Assembly (NCBI GenBank): GCA_022826745.1 | Contig: JAJDUI010000008.1 | Location: 267,283-331,282, forward strand | Length of the DNA stretch: 64,000 nt | Origin: Thermoanaerobaculia bacterium | GTDB taxonomy: Bacteria > Acidobacteriota > Thermoanaerobaculia > Multivoradales > Multivoraceae | Reading direction: 5' to 3' | Part shown: in pieces, positions 1 to 64,000 of the stretch | Layout: the number at the start of each line of letters is the position of its first letter | Numbering within the stretch: position 1 is the stretch's first letter | Made by a program: the position numbers and the translations under genes | Notes under the pieces: model-generated | Told to the model about the DNA's origin: nothing | The model's input: only the letters and a program-made list of their open reading frames with translations | Database searches by the model: none

Positions 1-766
1 GGTGCGAGCCGACCGTCCACTCGGCTCCCTGACGGGCGATCTGCTCCGCTTCGGCCCGGGTCGGCGCGCAGGCGACGAGGCGAGCCATCGGGATCTCGCG
101 GCCCTCGATGGAGTGGCCGTGGTTCTCCAGGATCCCCCGGTAGAGCTCCCGCTTCTCGGCGAGCCGTGCGTGGTCCGCGTGCGGGTCCATCATGATCGAG
201 AAGCCGTTCTCGGCGGCCCAGTTCATCGCTTCCGGCGACGAGGCGGCGAGCCACACCGGCGGATGCGGCTTCTGCGCCGGTTTCGGCAGTACCTCGACGT
301 TCTCGCACTGGAAGTGATCGCCCGCGAAGGTCACGCGCTCCTGGGTCCAGGCGCCGATCACCGTTTGGACGTGCTCGCGGAACACCTCGTAGCTGTGCTG
401 CGGGTCGACGCCGAAGGCCTTGAACTCGGCCTCCTGGTAGCCGCGGCCGACTCCCCAGTTCACCCGGCCTCCGGACAGGACGTCGAGTAGCGCCACCTCC
501 TCGGCCAGCCGCAGCGGGTTGTAGAACGGCGCGAGGGAGACGCCGGTGCCGATGCGGAGGTTCTTCGTCCGGGCGGCCACGTGGGTGCCCATGAGGTGAA
601 TCGAAGGGCAGATGCTGAACGAGCTGAAGTGGTGTTCCGCCAGCCACACGGCGTCGTAGCCGTTCTGCTCCATGATGTCGATGCGCTGGAACGCCCGGTG
701 GTAGACCTGATCCAGCGGAATCCGCCGGTCCGGCCACGAGAAGAACTGGAGCACGCCGACTTTCAT
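1..766 (-). CDS. Luciferase-like monooxygenase (LLM) class flavin/F420-dependent oxidoreductase. ATG at 766; the C-terminus lies beyond the window start.
   Basis: My own translation of the minus strand gives MKVGVLQFFSWPDRRIPLDQVYHRAFQRIDIMEQNGYDAVWLAEHHFSSFSICPS...GRGYQEAEFKAFG..., a typical LLM N-terminus with a continuous frame to position 1. It is absent from the ORF track because it has no in-window stop. Confidence 0.75.
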   Translation of the reverse strand, partial: MKVGVLQFFSWPDRRIPLDQVYHRAFQRIDIMEQNGYDAVWLAEHHFSSFSICPSIHLMGTHVAARTKNLRIGTGVSLAPFYNPLRLAEEVALLDVLSGGRVNWGVGRGYQEAEFKAFGVDPQHSYEVFREHVQTVIGAWTQERVTFAGDHFQCENVEVLPKPAQKPHPPVWLAASSPEAMNWAAENGFSIMMDPHADHARLAEKRELYRGILENHGHSIEGREIPMARLVACAPTRAEAEQIARQGAEWTVGSH

Positions 767-843
767 GGGCCGGCAATCGTCTCATAGTTCTGCTGGTCGA
801 ACCGGGGGTTGGCGTGATCCGCCGGATCGGTCAGAGTTCGGCC

Positions 844-1428
844 ATGGCGACCGCCACCGATCCCTTCGAGCGCTTCCGCGACCTCTTCGAGCGCGCCTCG
901 GCCACGAGCCTGACCGAACCGAACGCGATGGTCGTCTCGAGCGCCGACGAGCAGGGCCGCCCGTCGTCCCGGGTCGTGCTGCTGAAGCACTTCGACCGCG
1001 ACGGCTTCGTCTTCTACACGAACCTCGAGAGCCGCAAGGGCCGGGAGATCCTGGCTCGGTCGGATGTGAGCCTGAACTTCTTCTGGCGCGAACCGAAGGA
1101 GCAGGTGTGCGTCTTCGGCCGCGCCGTGAAGGTCAGCGACGAGGAGGCCGACGCCTACTTCGCGACCCGGGACCGGAGCAGCCAGCTCGGCGCCTGGGCG
1201 TCGCAGCAGAGCCGGCCGCTGGCAAGCCGCGAACAGCTCGTGGACGGCTTCGAGCAGGTGACGGAGCGTTTCGCCGGCCGTGACGTGCCGCGGCCGCCGC
1301 ACTGGACGGGGCTGCGGGTCGTGCCCCGGCGGTTCGAGTTCTGGGTCGCGCGGGAGCACCGGCTCCATGACCGGACGTTTTACGAGCGGGACGGCGACTC
1401 GTGGGTGGTGGGCCTGTTGTACCCCTAG
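844..1428 (+). CDS. pdxH: Pyridoxamine 5'-phosphate oxidase
   Basis: GFVFYTNLESRKGREI, NFFWREPKEQV, SQLGAWASQQS, RFEFWVAREHRLHDRTFYER match PdxH conserved blocks. ATG 844 aligns with the E. coli PdxH core; GTG 814 is an alternative start. Confidence 0.85.
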   Translation: MATATDPFERFRDLFERASATSLTEPNAMVVSSADEQGRPSSRVVLLKHFDRDGFVFYTNLESRKGREILARSDVSLNFFWREPKEQVCVFGRAVKVSDEEADAYFATRDRSSQLGAWASQQSRPLASREQLVDGFEQVTERFAGRDVPRPPHWTGLRVVPRRFEFWVAREHRLHDRTFYERDGDSWVVGLLYP

Positions 1429-1438
1429 CCCCCGGTTC

Positions 1439-2542
1439 TCAGTACACCCGCGGCACGATGCGCCATGGCACCCGCCGCCGGTACTCGTCCCACAGGGCGC
1501 CGTACTTCGCGGCGCAGCGGCGGTCGTCGTCGCGCTCGCGGGGCACGAGCAGGAGGACGTAGTACAGCGGATAGAGCCAGGGAGCGATGAGCGCCGGGTA
1601 GCCGAGGCTCAGGGCAAGCCCGGTCGCCATCAGGATCTCGCCGAGATAGTTGACGTGGCGCGAGACGCCCCAGAAGCCGCTGCACAGGACGCGCCGCTCG
1701 CCGTCAGAGATGCTCTCCGGCCGGAACCGGCCGAGGAAGGTCCGTTCGGGATCGAGCTTGAAGTGGAACTTCTGCATGTTCGCGCCGCGGGCCAGCGACC
1801 AGCCGGCGAAGAAGACCAGCGCGGCCAGAACGAGCAGCCAGACGGGGGCGTGGGGATTGGGCAGGCCGGCGGCGGCCCAGAGGCCCACGCCGTAGACGTA
1901 CGGGTAGAAGAAGAGGCAACCCCAGACGAGCTTGAAACCGACCCGCTCGGCGAAGAGGTCGTAGGTGTAGAGGTGAACCCGCTCGAAGAACAGGTAGTCG
2001 CAGATGAACCAGGTGAAGACGGCGACGTAGAGGACGACGCCGGGCGACGGATCGCCGGGATACGTCGAGTAGTGATGAACGGCGAACGAGAGCAGGTTCA
2101 GCTCGAGCAGGGTGGCGCCGAAGACGTAGAGGAACATCTTCGCGTCGACGCGGCCGGCGAACAGGCGCGGATTGGCGCGCCTGCCGAGGTAGAACTCCTT
2201 CAGGAAGGAACCGCCGCGGCCCGGCGCCGTCACGACGACCGCCACCGAAGCGGCGATGCCGAGCCCCAGGGCCCCCGTGGCGCCGCTCCAGCGGTGAGTC
2301 CACAGCCAGTCCCAGGGCATCACGCCGCTGTAGCCGGCCAGGAGCCACAGGCCGACCGTGACGGCGAAGACGAGCAGCCCGTTCAGACGGTACTGGAGAA
2401 GCTCGCCGGTCCGTTCGTCACGGACGTAGCCCGTGACCCGGCGGGCGGGCAGCAGGACGCTGAGACCGAGGATGACGGCGCAGACGAGCCAGGGCGTCAG
2501 GAAGCCCGGATACGGTGACAGGTCGGCGATGTAGACCTTCAA
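1439..2542 (-). CDS. ERG4/ERG24 (sterol-reductase / 7-DHCR-like) family polytopic membrane reductase homolog
   Basis: The 367-aa protein is very hydrophobic. Its C-terminal LCSGFWGVSRHVNYLGEILMA resembles the sterol-reductase signature G-[FW]-W-x-x-x-R-H-x-N-Y-x-G-[DE]. TTG start 3 nt after the boxB stop, with GAGG in the boxB 3' end. Confidence 0.5.
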   Translation of the reverse strand: MKVYIADLSPYPGFLTPWLVCAVILGLSVLLPARRVTGYVRDERTGELLQYRLNGLLVFAVTVGLWLLAGYSGVMPWDWLWTHRWSGATGALGLGIAASVAVVVTAPGRGGSFLKEFYLGRRANPRLFAGRVDAKMFLYVFGATLLELNLLSFAVHHYSTYPGDPSPGVVLYVAVFTWFICDYLFFERVHLYTYDLFAERVGFKLVWGCLFFYPYVYGVGLWAAAGLPNPHAPVWLLVLAALVFFAGWSLARGANMQKFHFKLDPERTFLGRFRPESISDGERRVLCSGFWGVSRHVNYLGEILMATGLALSLGYPALIAPWLYPLYYVLLLVPRERDDDRRCAAKYGALWDEYRRRVPWRIVPRVY

Positions 2543-2545
2543 CCC

Positions 2546-4009
2546 CTACGCCTCGGCCAGCTTGACCCACTCGAAGTCGCCGGGCTTGTGGTTGATCCGG
2601 ATCCGCGGTTCGGCGATCCAGGAGGCGTAGTGGCCGGGCCGGAACTCGGGGTTCATCAGCGATTCGATGAAGGCGCGGTCGCCGTCGTCGGGCAGCCATT
2701 CGTGTCGGCGCCGGGTCCACTCGTCTTCCGGGACGATCTCGCCGTCCGGCGTGGCATGCAGGTCACGGTAGACACCGATCTGACGGTGGAAGGCCACGTG
2801 TGGCAGCGTGATCTCGAAGTCGACCCCGGCCTGGCGGATCGTCTTGTTCCAGCGGCCAACGCCGAGGCTGCAGTCGCCGGTGAAGTCGTCGCGCAGGCGT
2901 GCGTTCAGGGCGTTGAGCGCCGGGTGTTCGACCGTCTTCCAGGCGCCGTTGGACGGTTCCGGGATGCCGTAGGTCGCTTTGTGCAGCCGGTGGTCGTCGT
3001 CCAGCCGGTGCTCGCGAAAGCGGCCCTTGAGGCCGGCGTTGAAGAAGTTGGCCGAGTTCGTGGACAGTTCGGAGCCGAACAGGTCGAGGGTCAGCGAGTA
3101 GTGGAGGTTCACTTTCTTCTGGATCGTCGGCAGGTCGATCACGCCGAGCGCCCGCACCGCCTCGACGTCGGTCGGATCGTCGATTCCGGCCTCGCGCATC
3201 GCCTCGCACGTCCGCTGGACGATGCGGGTCACGCCGGTCTCGCCGACGAACATGTGGAACGCCTCCTCCGTCAGCATGAAGCGGCAGGTGCGGGACAGCG
3301 GGTCGAAGCCGGACTGCGCCAGCGATTCGAGCTGCATCCTGCCGTCGCGGTCGGTGAAGAAGGTGAACAGGAAGAAGGAGAGCCAGTCCGGCGTCTCCTC
3401 GTTGAACGCGCCGAGCATGCGCGGGGCGTCGTCGGAGCCGGAGCGGCGGCGCAGCAGTTCGCCTGCCTCCTCCCGGCCGTCGCGGCCGAAGTACTTCTGC
3501 AGCAGGTAGACCATCGCCCAGAGGTGGCGCCCCTCCTCGACGTTGACCTGGAACAGGTTCCGCATGTCGTAGAGCGAGGGAGCGGTCTTGCCCAGGAAGC
3601 GCTGCTGCTCGACGGAAGCCGGCTCGGTGTCGCCCTGGATCACGATCAGGCGCCGGAGCATCGCGCGGTACTCGCCGGGAACCTCCTGCCAGGCGGGCTC
3701 GCCGACGTGGCGGCCGAAGGGGATCTTCCGGTCCGGGTCCTGCGGCGCGAGCAGGATGCCCCAGCGGTAGTCGGGCATCTTCACGTAGTCGAAGACGGCC
3801 CACTTGTCCGCGCCCTTCGACTCGACCCGCACCGCGGTGCGGAGATAGACGTCGGAGGTCTGGAAGCCGTCAGGCCCCATGTCCATCCACCAGTCGATGT
3901 AGCCGGGGTGCCAGCGTTCCAGGCCGCGGCGGACCCGGGCGTCCGACGCCAGGGCGACGTTGTTCGGAATCAGGACGTCGTAGTCGACGGTGCTGTCCAG
4001 CGTGGTCAT
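2546..4009 (-). CDS. boxB: Benzoyl-CoA 2,3-epoxidase (oxygenase) subunit B, di-iron enzyme
   Basis: IPNNVALASD...WHPGYIDWWMDMGPDG...VKMPDYRWGILLAPQDPDRKIPFGRHVGEPAWQEVPGEYRAMLRRLIVIQGDTEPASVEQQ...NVEEGRHLWAMVYLL is near-identical in pattern to Azoarcus BoxB as I recall it. Confidence 0.85.
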   Translation of the reverse strand: MTTLDSTVDYDVLIPNNVALASDARVRRGLERWHPGYIDWWMDMGPDGFQTSDVYLRTAVRVESKGADKWAVFDYVKMPDYRWGILLAPQDPDRKIPFGRHVGEPAWQEVPGEYRAMLRRLIVIQGDTEPASVEQQRFLGKTAPSLYDMRNLFQVNVEEGRHLWAMVYLLQKYFGRDGREEAGELLRRRSGSDDAPRMLGAFNEETPDWLSFFLFTFFTDRDGRMQLESLAQSGFDPLSRTCRFMLTEEAFHMFVGETGVTRIVQRTCEAMREAGIDDPTDVEAVRALGVIDLPTIQKKVNLHYSLTLDLFGSELSTNSANFFNAGLKGRFREHRLDDDHRLHKATYGIPEPSNGAWKTVEHPALNALNARLRDDFTGDCSLGVGRWNKTIRQAGVDFEITLPHVAFHRQIGVYRDLHATPDGEIVPEDEWTRRRHEWLPDDGDRAFIESLMNPEFRPGHYASWIAEPRIRINHKPGDFEWVKLAEA

Positions 4010-4020
4010 CGTGTGCTCCG

Positions 4021-5733
4021 TCAGATGCGTTCGCTGTCGAATCGTGGGCGGCGGCCGGTGCCGTAGAGGCGGAGTGCCCCCTCCTCGCCGACCGCGTTGG
4101 GGCGTTGGAAGATCCAGTTCTGCCAGGCGCTGAGGCGTCCGAAGATCTTGCTCTCGAGGGTCTCCGGCCCGGGGAAGCGGAGGTTGGCCTCCAGCGCGGT
4201 CAGCGCGTCGGGCGAGAAGCTGGCCCGTTCCTCGAGCGCGATGCGCACTTCGTCCTCCCAGTCCAGGTCGTCCAGGATCTCGGTGACCAGGCCGGCCGCC
4301 TCGGCGTCTTCGGCTTCGAGAGGAGCGCCGACGAGTTCACGGAGCCGCTCCGTGGCATCCTCCTCGCCGAGGAACCGGGTCTCGAGGCGGGAGAGCCCGT
4401 TCGGGGTGGGGAAGGCTCCGAAGTTCAGTTCGCCTAGCTGGATGGACGGCGGCAGTGCGCCGTCCTCGCTCTCGCCCTCGAACATGTAGGAGCGGTCCGA
4501 GGCCAGCGGGAGTTCGAGCAGCAGGCCGGCGAAGCAGCTCCCCGGCGCGATCAGCGTGAATACGCTGCGCGCGGTCAGGTCGAGGCGCTTGAGCACCCGC
4601 TTCCAGTACAGCAGCACCTCGCGCACGAACCAGTGCTCGCGCGTCCGGTGGAGGAACGCGTCGAAGGCGGCCACCGCGCCGAGGTCGCCTTCGGACTCGA
4701 TGACGAGCTGCCCGATCCGGGTCTCGTTCAGGCGCAGGTGGAGCAGGGCGTCGTCGAGTTCACGCGCCAGGACGAGAGGCCAGAAGGCCGCGCTCCCGGC
4801 GAGTGCTTCCGGCGCGTCGCCCGGCGGCGGCTCGGACGGACCGAGCACGGTCAGACGGGCGGCGCCCAGCTCGCGGTCGAACTCGATGCGGAGCGTCGAG
4901 TAGACGATGGAGTCTCCCACCAGTTTCGTTTCGACCCCGGGCCAGTCCGCTCCTCCGTCGTCGTCCGGCCGGTCGCTCGTAGCGGCGATTTCCAACGCGC
5001 GTGTGCTGGCGCCGTCGTCGAAGGACGATCGCGGCAGCAGTTCGTCGACCAGGTTCCAGTCCACGGCGCGCCGGCCCTTGACGCCTTCCTCCAGGGTGCA
5101 GAAGAGGTCGGCCCGGTCGCGGCGAACGCGGCGCTTGTCGAGCAGCCGGGTCAGTCCGCCGGTGCCTGGCAGGACGCCGAGCAGCGGCACTTCGGGCAGC
5201 GAGACGGCCGAACTCCCGTCGTCGGCGAGCAGGATGCGGTCGCAGGCGAGCGCCAGCTCGTAGCCGCCGCCCGCCGCCGTGCCGCGGATCGCGCAGAGGT
5301 AGCGCTGGCCGGAGTGCTGGCAGGCGTCCTCGATCGCCAGCCGGGTCTCGTTCGTGAACTTGCAGAAGTTCACCTTCAACTGGTGCGACGAAGCGCCGAG
5401 CATGCCGATGTTGGCGCCGGCGCAGAAGATCCGGTCGCGGTCGGAGCGGAGCACGACGGCGTGAACCTCCGGATGCTCGAAGCGCAGTCGTTGGGTGGCG
5501 TCGTAGAGCTCGAAGTCGACGCCGAGGTCGTAGGAGTTCTGCTTGAGCTGATAACCCGGCCGGAGCCCCGCCTGCTCGTCGACCTCCAGGGTCAGGAAGG
5601 CGAGCGGCGGTTCGATCCTGAGCTGCCAGTGCCGGTAGCGGTCGGGGTCAGTGCGGAAGTCGATGGGCTCTGTCGCGGCGGTTTCACCGGCCGGGTGCCC
5701 GGAAGGTCCGTCCGCGGTGGCCTGCTTGGACAT
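4021..5733 (-). CDS. boxC: 2,3-epoxybenzoyl-CoA dihydrolase / benzoyl-CoA-dihydrodiol lyase (crotonase superfamily)
   Basis: DFRTDPDRYRHWQL...GYQLKQNSYDLGVDFELYDATQRLRFEHPEV...VNFCKFTNETR...SLPEVPLLGVLPGTGGLTR...RIALEERASFSPDALTALEANLRFPGPE...RLSAWQNWIFQRPNAVGEEGAL aligns with BoxC. ATG 5733 (MSKQATADG...) aligns with the BoxC N-terminus. The track start GTG 5796 would leave only 5 bp to the divergent ABC ATPase start. Confidence 0.85.
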   Translation of the reverse strand: MSKQATADGPSGHPAGETAATEPIDFRTDPDRYRHWQLRIEPPLAFLTLEVDEQAGLRPGYQLKQNSYDLGVDFELYDATQRLRFEHPEVHAVVLRSDRDRIFCAGANIGMLGASSHQLKVNFCKFTNETRLAIEDACQHSGQRYLCAIRGTAAGGGYELALACDRILLADDGSSAVSLPEVPLLGVLPGTGGLTRLLDKRRVRRDRADLFCTLEEGVKGRRAVDWNLVDELLPRSSFDDGASTRALEIAATSDRPDDDGGADWPGVETKLVGDSIVYSTLRIEFDRELGAARLTVLGPSEPPPGDAPEALAGSAAFWPLVLARELDDALLHLRLNETRIGQLVIESEGDLGAVAAFDAFLHRTREHWFVREVLLYWKRVLKRLDLTARSVFTLIAPGSCFAGLLLELPLASDRSYMFEGESEDGALPPSIQLGELNFGAFPTPNGLSRLETRFLGEEDATERLRELVGAPLEAEDAEAAGLVTEILDDLDWEDEVRIALEERASFSPDALTALEANLRFPGPETLESKIFGRLSAWQNWIFQRPNAVGEEGALRLYGTGRRPRFDSERI

Positions 5734-5801
5734 CTGGTTGGTAGGGGAGCCCTGTTCCTGTTCGAGCGGCCCTTGCCGGTTGGTGAGTATAGTCACGCTT
5801 C

Positions 5802-6944
5802 GTGAGCGTCCCGGCCCCTGACGATCGCGGCGAGAGCCGCGTTCCGCACGTCGAGTTCGTTGGCGTAGACAAGAGCTACGACGGTGAGAACCTCGTCGTG
5901 CGTGGGCTCGATCTCGCCGTGGAGCGAGGCGAGTTTCTGACCCTGCTGGGGCCTTCCGGCTCGGGCAAGACGACCTGCCTGATGATGCTCGCGGGCTTCG
6001 AGGCGCCGACCGCGGGGACGATCCGCATTGCCGGCCGGCCGATCCAGGATCTACCGCCCCACAGGCGCGGGATCGGCATGGTGTTTCAGAACTACGCCCT
6101 GTTCCCCCACATGACGGTCGGCGGCAACCTGGCCTTCCCGCTCGAGGTCCGCGGCGTCGAGCCGGCCCTGCGGCGGGAGCGGGTCAAGCGGGCGCTCAGC
6201 CTGGTGCAACTGGAGGGGTTGGAGGACCGGCGACCGGCCCAGCTCTCCGGCGGCCAGCAGCAGCGGGTGGCGATCGCCCGCGCCCTGGTGTTCGAGCCGG
6301 AGATCGTCCTGATGGACGAGCCGCTAGGCGCTCTCGACCGGCGTCTGCGCGAGGAGATGCAGTACGAGATCCGGCGCATCCACTCCACTCTGGGAGTGAC
6401 GGTCGTCTACGTGACGCACGACCAGCAGGAGGCGATGACGCTCTCCGACCGGGTGGCGGTGTTCCACAACGGGGTCATCGAGCAGGCGGCGTCGCCCGAG
6501 GTCCTGTACGAGGAACCCGAGAAGGCCTTCGTGGCCCGGTTCATCGGCGAGAACAACCGGCTCGACGGCGTCGTGGTCAGCGACGAGGACGGCGTCTGTG
6601 AAGTGGACATCGGCGGCCAGAAGGTCCGCGCGATGAGCCTGGGTCTGTGCCCTCCGGGCGCTCGAACCACGGTCGTGATCCGGCCCGAGCGCGTCGCGGT
6701 GGCGCCGCCGGACGGCCGCTACCGGAACGAGATCGAGACGCGGATCGACGACATGATCTTCCTCGGCGACCATCTTCGCCTTCACATGACGGTCGGGGGC
6801 GCCTCCGACTTCATCGCGAAGATCCCGAACGTCGTGGGTCACGGCGCCGTGCTGCCGGGCGACACCGTACGAGTTGGCTGGGCGGCGCTCGACTGCCGGG
6901 CGCTGGTGCCGGAGGAGTTGGCGGAAGGCGAAGAAGAGTGGTGA
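5802..6944 (+). CDS. ABC transporter ATP-binding protein (PotA/spermidine-putrescine type, with C-terminal TOBE/MOP-like domain)
   Basis: Walker [10 protein letters not shown], signature [15 protein letters not shown], Walker [11 protein letters not shown], and the [10 protein letters not shown] motif. GTG start. Confidence 0.85.
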
Positions 6945-8056
6945 GGGCGGCCGCCGCTTCGGTCGCAGCACTGTTGGCCGGCTGCGCGCCGCAGGCGGGA
7001 GATGGGACGGCTCCCGGCTCTCCGGGTCCGGGCGCGAGCGAAGGATCGATCACCGTCGTTTCCTACGGCGGCTCCTACGCCCGCGCCTGCGTTCTGGGCT
7101 ACCACGAGTCCTTCACCGAGGAGACGGGCATCCAGGTCAACCTGGAGGACTTCAATGGCGGCCTCGCGCAGATCCGCGCCCAGGTCGAGGCCGGCTCCGT
7201 TCACTGGGATGTCGTCGATCTGGGCGTCTCCGACACGATCACCGGTTGCGACGAGGGCGTCCTGGAGCTGATCGGCCCCGAGCTGCTGCCGCCGGGCCCG
7301 AACGGAGAGCCGCCGGCGGACGACTTCCTGCCCGAGACGAACACCGAATGTGGTGTGGGCACGCTGCTCTTCTCCACGATCTACGCCTACAACCCGGAGA
7401 CCCTGCCGGGTCCGGCGCCGGCGACGCTCGCCGATTTCTTCGACCTGGAACGCTTCCCGGGGCGCCGGGGCATGCAGCGGAAGCCCGAGGCGAACCTGGA
7501 GTTCGCGCTGATGGCCGACGGCGTGCCGAAGGAGCGGATCTACGAGTTGCTCGGGACGGCGGAGGGTCTTGATCGCGCGTTCCGGAAGCTGGACACGATC
7601 AAGGACGAGGTCGTGTGGTGGGAGGCGGGCGCGCAGCCGCCGCAGCTTCTCGCCGACGGCGAGGTCATCATGAGCACGGCCTGGAACGGACGGATCTTCA
7701 ACGCCCAGGTCCTCGAGAACCAGCCCTTCGTCATCGTCTGGGACGGGCAGATCATGGACCGGGGCCAGCTCGTGGTCGTCGCCGGCACTCCGCACCTCGA
7801 GGGCGCCTTGCGCTTCATGCGCCACGCCGCCCGCTCCGAGTCGATGGCGGGGGTGGGGAAGTACATCGCCTACAGCCCCGCGCGCCGTTCCGGTCAGGCG
7901 CTGATCGACCTGCACGCGGAGACGGGCACGGAGATGTGGCCGCACATGCCGACGAACCCGGCGAACATGAAGAACTTCCTGATGAGCGACTGGGAGTGGT
8001 GGGCCGACCACAGGGACGAGATGCAGGAGCGGTTCGCCGCCTGGCTGGCGCGATGA
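6941..8056 (+). CDS. ABC transporter substrate-binding lipoprotein (PotD/PotF-like family 1 SBP), paralog 1
   Basis: GTG overlaps the upstream stop (GTGA). Lipobox LLAGC. Paralogous to the next gene. Confidence 0.8.
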   Translation: MRAAAASVAALLAGCAPQAGDGTAPGSPGPGASEGSITVVSYGGSYARACVLGYHESFTEETGIQVNLEDFNGGLAQIRAQVEAGSVHWDVVDLGVSDTITGCDEGVLELIGPELLPPGPNGEPPADDFLPETNTECGVGTLLFSTIYAYNPETLPGPAPATLADFFDLERFPGRRGMQRKPEANLEFALMADGVPKERIYELLGTAEGLDRAFRKLDTIKDEVVWWEAGAQPPQLLADGEVIMSTAWNGRIFNAQVLENQPFVIVWDGQIMDRGQLVVVAGTPHLEGALRFMRHAARSESMAGVGKYIAYSPARRSGQALIDLHAETGTEMWPHMPTNPANMKNFLMSDWEWWADHRDEMQERFAAWLAR

Positions 8057-9171
8057 AGAGTTCGGGCGCGATCGTCCTGAGCGTCATCGTGGTCGCCGGC
8101 TGCCGGCTGGCCGCGGACCCTCCTCCGGGTTCGGCGCCGGGCAGCGATGCGGGCGAGCGCTCGATCACCGCCGTCTCCTACGGAGGCTCTTACGCCCGCG
8201 CCTGCGTCAAGGGCTACCACGAGTCCTTCACGGAGGAGACCGGGGTGCGGGTCGATCTCGCCGACTTCCAGGGAGGACTGGCCCAGGTCCGGGCCCAGGT
8301 CGAAGCCGGCGTGGTTCACTGGGACGTCGTCGATCTCTCCGTGGCCGAGACGGTCAACGGCTGCGACGAAGGCGTCCTGGAACTGATCGATCCCTCCATC
8401 CTGCCGGCGGGTCCCGGCGGGGAGCTTCCGGAGGACGACTTTCTGCCGGAGATGAACACGGAGTGCGGCGTGGGCAACCTGCTGTTCTCCTCGATCTTCG
8501 CGTACAACCGGGAGATCCTGACGGGGCCGCCGCCGACCCGGCTCGCCGACTTCTTCGATCTGGAACGGTTCCCCGGGCGGCGGGGCATGAGGCGATCGCC
8601 CGAGGCGAACCTGGAGATGGCGCTGATGGCGGACGGAGTTCCCAAGGAACGCGTCTACGACGTGCTGAGTACGCCGGAGGGCCTGGAACGGGTGTTCCGG
8701 AAGCTCGACACGATCAAGGACCGGGTCGTGTGGTGGGACACCTCCGCCCAGGCGCCGCAGTTGCTGGCGGACGGCGAGGTGCTCATGACGACGGCCGCCA
8801 ACGGACGCATCTTCAACGCCCAGGTGCTCGAGGGACAGCCCTTCGTCATCGTGTGGGACGGCCAGGTCCTGAACCGGGGCCAGCTCGCTATCGTCGCGGG
8901 TACGCCGCGGCTCGAGGACGCGCTGCGATTCGTCGAGCATGCCGCCCGCTCCGAGTCGATGGCGGGCGTGGGCCGCTACATCGCCTACAGTCCGGCGCGC
9001 TACTCGGCGGAGAAACTGATCGACCGGCATTTCGAAACGGGCACGGAGATGTGGCCGCACATGCCGACGAACCCCGCGAACATGAAGAACTACCTGATGA
9101 CCGACTGGCAGTGGTGGGCGGACCACGGCGACGAGATGCTGGAGCGCTTCACCGCCTGGCTGGCGCGATGA
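8053..9171 (+). CDS. ABC transporter substrate-binding lipoprotein, paralog 2 (tandem duplicate)
   Basis: ATGA overlap. Lipobox VVAGC. By eye about 70% identical to paralog 1 over the full length (SYGGSYARAC, HWDVVDL, NGCDEGVLELI, ...WPHMPTNPANMKN...). Confidence 0.8.
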   Translation: MKSSGAIVLSVIVVAGCRLAADPPPGSAPGSDAGERSITAVSYGGSYARACVKGYHESFTEETGVRVDLADFQGGLAQVRAQVEAGVVHWDVVDLSVAETVNGCDEGVLELIDPSILPAGPGGELPEDDFLPEMNTECGVGNLLFSSIFAYNREILTGPPPTRLADFFDLERFPGRRGMRRSPEANLEMALMADGVPKERVYDVLSTPEGLERVFRKLDTIKDRVVWWDTSAQAPQLLADGEVLMTTAANGRIFNAQVLEGQPFVIVWDGQVLNRGQLAIVAGTPRLEDALRFVEHAARSESMAGVGRYIAYSPARYSAEKLIDRHFETGTEMWPHMPTNPANMKNYLMTDWQWWADHGDEMLERFTAWLAR

Positions 9172-9187
9172 AGGTTGGAGTAGAGCC

Positions 9188-10465
9188 GTGACGGCGCAGG
9201 AATCTCCAGGCGTGAGCCAGCCGGCAGCCAGACCGCTGTGGCGCCGGGCGATGGGGCCGCGGTTGCGGGCGGCCGGTCTCGCCCTGCCGTTGGTGGCGTT
9301 CGTCTCCGTGACGTTCCTCGGTCCGATGGTCAACCTGCTGACGAAGAGCTTCTACGATCCGGAGGTCGCCGACGCGCTGCCGGAGACGATGTCCGCGTTG
9401 CGCGACTGGGATGGCCAGGGAACTCCGTCCGACGAGGCGTTCGCGGCCACCGCCCGTGAGTTCGTCGCGGCACGGGAGGAGCGCACCCTGGGACGCACGG
9501 CCAACCGCGTGAACCGTGTCGTGAGCGGCATGCGCAGCACGATCATGGGTGATTCGCGGGAGATGGCCGAGGCGGCCGCCGTTGCGGAGGATGCCGGCGT
9601 CGAGATGGGCGGCGCCTTCTGGCGCGAGACGATGATCGGCATCGACGCCCGCTGGGGCGGTCCCGAGCCTTGGCGTGCGCTTCGGGCCGCCGGCCAGCGG
9701 TTGACGGCCCGCCACTACCTCAAGGCGCTCGACTTCGAGCGCGCTCCCGATGGCGGCTACCAGCGGGCGCCGGAGGCCTGGCGGATCTACGTGCCGCTGT
9801 TCTGGCGGACGTTCCTCGTCAGTCTGGGCGTCACGCTGCTCTGCCTGGTCATCGGCTATCCGGTGGCCCACATGATCGCCAACTCGCCGCCGAAGCGCGC
9901 CAACGTCCTGCTGCTGCTCGTCCTGCTGCCGTTCTGGACCTCGCTGCTCGTGCGGACCACGTCGTGGATCGTCCTGCTCCAGAACCAGGGCATCGTGAAC
10001 GACTTCCTGGTCGCGATCGGACTGATCGGCGACGACGGCCGGATCGCGATGATCTACAACATGACGGGCACGTTCGTTGCGATGACCCATGTGCTGCTGC
10101 CGTTCCTGGTCCTGCCGCTGTACTCGGTCATGCGGGCCATCCCGCCCGCCTACATGAACGCCGCCGTGTCGCTGGGTGCGACCCCGTTCCAGGCGCTGCG
10201 CCGGGTCTATTGGCCGCAGACGCTGCCGGGCGTCGGCGCCGGCTGCCTGCTCACCTTCATCCTGGCGATCGGCTACTACATCACCCCGGCCCTGGTCGGC
10301 GGCCAGAGCGGGCAGTTGATCTCGAACATGATCGCCTACCACGTCCAGACCTCGCTCAACTGGGGTCTGGCCGCCGCGCTGGCGGCGCTGCTGCTGGGCG
10401 GCGTGACCCTGCTCTACGTGGTGTACGACCGCCTGGTCGGCATCGACCGGATCGGACTCGGATGA
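9188..10465 (+). CDS. ABC transporter permease (PotB/CysT-like), with a ~150-aa periplasmic insertion between TM1 and TM2
   Basis: Several TM segments. EAA-like loop region. GTG start. Confidence 0.75.
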   Translation: MTAQESPGVSQPAARPLWRRAMGPRLRAAGLALPLVAFVSVTFLGPMVNLLTKSFYDPEVADALPETMSALRDWDGQGTPSDEAFAATAREFVAAREERTLGRTANRVNRVVSGMRSTIMGDSREMAEAAAVAEDAGVEMGGAFWRETMIGIDARWGGPEPWRALRAAGQRLTARHYLKALDFERAPDGGYQRAPEAWRIYVPLFWRTFLVSLGVTLLCLVIGYPVAHMIANSPPKRANVLLLLVLLPFWTSLLVRTTSWIVLLQNQGIVNDFLVAIGLIGDDGRIAMIYNMTGTFVAMTHVLLPFLVLPLYSVMRAIPPAYMNAAVSLGATPFQALRRVYWPQTLPGVGAGCLLTFILAIGYYITPALVGGQSGQLISNMIAYHVQTSLNWGLAAALAALLLGGVTLLYVVYDRLVGIDRIGLG

Positions 10466-11298
10466 TGGTCGGCGGTGCGCTCAGCCCCGGTTACCGGGTC
10501 GCCCGCTGGGGCTACCTCGCGTTCTGCGTCGCCGCCTTCGTCTTCCTGATCGCGCCGATTCTCGTCCTCGTGCCGCTCAGCTTCAACGCCGAGCCGTACT
10601 TCACCTTCACGGAAGGCATGCTGCGGCTCGACCCGGAGGCCTACTCGCTCCGCTGGTACCGCAGCATCCTCGACGGCGACGAGTGGACGCGGCCACTCGC
10701 CAACAGCTTGATCATCGGTGTCTCGGCGACGGTCGTCGCCACCGTGCTCGGAGCCGCGGCGGCTTTGGGACTCGCCCATCCGGCGATGCCGGGCCGGAAG
10801 ATCGTCACGGCGCTGCTCATCTCGCCGATGATCACGCCCGTGATCATCGCCGGCGTCGGCATGTTCTTCTTCTACTCGAGCCTGGGTCTGGCGCAGACGC
10901 ACGTCGGGATCATCCTCGCGCACGCCGTCTTCGGCGCGCCCTTCGTGGTCATCACGGTGAGCGCGACGCTGGCCGGCTTCGACTGGACCGTCATGCGCGC
11001 GGCCGCGAACCTCGGCGCGAATCCGCTCGTCGCGTTCCGCCGCGTGCAACTGCCGCTCATCCTGCCCGGCGTCATCTCGGGTTCGCTGTTCGCCTTCGCG
11101 GCGTCCTTCGACGAACTCGTCATCGTCCTCTTCATGGGCGGCCTGGAACAGCGCACCCTGCCGCGCCAGATGTGGTCCGGCATTCGCGAGGAGATCAGCC
11201 CGACGATCCTGGCCGTGGCCACCTTTCTGATCGTCTTCGCGTTGCTGGCGTTGAGCACGGTGGAGTGGCTGCGCCGGCGTGGCGCAGCTCGGGCCTGA
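10462..11298 (+). CDS. ABC transporter permease (PotC-like)
   Basis: ATGA overlap. Six hydrophobic segments. Confidence 0.8.
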   Translation: MMVGGALSPGYRVARWGYLAFCVAAFVFLIAPILVLVPLSFNAEPYFTFTEGMLRLDPEAYSLRWYRSILDGDEWTRPLANSLIIGVSATVVATVLGAAAALGLAHPAMPGRKIVTALLISPMITPVIIAGVGMFFFYSSLGLAQTHVGIILAHAVFGAPFVVITVSATLAGFDWTVMRAAANLGANPLVAFRRVQLPLILPGVISGSLFAFAASFDELVIVLFMGGLEQRTLPRQMWSGIREEISPTILAVATFLIVFALLALSTVEWLRRRGAARA

Positions 11299-11303
11299 CT
11301 TCG

Positions 11304-12305
11304 GTGAGCGACGACGACCACGGCATCACGCTGGAGGCGGTCGAAGACACGGTCGCGCTGATCGCTCCTCACATCGTTGAAACGCCGGTCGTCGAGTGGT
11401 CGGGCCCCGAGATGCGGGCGATGCTGCCGGGGAACAGCCGCGTCCACGCCAAGCTGGAGCTCTTTCAGCGCTCCGGTACGTTCAAGGCGCGAGGGGCGCT
11501 GTCGAACGTCCTGCGACTGAGCGCCGAACAACTGCGGGCCGGCGTGACGGCCATGAGCGCGGGCAATCACGCGGTCGCCGTGGCGTATGCGGCGAAGGCG
11601 GCCGGGACCAGCGCGAAGGTCGTCATGCAGCGATCGGCGAATCCGGCGCGTGTCGAGTTGGCCGAGGCGCTTGGCGCCGAGATCCTGATGGCGGAGGATG
11701 GCCCCAGCGGATTCGAGATGGTGGCCGGGATCGCGGCCGCGGAAGGCCGGGCGATGATCCATCCATTCGACGGCGTGGCGACGGCCCTCGGCGCGGCGAC
11801 GCTCGGTTTCGAGATGCATCGGCAGCTTGGAGACCTCGACGTGCTCGTCGTCGCCATCGGTGGCGGCGGTCTGGCTGGGGGCGTGTCGGCAATCACGAAG
11901 CGACTGAACCCCGATTGCCTGGTTGTCGGCGTGGAACCCGTGGGCGCCGACGCCATGCACAGGAGCTTCAGGTCGGGCAGACCGGAGCGCCTTGAAGGCG
12001 TGGACACCATCGCGGACAGTCTGGCGCCGCCCATGACCGAACGGCTGCCCTTCACGCTCTGCAGAAGCAACGTGGATCGGCTCGCCCTGGTCACCGACCG
12101 CGAGTTGGCTCAAGCCATGGGGCTCATCTTCAGAGAACTGAAGCTCGCCGTGGAGCCCGCCTGCGCCGCCACCACGGCTTCCCTGCCGGGTCTCGCCGAC
12201 GAGTTCTCGGGTGCGCGTGTCGGGCTGATCCTCTGCGGGTCGAACATCGACCGGAACACGTACGATCGGTACTGCGAGCTCGGCGAGGGTCGATTCCGTT
12301 CCTGA
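11304..12305 (+). CDS. PLP-dependent threonine/serine dehydratase family enzyme (fold type II), co-operonic with the ABC importer
   Basis: FQRSGTFKARGA (PLP lysine motif), AGNHA, GGGGL Gly loop, alignment to TdcB by memory. GTG start 6 nt after the permease stop. Confidence 0.75.
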   Translation: MSDDDHGITLEAVEDTVALIAPHIVETPVVEWSGPEMRAMLPGNSRVHAKLELFQRSGTFKARGALSNVLRLSAEQLRAGVTAMSAGNHAVAVAYAAKAAGTSAKVVMQRSANPARVELAEALGAEILMAEDGPSGFEMVAGIAAAEGRAMIHPFDGVATALGAATLGFEMHRQLGDLDVLVVAIGGGGLAGGVSAITKRLNPDCLVVGVEPVGADAMHRSFRSGRPERLEGVDTIADSLAPPMTERLPFTLCRSNVDRLALVTDRELAQAMGLIFRELKLAVEPACAATTASLPGLADEFSGARVGLILCGSNIDRNTYDRYCELGEGRFRS

Positions 12306-12356
12306 TCGGCTTTCGGGCGGCCGGGTGCCGAGCCTGAACGAGGGAAGGACTCCCGC

Positions 12357-15300
12357 CTAGAGGACGCCGAGGCGGCTGAACAAGCAGTGGACGTAGTTGG
12401 GGTCGTCCCTCTGGAACAGAACGTGACGTTCGGCCAGGTCCTGCCGGCTGAGCGCGCGCCCATCAACCTGCCAGCGTTCGTCCAGATCCTTGAGGCGAGT
12501 GACGGAGACGATGAACGACTCGAGGCGAGCGCGGCTGTCCGACAGCCGCTCTTCGACCTCCTTGATCGTTGTGCTGAGAAGGACCTTCGGGTCGTCCGGC
12601 CCCGATAGGTGCACCAGACCCTTCGGGTCTACGAAGGCGATGTGCTGGCGGCCGTCGCGGAGCGCCCACAGGATGAAGTCGGGGTGGAAGTTGTTCGCCT
12701 CGAAAAAGCCGATGCCGCGCCCCCGACTCTGGTTGCGCATGAGGTGGATGCGGATTCCTGCGAGTGCGGCCGCCTGCTGCTGGAGGAAGTCCTGCAGGTC
12801 GCGGACGAAGCGGTACTCGCCTTCGTTCAGTGTGGGCGGCGAGACCCGGAGCTTGTCGTTCTCGACTGACAGCAGGGGCCAGTACAGGTGCTCGTTCAGA
12901 CGAAGCGCCCTGACCTGGTGCCTGTCCCAATCGGAGAGCCTCCCTTGCTCGATCGCCCGCTTCAGATCGGCGAGACTCTGTTCGAGATCGCCGACGTCGC
13001 TGGTGCCAGCCGTTGAGGCAACCTCGACGAAGAAGCCCTGGCCGCCGCGCCCGCCGGTCACTTGGAGGTTCGGGTCGTCGTCGCGTAGCGGCTGAATCTC
13101 CAAGTGCCGGGCTTCCCAAGCCTGGCGACAAAGGGCGTAGTAGCGAGCGGTGTACTTCCTGAGCAGGGAACCGGCGATCTCCTGCCAGTGGCGGACGTTG
13201 GACCAGTTGTCGTGCTCGAACAGGGTTGCGGGCGCCTGGAGCCGGTACCAGGAGGGGTCGGCAAGCAGTTGGCGGATCGCAGTACGCGACACGGTCAGGT
13301 TGTGCCAGCCGCGTTCCGTCTTGAAACGCGCGAGATCGAAGAAAAGTGCCTCCTGATCGATGAGGCGGATGTGGTCGCGGTCCAAGGTCGCCTCATTCTT
13401 CGAGATGACCTCGGCACTGGAGTCGACGGAGGCGAGCGTTCGCACCTTGGGGTTCCAGTCGAGGCGGACTGCCGGATGAAGCCGGTTCCTGATCGGGCAC
13501 GGCGCCTGAGCGGGTGGGCCAAGGACGGGCATCGGGCCGCGGCGGCGGAAGGCTGCCTCGGGTTCGGCGCCGGCTACGTCCTCGGCAAGTCTGATCGTCT
13601 CGAGCGGGGGGTCGTGCGGCAGGGCTTGTCGTTGAACCGGAAGGAAGAACTCCTCGCGGTCGGCGGCAACTCCCTCCTGTTCCAGGAAGTCACGGAACTG
13701 CGCCATGTAGTTCGCCCGGATGCCGAACACCTGGAGCGTTTCCAGATGCGGCAGCGCCGCGGGCGCCTCGCTAGCGACGTTTGGGAGCGCCGAACTCCGC
13801 TTGAGAGTCATATCGCGACCCTTCAGTCGGACGCCGCGGCCGAACATCTGGATGATCTGGGCGCCTTCGGTCCTACCGACGTTCATCAGGCCCATCGAAC
13901 TGACGCGCCAGCTGTTCCAGCCTTCCGTGAACTTCCGGGCGCCGACGACGAGGTGGATGTGAGAGTCCGCGGACTGGACGTCGTCGAAGGCCGACTCCGA
14001 GAACACCCGCTCGGTCACGACGATGCCAGCGTCCCGGCAGCGCTTGGCGAGCTTCCCTCCGTCGCCGACGTTGATCACGCCGAACGGTTCGTTCTCTCCG
14101 AGCCGAAGCGTTAGTTCCCCACCGGTCCCCTTGAGACGTTCGACTCGGAGACCGCCGCCTCCCGGTGCATTGAAGGTCTTGGAGAGCGTTTCACTGAAGA
14201 TGCTCCCGGCATTCATGCCCGAGTTCTGAAGGGGAGCGAACTGATCGGCGAACAGGTTCCTGCCGCCGGTGGTCTCGAGTCCGTGTTCCAGTAGGGCCTG
14301 GATGCTCGTCGTACTGGCGCTTGCGTTCTGGACGTACTCGTCGAGGAACTGGACGATCCGAACCACATCGGATGCATCGTCCTGGTTCAGGCCCTTCGTG
14401 ACCCGGCTTCCGACAAACACCCACAACGGCCGCTCGATGGCCCAGGGGCCGAGCGCTCTTCCTTCACGGCTGTAGAGCCACTGCTGCTGAAAGAAGGCGA
14501 GCAGGGCCGCGGTCAGGTAGCGCTGCTGCCAGTCGGCGTCGTGGTGGCCCTCGAGGTTGGCGATCCGGTAGTCCTTGCCGTAGCCGTCGCCGTGAAACCA
14601 GCGGTACGAGTAGTCGAACAGAATCGACCGGGCGTACGTGTTGGTCAGTTTCCGGTCCTTGTCCACCGCCTGGCCGAAGGTCGCCGAGTACTCGAACGAG
14701 AACCCACGCTCGCAGAGTTCGTCGCGCCTTCGCATCCACTGGCCCTGTTGGCCCGAGGAGGCGCCGCGGTGTCCTTCGTCGACGAGCACGAGGTTGTTGC
14801 CCTCGAAGGCGGCCACGGCGACTCTCTTCTCCCCCATCTCGTCGTGCAGCTTGTGTACGTCGAGCACTTCGACCCAGGCGCCGGGGAGGGCGTTCCGGTC
14901 GAACGGGCGCGCCGCGATACCGGCGACTTCGAACTCGTCCAGGTGCTGGCGAGAGAGGCCTTCGTTCGGGGTCAAGAGAATGATGCGGTTCAACGCATGA
15001 TGTCGATCGTGCCGCCCGAGGAACTCCCGGAAGAGAAGGAGGTGGGCATGCATGAGCAGCGTCTTGCCGCTTCCAGTAGCCATCCAGAACGCCAGCTTGT
15101 TCAGCAGGTTCGCGGCGTCCCGATCGGTCGTGGGCTCGGCGGTCGGTTCGATGCGGTCGCCTTTCGGGAGGTCCCGGTTCAGGGACTGAATCGCCGTGTT
15201 CAGTTCGGCGAGCAGCCGCTTCGGATCACGGAACCAGAGGTCCAGGTAGATGTCCGTTGCCAGTAGCGCCAGGTACTGGAAGTAGAGCCACCGGATCGGG

Positions 15301-15593
15301 CGCTTGCCGCGGCGGAGGCGAGCCTCGTTCAGTCGTTGAGTGATCGCCACGATCCGCTGGTCCGCCTCCAGTAGGCGGTCGTCGGGCAGGTCGGGCCGCT
15401 TCTCCGTGGGCACGTGCAGGCGAAGCGCCTCGTGGAAGCGATGAACGTTGTCCGCCGTGAGTCCCGGGAACTCATCACCCTTCATGTGTCCGGCGAGTCC
15501 GTTCAGGTTCTCGCAACCGAACAGGCCGAGTAGCCAGCGATGGAGCGCCAGTTTTCGCGAGAAGGCCACTCGCTTCCGTTTAGACCGGGCCAT
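12357..15593 (-). CDS. Type III restriction enzyme Res-like subunit: SF2 helicase plus C-terminal PD-(D/E)xK nuclease
   Basis: Motif I ATGSGKT, motif II LVLVDEGHR, motif VI QMFGRGVRL. C-terminal PDFILWAL...FVDPKG nuclease-like motif. ATG 15593 (MARSKRKR...) preferred. The track start TTG 15731 would overlap the mod stop by 4 nt but adds an Arg-rich stretch. Confidence 0.65.
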   Translation of the reverse strand: MARSKRKRVAFSRKLALHRWLLGLFGCENLNGLAGHMKGDEFPGLTADNVHRFHEALRLHVPTEKRPDLPDDRLLEADQRIVAITQRLNEARLRRGKRPIRWLYFQYLALLATDIYLDLWFRDPKRLLAELNTAIQSLNRDLPKGDRIEPTAEPTTDRDAANLLNKLAFWMATGSGKTLLMHAHLLLFREFLGRHDRHHALNRIILLTPNEGLSRQHLDEFEVAGIAARPFDRNALPGAWVEVLDVHKLHDEMGEKRVAVAAFEGNNLVLVDEGHRGASSGQQGQWMRRRDELCERGFSFEYSATFGQAVDKDRKLTNTYARSILFDYSYRWFHGDGYGKDYRIANLEGHHDADWQQRYLTAALLAFFQQQWLYSREGRALGPWAIERPLWVFVGSRVTKGLNQDDASDVVRIVQFLDEYVQNASASTTSIQALLEHGLETTGGRNLFADQFAPLQNSGMNAGSIFSETLSKTFNAPGGGGLRVERLKGTGGELTLRLGENEPFGVINVGDGGKLAKRCRDAGIVVTERVFSESAFDDVQSADSHIHLVVGARKFTEGWNSWRVSSMGLMNVGRTEGAQIIQMFGRGVRLKGRDMTLKRSSALPNVASEAPAALPHLETLQVFGIRANYMAQFRDFLEQEGVAADREEFFLPVQRQALPHDPPLETIRLAEDVAGAEPEAAFRRRGPMPVLGPPAQAPCPIRNRLHPAVRLDWNPKVRTLASVDSSAEVISKNEATLDRDHIRLIDQEALFFDLARFKTERGWHNLTVSRTAIRQLLADPSWYRLQAPATLFEHDNWSNVRHWQEIAGSLLRKYTARYYALCRQAWEARHLEIQPLRDDDPNLQVTGGRGGQGFFVEVASTAGTSDVGDLEQSLADLKRAIEQGRLSDWDRHQVRALRLNEHLYWPLLSVENDKLRVSPPTLNEGEYRFVRDLQDFLQQQAAALAGIRIHLMRNQSRGRGIGFFEANNFHPDFILWALRDGRQHIAFVDPKGLVHLSGPDDPKVLLSTTIKEVEERLSDSRARLESFIVSVTRLKDLDERWQVDGRALSRQDLAERHVLFQRDDPNYVHCLFSRLGVL

Positions 15594-15727
15594 CGCCCCG
15601 GTTCGCCCGCAGGCCGGCCGCGTAGCCGCGCAGCGGCGTTCCGACCGCCGCCTGCCGCTTGCGGGGCGGCCAACTACGGCGAAGAAATCCCGTGCCTGCG
15701 GGAAGCGGGCGTCGGCGGCGACGGTGA

Positions 15728-19087
<3,360 letters not shown>

Positions 19088-19336
19088 GAAGCGTCCTTGG
19101 GGCGGCAGTCGGAAGGCGTTGGCATGGAAGCAGCCGGTGGCGACGGCGTGGCGACTATAGCCTCAACTCCGACGCGGTCTGGAGAACTCGCCTCATCCCC
19201 GGTTTGACGCCCTGCTTCGGTCCACGAGGACGTGGTCCTCGGAGCGACGCTGGCTATCGTTCGTGGCGAACGGAGTGCACGCTTCGCCGTGTGAGTCGTC
19301 GGAGTCTGCGATCTGGCGGCAGGCGGTGTGAGGCTA

Positions 19337-19357
19337 AGTTTACCTATCGGGTAAACT
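19337..19357. promoter_or_regulatory. Perfect 8-bp inverted repeat AGTTTACC-TATCG-GGTAAACT, an AT-rich putative operator 20 bp upstream of the higB-like ATG
   Basis: Read directly from the sequence. The AT-rich palindrome sits in otherwise GC-rich DNA, immediately 5' of a toxin/HTH-regulator pair. Confidence 0.5.
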
Positions 19358-19376
19358 CGTGTACCATGCATTGCCC

Positions 19377-19706
19377 ATGGAGATCGCCTTCCGTACGGGG
19401 AAGATCAAGCGGCTCTGTGAGCGCGGGGCCGAGGCTCAGCGGAGGCTTGGAGAAGCGAGCGCGAAGAAACTGAGGGCACGGTTGAGTGATCTTGAAGCGG
19501 CTGCGTCGGTGGCGGAACTGGTGGCAGGACGTCCTCATCCGCTGACCGGAGACCGACTGGGACAGCTCGCCCTGGATCTGTCTGGGGGCAGGCGTCTGGT
19601 GCTCAGCCCGGACCACGAAACGACGCCGGTCGAGGCGGATGGGGCGGTCCAGTGGGATCGGGTTACGCGCGTGTGCATTGAGTTCATAGGGGACTACCAT
19701 GACTAG
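19377..19706 (+). CDS. higB: HigB-like (RelE/ParE superfamily) toxin
   Basis: ...HPLTGDRLGQLALDLSGGRRLVL...VCIEFIGDYH parallels the E. coli HigB HPLKGDREGYWSI...EDYH as I recall it. 8-bp overlap with the downstream HTH gene. GTG 19359 is an alternative start. Confidence 0.55.
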   Translation: MEIAFRTGKIKRLCERGAEAQRRLGEASAKKLRARLSDLEAAASVAELVAGRPHPLTGDRLGQLALDLSGGRRLVLSPDHETTPVEADGAVQWDRVTRVCIEFIGDYHD

Positions 19707-20817
19707 AGCAGAAGCGGGGAGCTTTGCGCCGGACTGGATTTCATCGCCGGGTGACACGATCCTCGATCTGGTCGAGGAGCGCGGTTGGACGCAGGCGGAC
19801 CTGGCGAATCGGCTGGGGTACAGCCGGAAACACGTAAACCAGCTCGTCAGGGGCAAGGCCTCGCTGTCCGAGGACGCCGCACTGCGTCTGCATCGTGTCC
19901 TGGGCGGCAGCGTCGGCTTCTGGTTGACGCGCGAGGCCCGCTACCGGGAACGGCTGGCGGCGAGTCGGGAGGCTGGCCTGTACGAAGGATGGGTCGACTG
20001 GCTGGAAGAGCTGCCTGTGGCGGCCATGATGAGGGCTGGCGCGATCACCAAGCGGCGCATGGTCGCTTCCGCCAAGGCCCAGGTCGTCGGCGAGTGTCTC
20101 GCTTTCTTCGGAGTGGCTTCGCCGGAACAATGGAGAGCGCGCTGTGCGGGAACGCAGGGTGCCTTCAGGCGTGGGACGGCGAGGGATGGCGATCGGGCAT
20201 CTACCGCCGTCTGGCTGCGTCTGGGTGAAATGCAGGCCGAGCAACTACGTCTTCCAGCCTATGATCGCGAACGCTTCACCCGGGCCTTGACGGAGATCAG
20301 GGAGCTGACCGTCGAGTCGCCCGAGCTGTTCGAACCGCGGATGCGTCGCCTGCTGCAGGCTGCCGGTGTTGCCTTCGTTCTCGTTCCGGCGATTCCCAAG
20401 GCTGGCGTGAGTGGCGTTGCTAGGTGGTTGAACCGGAATCCGCTGATTCAGCTATCGCTCTTCGGCAAGACGAACGACCGGTTCTGGTTCTCGTTCTTCC
20501 ACGAAGCGGCCCACATCCTGCTGCATGCTGACGATCGGAAGTCGGTGTGGCTGGACGATGCCGGAAGGCCTCCAGGTGCGGATGAGGCCGAAACAGAGGC
20601 AGACAGATGGGCCGCGGACTGCCTGATCCCTCCGGCTCACGATGCCGAACTGCAACAGCTTGGTGATCGACGGTCGGTCCGCGCGTTCGCTCGCCGGGTT
20701 GGCGTCCATCCCGGCATCGTGGTCGGACGGCTGCAGCATGAGCGACTGCTTCCGTTTGGTCAGTTGAACGGGCTCAAGGCGAGGTTCAAGTTCGGCGAGG
20801 AATCGACGCCAACTTGA
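19699..20817 (+). CDS. XRE-family HTH plus ImmA/IrrE (COG2856, HEXXH) metallopeptidase-domain protein, putative HigA-type antitoxin/regulator
   Basis: N-terminal HTH ERGWTQADLANRLGYSRKHVNQLVRGK. C-terminal FFHEAAHILLH zinc-peptidase motif. Confidence 0.7.
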   Translation: MTRAEAGSFAPDWISSPGDTILDLVEERGWTQADLANRLGYSRKHVNQLVRGKASLSEDAALRLHRVLGGSVGFWLTREARYRERLAASREAGLYEGWVDWLEELPVAAMMRAGAITKRRMVASAKAQVVGECLAFFGVASPEQWRARCAGTQGAFRRGTARDGDRASTAVWLRLGEMQAEQLRLPAYDRERFTRALTEIRELTVESPELFEPRMRRLLQAAGVAFVLVPAIPKAGVSGVARWLNRNPLIQLSLFGKTNDRFWFSFFHEAAHILLHADDRKSVWLDDAGRPPGADEAETEADRWAADCLIPPAHDAELQQLGDRRSVRAFARRVGVHPGIVVGRLQHERLLPFGQLNGLKARFKFGEESTPT

Positions 20818-20826
20818 GTCGTTCAG

Positions 20827-21993
20827 TTAGGCTCGACTCCGGTAGCGCCACAGCCCTGTGGCGGCCATGCTGTAGAGGAACAGCAGCACCGACACCGCCA
20901 TGCCGGGGACGAGCCCGGCAAGGGCTCCGTACTCCTCGACGATCCAGCCGAGGATGACGGCGCCGATCAGCGGGGCGCCGAGCAGGCCGACGCCGAAGAC
21001 GGCCATGACGCGGCCGCGGGACAGCGGCTCGGCGGCCTCCTGGACGATGGCGCGGGCCAGGGTGGTGGTGACGCCCATGTTGAGGCCCCAGGCGACGACT
21101 CCGGTCACGACCAGCCACCAGGCGGGTTCGACCCAGATCAGGAAGAGGACGACGACGCGGGAGAGCTGGAACAGGATGAACCAGCGGCCGGGCTTCTGGA
21201 ACGGCATGAACCGGAGCATGATCAGGTTCGAGACGACCGCGCCGGCGAAGAAGACGATCATGAGCCACGACAGCAGTTCCGCATCGCCGTCGTAGACCTC
21301 CCGGACGATGAAGGGAAAGGCGGTCAGGAAGCCGCCCGCGTTGAAGATGCTGGAGACGAAGTTGACCGTCAGCGCGTCGAAGACCGGACGCTGGAGGTAG
21401 GAGGCGCGGAAGCCCTCGCGGATCCGGCGCCAGGCGGGTTCCGTCGGCCCGGCGCTGGAGGACTCGTGGGAGCCGATTCTCCGGATCCAGAGCGCGGCCG
21501 CGACCAGACACAGGCACTGGACCAGCAGGACCTGGCGCAGACCGATGCGGTCGAGCTGGCCGGCGGCGCCGATCCCGATCATCGTGGTGAACATCGTGAT
21601 CGCCGTGGAGGCGGTCACTCCCCGCTGCAGATCCCGACCCGCGATGCGGCTGAGCACGGACTGCTGGGCCGGCCCGGAGAACGAAAGGGCGGCGCTGATT
21701 CCGAGGCCCCACGCGGTCACGGTCCAGACGCTGAGTTCTCCGAGTTCGAGTACGAGAATCAGTCCGAGGGGTACGAGGGCCGCCGCGCCGAACACCCGGG
21801 TCAGCGTTGCCCGGGCGTCCGTGCGGTCGGCGCTGGCGCCGCCCCAGAGCATGATGATCACGCCGGGAAGGCCGACGGCCGCCTGCAGCGGGCCGACCCG
21901 GCTGGCCGGGAGGGACAGCACGCTGATCAGCAGCCAGGGCAGGAGGAGCTGGTACATGCCCAGGCCGGAACTCGAGCAGGCCAGTGTCCCCAT
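20827..21993 (-). CDS. MFS transporter
   Basis: About 12 hydrophobic segments. ATG 21993. The upstream part of the track ORF is Arg-rich and was rejected. Confidence 0.65.
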   Translation of the reverse strand: MGTLACSSSGLGMYQLLLPWLLISVLSLPASRVGPLQAAVGLPGVIIMLWGGASADRTDARATLTRVFGAAALVPLGLILVLELGELSVWTVTAWGLGISAALSFSGPAQQSVLSRIAGRDLQRGVTASTAITMFTTMIGIGAAGQLDRIGLRQVLLVQCLCLVAAALWIRRIGSHESSSAGPTEPAWRRIREGFRASYLQRPVFDALTVNFVSSIFNAGGFLTAFPFIVREVYDGDAELLSWLMIVFFAGAVVSNLIMLRFMPFQKPGRWFILFQLSRVVVLFLIWVEPAWWLVVTGVVAWGLNMGVTTTLARAIVQEAAEPLSRGRVMAVFGVGLLGAPLIGAVILGWIVEEYGALAGLVPGMAVSVLLFLYSMAATGLWRYRSRA

Positions 21994-22051
21994 GTACGCT
22001 TGCAGGCCCGGTCGGTTCCAGAGACGGTTGGGCGGAGTTGGGGGACGAGCG

Positions 22052-22852
22052 ATGACGACTACCTCGGTTGGCGGCGGTCGGACGGGATGGCGAAGGCTAC
22101 ACGCGGGCCTCCGTCGCCTTTCGCGACCGGGCTGGAGTCTCGGGCTGGCCGCCGTCGCAGTCATGGGTTGCGCGGGCTCGACAGCCGCGACCCAGGAGCG
22201 CGTCGACTTCGCGGCGCTCCGCCGGCAGATGGTGCGCGACACGATCTCCGAGCCCCGCGACGGCCGGCCGCCGGTCCTCGACGTGCGCGTCATCGATGCG
22301 ATGGAGAAGGTGGAGCGCCACCTGTTCGTGCCGGAGGAGATGCGCGACTGGGCCTACCGGGACTCGCCGCTCGGGATCGGCTGGCGGCAGACGATCTCCC
22401 AGCCCTACATCGTCGCGTTGATGACGGAGCTTGCGGAACCCGACCCGGAGGACAGGGTGCTGGAGATCGGTACGGGCTCCGGCTACCAGGCCGCCGTACT
22501 GGCCGAGATCGTGGATCACGTGTACACGATCGAGATCGTGGAGCCTCTGGGGCTGCGGGCCGCGGCGGCGCTGGACATGGCCGGCTACCAGAACGTGACG
22601 ACGCGGATCGGCGACGGATACGCGGGTTGGCAGGAGGAGGCGCCGTTCGACGCGATCGTCGTCACCGCCGCGCCGGACCACGTGCCGCAGCCGCTGATTG
22701 ACCAGTTGGCGACCGGCGGCCGGCTGGTGCTGCCGGTGGGCCCGGTGGGCGGCCGCCAGGAACTCCAGGTGCTGGAGAAGCAGGCCGACGGGTCAGTCGA
22801 GCGGACCCGGGTGATCCCGGTGCGCTTCGTGCCGCTGACGCGGAATCGGTAG
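22052..22852 (+). CDS. pcm: Protein-L-isoaspartate O-methyltransferase with an N-terminal signal/lipobox (VMGCAG)
   Basis: ISQPYIVALMTE, VLEIGTGSGYQAAVLA, GGRLVLPVG, IPVRFVPLTR are PCMT blocks. The N-terminal hydrophobic region ends in a Cys. Confidence 0.75.
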   Translation: MTTTSVGGGRTGWRRLHAGLRRLSRPGWSLGLAAVAVMGCAGSTAATQERVDFAALRRQMVRDTISEPRDGRPPVLDVRVIDAMEKVERHLFVPEEMRDWAYRDSPLGIGWRQTISQPYIVALMTELAEPDPEDRVLEIGTGSGYQAAVLAEIVDHVYTIEIVEPLGLRAAAALDMAGYQNVTTRIGDGYAGWQEEAPFDAIVVTAAPDHVPQPLIDQLATGGRLVLPVGPVGGRQELQVLEKQADGSVERTRVIPVRFVPLTRNR

Positions 22853-22855
22853 CAC

Positions 22856-23518
22856 CTAGAGCGGCACTTCCTCGCCCTCGCCTTCGATGACGAGGCCGAG
22901 GGTCACGTCGCCGAGGGGTACGGCCAGCGTGGGCTGGTCGAGGTCGTTCCAGAACATGGTGGCGCTCTCCGCGCCGTCGTAGTTCTGGAACAGGGCCATC
23001 GTCATCGGGTGGGTGGCGCCCTCGATGATCGTGATGCTGGCCTCGACGAGGGGCTCCTGCTCCGGGAAGCCGTAGGGATCGAACGTGTCGAGTGCCACCG
23101 GGATCAGGACGAGGAAGTCCCGGAACCAGGTCTGGCCGGTGTGGTCGCCGTCGGCCGGCTGCACGGCGTAGCGGAGGGTGTAGATGCCGGCCGGCACGAT
23201 CTGCTTCTTGTAAGTGCTCCAGTCGTCCGTCGTGCGCATCAGGCCGACCAGGCCGCCGGGAGGCAGGGTCGGGTACTCGACCCCGAGTTCGGCCGATGGG
23301 TCCTGCATCGGCAGCGCGGGCGGGAACCAGAACTCGATCGGCTGGCCCTCGTCCCGGACCACCTTGTAGCCGGCCGGATCGAGCAGCGGCCCCAGCCAGT
23401 CCGGCAGATCCGGCGGCAACGCTTCCGTGCGCTCGAGCGACGGGTCGGCGGCAAGCGGCGCGGCGAGCACCAGCCCCGCGAGCAGCAGCCCGACGAGCGG
23501 GAGACCGGCGCTCCTCAC
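22856..23518 (-). CDS. Secreted hypothetical protein (~220 aa) translationally coupled (GTGA) to the cytochrome c peroxidase gene
   Basis: Signal peptide LPLVGLLLAGLVLAAPLAA. No Cys or His cofactor motifs. GTG start overlaps the ccp stop. Confidence 0.5.
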   Translation of the reverse strand: MRSAGLPLVGLLLAGLVLAAPLAADPSLERTEALPPDLPDWLGPLLDPAGYKVVRDEGQPIEFWFPPALPMQDPSAELGVEYPTLPPGGLVGLMRTTDDWSTYKKQIVPAGIYTLRYAVQPADGDHTGQTWFRDFLVLIPVALDTFDPYGFPEQEPLVEASITIIEGATHPMTMALFQNYDGAESATMFWNDLDQPTLAVPLGDVTLGLVIEGEGEEVPL

Positions 23519-24648
23519 TCGAAGTTGATCAGGTAGTGCCGGAAGTTCTCGGGTCCGACCTCGTCCAGCATCTGCAGGAACAGCACGAGTGGCTCGATGT
23601 CCGCGTCCGTGATGTTGATCTCGCCGAACAGCGGGTCGACGCCTTCCTGTTCGCTGTCGGCGGCTTCGGCCAGCGCCATGTGGGCCCGGATCGCGTCTTC
23701 GAGCGTGGCGGCGCTGCCATCGTGGAGGTACGGGTCCGTGCGGGCGAGGTTCCGCAGCGGCGGCGTCTTGAAGTCGCCCGCGCCGGTGCCGTGGAGCGCG
23801 TAGTCGCTGAAGGTCGGGGGCACGTGGCAACGGACGCAGTTGCCGACCGATTCCACGTCGAAGGCCCGGAAGAAGGTCTTGAAGCCCTCGTAGGCTTCCT
23901 GGGTGAACCCCTCCGGTCGCCGGATCAGGTTGCGACCCTCCTGGTTGAAGATCCGGCTCTCGATGCTCGCCGCGTAGTTCAGCATGTCCTCGCCGTCGTT
24001 CGGCTCCTTTCGGAAACGGTTCTGCTCGGCGAAGGCGTCCCAGCGCGCGGTCATCGTGTAGCTCAGCGTGCGGGTGTAGTCGGCCAGGGCGCGGGCGGCG
24101 GCGGCGGCCACCTCGGGCCGCGGCAGGGACTCGAGGTCCAGACCGTAGACCTCCTGGAACTGGTCGAGATAGGGCACGCCCGAGATCGCGTTGTGGCCCT
24201 CGTTGAGCAGCACATAGGCCGCGTTGTCCATCCCCTCGGCACGGTCCTCGTCGTTCCAGCCGTACTGCTTGCCGACCAGCTTGTCGAGGATCATGTCCTC
24301 CATCGAGTCGTAGGCGCCATCCCAGCCGAACACCTCGGCGCGGGCAGCGTCGGCCAGGGTCTGCGCGTTCCTTTCGGTCGTCTCGCGGTTCGCGGTCAGG
24401 CTGGTCGGCGTGTGGTCGGCGTAGTAACGCTCCGGCTTGCCGGGCACCGACTCGCCGATGGCGTGGCACACGGAACAGGCGATCGCGAAGCCCGTCCCCT
24501 GGTTGTTGAACAGCAGTTCGGCGAACAGGTCGTTGCCGAGCTGTTGCAGGGCTGGGGACGGTTCTTCCTGGGCGGCGGCTGGGGCGCCGAACAGGAGAGC
24601 GGTTGCCATGGCGAGCGTCGCCGGACCGGTCAGGCTTCTTCGCTTCAT
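23515..24648 (-). CDS. Di-haem cytochrome c peroxidase (CCP/MauG family)
   Basis: Two CxxCH motifs (CSVCH, CVRCH). Signal peptide. GGAGG six nt upstream of ATG 24648. Confidence 0.8.
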   Translation of the reverse strand: MKRRSLTGPATLAMATALLFGAPAAAQEEPSPALQQLGNDLFAELLFNNQGTGFAIACSVCHAIGESVPGKPERYYADHTPTSLTANRETTERNAQTLADAARAEVFGWDGAYDSMEDMILDKLVGKQYGWNDEDRAEGMDNAAYVLLNEGHNAISGVPYLDQFQEVYGLDLESLPRPEVAAAAARALADYTRTLSYTMTARWDAFAEQNRFRKEPNDGEDMLNYAASIESRIFNQEGRNLIRRPEGFTQEAYEGFKTFFRAFDVESVGNCVRCHVPPTFSDYALHGTGAGDFKTPPLRNLARTDPYLHDGSAATLEDAIRAHMALAEAADSEQEGVDPLFGEINITDADIEPLVLFLQMLDEVGPENFRHYLINFE

Positions 24649-24705
24649 CGTCATCCTCCGTGAGGTGGAGAATAGACGATCCCGTTAGTGGCACACTAAG
24701 CCGCC

Positions 24706-25452
24706 ATGGCGACGTCGCGAACGGTTCCCTGGGCGGAACTCGACACGATCTTCTTCGACGCCGGCAACACCTTCCTGTCGATGGACTTCGACCGGGTCGC
24801 CGCCGTGGCGGCCAGTCTGGGCGTCGAGTGCTCGGGAACGCAACTGGAGCGTGCGGAGGCGGCGGCGCGGCCGGAGCTTTCCGCGGCGCTGGCCGAGAGG
24901 CGGACGACCGAAGGCGGCGGGGCCTTTCGCTTCTACCTGCGAGCGACTCTCGAGCGGCTGCCGGCGTCCAGCCGGGACGGGGTCGACTTGGGCGACGTGG
25001 TCTCCGGGCTGGCGGAGCGGCTGTTCCTGCCGGGCCGCAACGACCGGCTCTGGAACCGCAGGCTGCCGGGGCGAAGGGAAGCGCTCGAGCGGATCCGCGC
25101 GCTCGGCTATCGCATGGTGGTCGTCAGCAACTCGGACGGCAGCATGGCGCGGACTGTCACCCGGATCGGCATGGACCATCTCTTCGACGGTCTGGTCGAC
25201 TCGACGGTCGTCGGCTTCGAGAAACCGGACCCGCGGATCTTCGACGTCGCGCTCGATCTGGCCGGTGCATGTCCGGAACGGACGGTGCACGTGGGTGATC
25301 TGTACGCCGCCGACGTCGTGGGCGCCCGGACCGCCGGCGTCCACGCCGTCCTGCTCGACCCCTTCGGCGACTGGCCGGAGGTCGACTGCCCGAAGGTGGC
25401 CGATCTGGACGAGCTGGCCGCCCTGCTGCCGGGGCCGCCGGGGCGCGCGTGA
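24706..25452 (+). CDS. HAD-superfamily hydrolase
   Basis: N-terminal FFDAGNTF (HAD motif I variant). Later GDLYAADVVGA motif. Confidence 0.6.
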   Translation: MATSRTVPWAELDTIFFDAGNTFLSMDFDRVAAVAASLGVECSGTQLERAEAAARPELSAALAERRTTEGGGAFRFYLRATLERLPASSRDGVDLGDVVSGLAERLFLPGRNDRLWNRRLPGRREALERIRALGYRMVVVSNSDGSMARTVTRIGMDHLFDGLVDSTVVGFEKPDPRIFDVALDLAGACPERTVHVGDLYAADVVGARTAGVHAVLLDPFGDWPEVDCPKVADLDELAALLPGPPGRA

Positions 25453-26273
25453 AGCCCGCGGAGGTTCGCCGGCACCGCCATCGGTTCTACGAGGCGGCCG
25501 TTCAGAACGTGGAAGTGGACATCGACTTCGTCGAGCGCGTCTATCGCCGCCTCAACGGACGGTTGCCCGCCACCCTGCGGGAGGACTTCTGCGGCACCGC
25601 CTCGCTGGCGAGCGCCTTCGCCGCGCGCAGGCCGGAGAACCGCGCCTGGGGCGTCGACCTCCACCGGCCGACCCTGGACTGGGGGCGGCGCAACCGGGTG
25701 GAGGCCAGATGCGTCGAGGACCGGGTCGAGCTGGAGTGCCGCGACGTGCGCCTGGCCGGCAGCCCGGCGGTAGACGTGCAGGTTGCCTTCAACTTCTCCT
25801 TCTTTCTGTTCCCGGGCCGCGGCGAGATGCTGGACTACTTCCGGGCGGCGAAGCGCTCGCTCGAGCCGGGAGGCCTGTTCGTGCTGGACGCCTTCGGCGG
25901 TACGGATTCGTTTCAGGCCACCACCGAGGACACGGAGATCGAGGCCTCGGCAGGCGTCGACGGAGTCGCCTTGCCGGCTTTCACCTACAGTTGGGACCAG
26001 CTCGCCTTCAACGCCGTCGACCACTGGATGCGCTGCGCGATGCACTTCACGCCGGCGGGCAGGGAGACGGTGCGCAACGTGTTCCGCTACGCGTGGCGGA
26101 TGTGGACCCTGCCCGAGATCCGGGAGTTGCTGGCCGAGGCCGGCTTCGACGATGTCGAGGTGTACGGCGAGGGCTGGGATGCCGGCAGCGGGGAAGGGAA
26201 CGGCATCTTCCGGCGCCGCACGCGGATGGCGAACGAGGGCAGTTGGGTCGTCTACGTGGTGGCGCGCTACTGA
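25449..26273 (+). CDS. Class I SAM-dependent methyltransferase
   Basis: EDFCGTASLA (motif I-like) and LEPGGLFVLD (post-II). GTGA overlap with the HAD gene. Confidence 0.6.
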   Translation: MKPAEVRRHRHRFYEAAVQNVEVDIDFVERVYRRLNGRLPATLREDFCGTASLASAFAARRPENRAWGVDLHRPTLDWGRRNRVEARCVEDRVELECRDVRLAGSPAVDVQVAFNFSFFLFPGRGEMLDYFRAAKRSLEPGGLFVLDAFGGTDSFQATTEDTEIEASAGVDGVALPAFTYSWDQLAFNAVDHWMRCAMHFTPAGRETVRNVFRYAWRMWTLPEIRELLAEAGFDDVEVYGEGWDAGSGEGNGIFRRRTRMANEGSWVVYVVARY

Positions 26274-27325
26274 GTGCCGCGGGGTCCGGCCAGACGCTGC
26301 CAGTCCTCGTCGCGAACGTCGTTGGCCAGGGTCAGGCCGCCGTCGGAGCCGACGAAGACCGGGTCCTTGACGACGCGCACGCGTCCGCCGCCCAGTTCGC
26401 CGAGCGAACTCTGCAGCGCCGCGCCAAGGCCCCGGATCAGCCCGGAGCCGCCGGTCAGGATGACGTTGTTGCGCACCCGGCTCTGAAACTCCGGTTCGAC
26501 TCGTGCGATCAGGTCGAGCATCGTCTCGCGCAGCGGCTCGAGGAGAGTTTCGCAGGCAGTGCGCATCGGTTCGGTGATGTCGATCCGGGTCGGTCTGCCG
26601 TTTACCGGCGCGTCGACCACGACCGGACCGCCTCCGCCCACGAAGGAGTGTCTCTCCTTCCACGCGCGAGCCATGTGGATCGACACCGAAGCGTCGGGGA
26701 AGCGTTCCTCGATGCGCGCGTGGAGGCGATTGTCGACGGCGTCGCCCGCGACGTTCAGGGTGCGCTGGTCGCCCTCGGTGGGAAAGCGGCCCATGAGGAT
26801 GCACAGGTCCGTCGTGCCCGCGCCGACGTCGACGACCATCGTGTGGACCAGGGCGTCCAGGCCATAGGCGACGGCGAATGGCTCGGAGACGATCATCGTG
26901 CTGGCGACCTGGCCGTCGAGGATGCGCCGCAGGTTCTGGCGGTTCACCCGGAGCGTTTCCGCCGGCACGCCGACCACGGCGTGGATCGCCGGCCTCGGAT
27001 CCCGTCCCTCGGGGAGGGCCAGGTCGAGCAGCCGGCGGACGATCTCGCGCACGGCCTGCTCGTCGCGGGCGGACCCTTCCTTGATCAGGCCCCGCTCCAG
27101 CGGCCGGCGCAACTCCAGCATCGGTCGTTTCTCCAGGGCCTCGATGCCCACGAGCACCTCGCGCTGGAGGACCTTTCGGGCGACCATGTCCCGCGGCCAG
27201 CCGACGTAGCTTCGCACCATGTGGCGCTCGCCGTTCGCGGCGGAGATCGAACTGCGCGACGTTCCCAGGTCGATGCCCACCTTGAGCACCGGCGGTTCGG
27301 GAGTGGCGGCGGTCTGCGTGGTCAT
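26267..27325 (-). CDS. MamK-family actin-like ATPase (bacterial actin, MreB/MamK clade)
   Basis: GIDLGTSRSS, SYVGWPRD, MIVSEPFAVAYGLD, VVDVGAGTTDLCIL, KERHSFVG, ILTGGSGLIRGL, KDPVF...WQRLAG. The pattern is closer to MamK as I recall it (GIDLGTSHTA, VVGYPKD, VSEPFMVGYGLD, IVDIGAGTTDICAL) than to MreB (DLGTANTLIYV). Confidence 0.65.
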   Translation of the reverse strand: MTTQTAATPEPPVLKVGIDLGTSRSSISAANGERHMVRSYVGWPRDMVARKVLQREVLVGIEALEKRPMLELRRPLERGLIKEGSARDEQAVREIVRRLLDLALPEGRDPRPAIHAVVGVPAETLRVNRQNLRRILDGQVASTMIVSEPFAVAYGLDALVHTMVVDVGAGTTDLCILMGRFPTEGDQRTLNVAGDAVDNRLHARIEERFPDASVSIHMARAWKERHSFVGGGGPVVVDAPVNGRPTRIDITEPMRTACETLLEPLRETMLDLIARVEPEFQSRVRNNVILTGGSGLIRGLGAALQSSLGELGGGRVRVVKDPVFVGSDGGLTLANDVRDEDWQRLAGPRGTQ

Positions 27326-27350
27326 CCTCAAGCCTCAGGCGCCGGAGAGC

Positions 27351-28334
27351 TTAGCTTTGGGGCAGCAGGGACTCGGCAAAGCTCTGGATGCCCGCGTCCA
27401 GGGCTTCGGCGATCGACTGAAGGTGGCTTTCGTTCCGCAACCGCTTGACCTCGTCGGCATCGGAGAGGCAGGAGACCTCGGCCAGCACCGCCGGCATCTC
27501 CGCGCCGATCAGAACGACGAAAGGCGCGGACTTGACGCCGCGGTTCCGCAGGTCGGGGTTCGTGGTCCGCAAGCGTCCGACGAGCGACTCCTGAATCGCG
27601 GTCGCCAGCGCCCGGCTGTCGTCCTGCCGGGCCTGGGCGTACACGCCGTCGAGGAGCCGGCGGAGGTCGCCGAGGGAATAGCCCTGGGCCTCCGAGTTCT
27701 CGCGCTCGGCAAGCGCGGCAAGTTCCGGATCGTCGGTGGGGCCGAGGTAGAAGGTCTCGACGCCGCAGGTTCTGTTCGCCGGCAACCAGTTCACGTGAAT
27801 CGAAACGAACACGTCGGCGCCCGCGCGGTTGGCGATCAGGGTGCGCTGGTCGAGGGCGACGTTCATGTCGGCCTCCCGGGTCATCGCGACGCGATAGCGG
27901 TCGTCCAGCAGGTTGCGCAGCCGGTAGGCGATGTCGAGGGCGAGCGCCTTCTCGGTCAAACCGGCGGCAGCCGTGCCGGGCGAGGAGCCGCCGTGGCCGG
28001 GGTCGAGCACGATGCGCTCCACGGGCAGCGGGAAGACGCTTGGGTCGACGGCTTCCGGGGGACCGGTGAAGCGGATCTCGGGTGCCTGGAGATCGCCATC
28101 CACTTCCACTTCGGGCGGAGGGTCCGGTTCCGGGCGATTCAGCTCCAGGTAGCCGAGGGCGGCAATAGCCGCAACCGGAAGCAGCAGAAGGAGGCTCCAC
28201 GGCGAGACCCGGCGCCGCCGGGGGGCCCGGCCGGCGTCCTGGGCGTCGCGCGGCTCGGCCGGTCGGCGATCGAGCGCCTCGTTGTCGCGAACCGCAGCCT
28301 CGACCAGACCGCGTTTGAAGTCCCGGCCGGACAT
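27351..28334 (-). CDS. N-acetylmuramoyl-L-alanine amidase (Amidase_3 family) with N-terminal membrane anchor
   Basis: LDPGHGG, SIHVNW, ETFY, KSAPFVVL are Amidase_3 blocks. The TM segment is SPWSLLLLLPVAAIAAL. Confidence 0.8.
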   Translation of the reverse strand: MSGRDFKRGLVEAAVRDNEALDRRPAEPRDAQDAGRAPRRRRVSPWSLLLLLPVAAIAALGYLELNRPEPDPPPEVEVDGDLQAPEIRFTGPPEAVDPSVFPLPVERIVLDPGHGGSSPGTAAAGLTEKALALDIAYRLRNLLDDRYRVAMTREADMNVALDQRTLIANRAGADVFVSIHVNWLPANRTCGVETFYLGPTDDPELAALAERENSEAQGYSLGDLRRLLDGVYAQARQDDSRALATAIQESLVGRLRTTNPDLRNRGVKSAPFVVLIGAEMPAVLAEVSCLSDADEVKRLRNESHLQSIAEALDAGIQSFAESLLPQS

Positions 28335-28410
28335 GAATCGACGCTACATGATCAGTCACCACGGACTGTCAGGCGGGTGCCTCAAGTAGTCTCGCGAGTT
28401 GGTGTTTGCG

Positions 28411-29937
28411 ATGAGCGTTCCCCCGTTCTCCAGGGCCGGGTCTGGCCGCGGCCGCGCCTGGCGGACTCTGGTTCTCGCGGGCGGCATTCTCGCGCTGCAG
28501 GGTTGTAGCGGGGTTCGGAAGCCGGAACTCGAGGCGCCGGCGCCGGCCGGCTACGGCGACGATGCGCGTACTCCGGATCCAGGGGCCGAGACGGTGGCCG
28601 AGACGGGACACCTCGATGAGGAGTGGTGGACGGCGTTCGGCGATCCCCTGCTGTCCCGCCTGGTTGTCGAAGGGCTCGAGCACAACTCCAGCCTCCGCGC
28701 CGCCGCCCTGAACGTCGACGTCGCGCTCGCCCAGGCTCGGCTGGACGGCGCGGCGCGCAACCCCGAGCTGGAGGCGGCGCTCGACCCCGGCCGGCGCAAG
28801 CAGAACACGGCGCAGAGCGGTCTCACCGAGGCGATCCCGATTCCCATTCCCGGCTTCGAGCCAGGCGGCGTGCGGAGTTTCGCCTTCACTTCCTACGGTC
28901 TGGCGCTCAACGTCCGCTGGGAGGTCGACCTGTGGGACCGGCTCGGCGCGCTGACCGCCGCCTCTCAGGCCGAGGCGGCCGCGACCGGAGCGGACTTCGA
29001 CGGCGCCCGACTTTCGATCGCCGGCCAGCTCGCGAAGGTGTACTTCGGCGTCGTCGAGGCCGTGCAGCAGGTGGAGCTCGCCGAGCGCACTCTCGCCAGC
29101 CGGGAGCGGACGCGCGACCGGGTCGAGGCGCGCTACCGCCGGGGCGTCGCCGTGGCCCTCGAGGTGCGGCAGGCGCGAACCCAGGTCGCAACCGTGGAGG
29201 CCCAGTTGTCGGCCCAGCGTCAGACGCTCGACGGTTTGCGCCGGCAGATGGAGGTCCTGCTGGGCCGCTATCCCTCCGGTGAGATCGAGGCGGCCGCGGG
29301 GTTGCCGGAGCTTCCACCCCTGCCGGCAACCGGGGTGCCGGCCGCCCTGCTGGCACGGCGCCCCGATCTGAGGGCGGCGGAGTACCGGGCGGTCGCGGCC
29401 TCGGAGCGGCTCCGCGCCGCCCACAGGGCGCTCTATCCGAGCTTCACGCTGAACGGATCGGCGGGCACGTCGAGCGGCGAACTCCGGGACCTGCTGGAGG
29501 GAGACTTCTCGGTCTGGAGTCTCGCCGCCGGCCTTCTCCAGCCCCTGCTGTCCGGGGGCCGTCTCCGCGCCGGCCGCGACCTGGTGGAGGCGGGGCTGGA
29601 CGCCGCGGAAGCAGATTGGTTGCAGACGGCGCTCCAGGCCTTCGCGGAAGTGGAGTCGGGCCTCGCGGCCGAACGGATGCTCGACGAACGAACGGCGGCG
29701 CTCGAGCGCGCCGCGACGGAGAGCCGGGAGGCTGAACGCCTGGCGGAAGGCCGCTATCGGGAAGGACTCGTCGGCTATCTGCAGGTGCTCGACAGCCAGC
29801 GAACGTCGTTCCAGTCGGAGAGCCAGTTGCTGGCGGCCCGACGCCAGCAACTGGAGTCGCGGGCGGACCTGATCCTGGCGCTGGGCGGCGGCGTCTACGC
29901 GGAACCGGCCGGGTCGGCTGCGGGCGGCGGAGGCTGA
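28411..29937 (+). CDS. RND efflux outer-membrane factor lipoprotein (NodT/TolC family)
   Basis: Lipobox LALQGCS. Two repeat halves. ATG 28411; the track start TTG 28399 is an alternative. Confidence 0.8.
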   Translation: MSVPPFSRAGSGRGRAWRTLVLAGGILALQGCSGVRKPELEAPAPAGYGDDARTPDPGAETVAETGHLDEEWWTAFGDPLLSRLVVEGLEHNSSLRAAALNVDVALAQARLDGAARNPELEAALDPGRRKQNTAQSGLTEAIPIPIPGFEPGGVRSFAFTSYGLALNVRWEVDLWDRLGALTAASQAEAAATGADFDGARLSIAGQLAKVYFGVVEAVQQVELAERTLASRERTRDRVEARYRRGVAVALEVRQARTQVATVEAQLSAQRQTLDGLRRQMEVLLGRYPSGEIEAAAGLPELPPLPATGVPAALLARRPDLRAAEYRAVAASERLRAAHRALYPSFTLNGSAGTSSGELRDLLEGDFSVWSLAAGLLQPLLSGGRLRAGRDLVEAGLDAAEADWLQTALQAFAEVESGLAAERMLDERTAALERAATESREAERLAEGRYREGLVGYLQVLDSQRTSFQSESQLLAARRQQLESRADLILALGGGVYAEPAGSAAGGGG

Positions 29938-29940
29938 TCG

Positions 29941-31131
29941 ATGTCGGTGGACACTTCGGTGCTGAAGTGGTCCCTCCCGGTCGCCATCCTCGCGGTGGCC
30001 GCCCTGGTGGTCGTCAGTCTCGTTTCGTCGCGGCCCGAGCTGGAGACGGCGCCGAGGGAGATCGCACCGCCGCCGGTTCGCGTGCTGACCGTGACGCCGA
30101 CCGAGGTCGACCTGGGTGTCCGCTCACAGGGGTCGGTCATTCCGGTGACCGAGGCCGACCTGGTCTCGGAGGTCGCGGGCACGATCGTCTGGACGGCGGA
30201 GAGCTTCGAGGTCGGCGGCTTCTTCGATGCCGGCGAGGTCCTGCTGCGGCTCGACCGCCGCGACTACGAGCTGGCGCTGGCGAGCGCCCGCGCCGCGCTC
30301 GCGCAGGCGGGAGTGGGGCTGGCCCGGGAGCAGGCCGAGGCCGATGTCGCACGCGAAGAGTGGGAAGAACTGGGAGAGGACGGTGAGCCGGGCCCCCTGG
30401 TGCTCCGCCAGCCCCAGTTGGCCGAGGCGAGGGCGCAGGTGGAGGCGGCGCTCGCCAACATGAGGCGCGCCGAACTGGACCTCGAACGGACCGCGATCCG
30501 GGCGCCCTTTGCCGGCAGGCTGCGCGCCAAGAGGGTCGACCGCGGCGAGTTCGTGAACCGCGGCGTACCGCTGGCCACGATCTATGCCGTCGACGCCGCC
30601 GAGGTCGTCCTGCCGGTGCCGGACTCGGAGCTCGCCTTCCTCGACCTGCCTCTCGGCGGCGAGCTGGGGGACAGGGGACCCCGGGTGTTGCTGCGAGCGC
30701 AGTTCGCCGGCGGCCGGCACGAGTGGGAGGGTCGGGTCGTGCGCGTCGGCGGCGAGATCGACCCGGCGACGCGGATGGTGAACCTGATCGCGCGGGTGGA
30801 TGATCCGTATCAGGCGTCCGGGGACCGGCCGCCGCTGTCGGTGGGCCTGTTCGTGGACGCCGAGGTGGTCGGTCGATCGGTGGAATCCGTGTTTCAGGTG
30901 CCGCGCGGGGCGCTGGTGGGAGCCGACCGGGTGTGGCTGGTGGAGGACGGCCGGCTGGTCCTGCGCCAGGTCGGGATCCTGCGCGCGGACCCGGAGGTCG
31001 TCATCGTTTCCGACGGCCTGTCGGCGGGAGACCGGATCAGCCTCACGATTCTCGAGAGCGCGGTGGATGGGATGCGGGTAACGCCGCAGCCGGAGCCTGA
31101 AGCGGCGGCGACCGGCGGGAGCGCGCCATGA
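29941..31131 (+). CDS. RND efflux periplasmic adaptor (membrane fusion protein)
   Basis: N-terminal TM, coiled-coil region, and a beta-barrel C-terminus typical of the HlyD/AcrA family. Confidence 0.8.
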   Translation: MSVDTSVLKWSLPVAILAVAALVVVSLVSSRPELETAPREIAPPPVRVLTVTPTEVDLGVRSQGSVIPVTEADLVSEVAGTIVWTAESFEVGGFFDAGEVLLRLDRRDYELALASARAALAQAGVGLAREQAEADVAREEWEELGEDGEPGPLVLRQPQLAEARAQVEAALANMRRAELDLERTAIRAPFAGRLRAKRVDRGEFVNRGVPLATIYAVDAAEVVLPVPDSELAFLDLPLGGELGDRGPRVLLRAQFAGGRHEWEGRVVRVGGEIDPATRMVNLIARVDDPYQASGDRPPLSVGLFVDAEVVGRSVESVFQVPRGALVGADRVWLVEDGRLVLRQVGILRADPEVVIVSDGLSAGDRISLTILESAVDGMRVTPQPEPEAAATGGSAP

Positions 31132-31144
31132 GCGGGATGGCGCC

Positions 31145-34100
31145 ATGAACGGGATGATTGGCTGGTTCGCCCGCAATGGCGTGGCGGCGAACCTGCTGAT
31201 GGTCCTGATCGTGGCCTGGGGCGTGCTTGCCCTGACCGGAATCCCGATCGAGGTCTTCCCGAGCATGGAGACCCAGAGCATCACGGTGAACGTCCCTTAT
31301 CTCGGCGCGGCGCCCGAGGAGGTCGAGCAGGGCGTCTGCCTGCGGATCGAGGAGGCGGTACAGGACCTCGAGGGAGTCGACACGATCCGGTCGACGGCCG
31401 CCGAAGGTTCCGGCACGGTGGTCATCGAACTGGAGACGGACGCGGACACGCGCGAGGTGTTGGACGAGGTCAAGTCGCGCATCGACGCGATCACGACGTT
31501 TCCGGTGGAGACGGAGAAGCCGATCATCCAGGAGGCGCTCATCCGCCGGCGGGTGATCACGGTCGCCATCTACGGCGACGTGGAGGAGAGGGCGCTCAAG
31601 GCGGTCGCCGAGGACGTCCGGGAAGGGCTTTCGGACCTGCCCGACATCACCCAGGTCGAACTCGACGCCGTGCGGCCCTACGAGATCTCGATCGAGGTGT
31701 CGGAGGACACCCTGCGGCAGTACGGTCTGACCTTCGACGAGGTTGTGCTGGCCGTCCGCCGTTCGTCGGTCGACCTCCCGGGCGGAGCGGTCCGGGCGCG
31801 CGGCGGCGAGATCCTCCTGCGCACGATGGGCCAGGCGTACCGCGGCGCCGAGTTCAGCGACATCGTGCTGCGGGCCCGGCCCGACGGCAGCCGCCTGGTT
31901 CTCGGCGACATAGCGGAGGTGAGGGACGGCTTCGCCGAGACCGACGTGACGTCGCGGTTCGACGGCCAGCCGGTCGCCCTGGTGCAGGTCTACCGGGTCG
32001 GCGACCAGAGCGCGCTGCGGCTCGCGCGGCAGGTCAAGGCCTTCGTCGCGGAGCGGCAGGCTGCACTGCCGCCCGGCCTGTCCATGACGACGTGGCTCGA
32101 CGACACGGTGCCGCTCCAGGACCGGTTGCGGGTGTTGATCGAAAGCGGCCGCCTCGGGCTGCTGCTCGTGTTCCTGGTGCTGGCGTTGTTCCTGAAGTTC
32201 CGGCTGGCGCTCTGGGTGTCCGTGGGCATCGCGGTGTCGTTCATGGGCGCTCTCGGCTTGTTGCCGTTTGTGGACGTTTCGATCAACGTGATGTCCCTGT
32301 TCGCGTTCATCCTCGTGCTCGGCATCGTCGTCGACGATGCGATCGTGGTCGGCGAGAACATCTACCGCCACTTCGAGATGGGCAAGTCCGGCCCGCGTGC
32401 CGCGATCGACGGAGCACGCCAGGTGGCGACTCCCGTCACGTTCTCGATCCTCACCACGCTGGCCGCGTTCTCGCCTCTCATCAACTCCGTGGAGGGTCCG
32501 TCGGGAGCGATCGCGAGGACGATTCCTCTCGTCGTCATCGGTTGCCTGGCCTTCTCGCTGATCGAGTCCATGCTGGTGCTGCCGAACCACCTCTCCCACC
32601 TGACCCACCGCCACGAGGAAGGGAAGGGCGGAAGGTCTCTCTGGGGCTGGGCCCTCTTCCAGGGTTTCTTCGCCAGGCGGATGAAGTGGGTGATCGAGCG
32701 CGGCTACCGGCCTCTGATCGAGCGGGCGATCGAGTGGCGCTACTCCACCGTTGCGATCGGCCTGGCCGTCCTGTTCATCACCGCCGGTTTCGTGTTCTCG
32801 GGCCGGATGAAGTTCGAGTTCTTCCCGGACGTGGAGGCGGACAACGCGGTCGTCCTGCTGACCATGCCGCAGGGGACGCCCGCCTCGACCACCCTGGCCG
32901 CGGTACGCCGGATCGAGGCGGCCGCCTTCGAACTGGGGAACGAACTCGAGGCCGAGGGTCACGGCGACGTGTTTCGCCACGTGATGGCGACGGTCGGCTC
33001 GCAGCCCTACGCGGCGCTGCAGCAGGCGAGCGGACCGACCGCCAACTTCGAGGTGGCGGTCGCCGCGCCGCACCAGGGAGAGGTGAACATCGAACTCAGG
33101 TCCTCCCAGGAGCGGACGATTCGAGCGACGGAGGTTGCCCGTCGCTGGCGCGACAAGGTGGGACCGGTGCCCGACGCGGTCAGGGTCGAGTACACGGCCA
33201 GCCTGGTCAGCTTCGGCTCGGCGGTGGATGTCCAGCTCACCGGCCGGAACCTCGACCATCTGCGGGCGGTGGGTGAGGAGATCAAGACGCGGCTGGCCGA
33301 CTATCCGGGCGTGTTCGACATCTCGGACTCGTTCCGCGCCGGCAAGCGCGAGATCCGGCTGGAGCTCGACCGGCGGGCCGAAGCGCTGGGCCTCAGCCTC
33401 GAGGATCTGGGCCGCCAGGTGCGCCAGGGCTTCTACGGCGCCGAGGCGCAGCGAATTCAGCGAGGCCGCGACGACATACGGGTCATGGTGCGCTATCCGG
33501 CCGACGAGCGGGAGACGCTGGCGTCGCTCGAGGACATGCGGATCCGGACGCCGACCGGCGCCGAGGTCCCGTTCTCCTTCGCGGGCCGCGCCGAGTTCGG
33601 CCGCGGCTTCGCGACGATTCAGCGGATCGACCGGAGGCGGGTGCTGAACATCACGGCGGATGTGGATCCGGCGGTGGTGACCGCGAACGAGGTGGTCGGC
33701 GACATGGAGGCCAACGTGCTGCCCGCGATCCTGGCCGGTTATCCCGGCGTCGATTTCTCCTTCGCGGGCGAGCAGGAGGAGCAGCGTCAGACGTTCGAGG
33801 GCCTGTTCCGGGCGCTTGGCCTGGCGCTGATCGTGATCTACGCGCTGCTCGCGATCCCGTTCAAGTCCTACCTGCAGCCGCTCATCGTGATGAGCGCGAT
33901 CCCCTTCGGCCTGATCGGCGCGGTGATCGGCCACCGGTTGATCGGCATCAACCTGACCATGCTGTCGCTGCTCGGACTGATCGCGTTGACCGGAGTCGTC
34001 GTCAACGACTCCCTGGTCATGGTCGACTTCATCAACCGGCGGCTCCAGATCGGCATGCCGGTCCACCAGGCGATCCACGATGCCGGCGCCGCCCGCTTCC

Positions 34101-34357
34101 GGCCGATCGTCCTGACCTCGCTGACGACGTTCGTGGGCCTGCTTCCCCTGCTCCTGGAACGCAGTTTCCAGGCCCAGTTCCTGGTCCCGATGGCGGTGTC
34201 GCTCGCCTTCGGGGTCCTGTTCGCGACCGCGATCACGCTGCTTCTCGTGCCGTCCCTCTACGCCATCCTGAACGACTTCCGCTCCCAGCTCGCCATCCAC
34301 GGCGCGAAGCCCCCCGCGGCCCCGCCGGCGGAAGCCGCGGCCGCTCCAGGAGCCTGA
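31145..34357 (+). CDS. RND efflux transporter (HAE1/AcrB-like), 1070 aa
   Basis: AcrB-like N-terminus MNGMIGWFARN...ANLLMVLIVAWG. 12-TM architecture with two large periplasmic loops. Confidence 0.85.
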   Translation: MNGMIGWFARNGVAANLLMVLIVAWGVLALTGIPIEVFPSMETQSITVNVPYLGAAPEEVEQGVCLRIEEAVQDLEGVDTIRSTAAEGSGTVVIELETDADTREVLDEVKSRIDAITTFPVETEKPIIQEALIRRRVITVAIYGDVEERALKAVAEDVREGLSDLPDITQVELDAVRPYEISIEVSEDTLRQYGLTFDEVVLAVRRSSVDLPGGAVRARGGEILLRTMGQAYRGAEFSDIVLRARPDGSRLVLGDIAEVRDGFAETDVTSRFDGQPVALVQVYRVGDQSALRLARQVKAFVAERQAALPPGLSMTTWLDDTVPLQDRLRVLIESGRLGLLLVFLVLALFLKFRLALWVSVGIAVSFMGALGLLPFVDVSINVMSLFAFILVLGIVVDDAIVVGENIYRHFEMGKSGPRAAIDGARQVATPVTFSILTTLAAFSPLINSVEGPSGAIARTIPLVVIGCLAFSLIESMLVLPNHLSHLTHRHEEGKGGRSLWGWALFQGFFARRMKWVIERGYRPLIERAIEWRYSTVAIGLAVLFITAGFVFSGRMKFEFFPDVEADNAVVLLTMPQGTPASTTLAAVRRIEAAAFELGNELEAEGHGDVFRHVMATVGSQPYAALQQASGPTANFEVAVAAPHQGEVNIELRSSQERTIRATEVARRWRDKVGPVPDAVRVEYTASLVSFGSAVDVQLTGRNLDHLRAVGEEIKTRLADYPGVFDISDSFRAGKREIRLELDRRAEALGLSLEDLGRQVRQGFYGAEAQRIQRGRDDIRVMVRYPADERETLASLEDMRIRTPTGAEVPFSFAGRAEFGRGFATIQRIDRRRVLNITADVDPAVVTANEVVGDMEANVLPAILAGYPGVDFSFAGEQEEQRQTFEGLFRALGLALIVIYALLAIPFKSYLQPLIVMSAIPFGLIGAVIGHRLIGINLTMLSLLGLIALTGVVVNDSLVMVDFINRRLQIGMPVHQAIHDAGAARFRPIVLTSLTTFVGLLPLLLERSFQAQFLVPMAVSLAFGVLFATAITLLLVPSLYAILNDFRSQLAIHGAKPPAAPPAEAAAAPGA

Positions 34358-34358
34358 T

Positions 34359-35816
34359 ATGCCCGTCGTTCGCGCGACTCCTTTCGCCGTGCTCTTCGTG
34401 GCTGCTTTCGGTCTGGCGTGTGCCGTCGAGCCCGTGAGTTACGACCTCGTCCTCGCCGGCGGCCGCGTGATGGACCCGGAGACGGGTCTGGACGCCGTCG
34501 TGGACGTCGGCATCTCCGGCGGGACCGTGCGGGCGATCTCGGCGGAGAGTCTCGGGGGAACGGAAGTCGTCGACGTTTCGGGTCACGTCGTGGCGCCGGG
34601 GTTCGTCGACCTCCACGCGCACGGCCAGGACCCGTTCAGCCGCGACCTGCAGGTGCGGGACGGGGTGACCGCCGCACTCGAACTCGAGGCCGGTGCGTAC
34701 CCGGTCGACGAGTGGTACGAGGAGCGGGAAGGCTCATGGCGGATCCACTTCGGCGCCACGGTCGCCTACGGCGCGGCGCGGGTGCTGGCGTTCGGCGAGG
34801 ACGAACGCGCGGCGACCTACGAGGCGGCGAGCGGGGAGCAGATCGAGGCGATACAGGACACGCTTAGGGACGGTCTGGCCGACGGCGCCCTGGGCGTCGG
34901 CCTGCCGCTCCAGTACCAGCCCGGCGCTACCAGATCCGAGATCTTCCGCATGTTCCAGACCGCGGCGGAGGCGGGCGTGACCGTGTTCTCGCACATCCGC
35001 TACGCGGGCGTGGTGGAGCCGGAGAGTTCGATCGCCGCCGTCCAGGAGATGATCGCGGACGCGGCCGGCTCCGGCGGTTCGGTCCACGTCGTCCACATCG
35101 GTTCGAGCGGGCTGGCGCAGATGCCGACCGTCATCGAGATGATCGACAGGGCGGCCACCGGGGGCGTCGACGTGACGACCGAGATCTACCCCTACACCGC
35201 GGCCTCGACCGACATCCGGGCCGCGATCTTCGATCCCGGCTGGCGGGAACGGCTCGCGGCGGACTACGGCGACATCGAGTGGGTCGCCACCGGCGAACGC
35301 CTGGACGAGGCCGGCTTCAACGAGCGAAGGGCCCTGCCCGCGTCCGAGGAGGCGCGGATCATCGCGCACATCATTCCGGAGCAGGAACTCGGCGACGCGA
35401 TCGCTCATCCGGCCGTGATGATCGCCAGCGACGGCGTCGGCTACATCGACGGCCGGGCCCATCCCCGCGGCGCCGGCACCTTCGCCCGCGTGCTCGGCCG
35501 CTACTCGCGCGACGAAGGCCGCCTCAGCCTGATGGAGGCGCTCCGAAAGATGACCCTGGCGCCGGCCCGCCGCCTCGAGGACGTGGCGCCGGCGATGCGC
35601 AGGAAGGGCCGCCTGAGCGTCGGCGCCGACGCCGACATCACGGTCTTCGACCCCGAGACCGTGATCGACCGGGCCACTTTCGCCGAGCCCGCCATTCCCT
35701 CGGCGGGTATTCCGCACGTACTCGTCGACGGCGTGTTTGTGGTCCGCGATGGCGAACTGGTCGAGAACGCCCTGCCGGGTCGGGGGATCCGGTCAGGCGT
35801 CGTCGACGCGGACTGA
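34359..35816 (+). CDS. Secreted amidohydrolase of the N-acyl-D-amino-acid deacylase (D-aminoacylase) family
   Basis: Signal peptide. HVVAPGFVDLHAHG metal-binding motif. Starts 2 nt after the RND stop. Confidence 0.65.
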   Translation: MPVVRATPFAVLFVAAFGLACAVEPVSYDLVLAGGRVMDPETGLDAVVDVGISGGTVRAISAESLGGTEVVDVSGHVVAPGFVDLHAHGQDPFSRDLQVRDGVTAALELEAGAYPVDEWYEEREGSWRIHFGATVAYGAARVLAFGEDERAATYEAASGEQIEAIQDTLRDGLADGALGVGLPLQYQPGATRSEIFRMFQTAAEAGVTVFSHIRYAGVVEPESSIAAVQEMIADAAGSGGSVHVVHIGSSGLAQMPTVIEMIDRAATGGVDVTTEIYPYTAASTDIRAAIFDPGWRERLAADYGDIEWVATGERLDEAGFNERRALPASEEARIIAHIIPEQELGDAIAHPAVMIASDGVGYIDGRAHPRGAGTFARVLGRYSRDEGRLSLMEALRKMTLAPARRLEDVAPAMRRKGRLSVGADADITVFDPETVIDRATFAEPAIPSAGIPHVLVDGVFVVRDGELVENALPGRGIRSGVVDAD

Positions 35817-35818
35817 GG

Positions 35819-36649
35819 TCACTGCCCGAAGCGCGGCGCCCGCTTCTCCATGAACGCCCGCACGGCCTCCTTGTGGTCCGCCGTCCGCACGGAGCGGACC
35901 ATTCCCTCCGCTTCGGCCGAGAGCGATTCCCGCAAGTCGCCCAGCACCGCCCGGTTCACGTTGCGTTTCATGTAGCGGAGCGCGCTCCTGGGTCCGTTGG
36001 CCAGCTCCAGCGCCAGGTCGCGCGCCGTGGCGGCCAGATCCTCGAACGGCACGATCCGGTTGACGATCCCGAGCCGCAGGCACTCCTCGGCCGGAATGCG
36101 CCGTGCCGTCATCAGCAGTTCCTTCGCCACTGCCGGGCCGACCAGCCGGGTCAGGAACCAGCTCGAGCCGTAGTCGCCCGACAGGCCGATGTTGCGAAAC
36201 GCGGTGGTGACGAAGGTGTCGTCGGCCATGATCCGCAGGTCGGCGGCGAGCGCGATGGAGAGTCCGGCGCCAGCCGCGGGCCCGGGCAGGGCGGCGACGA
36301 TCGGCTTGTCCAGCTCCGCCATCCGCAGCGTCAGCGACTCCTGCTTCTCGATCAGGGCGGCCACGGCTTCGTCGACGGTCGGCGGCGCCTTGGGCGCTTC
36401 TCCGTTCCTCCGGCGGTTCGACCCCATGCCCGAGACGTCGCCGCCGGCGCAGAACGCCCTGCCGGCACCGGTCAGCAGGATGGCGCCGCAGCGTTCGTCC
36501 GCCTCGAGCGTGAGCAGGATGCTCCGCAGCGCCGGCGTCAGGATGTCACCCAGGGCGTTCCGCTTGTCCGGCTTGTTCAGCGTCACCGTGGCGACGCCGT
36601 CCTCGAGGACGCACAGCAGTTCGTTGGTGCCGGTGTCGATCGTGATCAT
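35819..36649 (-). CDS. Enoyl-CoA hydratase/isomerase family protein
   Basis: AILLTGAGRAFCAGGD crotonase motif. Confidence 0.8.
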   Translation of the reverse strand: MITIDTGTNELLCVLEDGVATVTLNKPDKRNALGDILTPALRSILLTLEADERCGAILLTGAGRAFCAGGDVSGMGSNRRRNGEAPKAPPTVDEAVAALIEKQESLTLRMAELDKPIVAALPGPAAGAGLSIALAADLRIMADDTFVTTAFRNIGLSGDYGSSWFLTRLVGPAVAKELLMTARRIPAEECLRLGIVNRIVPFEDLAATARDLALELANGPRSALRYMKRNVNRAVLGDLRESLSAEAEGMVRSVRTADHKEAVRAFMEKRAPRFGQ

Positions 36650-36682
36650 GACTGCGTCTCCTGGAACGGCCGCTGGTCGGGG

Positions 36683-37861
36683 TTAGCGGCCCACGATACC
36701 GGCGCCAGCGCCGACGCGGCAGGTGTGGATCTTCGGCCGCCTGCCGAAGCGATGCTCGAACGCTGACGCGGTCTGCCGGCGAACGTGGTCGGCGGTCGAT
36801 TCGCTCGCGATCGCGGTGACGCAGCCGCCGAAGCCGGCGCCGGTCAGGCGGGCGCCGTAGCAGCCTTCGGCGCCGGCGGCGGCTTCCTGGAGCACGTCGA
36901 GTTCCTCGATGCTGACTTCGTAGTCGTTGCGGGAACTGCGGTGAGACTGGGCCATCAGGTCGCCGAGCGCGTGCAGGTCGCCCCGCCGCAGCGCTTCGGC
37001 GCCGTCGCGGACCCGGCGGCATTCGGTGACGACGTGGCGGGCGCGGCCGTCGAGCGGTGGTTTCAGCACGCGTTGCAGCCGGTCCAGGTCGGCCGGTTCC
37101 AGGTCGCGGAGCGTGGAGAGTTCCGGCAAGTGGGGCCGCAGCAGGTCCGCGGCGCGGAAGCACTCGCTTTTCCGGTCGTTGAATCCGGTGCCGGAAGCGA
37201 GGGCGCGCCGGACTCCGGTGTCCGCGACCAGGAAGACGAGATCGTCCGGCGTCGGGATCAGTTCGTGCTCGAGCGATCGGCAGTCGAGCAGCAGGGCATT
37301 TCCTTCGCGGCCGTGGACCGAGGCGAACTGGTCCATGATCCCGGACTGCACCCCGACGTACTCGTTCTCGACCGTTCGGCCGATCTGGGCGCGGTCGATG
37401 CCGGAGAGCCGGAAGCCGGCGAGCTGCTCCCAGGCCACGAGGAACGCCATTTCGACCGCCGCCGACGAACTGACGCCGGCGCCGACCGGCAGGTCGCCTC
37501 CGAACGCGGCTTCGATCGCCGGTACGTCGACACCTTGTTCACGAAGCGCCCAGGCCAGTCCCCGCGGATAGTCGACCCAGGCGGCGTCGCCTCCGCGCTC
37601 GGCGACCGGCGGTTCAGGTCTCGCGGCGTCGAAGGCGGCCTCCTCGCCGAAATCGAGCGCGCCGACTCGGGTCCGGGGCCGCGGTGCGCGCCGCGCCGCG
37701 ACCCACACGGCGCGGTCGATCGCGGCCGGCAGTACCCAGCCCTCGCTGTAGTCGACGTGCGCCCCGAGCAGGTTGACGCGCCCGGGCGCCCGGGCAACGA
37801 TCTCGGGCTCGGTGCCGAAACGCTTCCGGAAAGCGTCGACGACGCGGTCGACTTGCTTCAC
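36683..37861 (-). CDS. galK: Galactokinase (GHMP kinase)
   Basis: APGRVNLLGAHVDYSEGWVLP, GAGVSSSAA, LTGAGFGGC. GTG 37861. The track's upstream extension is Arg-rich and was rejected. Confidence 0.75.
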   Translation of the reverse strand: MKQVDRVVDAFRKRFGTEPEIVARAPGRVNLLGAHVDYSEGWVLPAAIDRAVWVAARRAPRPRTRVGALDFGEEAAFDAARPEPPVAERGGDAAWVDYPRGLAWALREQGVDVPAIEAAFGGDLPVGAGVSSSAAVEMAFLVAWEQLAGFRLSGIDRAQIGRTVENEYVGVQSGIMDQFASVHGREGNALLLDCRSLEHELIPTPDDLVFLVADTGVRRALASGTGFNDRKSECFRAADLLRPHLPELSTLRDLEPADLDRLQRVLKPPLDGRARHVVTECRRVRDGAEALRRGDLHALGDLMAQSHRSSRNDYEVSIEELDVLQEAAAGAEGCYGARLTGAGFGGCVTAIASESTADHVRRQTASAFEHRFGRRPKIHTCRVGAGAGIVGR

Positions 37862-37893
37862 GCGGGCCGGATGTCGGTCAAGGTGGGCCGGGG

Positions 37894-38343
37894 CTACGCC
37901 AGGAGGTGATACATGTCGGTACGCCGCCTGGCCGGGTCGTCGTGCCAGTCGCCGTAGATCTCCCAGCACGGCCCGGCCAGGACGAGGTCCTGCTCGGCGC
38001 ACCATTGGTGGATCGCCTGGTGAACGCCCGGGATTCCGGCGTAGTCGCCGTAGAAGGTGGCGTGAGCGCACCGGCCTGCCGGCGTGGCCGAGCGGACGAA
38101 GCCGCCCGCGGCCTCGGTGGCGGCGGGCACCTGGACGCCTACGTCGACTTCCATCCGGCCGTCGCTGACGTCGCGGTAGAACCAGACGTTCTGGCCGGCG
38201 CCTTCGACTCCGTGTTCCTGCACGAAGGCGCCGACGTGGTCCATCAAGGGCAGGAGCTTGCCGGGCACTTCCGCGAAGGTGACGGAGGTGCGGGCCGCCA
38301 GCAAGGGTTGTTCTTCGACGGTGACGATGGCGATGTCGGTCAC
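37894..38343 (-). CDS. GyrI-like / AraC effector-binding-domain small-molecule-binding protein
   Basis: 149 aa. Pattern recall only. GAGGAG SD upstream of the GTG. Confidence 0.45.
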   Translation of the reverse strand: MTDIAIVTVEEQPLLAARTSVTFAEVPGKLLPLMDHVGAFVQEHGVEGAGQNVWFYRDVSDGRMEVDVGVQVPAATEAAGGFVRSATPAGRCAHATFYGDYAGIPGVHQAIHQWCAEQDLVLAGPCWEIYGDWHDDPARRRTDMYHLLA

Positions 38344-38413
38344 TTGGCTTTCTCCTCGGGCGCGCGTGGGTTCACGAGTTCGCCTCGAAGGCTAGATGGA
38401 CGTCGAAGTCCAA

Positions 38414-40341
38414 TCAAGAACTGTCGAGGATGGACGCTGCCCGCAGCAGGAGGTCTTGCGACTCGCGCAGGCCGCCCTCGCGGCTGGTGGCGAGCCAGAC
38501 GTCGGGGAGGTCGTCGGCGATGCGCCGGAAGTCTGCGCCGAGGGCAGTCCGGACCCTCGGTGCGAGTTCGTCGGTCCGCAGTCCGCGGCCGGCGGCGAGG
38601 CGGGCGATGCCCAGGCGGCAGCAGCAGGCCATGATTCGACAGGTCCAGTCGAGAGCGGTGTAGTTGGGGGCGCCGGCCAGCGGCTGGCGGATCTCGGTCA
38701 GGCGGTTGTACGTCCTTTGCAGCTTGGCGATGCTCAGCCGCCGGAAGCGCCGGTGCGTGAGGTCGTCGTCGATGAACCGGAGCAGGTAGAAGAGAGCGGT
38801 TCCGTTGAGCACCGGGCCACCGCAGTCGAGGTCGATGGCGCCGAGGTCGACGACGGTGCGCGCCAGCGTCTCGTCGCCGTCGTAGACCAGGCCAGCGGCA
38901 TGGTCGAGCCAGGCCTCCTCGTTCCGCTCCGGACGGCTCGCCTCTTCCCGCGCCGTCTCGACGGACCAGGCGAAGCCGGCGCCGATCGACAGCGACAGCT
39001 CGGCGATCGCGGGTGGCTGCAGGTGGCCGTGGTCGCCCCAGTCCGTGATGAGAAAACCCTGAGCGCCGGCCTCGGAACCGGCTATCGCGGCAAGGGCCAG
39101 GTTGCCGACGGCGTTCTGCAGCCGTCCGCCGAAGCTGTGCCAACTGCTGGTTCCCGGGCATACCCAGAACTCCCGGCCCGAAGCCGCCAGCTTGTCGCAC
39201 TGGTCCACGTACGGGTGGTTCGCTTCGTAGCCCCAGCACAAGGCGACCGCATCGTCCGGGACCTGGTCGACCAGTTCCGGGTAGCGCAGGATGATGTCGC
39301 CCCAGAACAGCATCTGGCGGCCTCGGCCTGCGACCATGCCGTGTACCTGGCGCAGGAACTCCAGGTACACGGCCGGCTTGCCGCGGTCCTCGCACGCCTC
39401 GGCGGAGCGCCCGCGGCCGAGATCGAACGTCTCGTCGAGACCGACGTTGAACCGGGGGCTCGTGAACTGGGGCAGGAGCTCGTCGTAGAGGCCCGCGAGC
39501 AGTTCCGGCACTCGTGGATCGGTCGCGCAGAGGCTGAACGGCTCGGGGTCGATGGAGAAGGGATGCTGGAAGCCCTCGGGCACTTCGGCGAGTGGGCGGT
39601 AGCGATCGTGCACGAGCCAGCGGTGGAAATGGCCGAAGCTGTTCTGGTTGGGCGTCAGCTCGATGAACCGCTCCCGACAAAGGGCATCGAGCTCCCGGAT
39701 CTCCCTTGCGGTGAACGGGGAGGCGTCGCGCCACACCTCTTCATGGTCCGCGTACGCGTAGGTGTGTTCGACGTAGAGCTGGAGGTGGTTGATCTTCCAC
39801 TCGGCGAGCCGGTCCACGAGCCGCTCGAGGTACGCCATCCGCGGCACCCGGTTCCGGCTGACGTCCAGCATCGCGCCGCGGATGGGGAAGTTCGGCTCGT
39901 CTTCCATCTCGACGGCCGGCACGCCGAAGCCGGCGGCCGCCGGCCGGCCGCGCGAGGCGAGCCACTGCTTCAGCGTGGAGGCTGCCCGGAACACGCCGGT
40001 CGGCGTCGCGGCCTGGATCGTGAAGCCGGCCCGGTCGATGCGCAGGCGATAGCTCTCGTCGGTCGGGACGGTGACTCGGGAGGCGCTCTCGGTGCTTGGC
40101 GAGTCGACGGTGATCCGGCAGGCGACGCCGCCAGCCGAGCCGTTTCCGGCGCGGGCAGGGAGGATGTGCTGGCCCGTCGTTGCCAGCGCGCGACGCAGGC
40201 CGCCGAGCGCAAACTCCAGCTCTTCCGAAACCTCCGCCCGTTCCGCCCCCGCCGCGGTCAGGTGGAGCGCGACGGGTGCGCCCGGCGGCAGGACCAGGGA
40301 GTCGGCGGCGTCAAGGACCTCGACCCACCGCGGCGGCGGCC
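38414..40341 (-). CDS. Glycoside hydrolase, GH20 (beta-N-acetylhexosaminidase)-like, divergent
   Basis: NFPIRGAMLDVSRN resembles the GH20 R-G-x-M-L-D-x-x-R block, but the following HLQLYVEH differs from the canonical HWHLTDDQ. GTG 40341 was chosen and everything further 5' is Arg-rich. Confidence 0.45.
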
Positions 40342-40362
40342 AGAGACTCACGGGTCCGCGGC

Positions 40363-41010
40363 TCAGGCTCCCCGCAGCCGGATGTCGACGCCGGTCGGGC
40401 TGGTGTGGCGGCCGCCGCCGGCGTTGGCCGCGGTCCAGGCGAGATGGTCGATCGCACGCCCCGCCGTCGGTTCCAGGTCGTCGTCGGTCTGCCGGAACAG
40501 CACCCGCATCGTGCCGTAGTTGACGGCCAGCAGGACGTCCTTGAAGGTCTCGGCCGGACCGGGGACGTGCTCCAGCAGCCAGGCGCGGTCCTCCTCGCAG
40601 TCGGGGCCGAGGATGTGGACGTGGTGGAAGCCGGGGTGATCGGCGTCCTCGAGGAGCTCGATCTTCGCTCCCCAGGGATCCGTCACGAAGGAGATGTAGA
40701 GCTTCGCCGGCCCGAAGTGCCGCGGTTCCCAGAACTCGGTGGCGCCGTCGGCGAGCATGGCGGCATGGACGCAGTCGAGGTTCTCCACCGACCAGCCGGA
40801 GTGGTCGAGCCCGGTGCCGATGCTGGGGCCGGGGCTCCCGGCATGCCGCCAATGGAGATCCGCGGTGCCCTCGCCGGCCCGAAACCTGGCGGCGACGCCG
40901 GCGATGGCCTCCAGCACTTCGCCGTCGAAGTGCCGCGCGTACCAGTCGGCAGCGGCGGCCGGGTCGGAGGCGTTGAGCGCCAGGCGGTTGAATCGGCAGG
41001 TGTCGGTCAT
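40363..41010 (-). CDS. VOC (glyoxalase/bleomycin-resistance/dioxygenase) family protein, two modules
   Basis: 215 aa from ATG 41010. The fold was inferred from pattern only. Confidence 0.45.
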   Translation of the reverse strand: MTDTCRFNRLALNASDPAAAADWYARHFDGEVLEAIAGVAARFRAGEGTADLHWRHAGSPGPSIGTGLDHSGWSVENLDCVHAAMLADGATEFWEPRHFGPAKLYISFVTDPWGAKIELLEDADHPGFHHVHILGPDCEEDRAWLLEHVPGPAETFKDVLLAVNYGTMRVLFRQTDDDLEPTAGRAIDHLAWTAANAGGGRHTSPTGVDIRLRGA

Positions 41011-41146
41011 TTCGGAGGCTCCTCGGGCGCGGTGTGGGCTTGAACTGAGGGCGGTGATTGTGTCACCGATCGGCCGTGCCGCGCGGGTCTCGTCCGATCG
41101 GGCGTAAGCTGTGTCCCGTGAGAGGGATGCGGGGCGGCAGCCCGCC

Positions 41147-43348
41147 ATGACGACGCCGGCCGGGGACCGCGAGGCGCTATCGGGCGTCGTCGAGCGGGTC
41201 GTCTTCCACAATCCGGACAACGGATTCGCGGTGCTCCGCATACGGGTGCGGGGCAGCTTCCAGTTGACGACGGTGGTGGGACGGCTGCCACTGGTCTCCC
41301 AGGGGGAGACGATCCAGGCGTCCGGCTCGTGGAAGAACGACCCCAACCACGGGGTCCAGTTCCAGGCCGAGCGGCTCGCCGTGTCGCCGCCCGATTCGCT
41401 GGACGGCATCCGCCGCTATCTCGGTTCGGGCAAGGTACAGGGCGTCGGCCCCAAGATGGCGAAGCGCCTCGTCAAGGCGTTCGGCGAGGACGTGTTCGAC
41501 GTCATCGAGAACAAGCCCGAGCGCCTGGTGGACGTTCCCGGCATCGGTCCCAAGCGGGCGAAGAGTCTGAGCGAGGGCTTCAGGGACCAGAAGGCTGTGC
41601 GGGACATCATGGTCTTCCTGCAGACGCACGGTCTCGGCTCGGCGCGGGCGGCCCGGATCTACAAGGCCTACGGCGCCGACGCGGCAACGTTGCTCACGGA
41701 GGATCCTTACCGGTTGGCGCGGGACATCCGCGGCATCGGCTTCAGGATCGCGGACGGCATCGGCGCCAGTCTGGGCAAGGACCGCGAGGGTCTGCCGCGG
41801 GCGCGGGCCGGCCTCGGCTACACGCTGGAGCAGGCGCGAGGCGCCGGACACTGCGGGCTTCCCCGGAACGAGCTCCTCGAGCAGGCGCAGGAACTGCTGA
41901 AGATTCCGGAGGAGATCCTGGTCACCGCACTCTCGGACGAACTGAACGCAGGGCGGCTGGCTGTCACGCGTCTGAACGGTGAAGAGGCCGTCTTCCTGCC
42001 TCCGCTGCTGTCGGCCGAGCGCGCCATCGCGCGCCGGCTGGGGGAGCTGATTCGGGCAGACCCGCCGTCCTGGGCGGATATCGATGCCGCCAAGGCGCTG
42101 GCGTGGGTGGAGCAGCGCCTGGACGTGACGCTCGCGCCGACCCAGCGAGCCGCGGTGGAGACGAGCCTCCGTTCGCGCGTCGCCGTGATTACCGGCGGCC
42201 CGGGGGTTGGCAAGACGACTCTGGTCAACGCTCTGCTCCGGATCCTGAAGGCCCGCAATGTGCGCTGCGCGCTCTGCGCCCCTACGGGTCGCGCGGCCAA
42301 GCGGCTCGGCGAGAGCACCGGCGAGACGGCGAAGACGATCCACCGGCTACTGGAGATCGACCCGTCGAGCGGCGCCTTCCGCCGCGGCCGCCTGCGCCCG
42401 CTCGATTGCGGTCTACTGGTCGTCGACGAATCCTCCATGGTCGACGTCGAGCTGATGGCGGCGCTGCTCCAGGCGCTGCCGGCGGAGGGGTCGCTGCTGC
42501 TCATCGGCGACGCGGACCAGTTGCCCTCGGTGGGCCCGGGACAGGTCCTGCGGGACCTGATCGATTCAGGGGCGATTCCCGTGGCCCGCCTCCAGGAGAT
42601 CTTCCGACAAGCGGACGACAGCCGGATCGTGCGCAACGCGCACCGGGTGAACCGGGGCTACCTGCCGGAGCTGGAGTCCGCGCGGGGCGAACTGAGCGAC
42701 TTCTACTTCGTGCCGGCGGAGGACGCCGAGGACGGCCAGCGCAAGGTGGTGGAGATCGTCGCTGGCCGGATCGGTCGCCGTTTCGGTCTCGATCCGGTCC
42801 GCGACGTCCAGGTCCTGTCGCCGATGAACCGCGGGCCACTGGGCGTACGGACCCTGAACGTCACCCTGCAGGCGGTCCTGAACCCGGCGCCGGAATCAGG
42901 CGCGGTCGGGGTCGAGCGCTTCGGCTGGAAGTACCGGGCCGGCGACAAGGTGATGCAGACCGAGAACGACTACGACAAGGACGTGTTCAACGGCGATCTG
43001 GGCCGCATCCGGTCGATCGACCCGGGTGCCGAGCAGATGACGATCGCCTTCGACGGCCGCCCCGTCGAGTACCGCTTCAGCGACCTGGACCGGCTCATGC
43101 TGGCCTACGCCGTCACCGTCCACAAGTCGCAGGGCTCCGAGTATCCGGCGGTCGTCGTGCCGGTAACGACGCACCACTACGTCATGCTGCGCCGTAACCT
43201 GCTCTACACGGCGATCACCCGCGGCCGGAAGCTCGTCGTCATCGTCGGCCAGAAGTGGGCGCTACAGAAGGCCGTGGAGGAAGCCTCCGACCTGCGCCGC
43301 TACTCGACGCTGCGCGAGCAACTGGCGGCGCTGGCGTCCGGGAGCTAG
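41147..43348 (+). CDS. recD2: RecD2-type ATP-dependent DNA helicase
   Basis: N-terminal HhH region. VITGGPGVGKTT (Walker A), LVVDESSMVD, VHKSQGSEYPAVVV, LLYTAITRGRKLVVIVG. Confidence 0.8.
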   Translation: MTTPAGDREALSGVVERVVFHNPDNGFAVLRIRVRGSFQLTTVVGRLPLVSQGETIQASGSWKNDPNHGVQFQAERLAVSPPDSLDGIRRYLGSGKVQGVGPKMAKRLVKAFGEDVFDVIENKPERLVDVPGIGPKRAKSLSEGFRDQKAVRDIMVFLQTHGLGSARAARIYKAYGADAATLLTEDPYRLARDIRGIGFRIADGIGASLGKDREGLPRARAGLGYTLEQARGAGHCGLPRNELLEQAQELLKIPEEILVTALSDELNAGRLAVTRLNGEEAVFLPPLLSAERAIARRLGELIRADPPSWADIDAAKALAWVEQRLDVTLAPTQRAAVETSLRSRVAVITGGPGVGKTTLVNALLRILKARNVRCALCAPTGRAAKRLGESTGETAKTIHRLLEIDPSSGAFRRGRLRPLDCGLLVVDESSMVDVELMAALLQALPAEGSLLLIGDADQLPSVGPGQVLRDLIDSGAIPVARLQEIFRQADDSRIVRNAHRVNRGYLPELESARGELSDFYFVPAEDAEDGQRKVVEIVAGRIGRRFGLDPVRDVQVLSPMNRGPLGVRTLNVTLQAVLNPAPESGAVGVERFGWKYRAGDKVMQTENDYDKDVFNGDLGRIRSIDPGAEQMTIAFDGRPVEYRFSDLDRLMLAYAVTVHKSQGSEYPAVVVPVTTHHYVMLRRNLLYTAITRGRKLVVIVGQKWALQKAVEEASDLRRYSTLREQLAALASGS

Positions 43349-45042
43349 CCGTCCGCCGCGCGCTCGCGCGGCAGCCGGATCTCGCTGACGAGCTGCTGCA
43401 CCTCTTCCGGCGGCGGCTTCGTGAACCGGCTCACGATCAGTGCCAGGGAGAAGTTGATCAGCATGCCGACGGCGCCGATGCCCTCGGGGCTGATGCCGAA
43501 CAGCCAGTCCTCGGCGGTCGCTTCCGGCCGGATCAGGCGGAAGTAGACGATGTAGGCGCCGGTGAACAGGATGCCGCTGCTCATGCCGGCGATCGCCCCT
43601 TCCTTCGTCGTGCTGCGGGTGAAGATGCCGAGCACCAGGACGGGGAAGAAACTGGAGGCGGCGAGTCCGAAGGCGAACGCGACCACCTGGGCGACGAAGC
43701 CGGGCGGCGAGATGCCGAAGTAGGCGGCGACGATCACCGCGACGGAAGCGGTCACACGCGCGAGCAGGAGCTCCCGGCGTGAACTCATGTCTTTCCACAG
43801 GATCGACTTGCCGATGTCGTGAGAGATGGCCGATGCGATGACGAGCAGGAGGCCGGCGGCGGTCGACAGGGCGGCGGCGAGCCCGCCGGCGGCGACCAGG
43901 GCGACGACCCAGGCCGGCAGCTCGGCGATCTCCGGGTTGGCGAGGACCATGATGTCCTGATCGACGGTCAGCTCGTTGGCCCCATCGGACATGTCGATCA
44001 CGCCGTCGCCGTTCTGGTCGTCGAACGAGATCAGGCCGGTGGTCTCCCAGCTTCTGAACCACTCCGGCACCTCGCTGTAGCTCGTGTTGTGCAGCGTCGA
44101 GATCAGGTTGACGCGGGCGAAGGCGGCGACCGCCGGCGCCGTGGTGTAGAGGAGGCCGATGAAGACGAGCGCCCAGAGAGCGCTCCAGCGAGCCGCGCGG
44201 GCGCTGCGCACGGTGTAGAAACGGACCAGCACGTGGGGAAGCCCGGCGGTGCCGACCATCAGCGCCAGCGCGATCGCCGTGACGTCGATCATGCTCTTCT
44301 TGCCCGGCACGAAGGCGGCCGTGTACTCCGGGAGCCGGAGCTCCCGGTGCAGCGCGTCCAGGGCCTCGAGCAGGAAGACTCCGGCCTGCTGGCCGTCCTG
44401 GACGGTGCCGCCGAAGCCGAACTGCGGAATCGGATTCCCGGTGATCTTCCAGGAGATGGCCGCGGCCGGGATCAGAAAGGCGACGATCAGCACGCAGTAC
44501 TGGGCGACCTGGGTGTAGGTGATTCCCCTCATGCCGCCGAGCACGGCATAGAAGAAGACGATGACCACCCCGATGATCACGCCCCAGTGGACCTCGACCT
44601 CCAGGAAGCGCGAGAAGACGACGCCGACGCCGCGCATCTGGCCGGCGATGTAGGTGAACGAGACGAAGATCGTGCAGCCCGCCGCCACCAGCCGCGCGGC
44701 GTCCGAGTAGTAGCGGTCGCCGACGAACTCGGAAGTCGTGAACTTGCCGTACTTGCGAAGGTAGGGCGCGAGCAGGAGCGCCAGCAGGACGTAACCGCCG
44801 GTCCAGCCCATCAGGTAGATGGTGCCGGTGTAGCCCATGAAGGAGATGAGGCCGGCCATCGAGATGAAGGAGGCGGCGCTCATCCAGTCGGCGCCCGTGG
44901 CCATGCCGTTGGCCACCGCCGGTACGCCGCGGCCCGCGACGTAGAAGCCCGAAGTCGTCCTGACGCGACTCCACCAGGCGATGCCGATGTAGAGCGCGAA
45001 GGTCGCGGTGACGATCAGGTAGGTCCAGGCCTGGACGTTCAT
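43345..45042 (-). CDS. actP: Cation/acetate symporter (SSS family)
   Basis: 565 aa, about 13 TM. Typical ActP blocks. Followed by a DUF4212 partner. Confidence 0.75.
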   Translation of the reverse strand: MNVQAWTYLIVTATFALYIGIAWWSRVRTTSGFYVAGRGVPAVANGMATGADWMSAASFISMAGLISFMGYTGTIYLMGWTGGYVLLALLLAPYLRKYGKFTTSEFVGDRYYSDAARLVAAGCTIFVSFTYIAGQMRGVGVVFSRFLEVEVHWGVIIGVVIVFFYAVLGGMRGITYTQVAQYCVLIVAFLIPAAAISWKITGNPIPQFGFGGTVQDGQQAGVFLLEALDALHRELRLPEYTAAFVPGKKSMIDVTAIALALMVGTAGLPHVLVRFYTVRSARAARWSALWALVFIGLLYTTAPAVAAFARVNLISTLHNTSYSEVPEWFRSWETTGLISFDDQNGDGVIDMSDGANELTVDQDIMVLANPEIAELPAWVVALVAAGGLAAALSTAAGLLLVIASAISHDIGKSILWKDMSSRRELLLARVTASVAVIVAAYFGISPPGFVAQVVAFAFGLAASSFFPVLVLGIFTRSTTKEGAIAGMSSGILFTGAYIVYFRLIRPEATAEDWLFGISPEGIGAVGMLINFSLALIVSRFTKPPPEEVQQLVSEIRLPRERAADG

Positions 45043-45081
45043 CGCGGGAGTCGGGAGTCAGAGTCGGGCGTCGGTGCCTGT

Positions 45082-45336
45082 TCAGCCGACTCCGTAGCGG
45101 CGGTCCAGGCGGTCCATCACGGCGGCGTAGACGAGGATCAGGACGACGAAGACGTAGATCGACCCCTGGTGAGCGAACCAGAACCCGAGCGGGAAGCCGC
45201 CGACACGGGCTTCGTTCAGCGGCTCGACGAGGAAGATGCCGAGGACGTAGGAGCAGACGAACCAGATGGAGAGCAGGATCGCCATCAACCGCAGGTTTGC
45301 CCGCCAGTAGGCCGAAGGGTCGGGTTGTTCGCTCAA
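45082..45336 (-). CDS. DUF4212 small membrane protein (solute:sodium symporter small subunit, YjcH-like)
   Basis: AYWRANLRLMAILLSIWFV...GGFPLGFWFAHQGSIYVFVVLI. TTG start with AGGTG upstream. Confidence 0.6.
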   Translation of the reverse strand: MSEQPDPSAYWRANLRLMAILLSIWFVCSYVLGIFLVEPLNEARVGGFPLGFWFAHQGSIYVFVVLILVYAAVMDRLDRRYGVG

Positions 45337-45369
45337 GAGCCGGCATAGTACACCTAGACTGGAACCGAC

Positions 45370-46314
45370 ATGACCGACCGCACCACCGGGGCCTTTCTCC
45401 ATGCCGTTTCCTGGCTGATCCGCTTGCTGCCGGCGGCGTGGTTCGGGCCCGCCTCCGGACTCCTCGCGCATCTGCGGGGCGTGACGCCGCGTGACGTCCG
45501 GCTGATGCGGCAAAACCTGGCCGTCGTGCTGGGGCTGCCACCGGGGTCGCCCGAGGCACGGGACCTGGAATGGAGCTGCGTGCAGCACCAGATCGTCACG
45601 GCGCTGGAGACGGTGCGGATCAGCTTCGACCGGAAACGGCTCGACGTCGCGTCGATGGACGGCTTCGACGAGTTGCGGGAACTGATGGCCGAAGTCGAGG
45701 AGCACGGCCGCGGTCAGGTCCTGGTCACCGGTCACCTGGGCGCCTGGGAACTGCTGGCCCAGAGCACCGTGCGGGCCTCCTCGTCGCCGGTCTGCGCGGT
45801 GGCCAAACCATCGCGCGCCAGGGCGGCGTCCGCGTTCGTCGAGCGGATGCGCGCCCGGGCCGGGGTCCGGGTGATCTGGAGCGGCCGAACCTCCCTCCTG
45901 CGGGACATGCTGAGCTGCCTCAAGCGGCGGGAGACCCTGATCATGGTCGTCGACCAGCGGCCCGACCAGAGGCGCGGCCCGGAGGTGGACTTTCTGGGCC
46001 GCCGCACCGTGTTCGTTGGTGGTCCGGCGGCGCTGGCGGCGAAGCGCGACTGCCCGCTGATCGCCGCCTTCTGTATCCGCGAAGGGCCCTTCAGCTACCG
46101 CCTGGAGAGCGAGATGTTGCGCCGGCCCGGCGGCTCGCGCGATCCGGTGGAGTTGTCGCAGAGAATCGCGGCTGCGATCGAACGGAAAGTACGGGTGCAG
46201 CCGGAGCAGTGGATGTGGAACTACCGGCGCTGGAACTACGATGCGGAGGAACTGGCCGCCGTGGGCCTGGGGCGTACCGATTCCGGGGCAAGCGGTATGA
46301 GGAACTCATCATGA
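45370..46314 (+). CDS. Lipid A biosynthesis lauroyl/myristoyl acyltransferase-family protein (LpxL/HtrB-like LPLAT)
   Basis: TGHLGAWE (H-x4-E/D acyltransferase motif). 314 aa. Confidence 0.65.
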   Translation: MTDRTTGAFLHAVSWLIRLLPAAWFGPASGLLAHLRGVTPRDVRLMRQNLAVVLGLPPGSPEARDLEWSCVQHQIVTALETVRISFDRKRLDVASMDGFDELRELMAEVEEHGRGQVLVTGHLGAWELLAQSTVRASSSPVCAVAKPSRARAASAFVERMRARAGVRVIWSGRTSLLRDMLSCLKRRETLIMVVDQRPDQRRGPEVDFLGRRTVFVGGPAALAAKRDCPLIAAFCIREGPFSYRLESEMLRRPGGSRDPVELSQRIAAAIERKVRVQPEQWMWNYRRWNYDAEELAAVGLGRTDSGASGMRNSS

Positions 46315-47870
46315 CGACGAATCAACGAAGACGGATGACGGCACCGAGTGCCCGAGCGCTCCTGGCCGCGGCTTGCATGGCGACGCTGCTGGCCGCGGCG
46401 CCGGCCCGGGCCGCCGAGCGGCCGAACATCGTCTTCATCCTGATCGACGACCAGCGCTTCGACGCCGCCTCGGCGCTCGGCCACCCGTTCCTCGAGACGC
46501 CTCACCTCGACCGGCTGATCGCGCGGGGCGTGCTGTTCGAGAACGCCTTCGTGACCACTTCCCTGTGCTCGCCGAGCCGCGCCTCGATCCTCACCGGTCA
46601 GTACGCCCACCGGCACGGCGTCCTGGACAACCGGACGCGGCTGGATCCGGAGACGCCGACCTTCCCGCAGGAACTCCAGCGCGCGGGCTACCGGACCGCC
46701 TTCGTCGGCAAGTGGCACATGGGCGGCACGTCCGACGCCCCCCGGCCCGGATTCGACCGCTGGGTCTCGTTCCCGGGCCAGGGCCTCTATTACAACCAGA
46801 CCTTCAACGTCGACGGCGAACGGGTACCGCGGCAGGGGTACACCACGGACCTGATCACGGACTACGCGCTGGATTTCCTGGCCAGCGCCGAAGGGGAGGA
46901 GGCGCCGTTCCTGCTCTACGTGTCGCACAAGGCGGTGCATGCGTCGTTCAGGCCCGCGGAACGGCATCTCGGCAGCTATGCCGGGCAGCGGTATCCGCCG
47001 CCCGTGACGATGCCGAACCGGCACGAGAACTACGACGGCAAGCCGAACTGGGTCGAGGCGCAGCGGCGGAGCTGGCACGGCGTCGACGGCTTGTACGACA
47101 ACTCGGTCGACTTCCAGCAGTTCGCCGTGGACTACGCGGAGACGATGCGCGGCGTGGACGACAGCGTGGGCCGGATCGTCGAGGCACTGGAAGAGCAGGG
47201 CCTGCTGGAAGAGACCCTGCTCGTGTTCACGTCGGACAACGGCTTTCAGTTCGGCGAGCACGGTCTGATCGACAAGCGGACGATGTACGAGGCGTCGATC
47301 CGGGTGCCGCTGATCGTGATGGCGCCCTGGCTCGACGGCGGCGCCGGGGGCCTCAGGCGTCCCGAGATGATCGTAAACCTCGACTTCGCCCCCACCTTCC
47401 TCGAGGCCGCGCGGCTGGACGTTCCGGAAACGGTCCAGGGCCGGTCCTTCTTTGGCCTGCTCGAGGCCGGTCCCGGCGCCGAGCGGCCGCCGTGGCGCGA
47501 CGCCTTCCTCTACGAGTACTTCTGGGAGCGGACCTTCCCCCAGACGCCCACCGTGCTGGGGGTTCGCACCGATCGCTACAAGTTCATGCGCTTCCACGGC
47601 GTCTGGGATCGCTACGAGCTCTACGACGTGCAGGCCGACCCGGAGGAGCGAGACAATCTCCTGGGCGGCTTCATCACCCGTCACGGCGCCGGCAACGTCG
47701 AGACCCGGCTTCGGGTGGCGGCCGCGAACGCCGCCCGAAACCCCCGCGACGACTGGGCCCGCGACGTGCTGGAACTCAAGGCGCTCTTCGACCGGCTCTC
47801 GGCCCGGCTCGACGAACTCCTCGACGAAACCGGGGCGCTCAGAGAGCCGAGCTGGCTGCCGTCCCGCTAG
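46311..47870 (+). CDS. Secreted type I (Cys/formylglycine) sulfatase
   Basis: [13 protein letters not shown] sulfatase signature. Signal peptide. ATGA overlap with the acyltransferase. Confidence 0.85.
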
Positions 47871-48828
47871 AGCTTGCGCAGCCGGATCCGCCGCACTGCG
47901 TGGTCCGGCGCCTTTTCCAGGATCAGATCCGCGCGCTCGCGGGTCGGCAGGATGTTCTGGACCAGGTTCGGTTCGTTGATCGTCTTCCAGATGCCGCGGG
48001 CGGTGTCGATCGCGTCCCTCTCGCTCAGGCTGGCGTAGCGGTGGAAGTAGGCGTCTGGATCGCGGAACGCGGTGTCGCGGAAGGTCAGGAAGCGCTCGAC
48101 GTACCAGCGCTCGATCACCTCGGTTTCGGCATCGACGTAGATCGAGAAGTCGAAGAGGTCGGAGAGCATGACCCGGCTGTTCCGTGACGGCGACTGCGAG
48201 CGGGCCTGCAGCACGTTCAGGCCCTCGAGGATCAGAATGTCGGGCTGGTCGACGACCTCGGTGACGCCGGGCCGGATGTCGTACGAATGGTGCGAGTACA
48301 CCGGATGCTCGACCTTCCGCTCGCCCGACTTGACCTGGAGCACGAAGTTCACCAGCGTGCGCAGGTCGAAGCTCTCCGGGAAGCCCTTGCGCTCCATCAG
48401 GTCGCGCTCTTCCAGCACCGCGTTGGGATGGAGGAAGCCGTCGGTCGTCACCAGATCGACCTGGGGATGGTTCGGCCAGCGGGCAAGCAACTCGCGGAGG
48501 ATACGTCCGGTCGTGCTCTTGCCTACCGCGACGCTGCCGCCGATCCCGATGATGTAGGGCACCTTGGCCGTCAGGCCCCCCAGAAACGTGCTGCTGGCCC
48601 GGTAGAGATCCTGGGTGGCGCCGACGTAGAGATTGAGCAGCCTCGACATCGGCAGGTAGATCTGCGCGACTTCCTCGAGCGAGACCTGCTCGTTGATGCC
48701 GCGCAGGCGCTCCAGTTCCTCCTCGGAGAGCGGCAGGGGCGTCTCGGCCCGCAACCGTCCCCACGCCTCCTCGTCGAAGGGGACGTAGATCGAATCGGTG
48801 AGGCTGTCGACCCTGTGGTTGGTCAAGA
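47867..48828 (-). CDS. coaA: Type I pantothenate kinase
   Basis: [46 protein letters not shown] are near-identical to the E. coli CoaA blocks. TTG 48828 with GGGAG SD. The track ATG 48907 would overlap the prx gene. Confidence 0.85.
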
Positions 48829-48857
48829 GACTCCCAGGCTGAGGACTGCCGGGCGAC

Positions 48858-49343
48858 TCAGCCGAGCTGTTCGATGACCGCTTCGGCGCCGCTGACGCCG
48901 ACTTCACCGGCGGGCTCGACGCCGAGGTAGGTCACCACGCCGTCGTCGACGATCGCGGCGTAGCGCTTCGACCTGGTGCCCATGCCGAAGCGCGAAGCGT
49001 CGAGTTCGAGCCCGATCTTCGATGTGAACTCGCCATTGCCGTCGGACAGCAGGACGATGTCGTCGGGGATGCTCCGCGCCTTGCGCCACTCGTTGATGAC
49101 GAAGACGTCGTTGACGGCGAGGCAGGCCACGGTGTCGACGTTGCCCGACTTGATCGCCGCGAGGTTCTCGATGAAACCCGGCATGTGGACCTCCGAGCAG
49201 GTCGGGGTCATCGCGCCGGGCACCGCGAAGAGGACGACCTTCTTGCCCTCGAACAGCTCGCGGGTCGAAACGTCGACGATGCCGCTCTGGGTCATCTGCT
49301 TGAAACTGGCTTCCGGGATCGGGTCCCCGGTCTTGATGCTCAT
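48858..49343 (-). CDS. Peroxiredoxin (Prx5/PrxD-like, AhpC/TSA superfamily)
   Basis: [12 protein letters not shown] peroxidatic Cys motif. Confidence 0.8.
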
Positions 49344-49399
49344 GGATTGCTCTCTCGTGTTCTTGGTCCTGGGGGGGCGGCAGTATAGCTTCGATCCCG

Positions 49400-50461
49400 A
49401 TGCTCGCTACGACCGCGGCGAACGGCGTTCGCAAGGTGCTCGGCCTGGCGGTCGCCACGGCGATCCTGGCCGGCGCCTGTGCGCGTCCTTCCGGCAGCGG
49501 CGCCGAAGCGGAGGGCGGCACGCCGCTGGACCTGACGGGCGATCATGCGCACTACCTGCGGAGCGTTGAGGGCGCCCGGCTCGAACTGGTTGAGCCCGGC
49601 ACGGACGGCGCCTGGCGGGAGATTCGAGGCGGTGGGAGGGTGGTGAGGTTGACGGCGCCGCCCGAGCGGATCGCTTCGCGGACGCTGGCGACCGACGAGA
49701 TCCTGCTGGAGATCGCGGAACCGGAGCGGATCGTGCTCCTTTCGCCGTTCGCCGGCGATCCGCAGTTCAGCGCCAGCGCGGACCGGGCCAGGCGTCTTGG
49801 GCGGGTCGGCGGCTTCAGCACGGAGGAGATCCTGGCGGCCTCCCCCGATCTGGTGTTCGCCGCGAGTTTCAACACGCAGGAAACTCTCGCTCAACTGGAG
49901 GCCGCGGGCGTACCGGTCGTCGTCCTGCTCGATCACGAGAGCCTTGCGGCGATCGCGGAGAACATCCGCGTCGCCGGTTTCGCGATCGGCCGCGACCGCG
50001 AGGCGGAGCGGCTCGTCGAGTCGATGCAGTTGCGGCTTGCCGAGACCCGGGCGCGGGCCGCGTCGCGGGTCGCCGGCCTGCGGATCGTCCACTGGAGCGG
50101 GGGCGTCGTGCTGGGCAGCCGGACCGTCTTCGACGACGCTGTTCGCTACCTCGGCGCGGTGAATCTGGCGGCCGAAAACGGTCTCGAAGGCTGGCCCCGG
50201 ATCAGTGCCGAGCAGGTCGTGATCTGGAACCCGGACGTCATCTTCACGGATTCCTACGGGGCCAACGACGCCGGCGAGGGCACGCTGGCCGGTACGCGGG
50301 CGGCGCGGCTCGGCAATCTGGAGTCGCTCGACGGACGGGATATGGCGGCGATCTCGCATCACGTTGCCGGCATGGTCGACCGGCTCGCGGACGCACTCGT
50401 GCGGGCGTCGGAGCGGATCGAGGCCGCGGGCACCGGGAAGCCCGTGGCTGCGGCGGAATGA
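49400..50461 (+). CDS. ABC transporter periplasmic substrate-binding lipoprotein (FecB/BtuF-like, iron-siderophore/cobalamin class)
   Basis: Lipobox ILAGACA. Class III SBP pattern. Confidence 0.7.
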   Translation: MLATTAANGVRKVLGLAVATAILAGACARPSGSGAEAEGGTPLDLTGDHAHYLRSVEGARLELVEPGTDGAWREIRGGGRVVRLTAPPERIASRTLATDEILLEIAEPERIVLLSPFAGDPQFSASADRARRLGRVGGFSTEEILAASPDLVFAASFNTQETLAQLEAAGVPVVVLLDHESLAAIAENIRVAGFAIGRDREAERLVESMQLRLAETRARAASRVAGLRIVHWSGGVVLGSRTVFDDAVRYLGAVNLAAENGLEGWPRISAEQVVIWNPDVIFTDSYGANDAGEGTLAGTRAARLGNLESLDGRDMAAISHHVAGMVDRLADALVRASERIEAAGTGKPVAAAE

Positions 50462-51513
50462 GGATCGCCTTCGGCGGGAATCAGGCCGGGTTCTGGTGGT
50501 ACATGGCCGCCGGCGCGGTGCTGCTCCTGGCGTTCGCCGGCATCGGCCTGTTCCGGGGTGCTGTGCCTATCGACGAAGGCGACGTGCTGGCGGTCCTTGC
50601 GCGCCACCTGCTTCCCGGCGAGAGGGCCGCCGACCCGAGCGTGGACACGATCGTCTGGTCGCTTCGGGCGCCCAGGGTGGTCGTGGCGGCGATGGTCGGC
50701 GGCTGTCTGGCCCTGGCCGGCGCCCAGATGCAGGGGCTCTTCCGCAATCCCCTGGCGTCACCCGGGATCGTCGGCACGAGCACCGGCGCCGCCGCCGGCG
50801 CGGTCTTCGCCCTGACCTTCGGGTTGGCCGGCACCTTCCTGCTCGCCGCCCCGCTGTTCGCGGTCGCGGGCGCGCTGCTTTCGCTTCTGATCGTCACCCG
50901 GATTGCGACCCGTGACGGATACACGCCGGTTACCACCCTGCTGCTGGCCGGCGTCGCCCTGAACGCGCTGCTGGCGGCCTTCAATTCGTGGCTCATCGCC
51001 CGTTCCTGGGAGCAGTACGAGGCTGCCCGCCGCATCGCCTACTGGATGATGGGCGGCGTCACCGACCGCGGCTGGGTCCATGTCGGGATGGTGCTGCCGG
51101 GGATGGTGATCGGCTGCGCGATAGCGGTCTGGTTCGCGCGCGACCTGGACCTGCTGCTCGAGGGCGAGGAAGTAGCCGCCTCGCTCGGTGTCGATATCGA
51201 GAAGACGAAGCGGGCCGTGCTCTGGAGCGCCGCCATCCTCACCGGCAGCGCGGTCGCGGTCAGCGGCGTGGTCGGTTTCGTGGGTCTCGTCGTACCGCAC
51301 CTCGTGCGCCTCCTGCTGGGCCCGGTGCACCGCCGCCTGCTGCCGGCGGCTTTCCTGACCGGAGCCTGGTTCGTCGTCGGCGCCGATCTCCTGGCCCGGA
51401 CCCTGGTGGCGCCGGAAGAGGTCTTCCTGGGAGTGGTCACCGCCTTCGTCGGCGCCCCGTTCTTCCTGTTCCTGCTGGTTCGCCACGAGAGTGAAGTGGC
51501 GGTGTCCCGATGA
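50458..51513 (+). CDS. FecCD-family ABC permease
   Basis: ATGA overlap. About 9 TM. FecCD blocks. Confidence 0.8.
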   Translation: MRIAFGGNQAGFWWYMAAGAVLLLAFAGIGLFRGAVPIDEGDVLAVLARHLLPGERAADPSVDTIVWSLRAPRVVVAAMVGGCLALAGAQMQGLFRNPLASPGIVGTSTGAAAGAVFALTFGLAGTFLLAAPLFAVAGALLSLLIVTRIATRDGYTPVTTLLLAGVALNALLAAFNSWLIARSWEQYEAARRIAYWMMGGVTDRGWVHVGMVLPGMVIGCAIAVWFARDLDLLLEGEEVAASLGVDIEKTKRAVLWSAAILTGSAVAVSGVVGFVGLVVPHLVRLLLGPVHRRLLPAAFLTGAWFVVGADLLARTLVAPEEVFLGVVTAFVGAPFFLFLLVRHESEVAVSR

Positions 51514-52313
51514 TGGAGACGAGGGGTTCCGCGCGCCGGGCGCCGCGGCTCGAGCTCGTCGACGGCGGCGTCGAGCGTCGGGGACGGTGGCTGCTGCGCG
51601 ACGTCGACCTCGTCATCGAGCCGGCCATGCTGACCTCCGTCGTGGGGCCGAACGGCGCCGGCAAGTCGACCCTGCTGCGGCTCCTGAGCGGTACCTGGCG
51701 CCTGACGGAAGGCAAGGCCCTGCTGGGAGGCTTCGACCTGTCGGCGTTGCCGCGCCGCCAGGCGGCCCGGCGGGTGGCCTACGTGCCGCAGACGGTCCGC
51801 CCGACCTTCGAGTTCACGGTGCGGGAGTTCGTCACCCTGGGCCGCTACCCGCACGAGAGCCGCTTGTTCGGCACCCGTTCCGCCGACCGCGGATGGATCG
51901 ACCGCTGCCTGGACGACACGGACGTTCTGGCGCTCGCCGAACGACGGGTGACGACGTTGTCGGGAGGCGAGTTACAGCGCGTGTTGATGGCGCGCTGTCT
52001 GGCCACCGAGGCGGAGGTTCTGCTGCTCGACGAGCCGACCTCGAACCTCGATCTCGCCCACGGTCTCGACCTGCTGGGGCTGGCGCGCCGCCTCGCCTGT
52101 GAGGGTCGCTCCGTCGTCCTGGTGTTGCACGATCTGAACGCGGCCGCCCGTTTCGCCGACCGGGTGGCGGTGCTCGACGGCGGCGCCTTGATCGCCGAGG
52201 GCCCGCCGGCGGAAGTGCTGAACCCGGACCTGCTGCGCCGCGTGTTCCGGGTCGAGGCGGTGCCGCTCGAAGGATCCACGGCGCCCGTGTTCGACTTCGA
52301 ACCGTTGCGGTAG
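51510..52313 (+). CDS. ABC transporter ATP-binding protein (FecE/BtuD-like)
   Basis: GPNGAGKSTLL, LSGGELQRV, LLLDEPTSNLD. Confidence 0.85.
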   Translation: MMETRGSARRAPRLELVDGGVERRGRWLLRDVDLVIEPAMLTSVVGPNGAGKSTLLRLLSGTWRLTEGKALLGGFDLSALPRRQAARRVAYVPQTVRPTFEFTVREFVTLGRYPHESRLFGTRSADRGWIDRCLDDTDVLALAERRVTTLSGGELQRVLMARCLATEAEVLLLDEPTSNLDLAHGLDLLGLARRLACEGRSVVLVLHDLNAAARFADRVAVLDGGALIAEGPPAEVLNPDLLRRVFRVEAVPLEGSTAPVFDFEPLR

Positions 52314-52315
52314 GG

Positions 52316-52771
52316 CTACAGGCGTACCAGGTAGCTCTGCCGCCCCTCCAGCACCCGCTCGCCCCGCTGGTTGTCGATCTCGCTCTCCAGCACGATCACG
52401 CCGGTTGTCCGCTGGCGCTTCAGCTCCGCGATCCGGAGCGTCGCGTACAGCGTGTCACCCGGATACACCGGCTTCAGGAACCGGCATGACTGGTCGATGT
52501 AGCCGACCATGGCCCGTCCGACCACGTCGGCGAACGTGCCGGCCCCGGCGGCGGTGTAGCAGAGCACCTGGAGACCGTGGGCAAGGAGACCGTCGTGGCC
52601 CTGGGACCGGCAGTATTCGATGTCGTAGTGGATCGGGTGGTTGTCCCCCGAGATTGCCTGGAACGCAGCGAAGTGGGCGTCGGTCACCGTGCGGCTGGGC
52701 AGCGGGAAGGTCTCGCCGACCTGTAGCTCGTCGAACGGCCTGACCGGGACCAGGCCGCGTTCTTCAGCCAC
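52316..52771 (-). CDS. MaoC-like (R)-specific enoyl-CoA hydratase, hotdog fold
   Basis: SGDNHPIHYD hotdog motif. 8-nt overlap with ltaE. Confidence 0.75.
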   Translation of the reverse strand: MAEERGLVPVRPFDELQVGETFPLPSRTVTDAHFAAFQAISGDNHPIHYDIEYCRSQGHDGLLAHGLQVLCYTAAGAGTFADVVGRAMVGYIDQSCRFLKPVYPGDTLYATLRIAELKRQRTTGVIVLESEIDNQRGERVLEGRQSYLVRL

Positions 52772-53798
52772 CGAACACCCGGACCAGCGCTTCGGCCGCC
52801 TGCGCGGTCTCCTCGGGACTCACGTCGCGGTGCGTCACCAACCGGATGTGGGTTGGACTGGTCGTCAGGCACAGAACGTTCTCGCGTGCGAGGGCTTCGA
52901 CGCATTCCTGCGCGCCGCGGCCGGTCCCCTCGACCGAGAAGATGAGGATGTTCGTCCTCTGTTCGGCGATCAGGGCGACGCCGGGAAGATCGTTCAGGGT
53001 GTCCGCGAGCAGACGGGCGTTCTCGTGATCCTGGACGAGTAACGGCGGGCTCTCGTCGAGCGCGACCTCGGCGGCGGCGGCGAGCACGCCGACCTGGCGC
53101 ATCTGGCCGCCGCACATCTGCCGGTAACGCCGGACGTTGCGGATGAAGTCGCGGGAGCCGGCGACGATCGATCCGGCCGGCGCGCCCAGCCCCTTCGAGA
53201 AGCAGAAGGAGAGGGAGTCGACGGGCCCCGCGGCCTCGGCCGGCGTGCAGCCGAGCGCGGTCGCGGCGTTGAAGAGCCGCGCGCCGTCGAGGTGGACGCG
53301 CAGGCCGCGGCGCTGCGCCAGGTCGCAGAGCGCCCGCGTGCGCTCCGGTTCGTAGACGGTGCCGCCGGCCTGGTTGCAACTGTTCTCGAGGCAGAGCAGC
53401 CGGGTCGGGGCGAAGGTCGGGTGGTCGGGCTGGATCGCCGCCTCGACCTGTTCCGGCGCCAGGATGCCGTCGGCCTCCGCCGTCACCGCGCGCGGCAGGA
53501 GGCCGCCGATGCCCGTGATCCCGTTGTTCTCGTGGTTGATGATGTGAGCCTTCGATTCGAGCAGCACCTCGCTGCCGCGGGGCAGTTCGTGCCCGAGCAG
53601 GGACGACAGGTTGCCCTGGGTGCCCGAAGGAACGAAGAGGGCCGCCTCGCGGCCGAGCATGTCCGCGACGCGTTCCTGCAACCGGTTGACGGTCGGGTCT
53701 TCGTGGAAGACGTCGTCGCCGACCTCGGCAGCGGCCATCGCCCTGCGCATGGCCGGGGATGGCCGGGTCATCGTGTCGGAACGGAGTTCCACCGGCAT
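52764..53798 (-). CDS. ltaE: Low-specificity L-threonine aldolase
   Basis: [19 protein letters not shown]...[16 protein letters not shown]...PSGTQGN...[11 protein letters not shown] (PLP-Lys). Confidence 0.75.
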
Positions 53799-53824
53799 GG
53801 CGAGCGATCATACTTGCCGCCCGA

Positions 53825-55354
53825 ATGGCCGACGCGCAGTACTCGCTCCCCCTCCCTCCGACGGATCCGGACGTGGTCGCCGCCGCCGACCTGGGCTCGA
53901 ACAGCTTTCACCTGGTCGTGGCGGAAGTACGGGGCGGCCAGCTCGTGTTCGTCGACCGCCGGAAGGAGTTCGTGCGGCTCGCGGCCGGGCTCGATGAGCG
54001 TAAACGCCTGACCCCGGAGGCGACGGCGCGGGCGCTCGACTGTCTCGGCCGCTTCGGCGAACGCGTGCGCTCGTTTCCTGCGGGAACGGTCCGCGTGGTG
54101 GGCACGAACACGCTGCGCCAGGCGCGAAACGCACGGGATTTGCTGGAAGCGGCGCAACGATCGCTCGGCCATCCGGTGGAGATCGTGTCGGGACTGGAGG
54201 AGGCCCGGCTGATCTACCTGGGCGTCTCGAGGAGCCTAGCCGGCGACGAACGGCGCCTCGCCGTCGACATCGGCGGCGGTTCGACCGAGCTGATCATCGG
54301 CGAGGGCTCGCAGCCGCTCGACTTGGAGAGCCTGTACATGGGTTGTGTCAGCTTCAGCCTGCGCCACTTCCCCAACGGTCGCGTGAAGGAGAAGCGCTGG
54401 CGGCGCGCCGAGATCGAGGCGTTGCAGGAACTCGAGCCGGTCGAGCGCCGCTTCCGGGACGGCGCCGGCTGGCGCGTCGCCGTGGGCTCGTCGGGGACCG
54501 TGCGCTCGGTGGCGGACGTCGTGCAGGCGGCGGGCTGGTGCGAGGAGGGCATCACGCTGGAGGCCCTTTTGCGCCTTCGGGAGTCACTGATCGAACGCGG
54601 CACCACGATCCGCGCTGGCATCAAGGGCCTGAGCGAGGGCAGGGCGCCGGTCTTCGCCGGCGGCGTCGCGGTGCTGCTCGCGGTGTTCAAGGCGTTGGGC
54701 ATCGAGCGCATGCGGGTCGCGGGCGGCGCCCTGCGGGAAGGCGCTCTGTACGACCTGCTCGGCCGGCTGCATCATGAGGACACCCGGCATGCGGCGGTCG
54801 AGTCGATGGCCCGGCGCTACCACGTCCAGCCCGAACAGGCCGAGAGAGTTCGGGAAACCGCGCTCCAGCTCCTCGCGCAGTGCGCCGAATCGTGGAACCT
54901 GACCGGCGAGCTCCCCTGGCTCATGCTCTCCTGGGGCGCGCAACTGCACGAGGTCGGCTTGGACATCAACCACGCCGGCTTCCACAAGCACGGCGCCTAC
55001 ATCGTCGAGAACGCGGAGATGCACGGCTTCTCGCTCCAGGAGCACCTGCTGCTGGCTTCCTTGGTGCGCAGCCACCGCCGCAAGTTCCCGCGCCAGATCT
55101 TCGATCGCCTCCCTTCGGGGTGGCGGCAACCGGCGCGGCGCGGCGCCGTCCTGCTGCGGCTCGCGGCGGTGCTCCACCGGAGCCGGCGGGACGAGCCACT
55201 GGCGGTCAAGTTCGGAGTTGACGGCCGCGACCTGCGCCTCGTTCTGCCGAAGACCTGGGTGGAGAAGTCGCCTTTGACGAGGGCCGACCTGCGCCAGGAG
55301 GCGAAGTTCCTCGCCGCCGCGAAGTTCCGGTTGACGGTGGAGGAGGACGGCTGA
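53825..55354 (+). CDS. ppx: Exopolyphosphatase / guanosine pentaphosphate phosphohydrolase (Ppx/GppA)
   Basis: [32 protein letters not shown]-terminal HD-like region. Confidence 0.75.
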
Positions 55355-55379
55355 GGGGCGGCGCCCGTGGTTCGGCCCG

Positions 55380-56123
55380 CTACCTTCCGGCGTTGGCGCA
55401 CTCCGTTACGGCGTCGGCCATCTCACTCATCGAGAAGAACACGAAGTCGGTGGTCGGCATCGTCTCGACGCGTTCGGTAGCGCCCCAGCTACCGCCCTCG
55501 GAGAGCCGTTGCCGGTCGATCCAGGCGTTCGCGAGCGCGAACCGGTTCGCCGGCGCGTGGTCGTGGTGCAGGCTCTGCGCGGTGTGCAGAACGTCGGAAC
55601 GATCGAACCCGAAGTCGGACTCGAGATGGGCGAGCAGATACTCGAAGTTCCTGTCGGCGGGCTTGTACGAACCGATGTCCTCGGCGGTGTAGATCGCGTC
55701 GAACTCCACGCCGAGCTTGCGGTTCGAGCCGGCTATGCCGGCCCTGTGGACGTTGGAGAGGATGACGAGCCGGAAGTGCCGCTTGAGCACCCGCAACGCG
55801 TCCGCGGTGTCCGGGAACGCCGGCCAGTCGGGCACGGAGGCGCCGAAGGCCTCGTCGAGGTCCGGGGCCGTCTGCATGACCAAGCGGTCGGCGATGCGGC
55901 GATGGACGCGAGCCAGTAGCTCAGGGTAGAGGAGATCGGGCGTCTCCCGCTCCTGAAGGTTCTCGCACTGCCCGAACGCAAGGAGCGCCGCGTCGCGGGT
56001 TACGTCCGCGTCCGGGTTCTGCATGATCAGCGGTTGGAGCGCGTCCCAGATCCCGGTCTCCCAGTCGATCAGGGTGCCGTAGCAGTCGAAGGTCAGGACC
56101 CGGTAGTCGGTTGGTTTTGGCAT
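55380..56123 (-). CDS. L-2-haloacid dehalogenase-type HAD hydrolase
   Basis: TFDCYGTLIDW (D-x-Y-G-T). ATG 56123. Confidence 0.65.
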   Translation of the reverse strand: MPKPTDYRVLTFDCYGTLIDWETGIWDALQPLIMQNPDADVTRDAALLAFGQCENLQERETPDLLYPELLARVHRRIADRLVMQTAPDLDEAFGASVPDWPAFPDTADALRVLKRHFRLVILSNVHRAGIAGSNRKLGVEFDAIYTAEDIGSYKPADRNFEYLLAHLESDFGFDRSDVLHTAQSLHHDHAPANRFALANAWIDRQRLSEGGSWGATERVETMPTTDFVFFSMSEMADAVTECANAGR

Positions 56124-56251
56124 GGCTCTCTGTGTAGCACTTCCGGCCTCCTTGACAAACAGGACCAAATCGGTCCACTGTTGGCAATGGACCCGAAGGC
56201 CGCTGGCGACGGTTCTGCCGCGGCCTCCATTCCCGGACAAGGAAGGACAGG

Positions 56252-57223
56252 ATGAAGATCTCAGACTCTGCTCATGCCGCCGGACCGCATCCAGGTGCGC
56301 GTCGGGCCCGCCGGACCGTTCGCGCGCCGCGTGTTGTGCCGACCTGCTTGTGCGCCGCGCTGATCGCCGCGTTGTTCCTCCCCGCCATCGCCCAGGCTGA
56401 GGGGATCCTCCTGCTTGCTCACGGCGGCCGCGAGGACTGGAACCGCGAGGTCCTCGAACTCGCGTCGAAGGTCGACGCGGAACTCCCCGTCGAGGTGGCG
56501 TTCGGCATGGCGAACAAGCGCGCCATTCAGGATGCCGTGAATCGGCTGGCCGAGCGGGAAGTGACCGGCATCGTCGCGGTCCCTCTCTTCATCTCTTCGC
56601 ACAGCAGCGTGATCCGGGCCACCGAGTACCTGCTGGGCAAGCGCGACGATGCGCCGCCGCAGATGGAGGTGTTCGCCCGGATGAGCGCCCGTCACGCCGA
56701 ATCGCACGGCGGGACCGATCCCGGCTTCGACTGGACGACGCCGATCGAGACGGCCCTTCCCGTCGAACTGACCGCCGCGCTGGACGGTCACGCCACGGTG
56801 GCCGAGATCCTCATCGCCCGCGCTCTCGAGGTCAGCGAGACCCCGGCCGACGAGGTCGTCGTGGTCGTGGCTCATGGACCGACCTCCGAAGAAGACAACG
56901 ACCTGTGGCTCGGGAACATGAGCCTTCTGGTGGAACGCATGCGCGCCGCCGCCAGCTTCAGCCGAATCGACCACCTGACCGTGCGGGACGATGCGCCGGA
57001 CGACGTCCAGGCGAAGGCGACCCAGGAACTGCGAAGCGTCGTGGAGCGCGGCGCGGAGGAAGGGAAGTCCGTGCTGATCGTGCCGCTGCTCCTCTCCTAC
57101 GGCGGCATCGAGAAGGGCATCCGCGAACGCATGGAGGGCCTGGACTACCGGATGGCCTCCCAGGGCCTGCTCCCCGACGACCGCCTGGCCGGCTGGGTGC
57201 TGGCGCAGGCTGGCGCGCGGTAG
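56252..57223 (+). CDS. CbiX-like (class II chelatase fold, two repeats) protein with N-terminal signal peptide
   Basis: LLLAHGGRE...VAVPLFIS...VVVVAHGPTS...IVPLLLSYG repeated CbiX-type blocks. The hydrophobic N-terminus is CLCAALIAALFLPAIAQA. GGAAGGA SD. Confidence 0.55.
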   Translation: MKISDSAHAAGPHPGARRARRTVRAPRVVPTCLCAALIAALFLPAIAQAEGILLLAHGGREDWNREVLELASKVDAELPVEVAFGMANKRAIQDAVNRLAEREVTGIVAVPLFISSHSSVIRATEYLLGKRDDAPPQMEVFARMSARHAESHGGTDPGFDWTTPIETALPVELTAALDGHATVAEILIARALEVSETPADEVVVVVAHGPTSEEDNDLWLGNMSLLVERMRAAASFSRIDHLTVRDDAPDDVQAKATQELRSVVERGAEEGKSVLIVPLLLSYGGIEKGIRERMEGLDYRMASQGLLPDDRLAGWVLAQAGAR

Positions 57224-57246
57224 CGCCTGGCTGGAGCCGATCGCTA

Positions 57247-57263
57247 GCGGGCGGTACGCCCGC
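57247..57263. terminator. GC hairpin GCGGGCG-GTAC-GCCCGC between the convergent cbiX-like and mcrC genes (possible bidirectional terminator; no U-tract)
   Basis: Read directly from the sequence. Confidence 0.3.
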
Positions 57264-57278
57264 CGAAGTCCATGTACG

Positions 57279-58496
57279 TCAGGCGGCTTGGCGGTGCCCG
57301 CGAGCGTCACGGTGAAGGGCGCGGACTCGTTCAGCCAGCTTGCCTATCTCGGCTCTCAGGTTGTCGATGCTGCCTGACAGGTCGAGTGTTGCGATCTCGA
57401 GCTGCTTCCCGGCGTGGCGAACTCGATGCACAACGTCGTTTGCTTCGCCTTCGGCGTAGATCAGCAGACCTCCGGGCAGGTCGAGGGCGGTCGTGTAGGC
57501 GAGTAGCTGGTAGAGGTCGGCGTTGGGCACGTGGGCGTGCTTGACCCGCTTGTATTTGGCGTCGCCGACGAACGTGCAGGTCGGGCCGTTCCACCAGGAG
57601 AGGTCAGGTTTGAGTCGGATCTGGTCGGCCATGTCGAGGTGGATTGACGGCAGTCGACGGTCGGACCGGAACTTATGTTCTGAGAGGCCAAGCTCCTCGC
57701 GTAGTGCCCGCGTCACGAACTCCTGGAACACCACGGTCATGTCCATCAGGAAGCCGTTCGCCCGCACCCGGCCGCGCCCTGTTTCGATGGATGTGTGGCG
57801 GAGAATCAGCCGCGCCAGAGTCACGACTTCCCGGTAGTGCTCGTTCAGTCGGTCGAACTTCACCTCGGGGACGGCATTCGTCGGGAACACGACCAGGCTC
57901 ACGTTGTCGAGGGTGGCTGCGACCCAGGCGAGATCCAGCCGGGAACGTCGTGAGCGGATGCGGAGCCTTGAGAGGCGGTCGGCCGCGGCCTTCACCAGCC
58001 GGTTGGCGAGTACGTCGTCGGTGAAGTCGTCGTAGCGGACCTCCACCGGCAAAGGCACACCGAACCTCCGGCGGAGCTGGTCCGCGACGCGGATGCGCCC
58101 GCGGACCGTATGGAGCGCTTCTTCCTCGGTGCGATAGCCGTGGAGAAGTCCGCGGGCGAATGCACGGCGCGCGGCGCGCGTCAGCGCCGGCACGAGGGCC
58201 TCGACCAGCGTCGGTTGCCTCACGTAGTCGAAACGCTCCTCCCGGAAATCGACGCCCATGGCATAGGCCGCCAGGTAGAGCACGCGACCGATGGGTAGCT
58301 TGGGTTCGATGGAGACGGAGAGGTCGCCGATCTCAAGCGCGCCGATGGTGGAGCCGGGTCTGAGGAAGTACGCGCCGGTCGTCCCGGGAGCGGGTTCGAT
58401 GCTCGCGAGGAAGGGCTTCAGTTGGTCGCGTTCCCGGACCGAGAGCGGAACCGGCTCTTCGGTTGGCGTCCACTCCCGGAGATTAAGATTCCGCAT
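57279..58496 (-). CDS. mcrC: McrC endonuclease subunit of a McrBC modified-DNA restriction system
   Basis: About 405 aa. The start overlaps the mcrB stop. C-terminal PD-(D/E)xK-like ...VGDAKYK. Confidence 0.7.
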   Translation of the reverse strand: MRNLNLREWTPTEEPVPLSVRERDQLKPFLASIEPAPGTTGAYFLRPGSTIGALEIGDLSVSIEPKLPIGRVLYLAAYAMGVDFREERFDYVRQPTLVEALVPALTRAARRAFARGLLHGYRTEEEALHTVRGRIRVADQLRRRFGVPLPVEVRYDDFTDDVLANRLVKAAADRLSRLRIRSRRSRLDLAWVAATLDNVSLVVFPTNAVPEVKFDRLNEHYREVVTLARLILRHTSIETGRGRVRANGFLMDMTVVFQEFVTRALREELGLSEHKFRSDRRLPSIHLDMADQIRLKPDLSWWNGPTCTFVGDAKYKRVKHAHVPNADLYQLLAYTTALDLPGGLLIYAEGEANDVVHRVRHAGKQLEIATLDLSGSIDNLRAEIGKLAERVRALHRDARGHRQAA

Positions 58497-60285
58497 CGCC
58501 GACTTCTTCGTCTTGCGCGGCGTCGTCCGACTCACGGGGTGCGTCAGGGTTCTGCAAGGCGGCGTCAGCAACGGTGGGCTCTGTCTGGTGACGTAGCTTG
58601 TCGAGACTGAACTCGGCAAGCCGGTCCGTCTCTCCGTAGAGGTGCTCCTCCACATACGGCAGAACGTTGTGCTCCCAAATCAGCCGAACCTTGTCCTCGT
58701 CGAGATCTTCCTTTAGGAAGTAGCTTGGTCCGATGGCCGCCTGTCGGTCGTCGAGCTTGGCGTTCGCCCGTCTCAGGAGGTCGGCCACCCATGACATCTC
58801 GGGCGCCGCGTTCTTCTCCAACCAGCGATCGAGCAGCCCTTCGATCGGTTCTTTCTCGGGATGGAACTCGACGAAGTGGAATCGGCGGCGCAGCGCCAGG
58901 TCGACCAGGGCGATCGAGCGATCAGCGGTGTTCATCGTGCCGATGATGTAGAGGTTCTCAGGCAGACTGAACGGCTCGTCCTGATCCCCGGCGTACTGGA
59001 GCGTCATGTCCTCGTCTCGGTACTCGAGCAGGAAGTAGAGTTCTCCAAACACCTTGGCCAGGTTGCCGCGATTGATCTCGTCGATGATCAGGAAGTGCGG
59101 GGCGTCCGGCTCGGTTCGAGCTGCCGCTGCCGCTGTTACCAGCGGGCCGTCACGCAGTTCAAAGCCGGCCTGACCGGCGGTGAGAGTCGGCCGATAACCC
59201 TGAACGAAGTCCTCGTAGGCGTAGGAAGGGTGGAACTGAACGAGGGTGACTTGGCCATTGGATCCAGCGAGGAATGTGGCCAACTCGCGCGCGGCGTAGG
59301 TCTTGCCCGTGCCGTGCGGCCCCTGGAAGATGACTTGGCCTTTGTCGTCTAGGAGGTTTGTGACCTTCTGCAGAACCTCGGTGTCATACAAGAGTTCTGC
59401 AGCGAGCTCAGAGACGTCGGCGTCGGCCGGGTTCGGAACTGCGACAGGGCCCGGCTGGTCCGCTCGGTCGTCGCCCGCATCGTCGTCCTCATAGCGTTCG
59501 GGAAACCAATGGCGTAGGAACCTCTCGTAGTCTTGTTCCGCGCCGTCGAAGGTGAAGTCGATCAAGGAGGTTGCGGCCCACGGAAGCGCACCTGAGTCAC
59601 GTTCGACCTTCCAGAGCATCCTCATATAGACAAAGAAGTACCACTCTCGGGGTGGTTCCACGCGGGTCCAATCCACGCGGAGATTGCGGCCGTCTCCCAG
59701 GTTCTGGGTGACGACGCCGGTTGCCTTGATCGCCATCGTGGAGGTGCTCTTACCCCTGTTGTCGAACGGCAGACCCCGTTTTCGCGTGTAGGCGGACTTG
59801 ATTGCGATTTGGTCCCCGGGCTTTATTGCCTTGACACGGTCCAGATACCTGTAGTCATCGTGTCCGTTCTCCCAGACACCGTCTCGCAGGAATCGATCGG
59901 TCTGGTCCTTCCACCCATCGAAGGCTGCTCCAACAAACCATCGTGGTCGCCCGTCGGCGGGTCCTTGTGCTGCGAGAGCGTGGCCTTTAGCGATTTGAGA
60001 GCGGAACTCGCCGTAGCTGGAAACGGCGGCCTTCAGGGTGATTGTGCCGGTATACACGTCACCGTCGATCTCGATCCCGTGTTTCGGTGGTCTGCCGTCT
60101 CGCAGATCGCCTGTTGAGTAAGTGAGCCGATCGAGAACGTCCTCCAGCTCGTCCGCGTCCCAATGGACATCCAGGTCGCCCTCGTGTCGTTGAACACGTC
60201 GGCAGATGCTCACTCGAGCGTTGGCGCTCTTCTCCGAGAGCCCCTTCTCGGTGTTCAGCCAGTCTTTGAAACGCTCTTGCCGCAT
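58483..60285 (-). CDS. mcrB: McrB GTPase (AAA+) subunit with N-terminal EVE/PUA-like putative modified-base reader
   Basis: GPHGTGKT, FHPSYAYEDFVQGYRP, IIDEINRGNLAKVFGE, IIGTMNTADRS, LRRRF are McrB blocks. N-terminal PRWFVGAAFDGW...LRDGVWENG...KPGDQIAIKSA...IKATGVVT...RVDWTRVEPP resembles the EVE consensus. AGGAGAGG SD before ATG 60285. Confidence 0.8.
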   Translation of the reverse strand: MRQERFKDWLNTEKGLSEKSANARVSICRRVQRHEGDLDVHWDADELEDVLDRLTYSTGDLRDGRPPKHGIEIDGDVYTGTITLKAAVSSYGEFRSQIAKGHALAAQGPADGRPRWFVGAAFDGWKDQTDRFLRDGVWENGHDDYRYLDRVKAIKPGDQIAIKSAYTRKRGLPFDNRGKSTSTMAIKATGVVTQNLGDGRNLRVDWTRVEPPREWYFFVYMRMLWKVERDSGALPWAATSLIDFTFDGAEQDYERFLRHWFPERYEDDDAGDDRADQPGPVAVPNPADADVSELAAELLYDTEVLQKVTNLLDDKGQVIFQGPHGTGKTYAARELATFLAGSNGQVTLVQFHPSYAYEDFVQGYRPTLTAGQAGFELRDGPLVTAAAAARTEPDAPHFLIIDEINRGNLAKVFGELYFLLEYRDEDMTLQYAGDQDEPFSLPENLYIIGTMNTADRSIALVDLALRRRFHFVEFHPEKEPIEGLLDRWLEKNAAPEMSWVADLLRRANAKLDDRQAAIGPSYFLKEDLDEDKVRLIWEHNVLPYVEEHLYGETDRLAEFSLDKLRHQTEPTVADAALQNPDAPRESDDAAQDEEVGDAES

Positions 60286-60370
60286 GCCATCCTCTCCTCT
60301 ACGCGCTGGCGACACTATGCCATTGGCGGTTGTGTAGTGCCGGGTAGCGCTGCGCCGGAACGTCCAGCCT

Positions 60371-60539
60371 GGACCGGGCCGAGGGGGAGGGTCCCAGGGG
60401 GCTAGAGGCGAGCGACTGTCGAGGTCCTTTCAGTAACCGGGAACCTACCGGAGCGAAGCCGACCGAAGCGAACCCCCAAACCCCTCATCGACCAAGAGGG
60501 GGTGAGCGTCCCCTGGGACCCTCCCCCTCGGCCCGGTTC
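60371..60539. repeat. ~170-bp element bounded by near-perfect 30-bp inverted repeats (GGACCGGGCCGAGGGGGAGGGTCCCAGGGG ... CCCCTGGGACCCTCCCCCTCGGCCCGGTTC), with a lower-GC 108-bp core. MITE-like or structured element.
   Basis: Arms at 60371-60400 and 60510-60539. 29 of 30 positions are complementary on direct reading. Confidence 0.7.
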
Positions 60540-60594
60540 AGGCGGGTGTGACCGCCGTCGCCCCGTCCTCGCCGCTTCCGTCCGCGCTGCCGCC

Positions 60595-63500
60595 TCAGGG
60601 CCGGAACTGCGTCGCCCGTGGCATGAGTCGGGCCGGCTGTGAGACGACCTTCCACGCCATCTCTAGCCACTCGCAGATCATCTTGCGGGTGTCGCGCGGG
60701 TCGATCATCTCTTCGATCTGGAAGCGGGACAGTGGCCCGACCGGGCCGCGGGCGCCCTCGATTCGGGCCATCAGTTCCTCCCGGAAGGCCCTCGGGTCTT
60801 CGGCTTCCGCCAACTGGCGCTTGTAGGCGGCTTCGATGCCGCCTTCGGGCGGGATGCCGCCGGTGTCGGCGGCGGGCCAGACGACTCGCATGGAGGGTTG
60901 TGCGCGCGGGGTCGCGTAGTTGTTGCCGGCGACGCCGAAGCTGCGGCGCATGATGACGGTGAAGACGGGGACGGTGGCCTGGGCGAAGGCGATCATCCAC
61001 TGGCCGCCCCAGCGGATCGTGCTGGTGATCTCGTGTTCGAGTCCGACGGCGAAGCCGGGATTGTCGACCAGGTTGAGGACCGGCAGGTGGAAGAGGTCGC
61101 AGAGGTCGAGGTGGCGGATCAGCTTGCGGCAGCCGTCGGCGGTGAGCGCGCCGCCGTTCGCGTGCTGGCTGTCCGAGGCGATGACGCCCATCGGATGGCC
61201 GTTCATGCGGATGAAGCCGGTGACCTGGTCGGTGCCCCAGAGGGGGCCGATCTCGAAGAAGGAGTCCCGGTCCGCCATCAGGCGGATGGCGCGGCGGACG
61301 TCGAAGGTCGCCGTGCGCTTGCGCGGGATCAGGCGGAACAGTTCCTCGTCGCGGCGCTCGGGCGGGTCGCTCGGGTCGGCCTCCGCCGTGGGCGGCGCTT
61401 CGAAGACGGAGGACGGCAGGTAGGAGAGGAAGCGCCGGGTGAGCGCCATCGCCTCCTGCTCGGTTTCCGCCAGGTTGTCCACCGAGCCGTTGCGGCAGTG
61501 GATGTGCCAGCCGCCGAGGTCCTCCTTGGTGATGTCGTAGCCCATCGCGGGGCGGACGACGGGCGGTCCGGCGACGAACAGTTGCGCGATGTCGCGCACC
61601 ATGACCGAGAAGTGGCCGAGCACCGCCTTGGCGGCGCCGATGCCGACGACGCTGCCGAGCAGCAGGTTGACCACCGGCACGGTGCTCAGCTGCTCGGTGT
61701 ACATCGTGCTGCCGAGGTGGCCGGGCAGGAAGGAGCCGCCCGCGCCGGCGACCCGTGGCCGTCCGGCCTTGATCGCGCCGCGGCTCTCCTTCGCCGTGCT
61801 CTCGCCCTCCTTCTGCTGTTGCGGCACCATCGCGGCGACGCTGCCGCCGCCGGACGAACCGTCGAGCAGGCGGACCGAGGGAACGCGCATCTCGACGGCC
61901 AGGAGATCGAGATGGCGGCTCTTCTGGCCGATCGCGCCATCCGCGTGGCCGCCCCGGGAAGTGAAGTCGTCGGCGCAGACGACGGCGGTGCGGCTCTCGA
62001 TTCGGCCCCATCCGCCGACGTGGTTCGCAGGCGTGAAGTCGACGATGGCGCCGCTGTCGTCGTAGGACGCGAAGCCGGCGATGCTGCCGATCTCGTGGAA
62101 GCTGCCCTCGTCCAGCAGCAGGTCGATGCGCTCCCGGCAGGTCAGCTTGCCGCGGCTGCGCTGCCGCACGACGCCGCGCTCCTGGGATCCGGGCGCCAGG
62201 CGCTTGTGCGCCAGGGCCTGCATCGTGGCCACGTCCTCGAGCATCGGCGCCCACGAGTCCTCGGCTTCGTCGGCCCGGACAGCCGCCGCGCCTTCGGCCG
62301 GTGCGATGGCCGCCACGACCTGGCCCGCCTCCACCGTGTCGCCCGGTTGCAGCGGCTGGAGGGCGGCCACCCGACCGTCGCAGGGCGACGCGACGGCGGA
62401 TTCCATCTTCATCGCGCTGACGACGAGCAGGGTCTGGCCGGCGGCGACCTCTTCGCCGTCCGTCGCGCGCACTTCGAGGACCGAGCCGGCCATAGGGCAG
62501 GCGACGGCTTGCTGGCCGGGTTCGACGGCGAGTTCCGCGGAGGCCGCCTTCGCCGCCGGCTGCGTGCCCGCGCCGCTGGCGACGGAGAGGCCCATCACGG
62601 TCGCCTGCTGCCGCAAGAGGGTCATGGCGCCGTTGGCGGTCGCGATGCCGGGGTCGGCCGAGAGCAGATCGGGATTCTCCTCCAGCAGCGTGGTCCGGGC
62701 GTCGCCGGCGCGAACGGAAGGGTGTGCGAGGATCGCCTTGAGCTGGTCGAGGTTCGTGGCGAGTCCGCCGACGTGGAACTCCGAAACCGCGCGCCGAACG
62801 CGTCCCACGGCAGCGGCGAAAGCCGTGGCGCCGGGCCCGAACGAGGAGGAACTCGTGGCCGTCACCTTGGCGAGCAGGGGGTCGAACTGGGGCGGCGGCG
62901 AGTAGCCGACGTAGCCGCAGCCGTCGACTCGCACGCCGGGGCCGGCGGGTTCCTTGTACGCGCTGAGCGTTCCGGCGCCGCGGGCGACCACGCGGGCCTG
63001 GACGGCGAAACCCCGGGGCTCTCCGACCGCCGTCTGGTCGCCGAGACCCAGGGAATCGAGGCTGGCGCCGGCGGCGAGCTGGAACTGCGCCTCCACGAGG
63101 TCGAAGCCGGTGACCTGCTCGGTCACCGTGTGTTCGACCTGGATGCGGGCGTTGCACTCGATGAAGAAGTGCTCGCCGGTCTCGGGGACGACCAGGAACT
63201 CGACCGTGCCGGCGTTGACGTAGCCGGCCGCCTCCATCAGCCTGACCGCGTCGGCGAGGAGGCGCGTGCGCAGATCGCCGTCCAGGCCGGGCGCGGGGGC
63301 CGTCTCGATCACCTTCTGGTTGCGGAGCTGCACTGAACAGTCCCGCTCGTGCAGGTGGACGGCGTTGCCGTTCGCGTCGGCGAGGACCTGGACCTCGATG
63401 TGCCGGGGACGCTCGATCAACTTCTCGACGAACACCGAGCCGTCGCCGAAGGCGGCCTCGGCCTCGCTGCGGCAGCGCTCGAAGGCCTCGGCCATCGCAT

Positions 63501-64000
63501 TCCTGGACCGCACCGTGCGCATGCCGCGGCCGCCGCCGCCGGCTGCCGCCTTCAGCATGACGGGATAGCCGAGCAGATCGCTGAGTTCGTGCGCTTCGTC
63601 CGCCGACGTGACGGGTCCGTCGCTGCCGGGAACGACCGGGATATCGAGGGAAGCCGCGAGCTGGCGGGCGCTCACCTTGTCGCCGAACAGGGAGAGGACG
63701 GCCGGCGGCGGGCCGACGAAGACGAGGCCGGCCGCCGCGCAGCGCTCGGCGAAGTCCGCGTTCTCGGCCAGGAATCCGTAGCCGGGATGGACGCAGTCGC
63801 AGCCGCTGCCGAGGGCGGCGGCGACCAGATCCCCGGCGTCGAGATAGGCGGCCACGGGATCGTCGGGGGCTCCGTTGCCGATCTGCAGCGCCACCGTCGT
63901 CAGCCGCGTGTGGAGCGACAGGGAGTCGGCGGCGGGGTAGACGCCGACCGACTCGATACCGAGGGCCTCCGCCGCCTTGGCGATGCGGATGGCGATCTCG
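60595..64000 (-). CDS. Single-polypeptide biotin-dependent acyl-CoA carboxylase (BC-BCCP-CT fusion). The 5' end lies beyond the window.
   Basis: BC: MLKAAAGGGGRGMR, ATP-grasp blocks. BCCP: SAMKME biotinyl-Lys. C-terminal half has carboxyltransferase blocks. My translation upstream of the track start continues in frame (...EIAIRIAKAAEALGIESVGVYP...) to position 64000. Confidence 0.8.
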   Translation of the reverse strand, partial: EIAIRIAKAAEALGIESVGVYPAADSLSLHTRLTTVALQIGNGAPDDPVAAYLDAGDLVAAALGSGCDCVHPGYGFLAENADFAERCAAAGLVFVGPPPAVLSLFGDKVSARQLAASLDIPVVPGSDGPVTSADEAHELSDLLGYPVMLKAAAGGGGRGMRTVRSRNAMAEAFERCRSEAEAAFGDGSVFVEKLIERPRHIEVQVLADANGNAVHLHERDCSVQLRNQKVIETAPAPGLDGDLRTRLLADAVRLMEAAGYVNAGTVEFLVVPETGEHFFIECNARIQVEHTVTEQVTGFDLVEAQFQLAAGASLDSLGLGDQTAVGEPRGFAVQARVVARGAGTLSAYKEPAGPGVRVDGCGYVGYSPPPQFDPLLAKVTATSSSSFGPGATAFAAAVGRVRRAVSEFHVGGLATNLDQLKAILAHPSVRAGDARTTLLEENPDLLSADPGIATANGAMTLLRQQATVMGLSVASGAGTQPAAKAASAELAVEPGQQAVACPMAGSVLEVRATDGEEVAAGQTLLVVSAMKMESAVASPCDGRVAALQPLQPGDTVEAGQVVAAIAPAEGAAAVRADEAEDSWAPMLEDVATMQALAHKRLAPGSQERGVVRQRSRGKLTCRERIDLLLDEGSFHEIGSIAGFASYDDSGAIVDFTPANHVGGWGRIESRTAVVCADDFTSRGGHADGAIGQKSRHLDLLAVEMRVPSVRLLDGSSGGGSVAAMVPQQQKEGESTAKESRGAIKAGRPRVAGAGGSFLPGHLGSTMYTEQLSTVPVVNLLLGSVVGIGAAKAVLGHFSVMVRDIAQLFVAGPPVVRPAMGYDITKEDLGGWHIHCRNGSVDNLAETEQEAMALTRRFLSYLPSSVFEAPPTAEADPSDPPERRDEELFRLIPRKRTATFDVRRAIRLMADRDSFFEIGPLWGTDQVTGFIRMNGHPMGVIASDSQHANGGALTADGCRKLIRHLDLCDLFHLPVLNLVDNPGFAVGLEHEITSTIRWGGQWMIAFAQATVPVFTVIMRRSFGVAGNNYATPRAQPSMRVVWPAADTGGIPPEGGIEAAYKRQLAEAEDPRAFREELMARIEGARGPVGPLSRFQIEEMIDPRDTRKMICEWLEMAWKVVSQPARLMPRATQFRP

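Follow-up and report, generated by a model that had tools for sequence, protein, structure and literature searches.

A sterol-reductase-type membrane protein gene behind boxCB in a clade of sponge-associated Acidobacteria

The 64-kb window (the whole stretch of DNA analyzed) contains only two box genes, boxC and boxB, the genes for the ring opening of benzoyl-CoA, and the gene directly behind boxB encodes a membrane reductase. The question raised by this locus is whether the membrane reductase delivers electrons to BoxB, the di-iron subunit of benzoyl-CoA 2,3-epoxidase, or whether its position has another explanation.

The boxC-boxB-reductase locus

A reading of the letters and ORFs of the window (hereafter referred to as the sequence-only reading) had described boxC (positions 4021–5796; 591 aa), boxB (2546–4009; 487 aa) and a gene for a polytopic membrane protein (1439–2542; 367 aa) as three minus-strand ORFs, and all three were recovered at these positions. 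Both box assignments held, with scores above the equivalog cutoffs for boxC (TIGR03222, 837 bits against 712; Pfam ECH_1) and boxB (TIGR03225, 840 bits against 499), and BoxB was 72–83% identical to the BoxB of many genomes. The boxC stop is 11 nt from the boxB start. The family match begins only at residue 45, and translation of boxC may therefore start at an internal codon, such as that of Met22 (5733).

The junction between boxB and the reductase gene (2540–2548, minus strand) reads ...GCC GAG GCG TAG GGG TTG AAG..., with the TAG stop codon of boxB (2546–2548), a GGG spacer (2543–2545) and a TTG start codon (2540–2542) in a single reading frame. The reductase gene does, as claimed, start 3 nt after the boxB stop, and no start other than TTG is possible, as the frame opens directly after the TAG. 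The same junction was found in two related loci (L005 and L008); in the remaining members of the clade described below, boxB and the reductase gene overlap by 25 nt or are separated by 22, 43 or 109 nt. A read-through fusion of BoxB and the reductase, the two ORFs sharing a frame across a single TAG, was considered and rejected, as this frame relation is present in only 3 of 13 loci. An SD within the 3' end of boxB had been taken to imply translational coupling. The SD-like GAGG is present, 8 nt upstream from the TTG, but it is not independent evidence of coupling, because it is part of the last codons of boxB, which are conserved, and is also unchanged in relatives in which the reductase starts 22–109 nt further downstream.

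A promoter and terminator scan of positions 700–6300 found nothing resembling a promoter; its one terminator-like site was below chance expectation. The genes boxC, boxB and the reductase gene, all in the same orientation, are almost certainly carried on the same transcript. The end of this transcription unit is marked by pdxH (814–1428, plus strand; TIGR00558, 243 bits), which is convergent with the reductase gene, with 10 nt between the stop codons, and which occupies the same position in 10 of the 12 box-linked genome loci. The flanks proved to be as first described: a luciferase-like oxidoreductase gene (2–766) lies beyond pdxH and, on the other side, an ABC importer ATPase gene (5802–6944, plus strand; from the ORF list) is transcribed divergently from boxC and followed by genes for two binding proteins, two permeases and one PLP enzyme, up to about 12305. 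These genes recur, with Pfam labels, in the syntenic locus L001.

The lack of a BoxA-like gene, a benzoate-CoA ligase gene and boxD, also proposed initially, was borne out for the window by tblastn and a motif scan, together with Pfam scans covering 34 of its 40 predicted genes. No BoxA-like ORF, 2x[4Fe-4S] motif, FNR-like domain, AMP-binding ligase or aldehyde dehydrogenase was detected among the predicted genes of the 64 kb; the window has no CxxCxxCxxxC motif, and no CoA ligase, boxD or boxR-type regulator was found in it. A complete aerobic box locus (ligase, boxA, boxB, boxC, boxD and regulator) is not contained within the 64 kb. Nor does the locus correspond to a bacterial sterol-synthesis gene cluster, with CYP51, oxidosqualene cyclase or sterol methyltransferase genes nearby: no P450, cyclase or other sterol-synthesis gene was found among the 34 of 40 window genes scanned, and the sole methyltransferase-like ORF (25449–26273) gave only a borderline generic match (Methyltransf_25).

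The membrane reductase and its orthologs

The 367-aa ORF had been described as ERG4/ERG24-like, and the Pfam scan agreed: PF01222 (ERG4_ERG24) matched with 168 bits against a cutoff of 27 (E=3e-49), residues 18–367 aligning with model positions 75–432, whereas the match to DUF1295 was weak and there was none to ICMT or PEMT. The sterol-reductase-type signature noted earlier, GFWGVSRHVNYLGE, was found, as were at least seven hydrophobic segments; NCBIfam gave the protein no specific name. The sequence matches that of MaSR1 (PDB 4QUV) with E=4e-42, and an AlphaFold model (pLDDT 79, pTM 0.81) matched the same structure (E=1e-15, TM 0.77/0.73, 360 columns), the MaSR1 fold covering the whole length; the next structural matches, to SRD5A2 and ICMT, were weak. 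N298 and R335, which are invariant in the alignment of orthologs, align with the NADPH-pocket residues N359 and R395 of MaSR1, the counterparts of N547 and R583 of LBR (PMC4951196). At the sequence level, the ORF is a full-length homolog of the NADPH-dependent delta14-sterol reductase MaSR1, and its product is predicted to be an NADPH-dependent C=C reductase of this type. In membrane steroid reductases, C=C bonds are reduced at the expense of NADPH, and the substrate enters from the bilayer (PMC7591894). The Pfam scan identified no Fer4, FAD_binding_6 or NAD_binding_1 domain in the reductase, Pfam and a Cys-cluster motif scan together revealed no Fe-S, flavin or haem module, and tblastn detected no similarity to the BoxA of Mycetohabitans.

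The comparison was based on about 170 related loci, with a set of reductase orthologs from 80 species-level genomes or loci in which box genes were sought within 10 kb. In 60 of these 80, a short-chain dehydrogenase (SDR; adh_short) gene lies immediately upstream from the reductase gene and no box gene is present within 10 kb. The orthologs concerned (62–75% identity) come mostly from sponge symbionts, labeled as belonging to at least six phyla. The two genes are translationally coupled in these genomes, overlapping by 4 or 1 nt at 55 of the 58 junctions measured. No other conserved neighbor was found and no P450 or cyclase gene was conserved either, the only sterol-related hint from gene context being a CYP51-like P450 gene directly upstream from a 66%-identical ortholog in one myxobacterial MAG. 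The SDR showed only sub-threshold similarity in NCBIfam, to mycolate reductase and 7beta-hydroxysteroid dehydrogenase. This cassette of SDR and sterol-type reductase looks like a horizontally shared module, possibly with sterol-like lipids of the host as its substrates. The names of the ‘Candidatus’ genera to which sponge MAGs are assigned had no match in the literature.

The box-linked reductases, from 12 loci of sponge Acidobacteria and the window, form a monophyletic group nested within the SDR-linked sequences in the tree. As the 12 box-linked genomes are one clade, they reflect a single event. In all 12 species-level genomes, the reductase gene lies directly behind boxB on the same strand (25-nt overlap to 109-nt gap) and, given this constant position, it is probably co-expressed with boxCB; there may be selection for the arrangement in this clade. 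The sequence-only reading was to be refuted by a boxA elsewhere in the genome with bclA/boxD, together with a membrane ORF of a methyltransferase family that adjoins boxB nowhere else. This refutation did not occur: the protein is a true ERG4/ERG24 member, and 12 more species-level genomes have its gene beside boxB. The SDR partner was not found within 10 kb on either side of the 12 box-linked loci or in the 64-kb window. All 13 box-linked copies have an intact ORF (84–96% identity), and the clade keeps 115 of the 117 columns conserved at ≥97% elsewhere, with only two clade-specific fixed residues.

boxA-less relatives and the origin of the arrangement

Among the nearest metagenomic boxB loci (69–74% identity; up to 6 kb on each side of boxB where the contig allows), 58 of 69 had no BoxA-like ORF in the locus. 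In all five relatives on long contigs (L087–L091; BoxB 73–83% identical), unrelated genes lie downstream from boxC and boxB, with no boxA nearby; boxC is frameshifted in L089, and a CoA ligase gene lies immediately upstream from boxC in L090 and L091. The one actinomycete locus examined (Nonomuraea, L086) also has no boxA nearby. The reductase gene was found in none of the 80 metagenomic boxB loci, nor in L086–L091. Together these make up the 86 boxB loci that are not from the clade; boxA is missing from the locus in 75 of them. No conserved alternative gene was found downstream from boxB as a BoxA substitute, as no cluster, that of BoxA included, was represented in more than 12 of 85 loci. 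In L168, an ORF of the flavodoxin-plus-FNR type (CysJ-like, by sequence inspection only) lies 1.6 kb downstream from boxB and was grouped with the BoxA cluster. Among the matches of at least 70% identity listed in a search with an alphaproteobacterial BoxA, none lay on a contig with the length of a known clade chromosome (4,507,104, 4,484,109 and 3,875,896 bp) or of the boxA-less relatives, a result that does not count against a boxA elsewhere in these genomes. In the loci compared, the absence of an adjacent boxA is a general feature, independent of the reductase. BoxC is co-purified with BoxB, whereas only small amounts of BoxA are involved and its action is transient (PMC4498308), which fits boxCB being the stable core pair.

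We consider it most likely that the reductase is an unrelated passenger of a boxCB pair already without boxA, having arrived only once, and that BoxB is fed by a reductase encoded elsewhere. The source would be the two-gene cassette, common among sponge-associated bacteria from many phyla, from which the reductase gene alone would have moved behind boxCB in the ancestor of the sponge-associated acidobacterial clade (Thermoanaerobaculia, ‘Candidatus Multivorans’ and relatives), to be inherited since. The reductase would retain its original job of reducing a C=C bond in a sterol-like lipid, which it would reach from the bilayer, by transfer of hydride from cytoplasmic NADPH, and BoxB would obtain its electrons from the product of an unlinked boxA or from a general ferredoxin/flavodoxin reductase system. 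We thus infer that the first alternative of the sequence-only reading, that BoxB is served by some other reductase, was right; such a reductase would also have to serve most of the closest relatives of this BoxB. Several observations count against a passenger: the reductase gene is kept behind boxB throughout the clade, it occupies the canonical boxA slot, its SDR partner is absent from the vicinity, and no sterol-synthesis gene was found among the window genes scanned.

It is highly improbable that the membrane reductase replaces BoxA, oxidizing NADPH and handing electrons to the di-iron center of BoxB. Its canonical boxA position with a 3-nt gap, its NADPH binding by homology and the lack of boxA in the 64-kb window would be in keeping with such a role, but BoxA is a 2x[4Fe-4S] plus FAD protein (PMC4498308), and the reductase has no such module, the MaSR1 fold explaining its entire length. 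Furthermore, the family transfers hydride to C=C bonds of lipids (PMC7591894) and therefore cannot supply single electrons to a di-iron site. The orthologs in 60 genomes with no box genes nearby, the boxA-less boxCB relatives that do without the reductase (0 of 86 loci outside the clade) and the near-absence of clade-specific sequence change also argue against replacement. Recruitment to benzoyl-CoA catabolism in some other way, by reducing a double bond in a product of ring opening or in a side product, or through co-regulated remodeling of membrane lipids as protection against aromatic acids, is unlikely. The BoxC product does carry a C=C bond, and the operon-like arrangement is kept in 12 species-level genomes with the usual SDR partner missing from the neighborhood, but the adjacency has a single origin and no such gene accompanies any other boxB lineage among the 86 loci. 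The unchanged state of 115 of 117 conserved positions makes a new substrate unlikely, and a pocket opening to the bilayer (PMC7591894) makes CoA thioesters poor candidates.

For the ‘Candidatus Multivorans’ clade in particular, it is very unlikely that the reductase was recruited into the box operon, using NADPH to reduce a ring-derived double bond or providing membrane-linked support to a BoxA-less epoxidase; such recruitment would explain both the loss of the SDR partner and the retention of the reductase gene beside boxB in every species of the clade. The probability that this lineage carries only a nonfunctional, decaying copy of the gene is almost negligible: its conserved partner has gone from the neighborhood and TTG is a rare start codon, but the ORF is intact in every copy, nearly all family-invariant residues are kept, and its GC3 (0.92) lies within the range of the other predicted genes of the window (about 0.72–0.97). 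The restriction to a single clade, the 60 box-free, SDR-coupled genomes and the boxA-less relatives with no reductase argue against the other alternative raised initially, that of the reductase in the role of BoxA or in an unrecognized role in benzoyl-CoA metabolism. Returning to the passenger, the evidence indicates that the association of boxCB with the reductase is a lineage-specific quirk of gene order. The membrane reductase does not point to a novel donor of electrons to BoxB, and ‘boxCB plus ERG4/24’ should not be annotated as a variant box system.

Comparison with known systems

MaSR1 of Methylomicrobium alcaliphilum and the eukaryotic ERG24, TM7SF2 and LBR belong to the same Pfam family as the window reductase. 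The latter is only about 29% identical to MaSR1 and 60 residues shorter at the N-terminus (Pfam match from model position 75), but it shares the MaSR1 fold over its whole length (TM 0.77) and the C-terminal NADPH signature, including the equivalents of N359 and R395 (PMC4951196). Unlike the genes of ERG24 clusters, it has no CYP51 or cyclase gene alongside in the window. MAGs of sponge (Ircinia) symbionts have been described as enriched in sterol-pathway genes, including that of delta14-sterol reductase (Kelly et al. 2022, PMC9531527). These genes are of the same family and from the same habitat, they occur in many phyla, and the MAG sets are partly shared, with p16x- and jk18x-type isolate names. 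ERG24-CYP51-cyclase clusters and scattered copies are described in that paper, and a term search of it revealed neither the SDR-reductase doublet nor the boxCB-linked form.

In the canonical boxC-boxB-boxA clusters of Mycetohabitans rhizoxinica (pBRH01) and Pelagibius sp., boxC and boxB are true orthologs of those of the window, in the same order and closely spaced. Canonical clusters of this kind have been described for Aromatoleum evansii. The boxA of Pelagibius overlaps boxB by 4 nt, and true BoxA displays domains of the Fer4, FAD_binding_6 and NAD_binding_1 types in Pfam. In the window, boxA is missing, as are the benzoate-CoA ligase, the boxR-type regulator and boxD, and the canonical boxA slot is taken by the unrelated membrane reductase. 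The boxA-less boxCB pairs (L087–L091, Nonomuraea L086 and 58 metagenomic loci) resemble the window in their BoxB (69–83% identical), in the position of boxC directly upstream and in having no boxA within 6–10 kb; unlike in the window, they are followed by genes for a PLP enzyme, transposases or hypothetical proteins, and never by an ERG4/ERG24 gene. A ‘boxBC’ has also been reported in UBA5794 actinobacteria (PMC12008989). As boxA is missing near boxCB in most environmental relatives of this BoxB, the textbook boxABC unit covers some of the diversity but not all of it.

The boxC-boxB-reductase locus

Three tightly packed ORFs, co-oriented and nearly contiguous, occupy positions 1439–5796 of the window on the minus strand. 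They encode BoxC (4021–5796, 591 aa; TIGR03222, 837 bits, cut-off 712), BoxB (2546–4009, 487 aa; TIGR03225, 840 bits, cut-off 499) and a 367-aa ERG4/ERG24-type membrane protein (1439–2542; Pfam ERG4_ERG24, E=3e-49), hereafter referred to as the reductase. The boxC stop and the boxB start are separated by 11 nt, and the boxB TAG precedes the TTG start of the reductase ORF by 3 nt in the identical reading frame; as the frame is open only from the boxB stop onwards, no start other than this TTG is possible. The convergent pdxH gene (814–1428) and the reductase ORF end 10 nt apart, and the transcription unit therefore ends behind this ORF. On the other side, a divergent ABC importer begins beside boxC; the last gene of its operon (about 11300–12305) encodes a PLP enzyme. 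Pfam searches of 34 of the 40 predicted genes, tblastn with a genuine BoxA and a scan for Cys motifs revealed no BoxA, ferredoxin/FNR-type reductase, aryl-CoA ligase or aldehyde dehydrogenase in the 64 kb. The sequence-only reading was thus accurate in every point of its description (ORFs, families, 3-nt junction and lack of BoxA in the window). It had also taken a Shine-Dalgarno sequence at the 3' end of boxB to imply translational coupling. A GAGG is indeed present, but it falls within the conserved final codons of boxB and is unchanged in relatives in which the downstream start lies 22–109 nt further on, and therefore provides no independent evidence for coupling. A read-through fusion of boxB and the reductase, considered on the basis of the single frame across TAG-GGG (2540–2548), was rejected: this frame is common to only three of the 13 box-linked loci (the window, L005 and L008) and is probably a coincidence.

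Other features of the window include two ORFs of ~1120 aa each, encoding a ResIII-type helicase and an N6_N4 DNA methylase (12357–19087; GC 0.62–0.65 versus about 0.69), which probably represent an acquired island for restriction-modification or defence. An McrBC-type restriction component and an adjacent 610-aa ORF (57279–60315) lie in another stretch of lower GC (0.62). Next to an N-acetylmuramoyl-L-alanine amidase gene is an actin/MreB-like ORF (26267–27331), matched by Pfam at no more than moderate strength (MreB_Mbl 60 bits, Actin 49 bits, Salactin 26 bits).

A sterol-reductase-type protein and its relatives

Beside ERG4_ERG24 (E=3e-49), the alternatives named in the sequence-only reading (DUF1295, ICMT and PEMT) gave a weak DUF1295 match and no methyltransferase family in Pfam. 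The nearest solved relative by sequence was the delta14-sterol reductase MaSR1 (4QUV; E=4e-42). Residues N298 and R335, invariant in an alignment of 19 homologues, correspond to the NADPH-pocket residues N359 and R395 of MaSR1 (PMC4951196). The AlphaFold model derived from this alignment (pLDDT 79, pTM 0.81) could be superposed on 4QUV across 360 columns (TM 0.77/0.73); besides 4QUV, steroid 5-alpha-reductase and ICMT alone emerged as fold neighbours, both weak. According to the model, the sterol-reductase fold accounts for the entire chain, with no space for an Fe-S, flavin or haem module, and no trace of such a module was found in the 367-aa protein. The product of the third ORF is, then, a bona fide sterol-reductase-type protein. 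Substrates of such enzymes enter from the bilayer and have a C=C bond reduced with cytoplasmic NADPH (PMC7591894).

A protein search identified more than 3,000 homologues; identity was at least 68% in the best 120. Scanning of one genome per GTDB species yielded 80 loci (10-kb flanks), nearly all from MAGs and many named as sponge symbionts (Candidatus Poriferisodalis, Palauibacter, Azophilus, Porisulfidus and Multivorans), with record labels including Acidobacteriota, Actinomycetota, Gemmatimonadota, Pseudomonadota, Myxococcota and Spirochaetota. Screening with the BoxB, BoxC and PdxH of the window and the gene preceding the reductase in two distant loci defined three classes. Twelve loci (L005–L015 and L084; reductase 84–96% identical) have the order boxC-boxB-reductase, with a convergent pdxH in 10. 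Sixty (62–75% identical) lack box genes in the flanks and instead have a short-chain dehydrogenase (SDR; adh_short) gene directly upstream. The remaining eight have a displaced SDR or another upstream gene (MFS transporter, M20 peptidase, CYP51-like P450 and unknowns). Of the 58 SDR-reductase junctions measured, 49 show a 4-nt overlap and six a 1-nt overlap, and no further conserved neighbour was found in the 10-kb flanks; the ancestral, widespread state is therefore a self-contained SDR-reductase cassette. Examples grouped with L016–L082 lie at 9192–11083 of L002 and 9222–11086 of L003. The cassette looks to be horizontally shared across at least six phyla, mostly in sponge-symbiont MAGs. That sponge symbionts are enriched in delta14-sterol reductase homologues has been published (PMC9531527), so the presence of the reductase gene in such a genome is not new. 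In a Nannocystaceae MAG (L083, 8632–11071), a 66% identical orthologue lies directly behind a P450 with CYP51 enzymes as its best solved relatives (E=3e-36), a hint of sterols as substrates of the subfamily. The best profile scores of the SDR, below threshold, were for mycolate reductase and 7beta-hydroxysteroid dehydrogenase models; these scores and the P450 neighbour of the myxobacterial orthologue are at most hints of lipid or sterol chemistry.

Neighbour-joining analysis of 81 reductase sequences placed the 13 from box-linked loci in one clade nested among the SDR-linked ones. NCBI labels within this clade differ (Thermoanaerobaculia, 'Candidatus Multivorans', which is placed in Thermoanaerobaculia, Holophagales and 'Acidobacteria bacterium'), but all are Acidobacteriota. 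Of the 117 alignment columns with at least 97% conservation across the remaining 68 sequences, the clade retains 115, and only two residues are fixed in it yet rare elsewhere. This lack of visible divergence argues that the clade enzyme would have the same activity as beside its SDR. The reductase gene is on the boxB strand throughout the clade, and co-transcription with boxCB is likely. Its start overlaps boxB by 25 nt in L006 and L007, and follows the boxB stop by 3 nt in the window, L005 and L008, 22 nt in six loci, 43 nt in L011 and 109 nt in L013; tight translational coupling is not conserved.

boxCB loci with no adjacent boxA

BoxB is a highly conserved protein; that of the window is 72% identical to alphaproteobacterial proteins. 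Five long contigs encoding a BoxB 73–83% identical to it (L087–L091) had no BoxA-like ORF within 10 kb, nor was one found at the boxB locus of the actinomycete Nonomuraea (L086). L087, the nearest of the boxCB relatives outside the clade (BoxB 83% identical), has a serine/threonine-dehydratase-like PLP enzyme gene (11472–12389) directly behind boxB; the importer operon of the window likewise closes with a PLP-enzyme gene. L088 has a PaaX-type regulator, boxC-boxB and a hypothetical gene on the opposite strand, and in L090 and L091 genes for a tannase and a CoA ligase precede boxC-boxB, with transposase or hypothetical genes behind it. L089 combines an intact boxB with a frameshifted boxC in three in-frame pieces (8303–9927), reflecting a pseudogene or long-read frameshift errors. 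A BoxB scan of JGI metagenome contigs identified 80 further loci (69–74% identity), none with an ERG4/ERG24 reductase. In 58 of the 69 that extend downstream by at least 1.3 kb, no BoxA-like ORF was present anywhere in the locus; the other 11 had one, directly downstream of boxB in 10, and one of the 11 further loci too short to classify (L126) ends in a truncated boxA. No alternative conserved gene was found downstream of boxB in the metagenomic loci or L086–L091.

'boxBC' has been reported without boxA in UBA5794 actinobacteria (PMC12008989), and incomplete clusters lacking BoxA occur even in Proteobacteria (PMC10803450). BoxA acts transiently and in small amounts, whereas BoxC co-purifies with BoxB, whose inhibition by product it relieves (PMC4498308). 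The gene content of the relatives and these studies therefore indicate that boxCB is a stable core pair, often with no gene for the reductase of BoxB at its side. The absence of boxA is a general matter, separate from the ERG4/ERG24 reductase, and the slot filled by the latter was probably already empty. A protein search with an alphaproteobacterial BoxA gave no match on the chromosomes of interest among the matches listed, all at least 70% identical.

Role of the reductase

We consider it quite likely that the reductase is a passenger that has kept its original lipid function. Its gene would have been placed once behind boxCB, in the ancestor of the sponge-associated clade, and would ride on the boxCB transcript; the enzyme would still use NADPH for C=C bond reduction in a sterol-like lipid, and BoxB would receive electrons from an unlinked boxA or a general ferredoxin/flavodoxin system. 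Some other recruited role in benzoate catabolism, for which only the conserved place in the operon and the lack of an SDR partner nearby would speak, we regard as unlikely. That the gene is a decaying remnant, in a clade retaining nearly all the conserved columns, is the least probable of the readings.

Substitution for BoxA, the new electron-transfer partner implied by the sequence-only reading, was not borne out and is very improbable: the fold has no Fe-S, flavin or haem module, orthologues exist without box genes, and boxCB relatives exist with neither the reductase nor an adjacent boxA. Known BoxA is soluble, with two [4Fe-4S] clusters and FAD (PMC4498308), and the true BoxA of Pelagibius has Fer4, FAD_binding_6 and NAD_binding_1 domains and a gene overlapping boxB by 4 nt, whereas the 367-aa protein lacks such modules. 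The arrangement in the window is real but ordinary, a lineage-specific gene-order variant joining two known kinds of gene.
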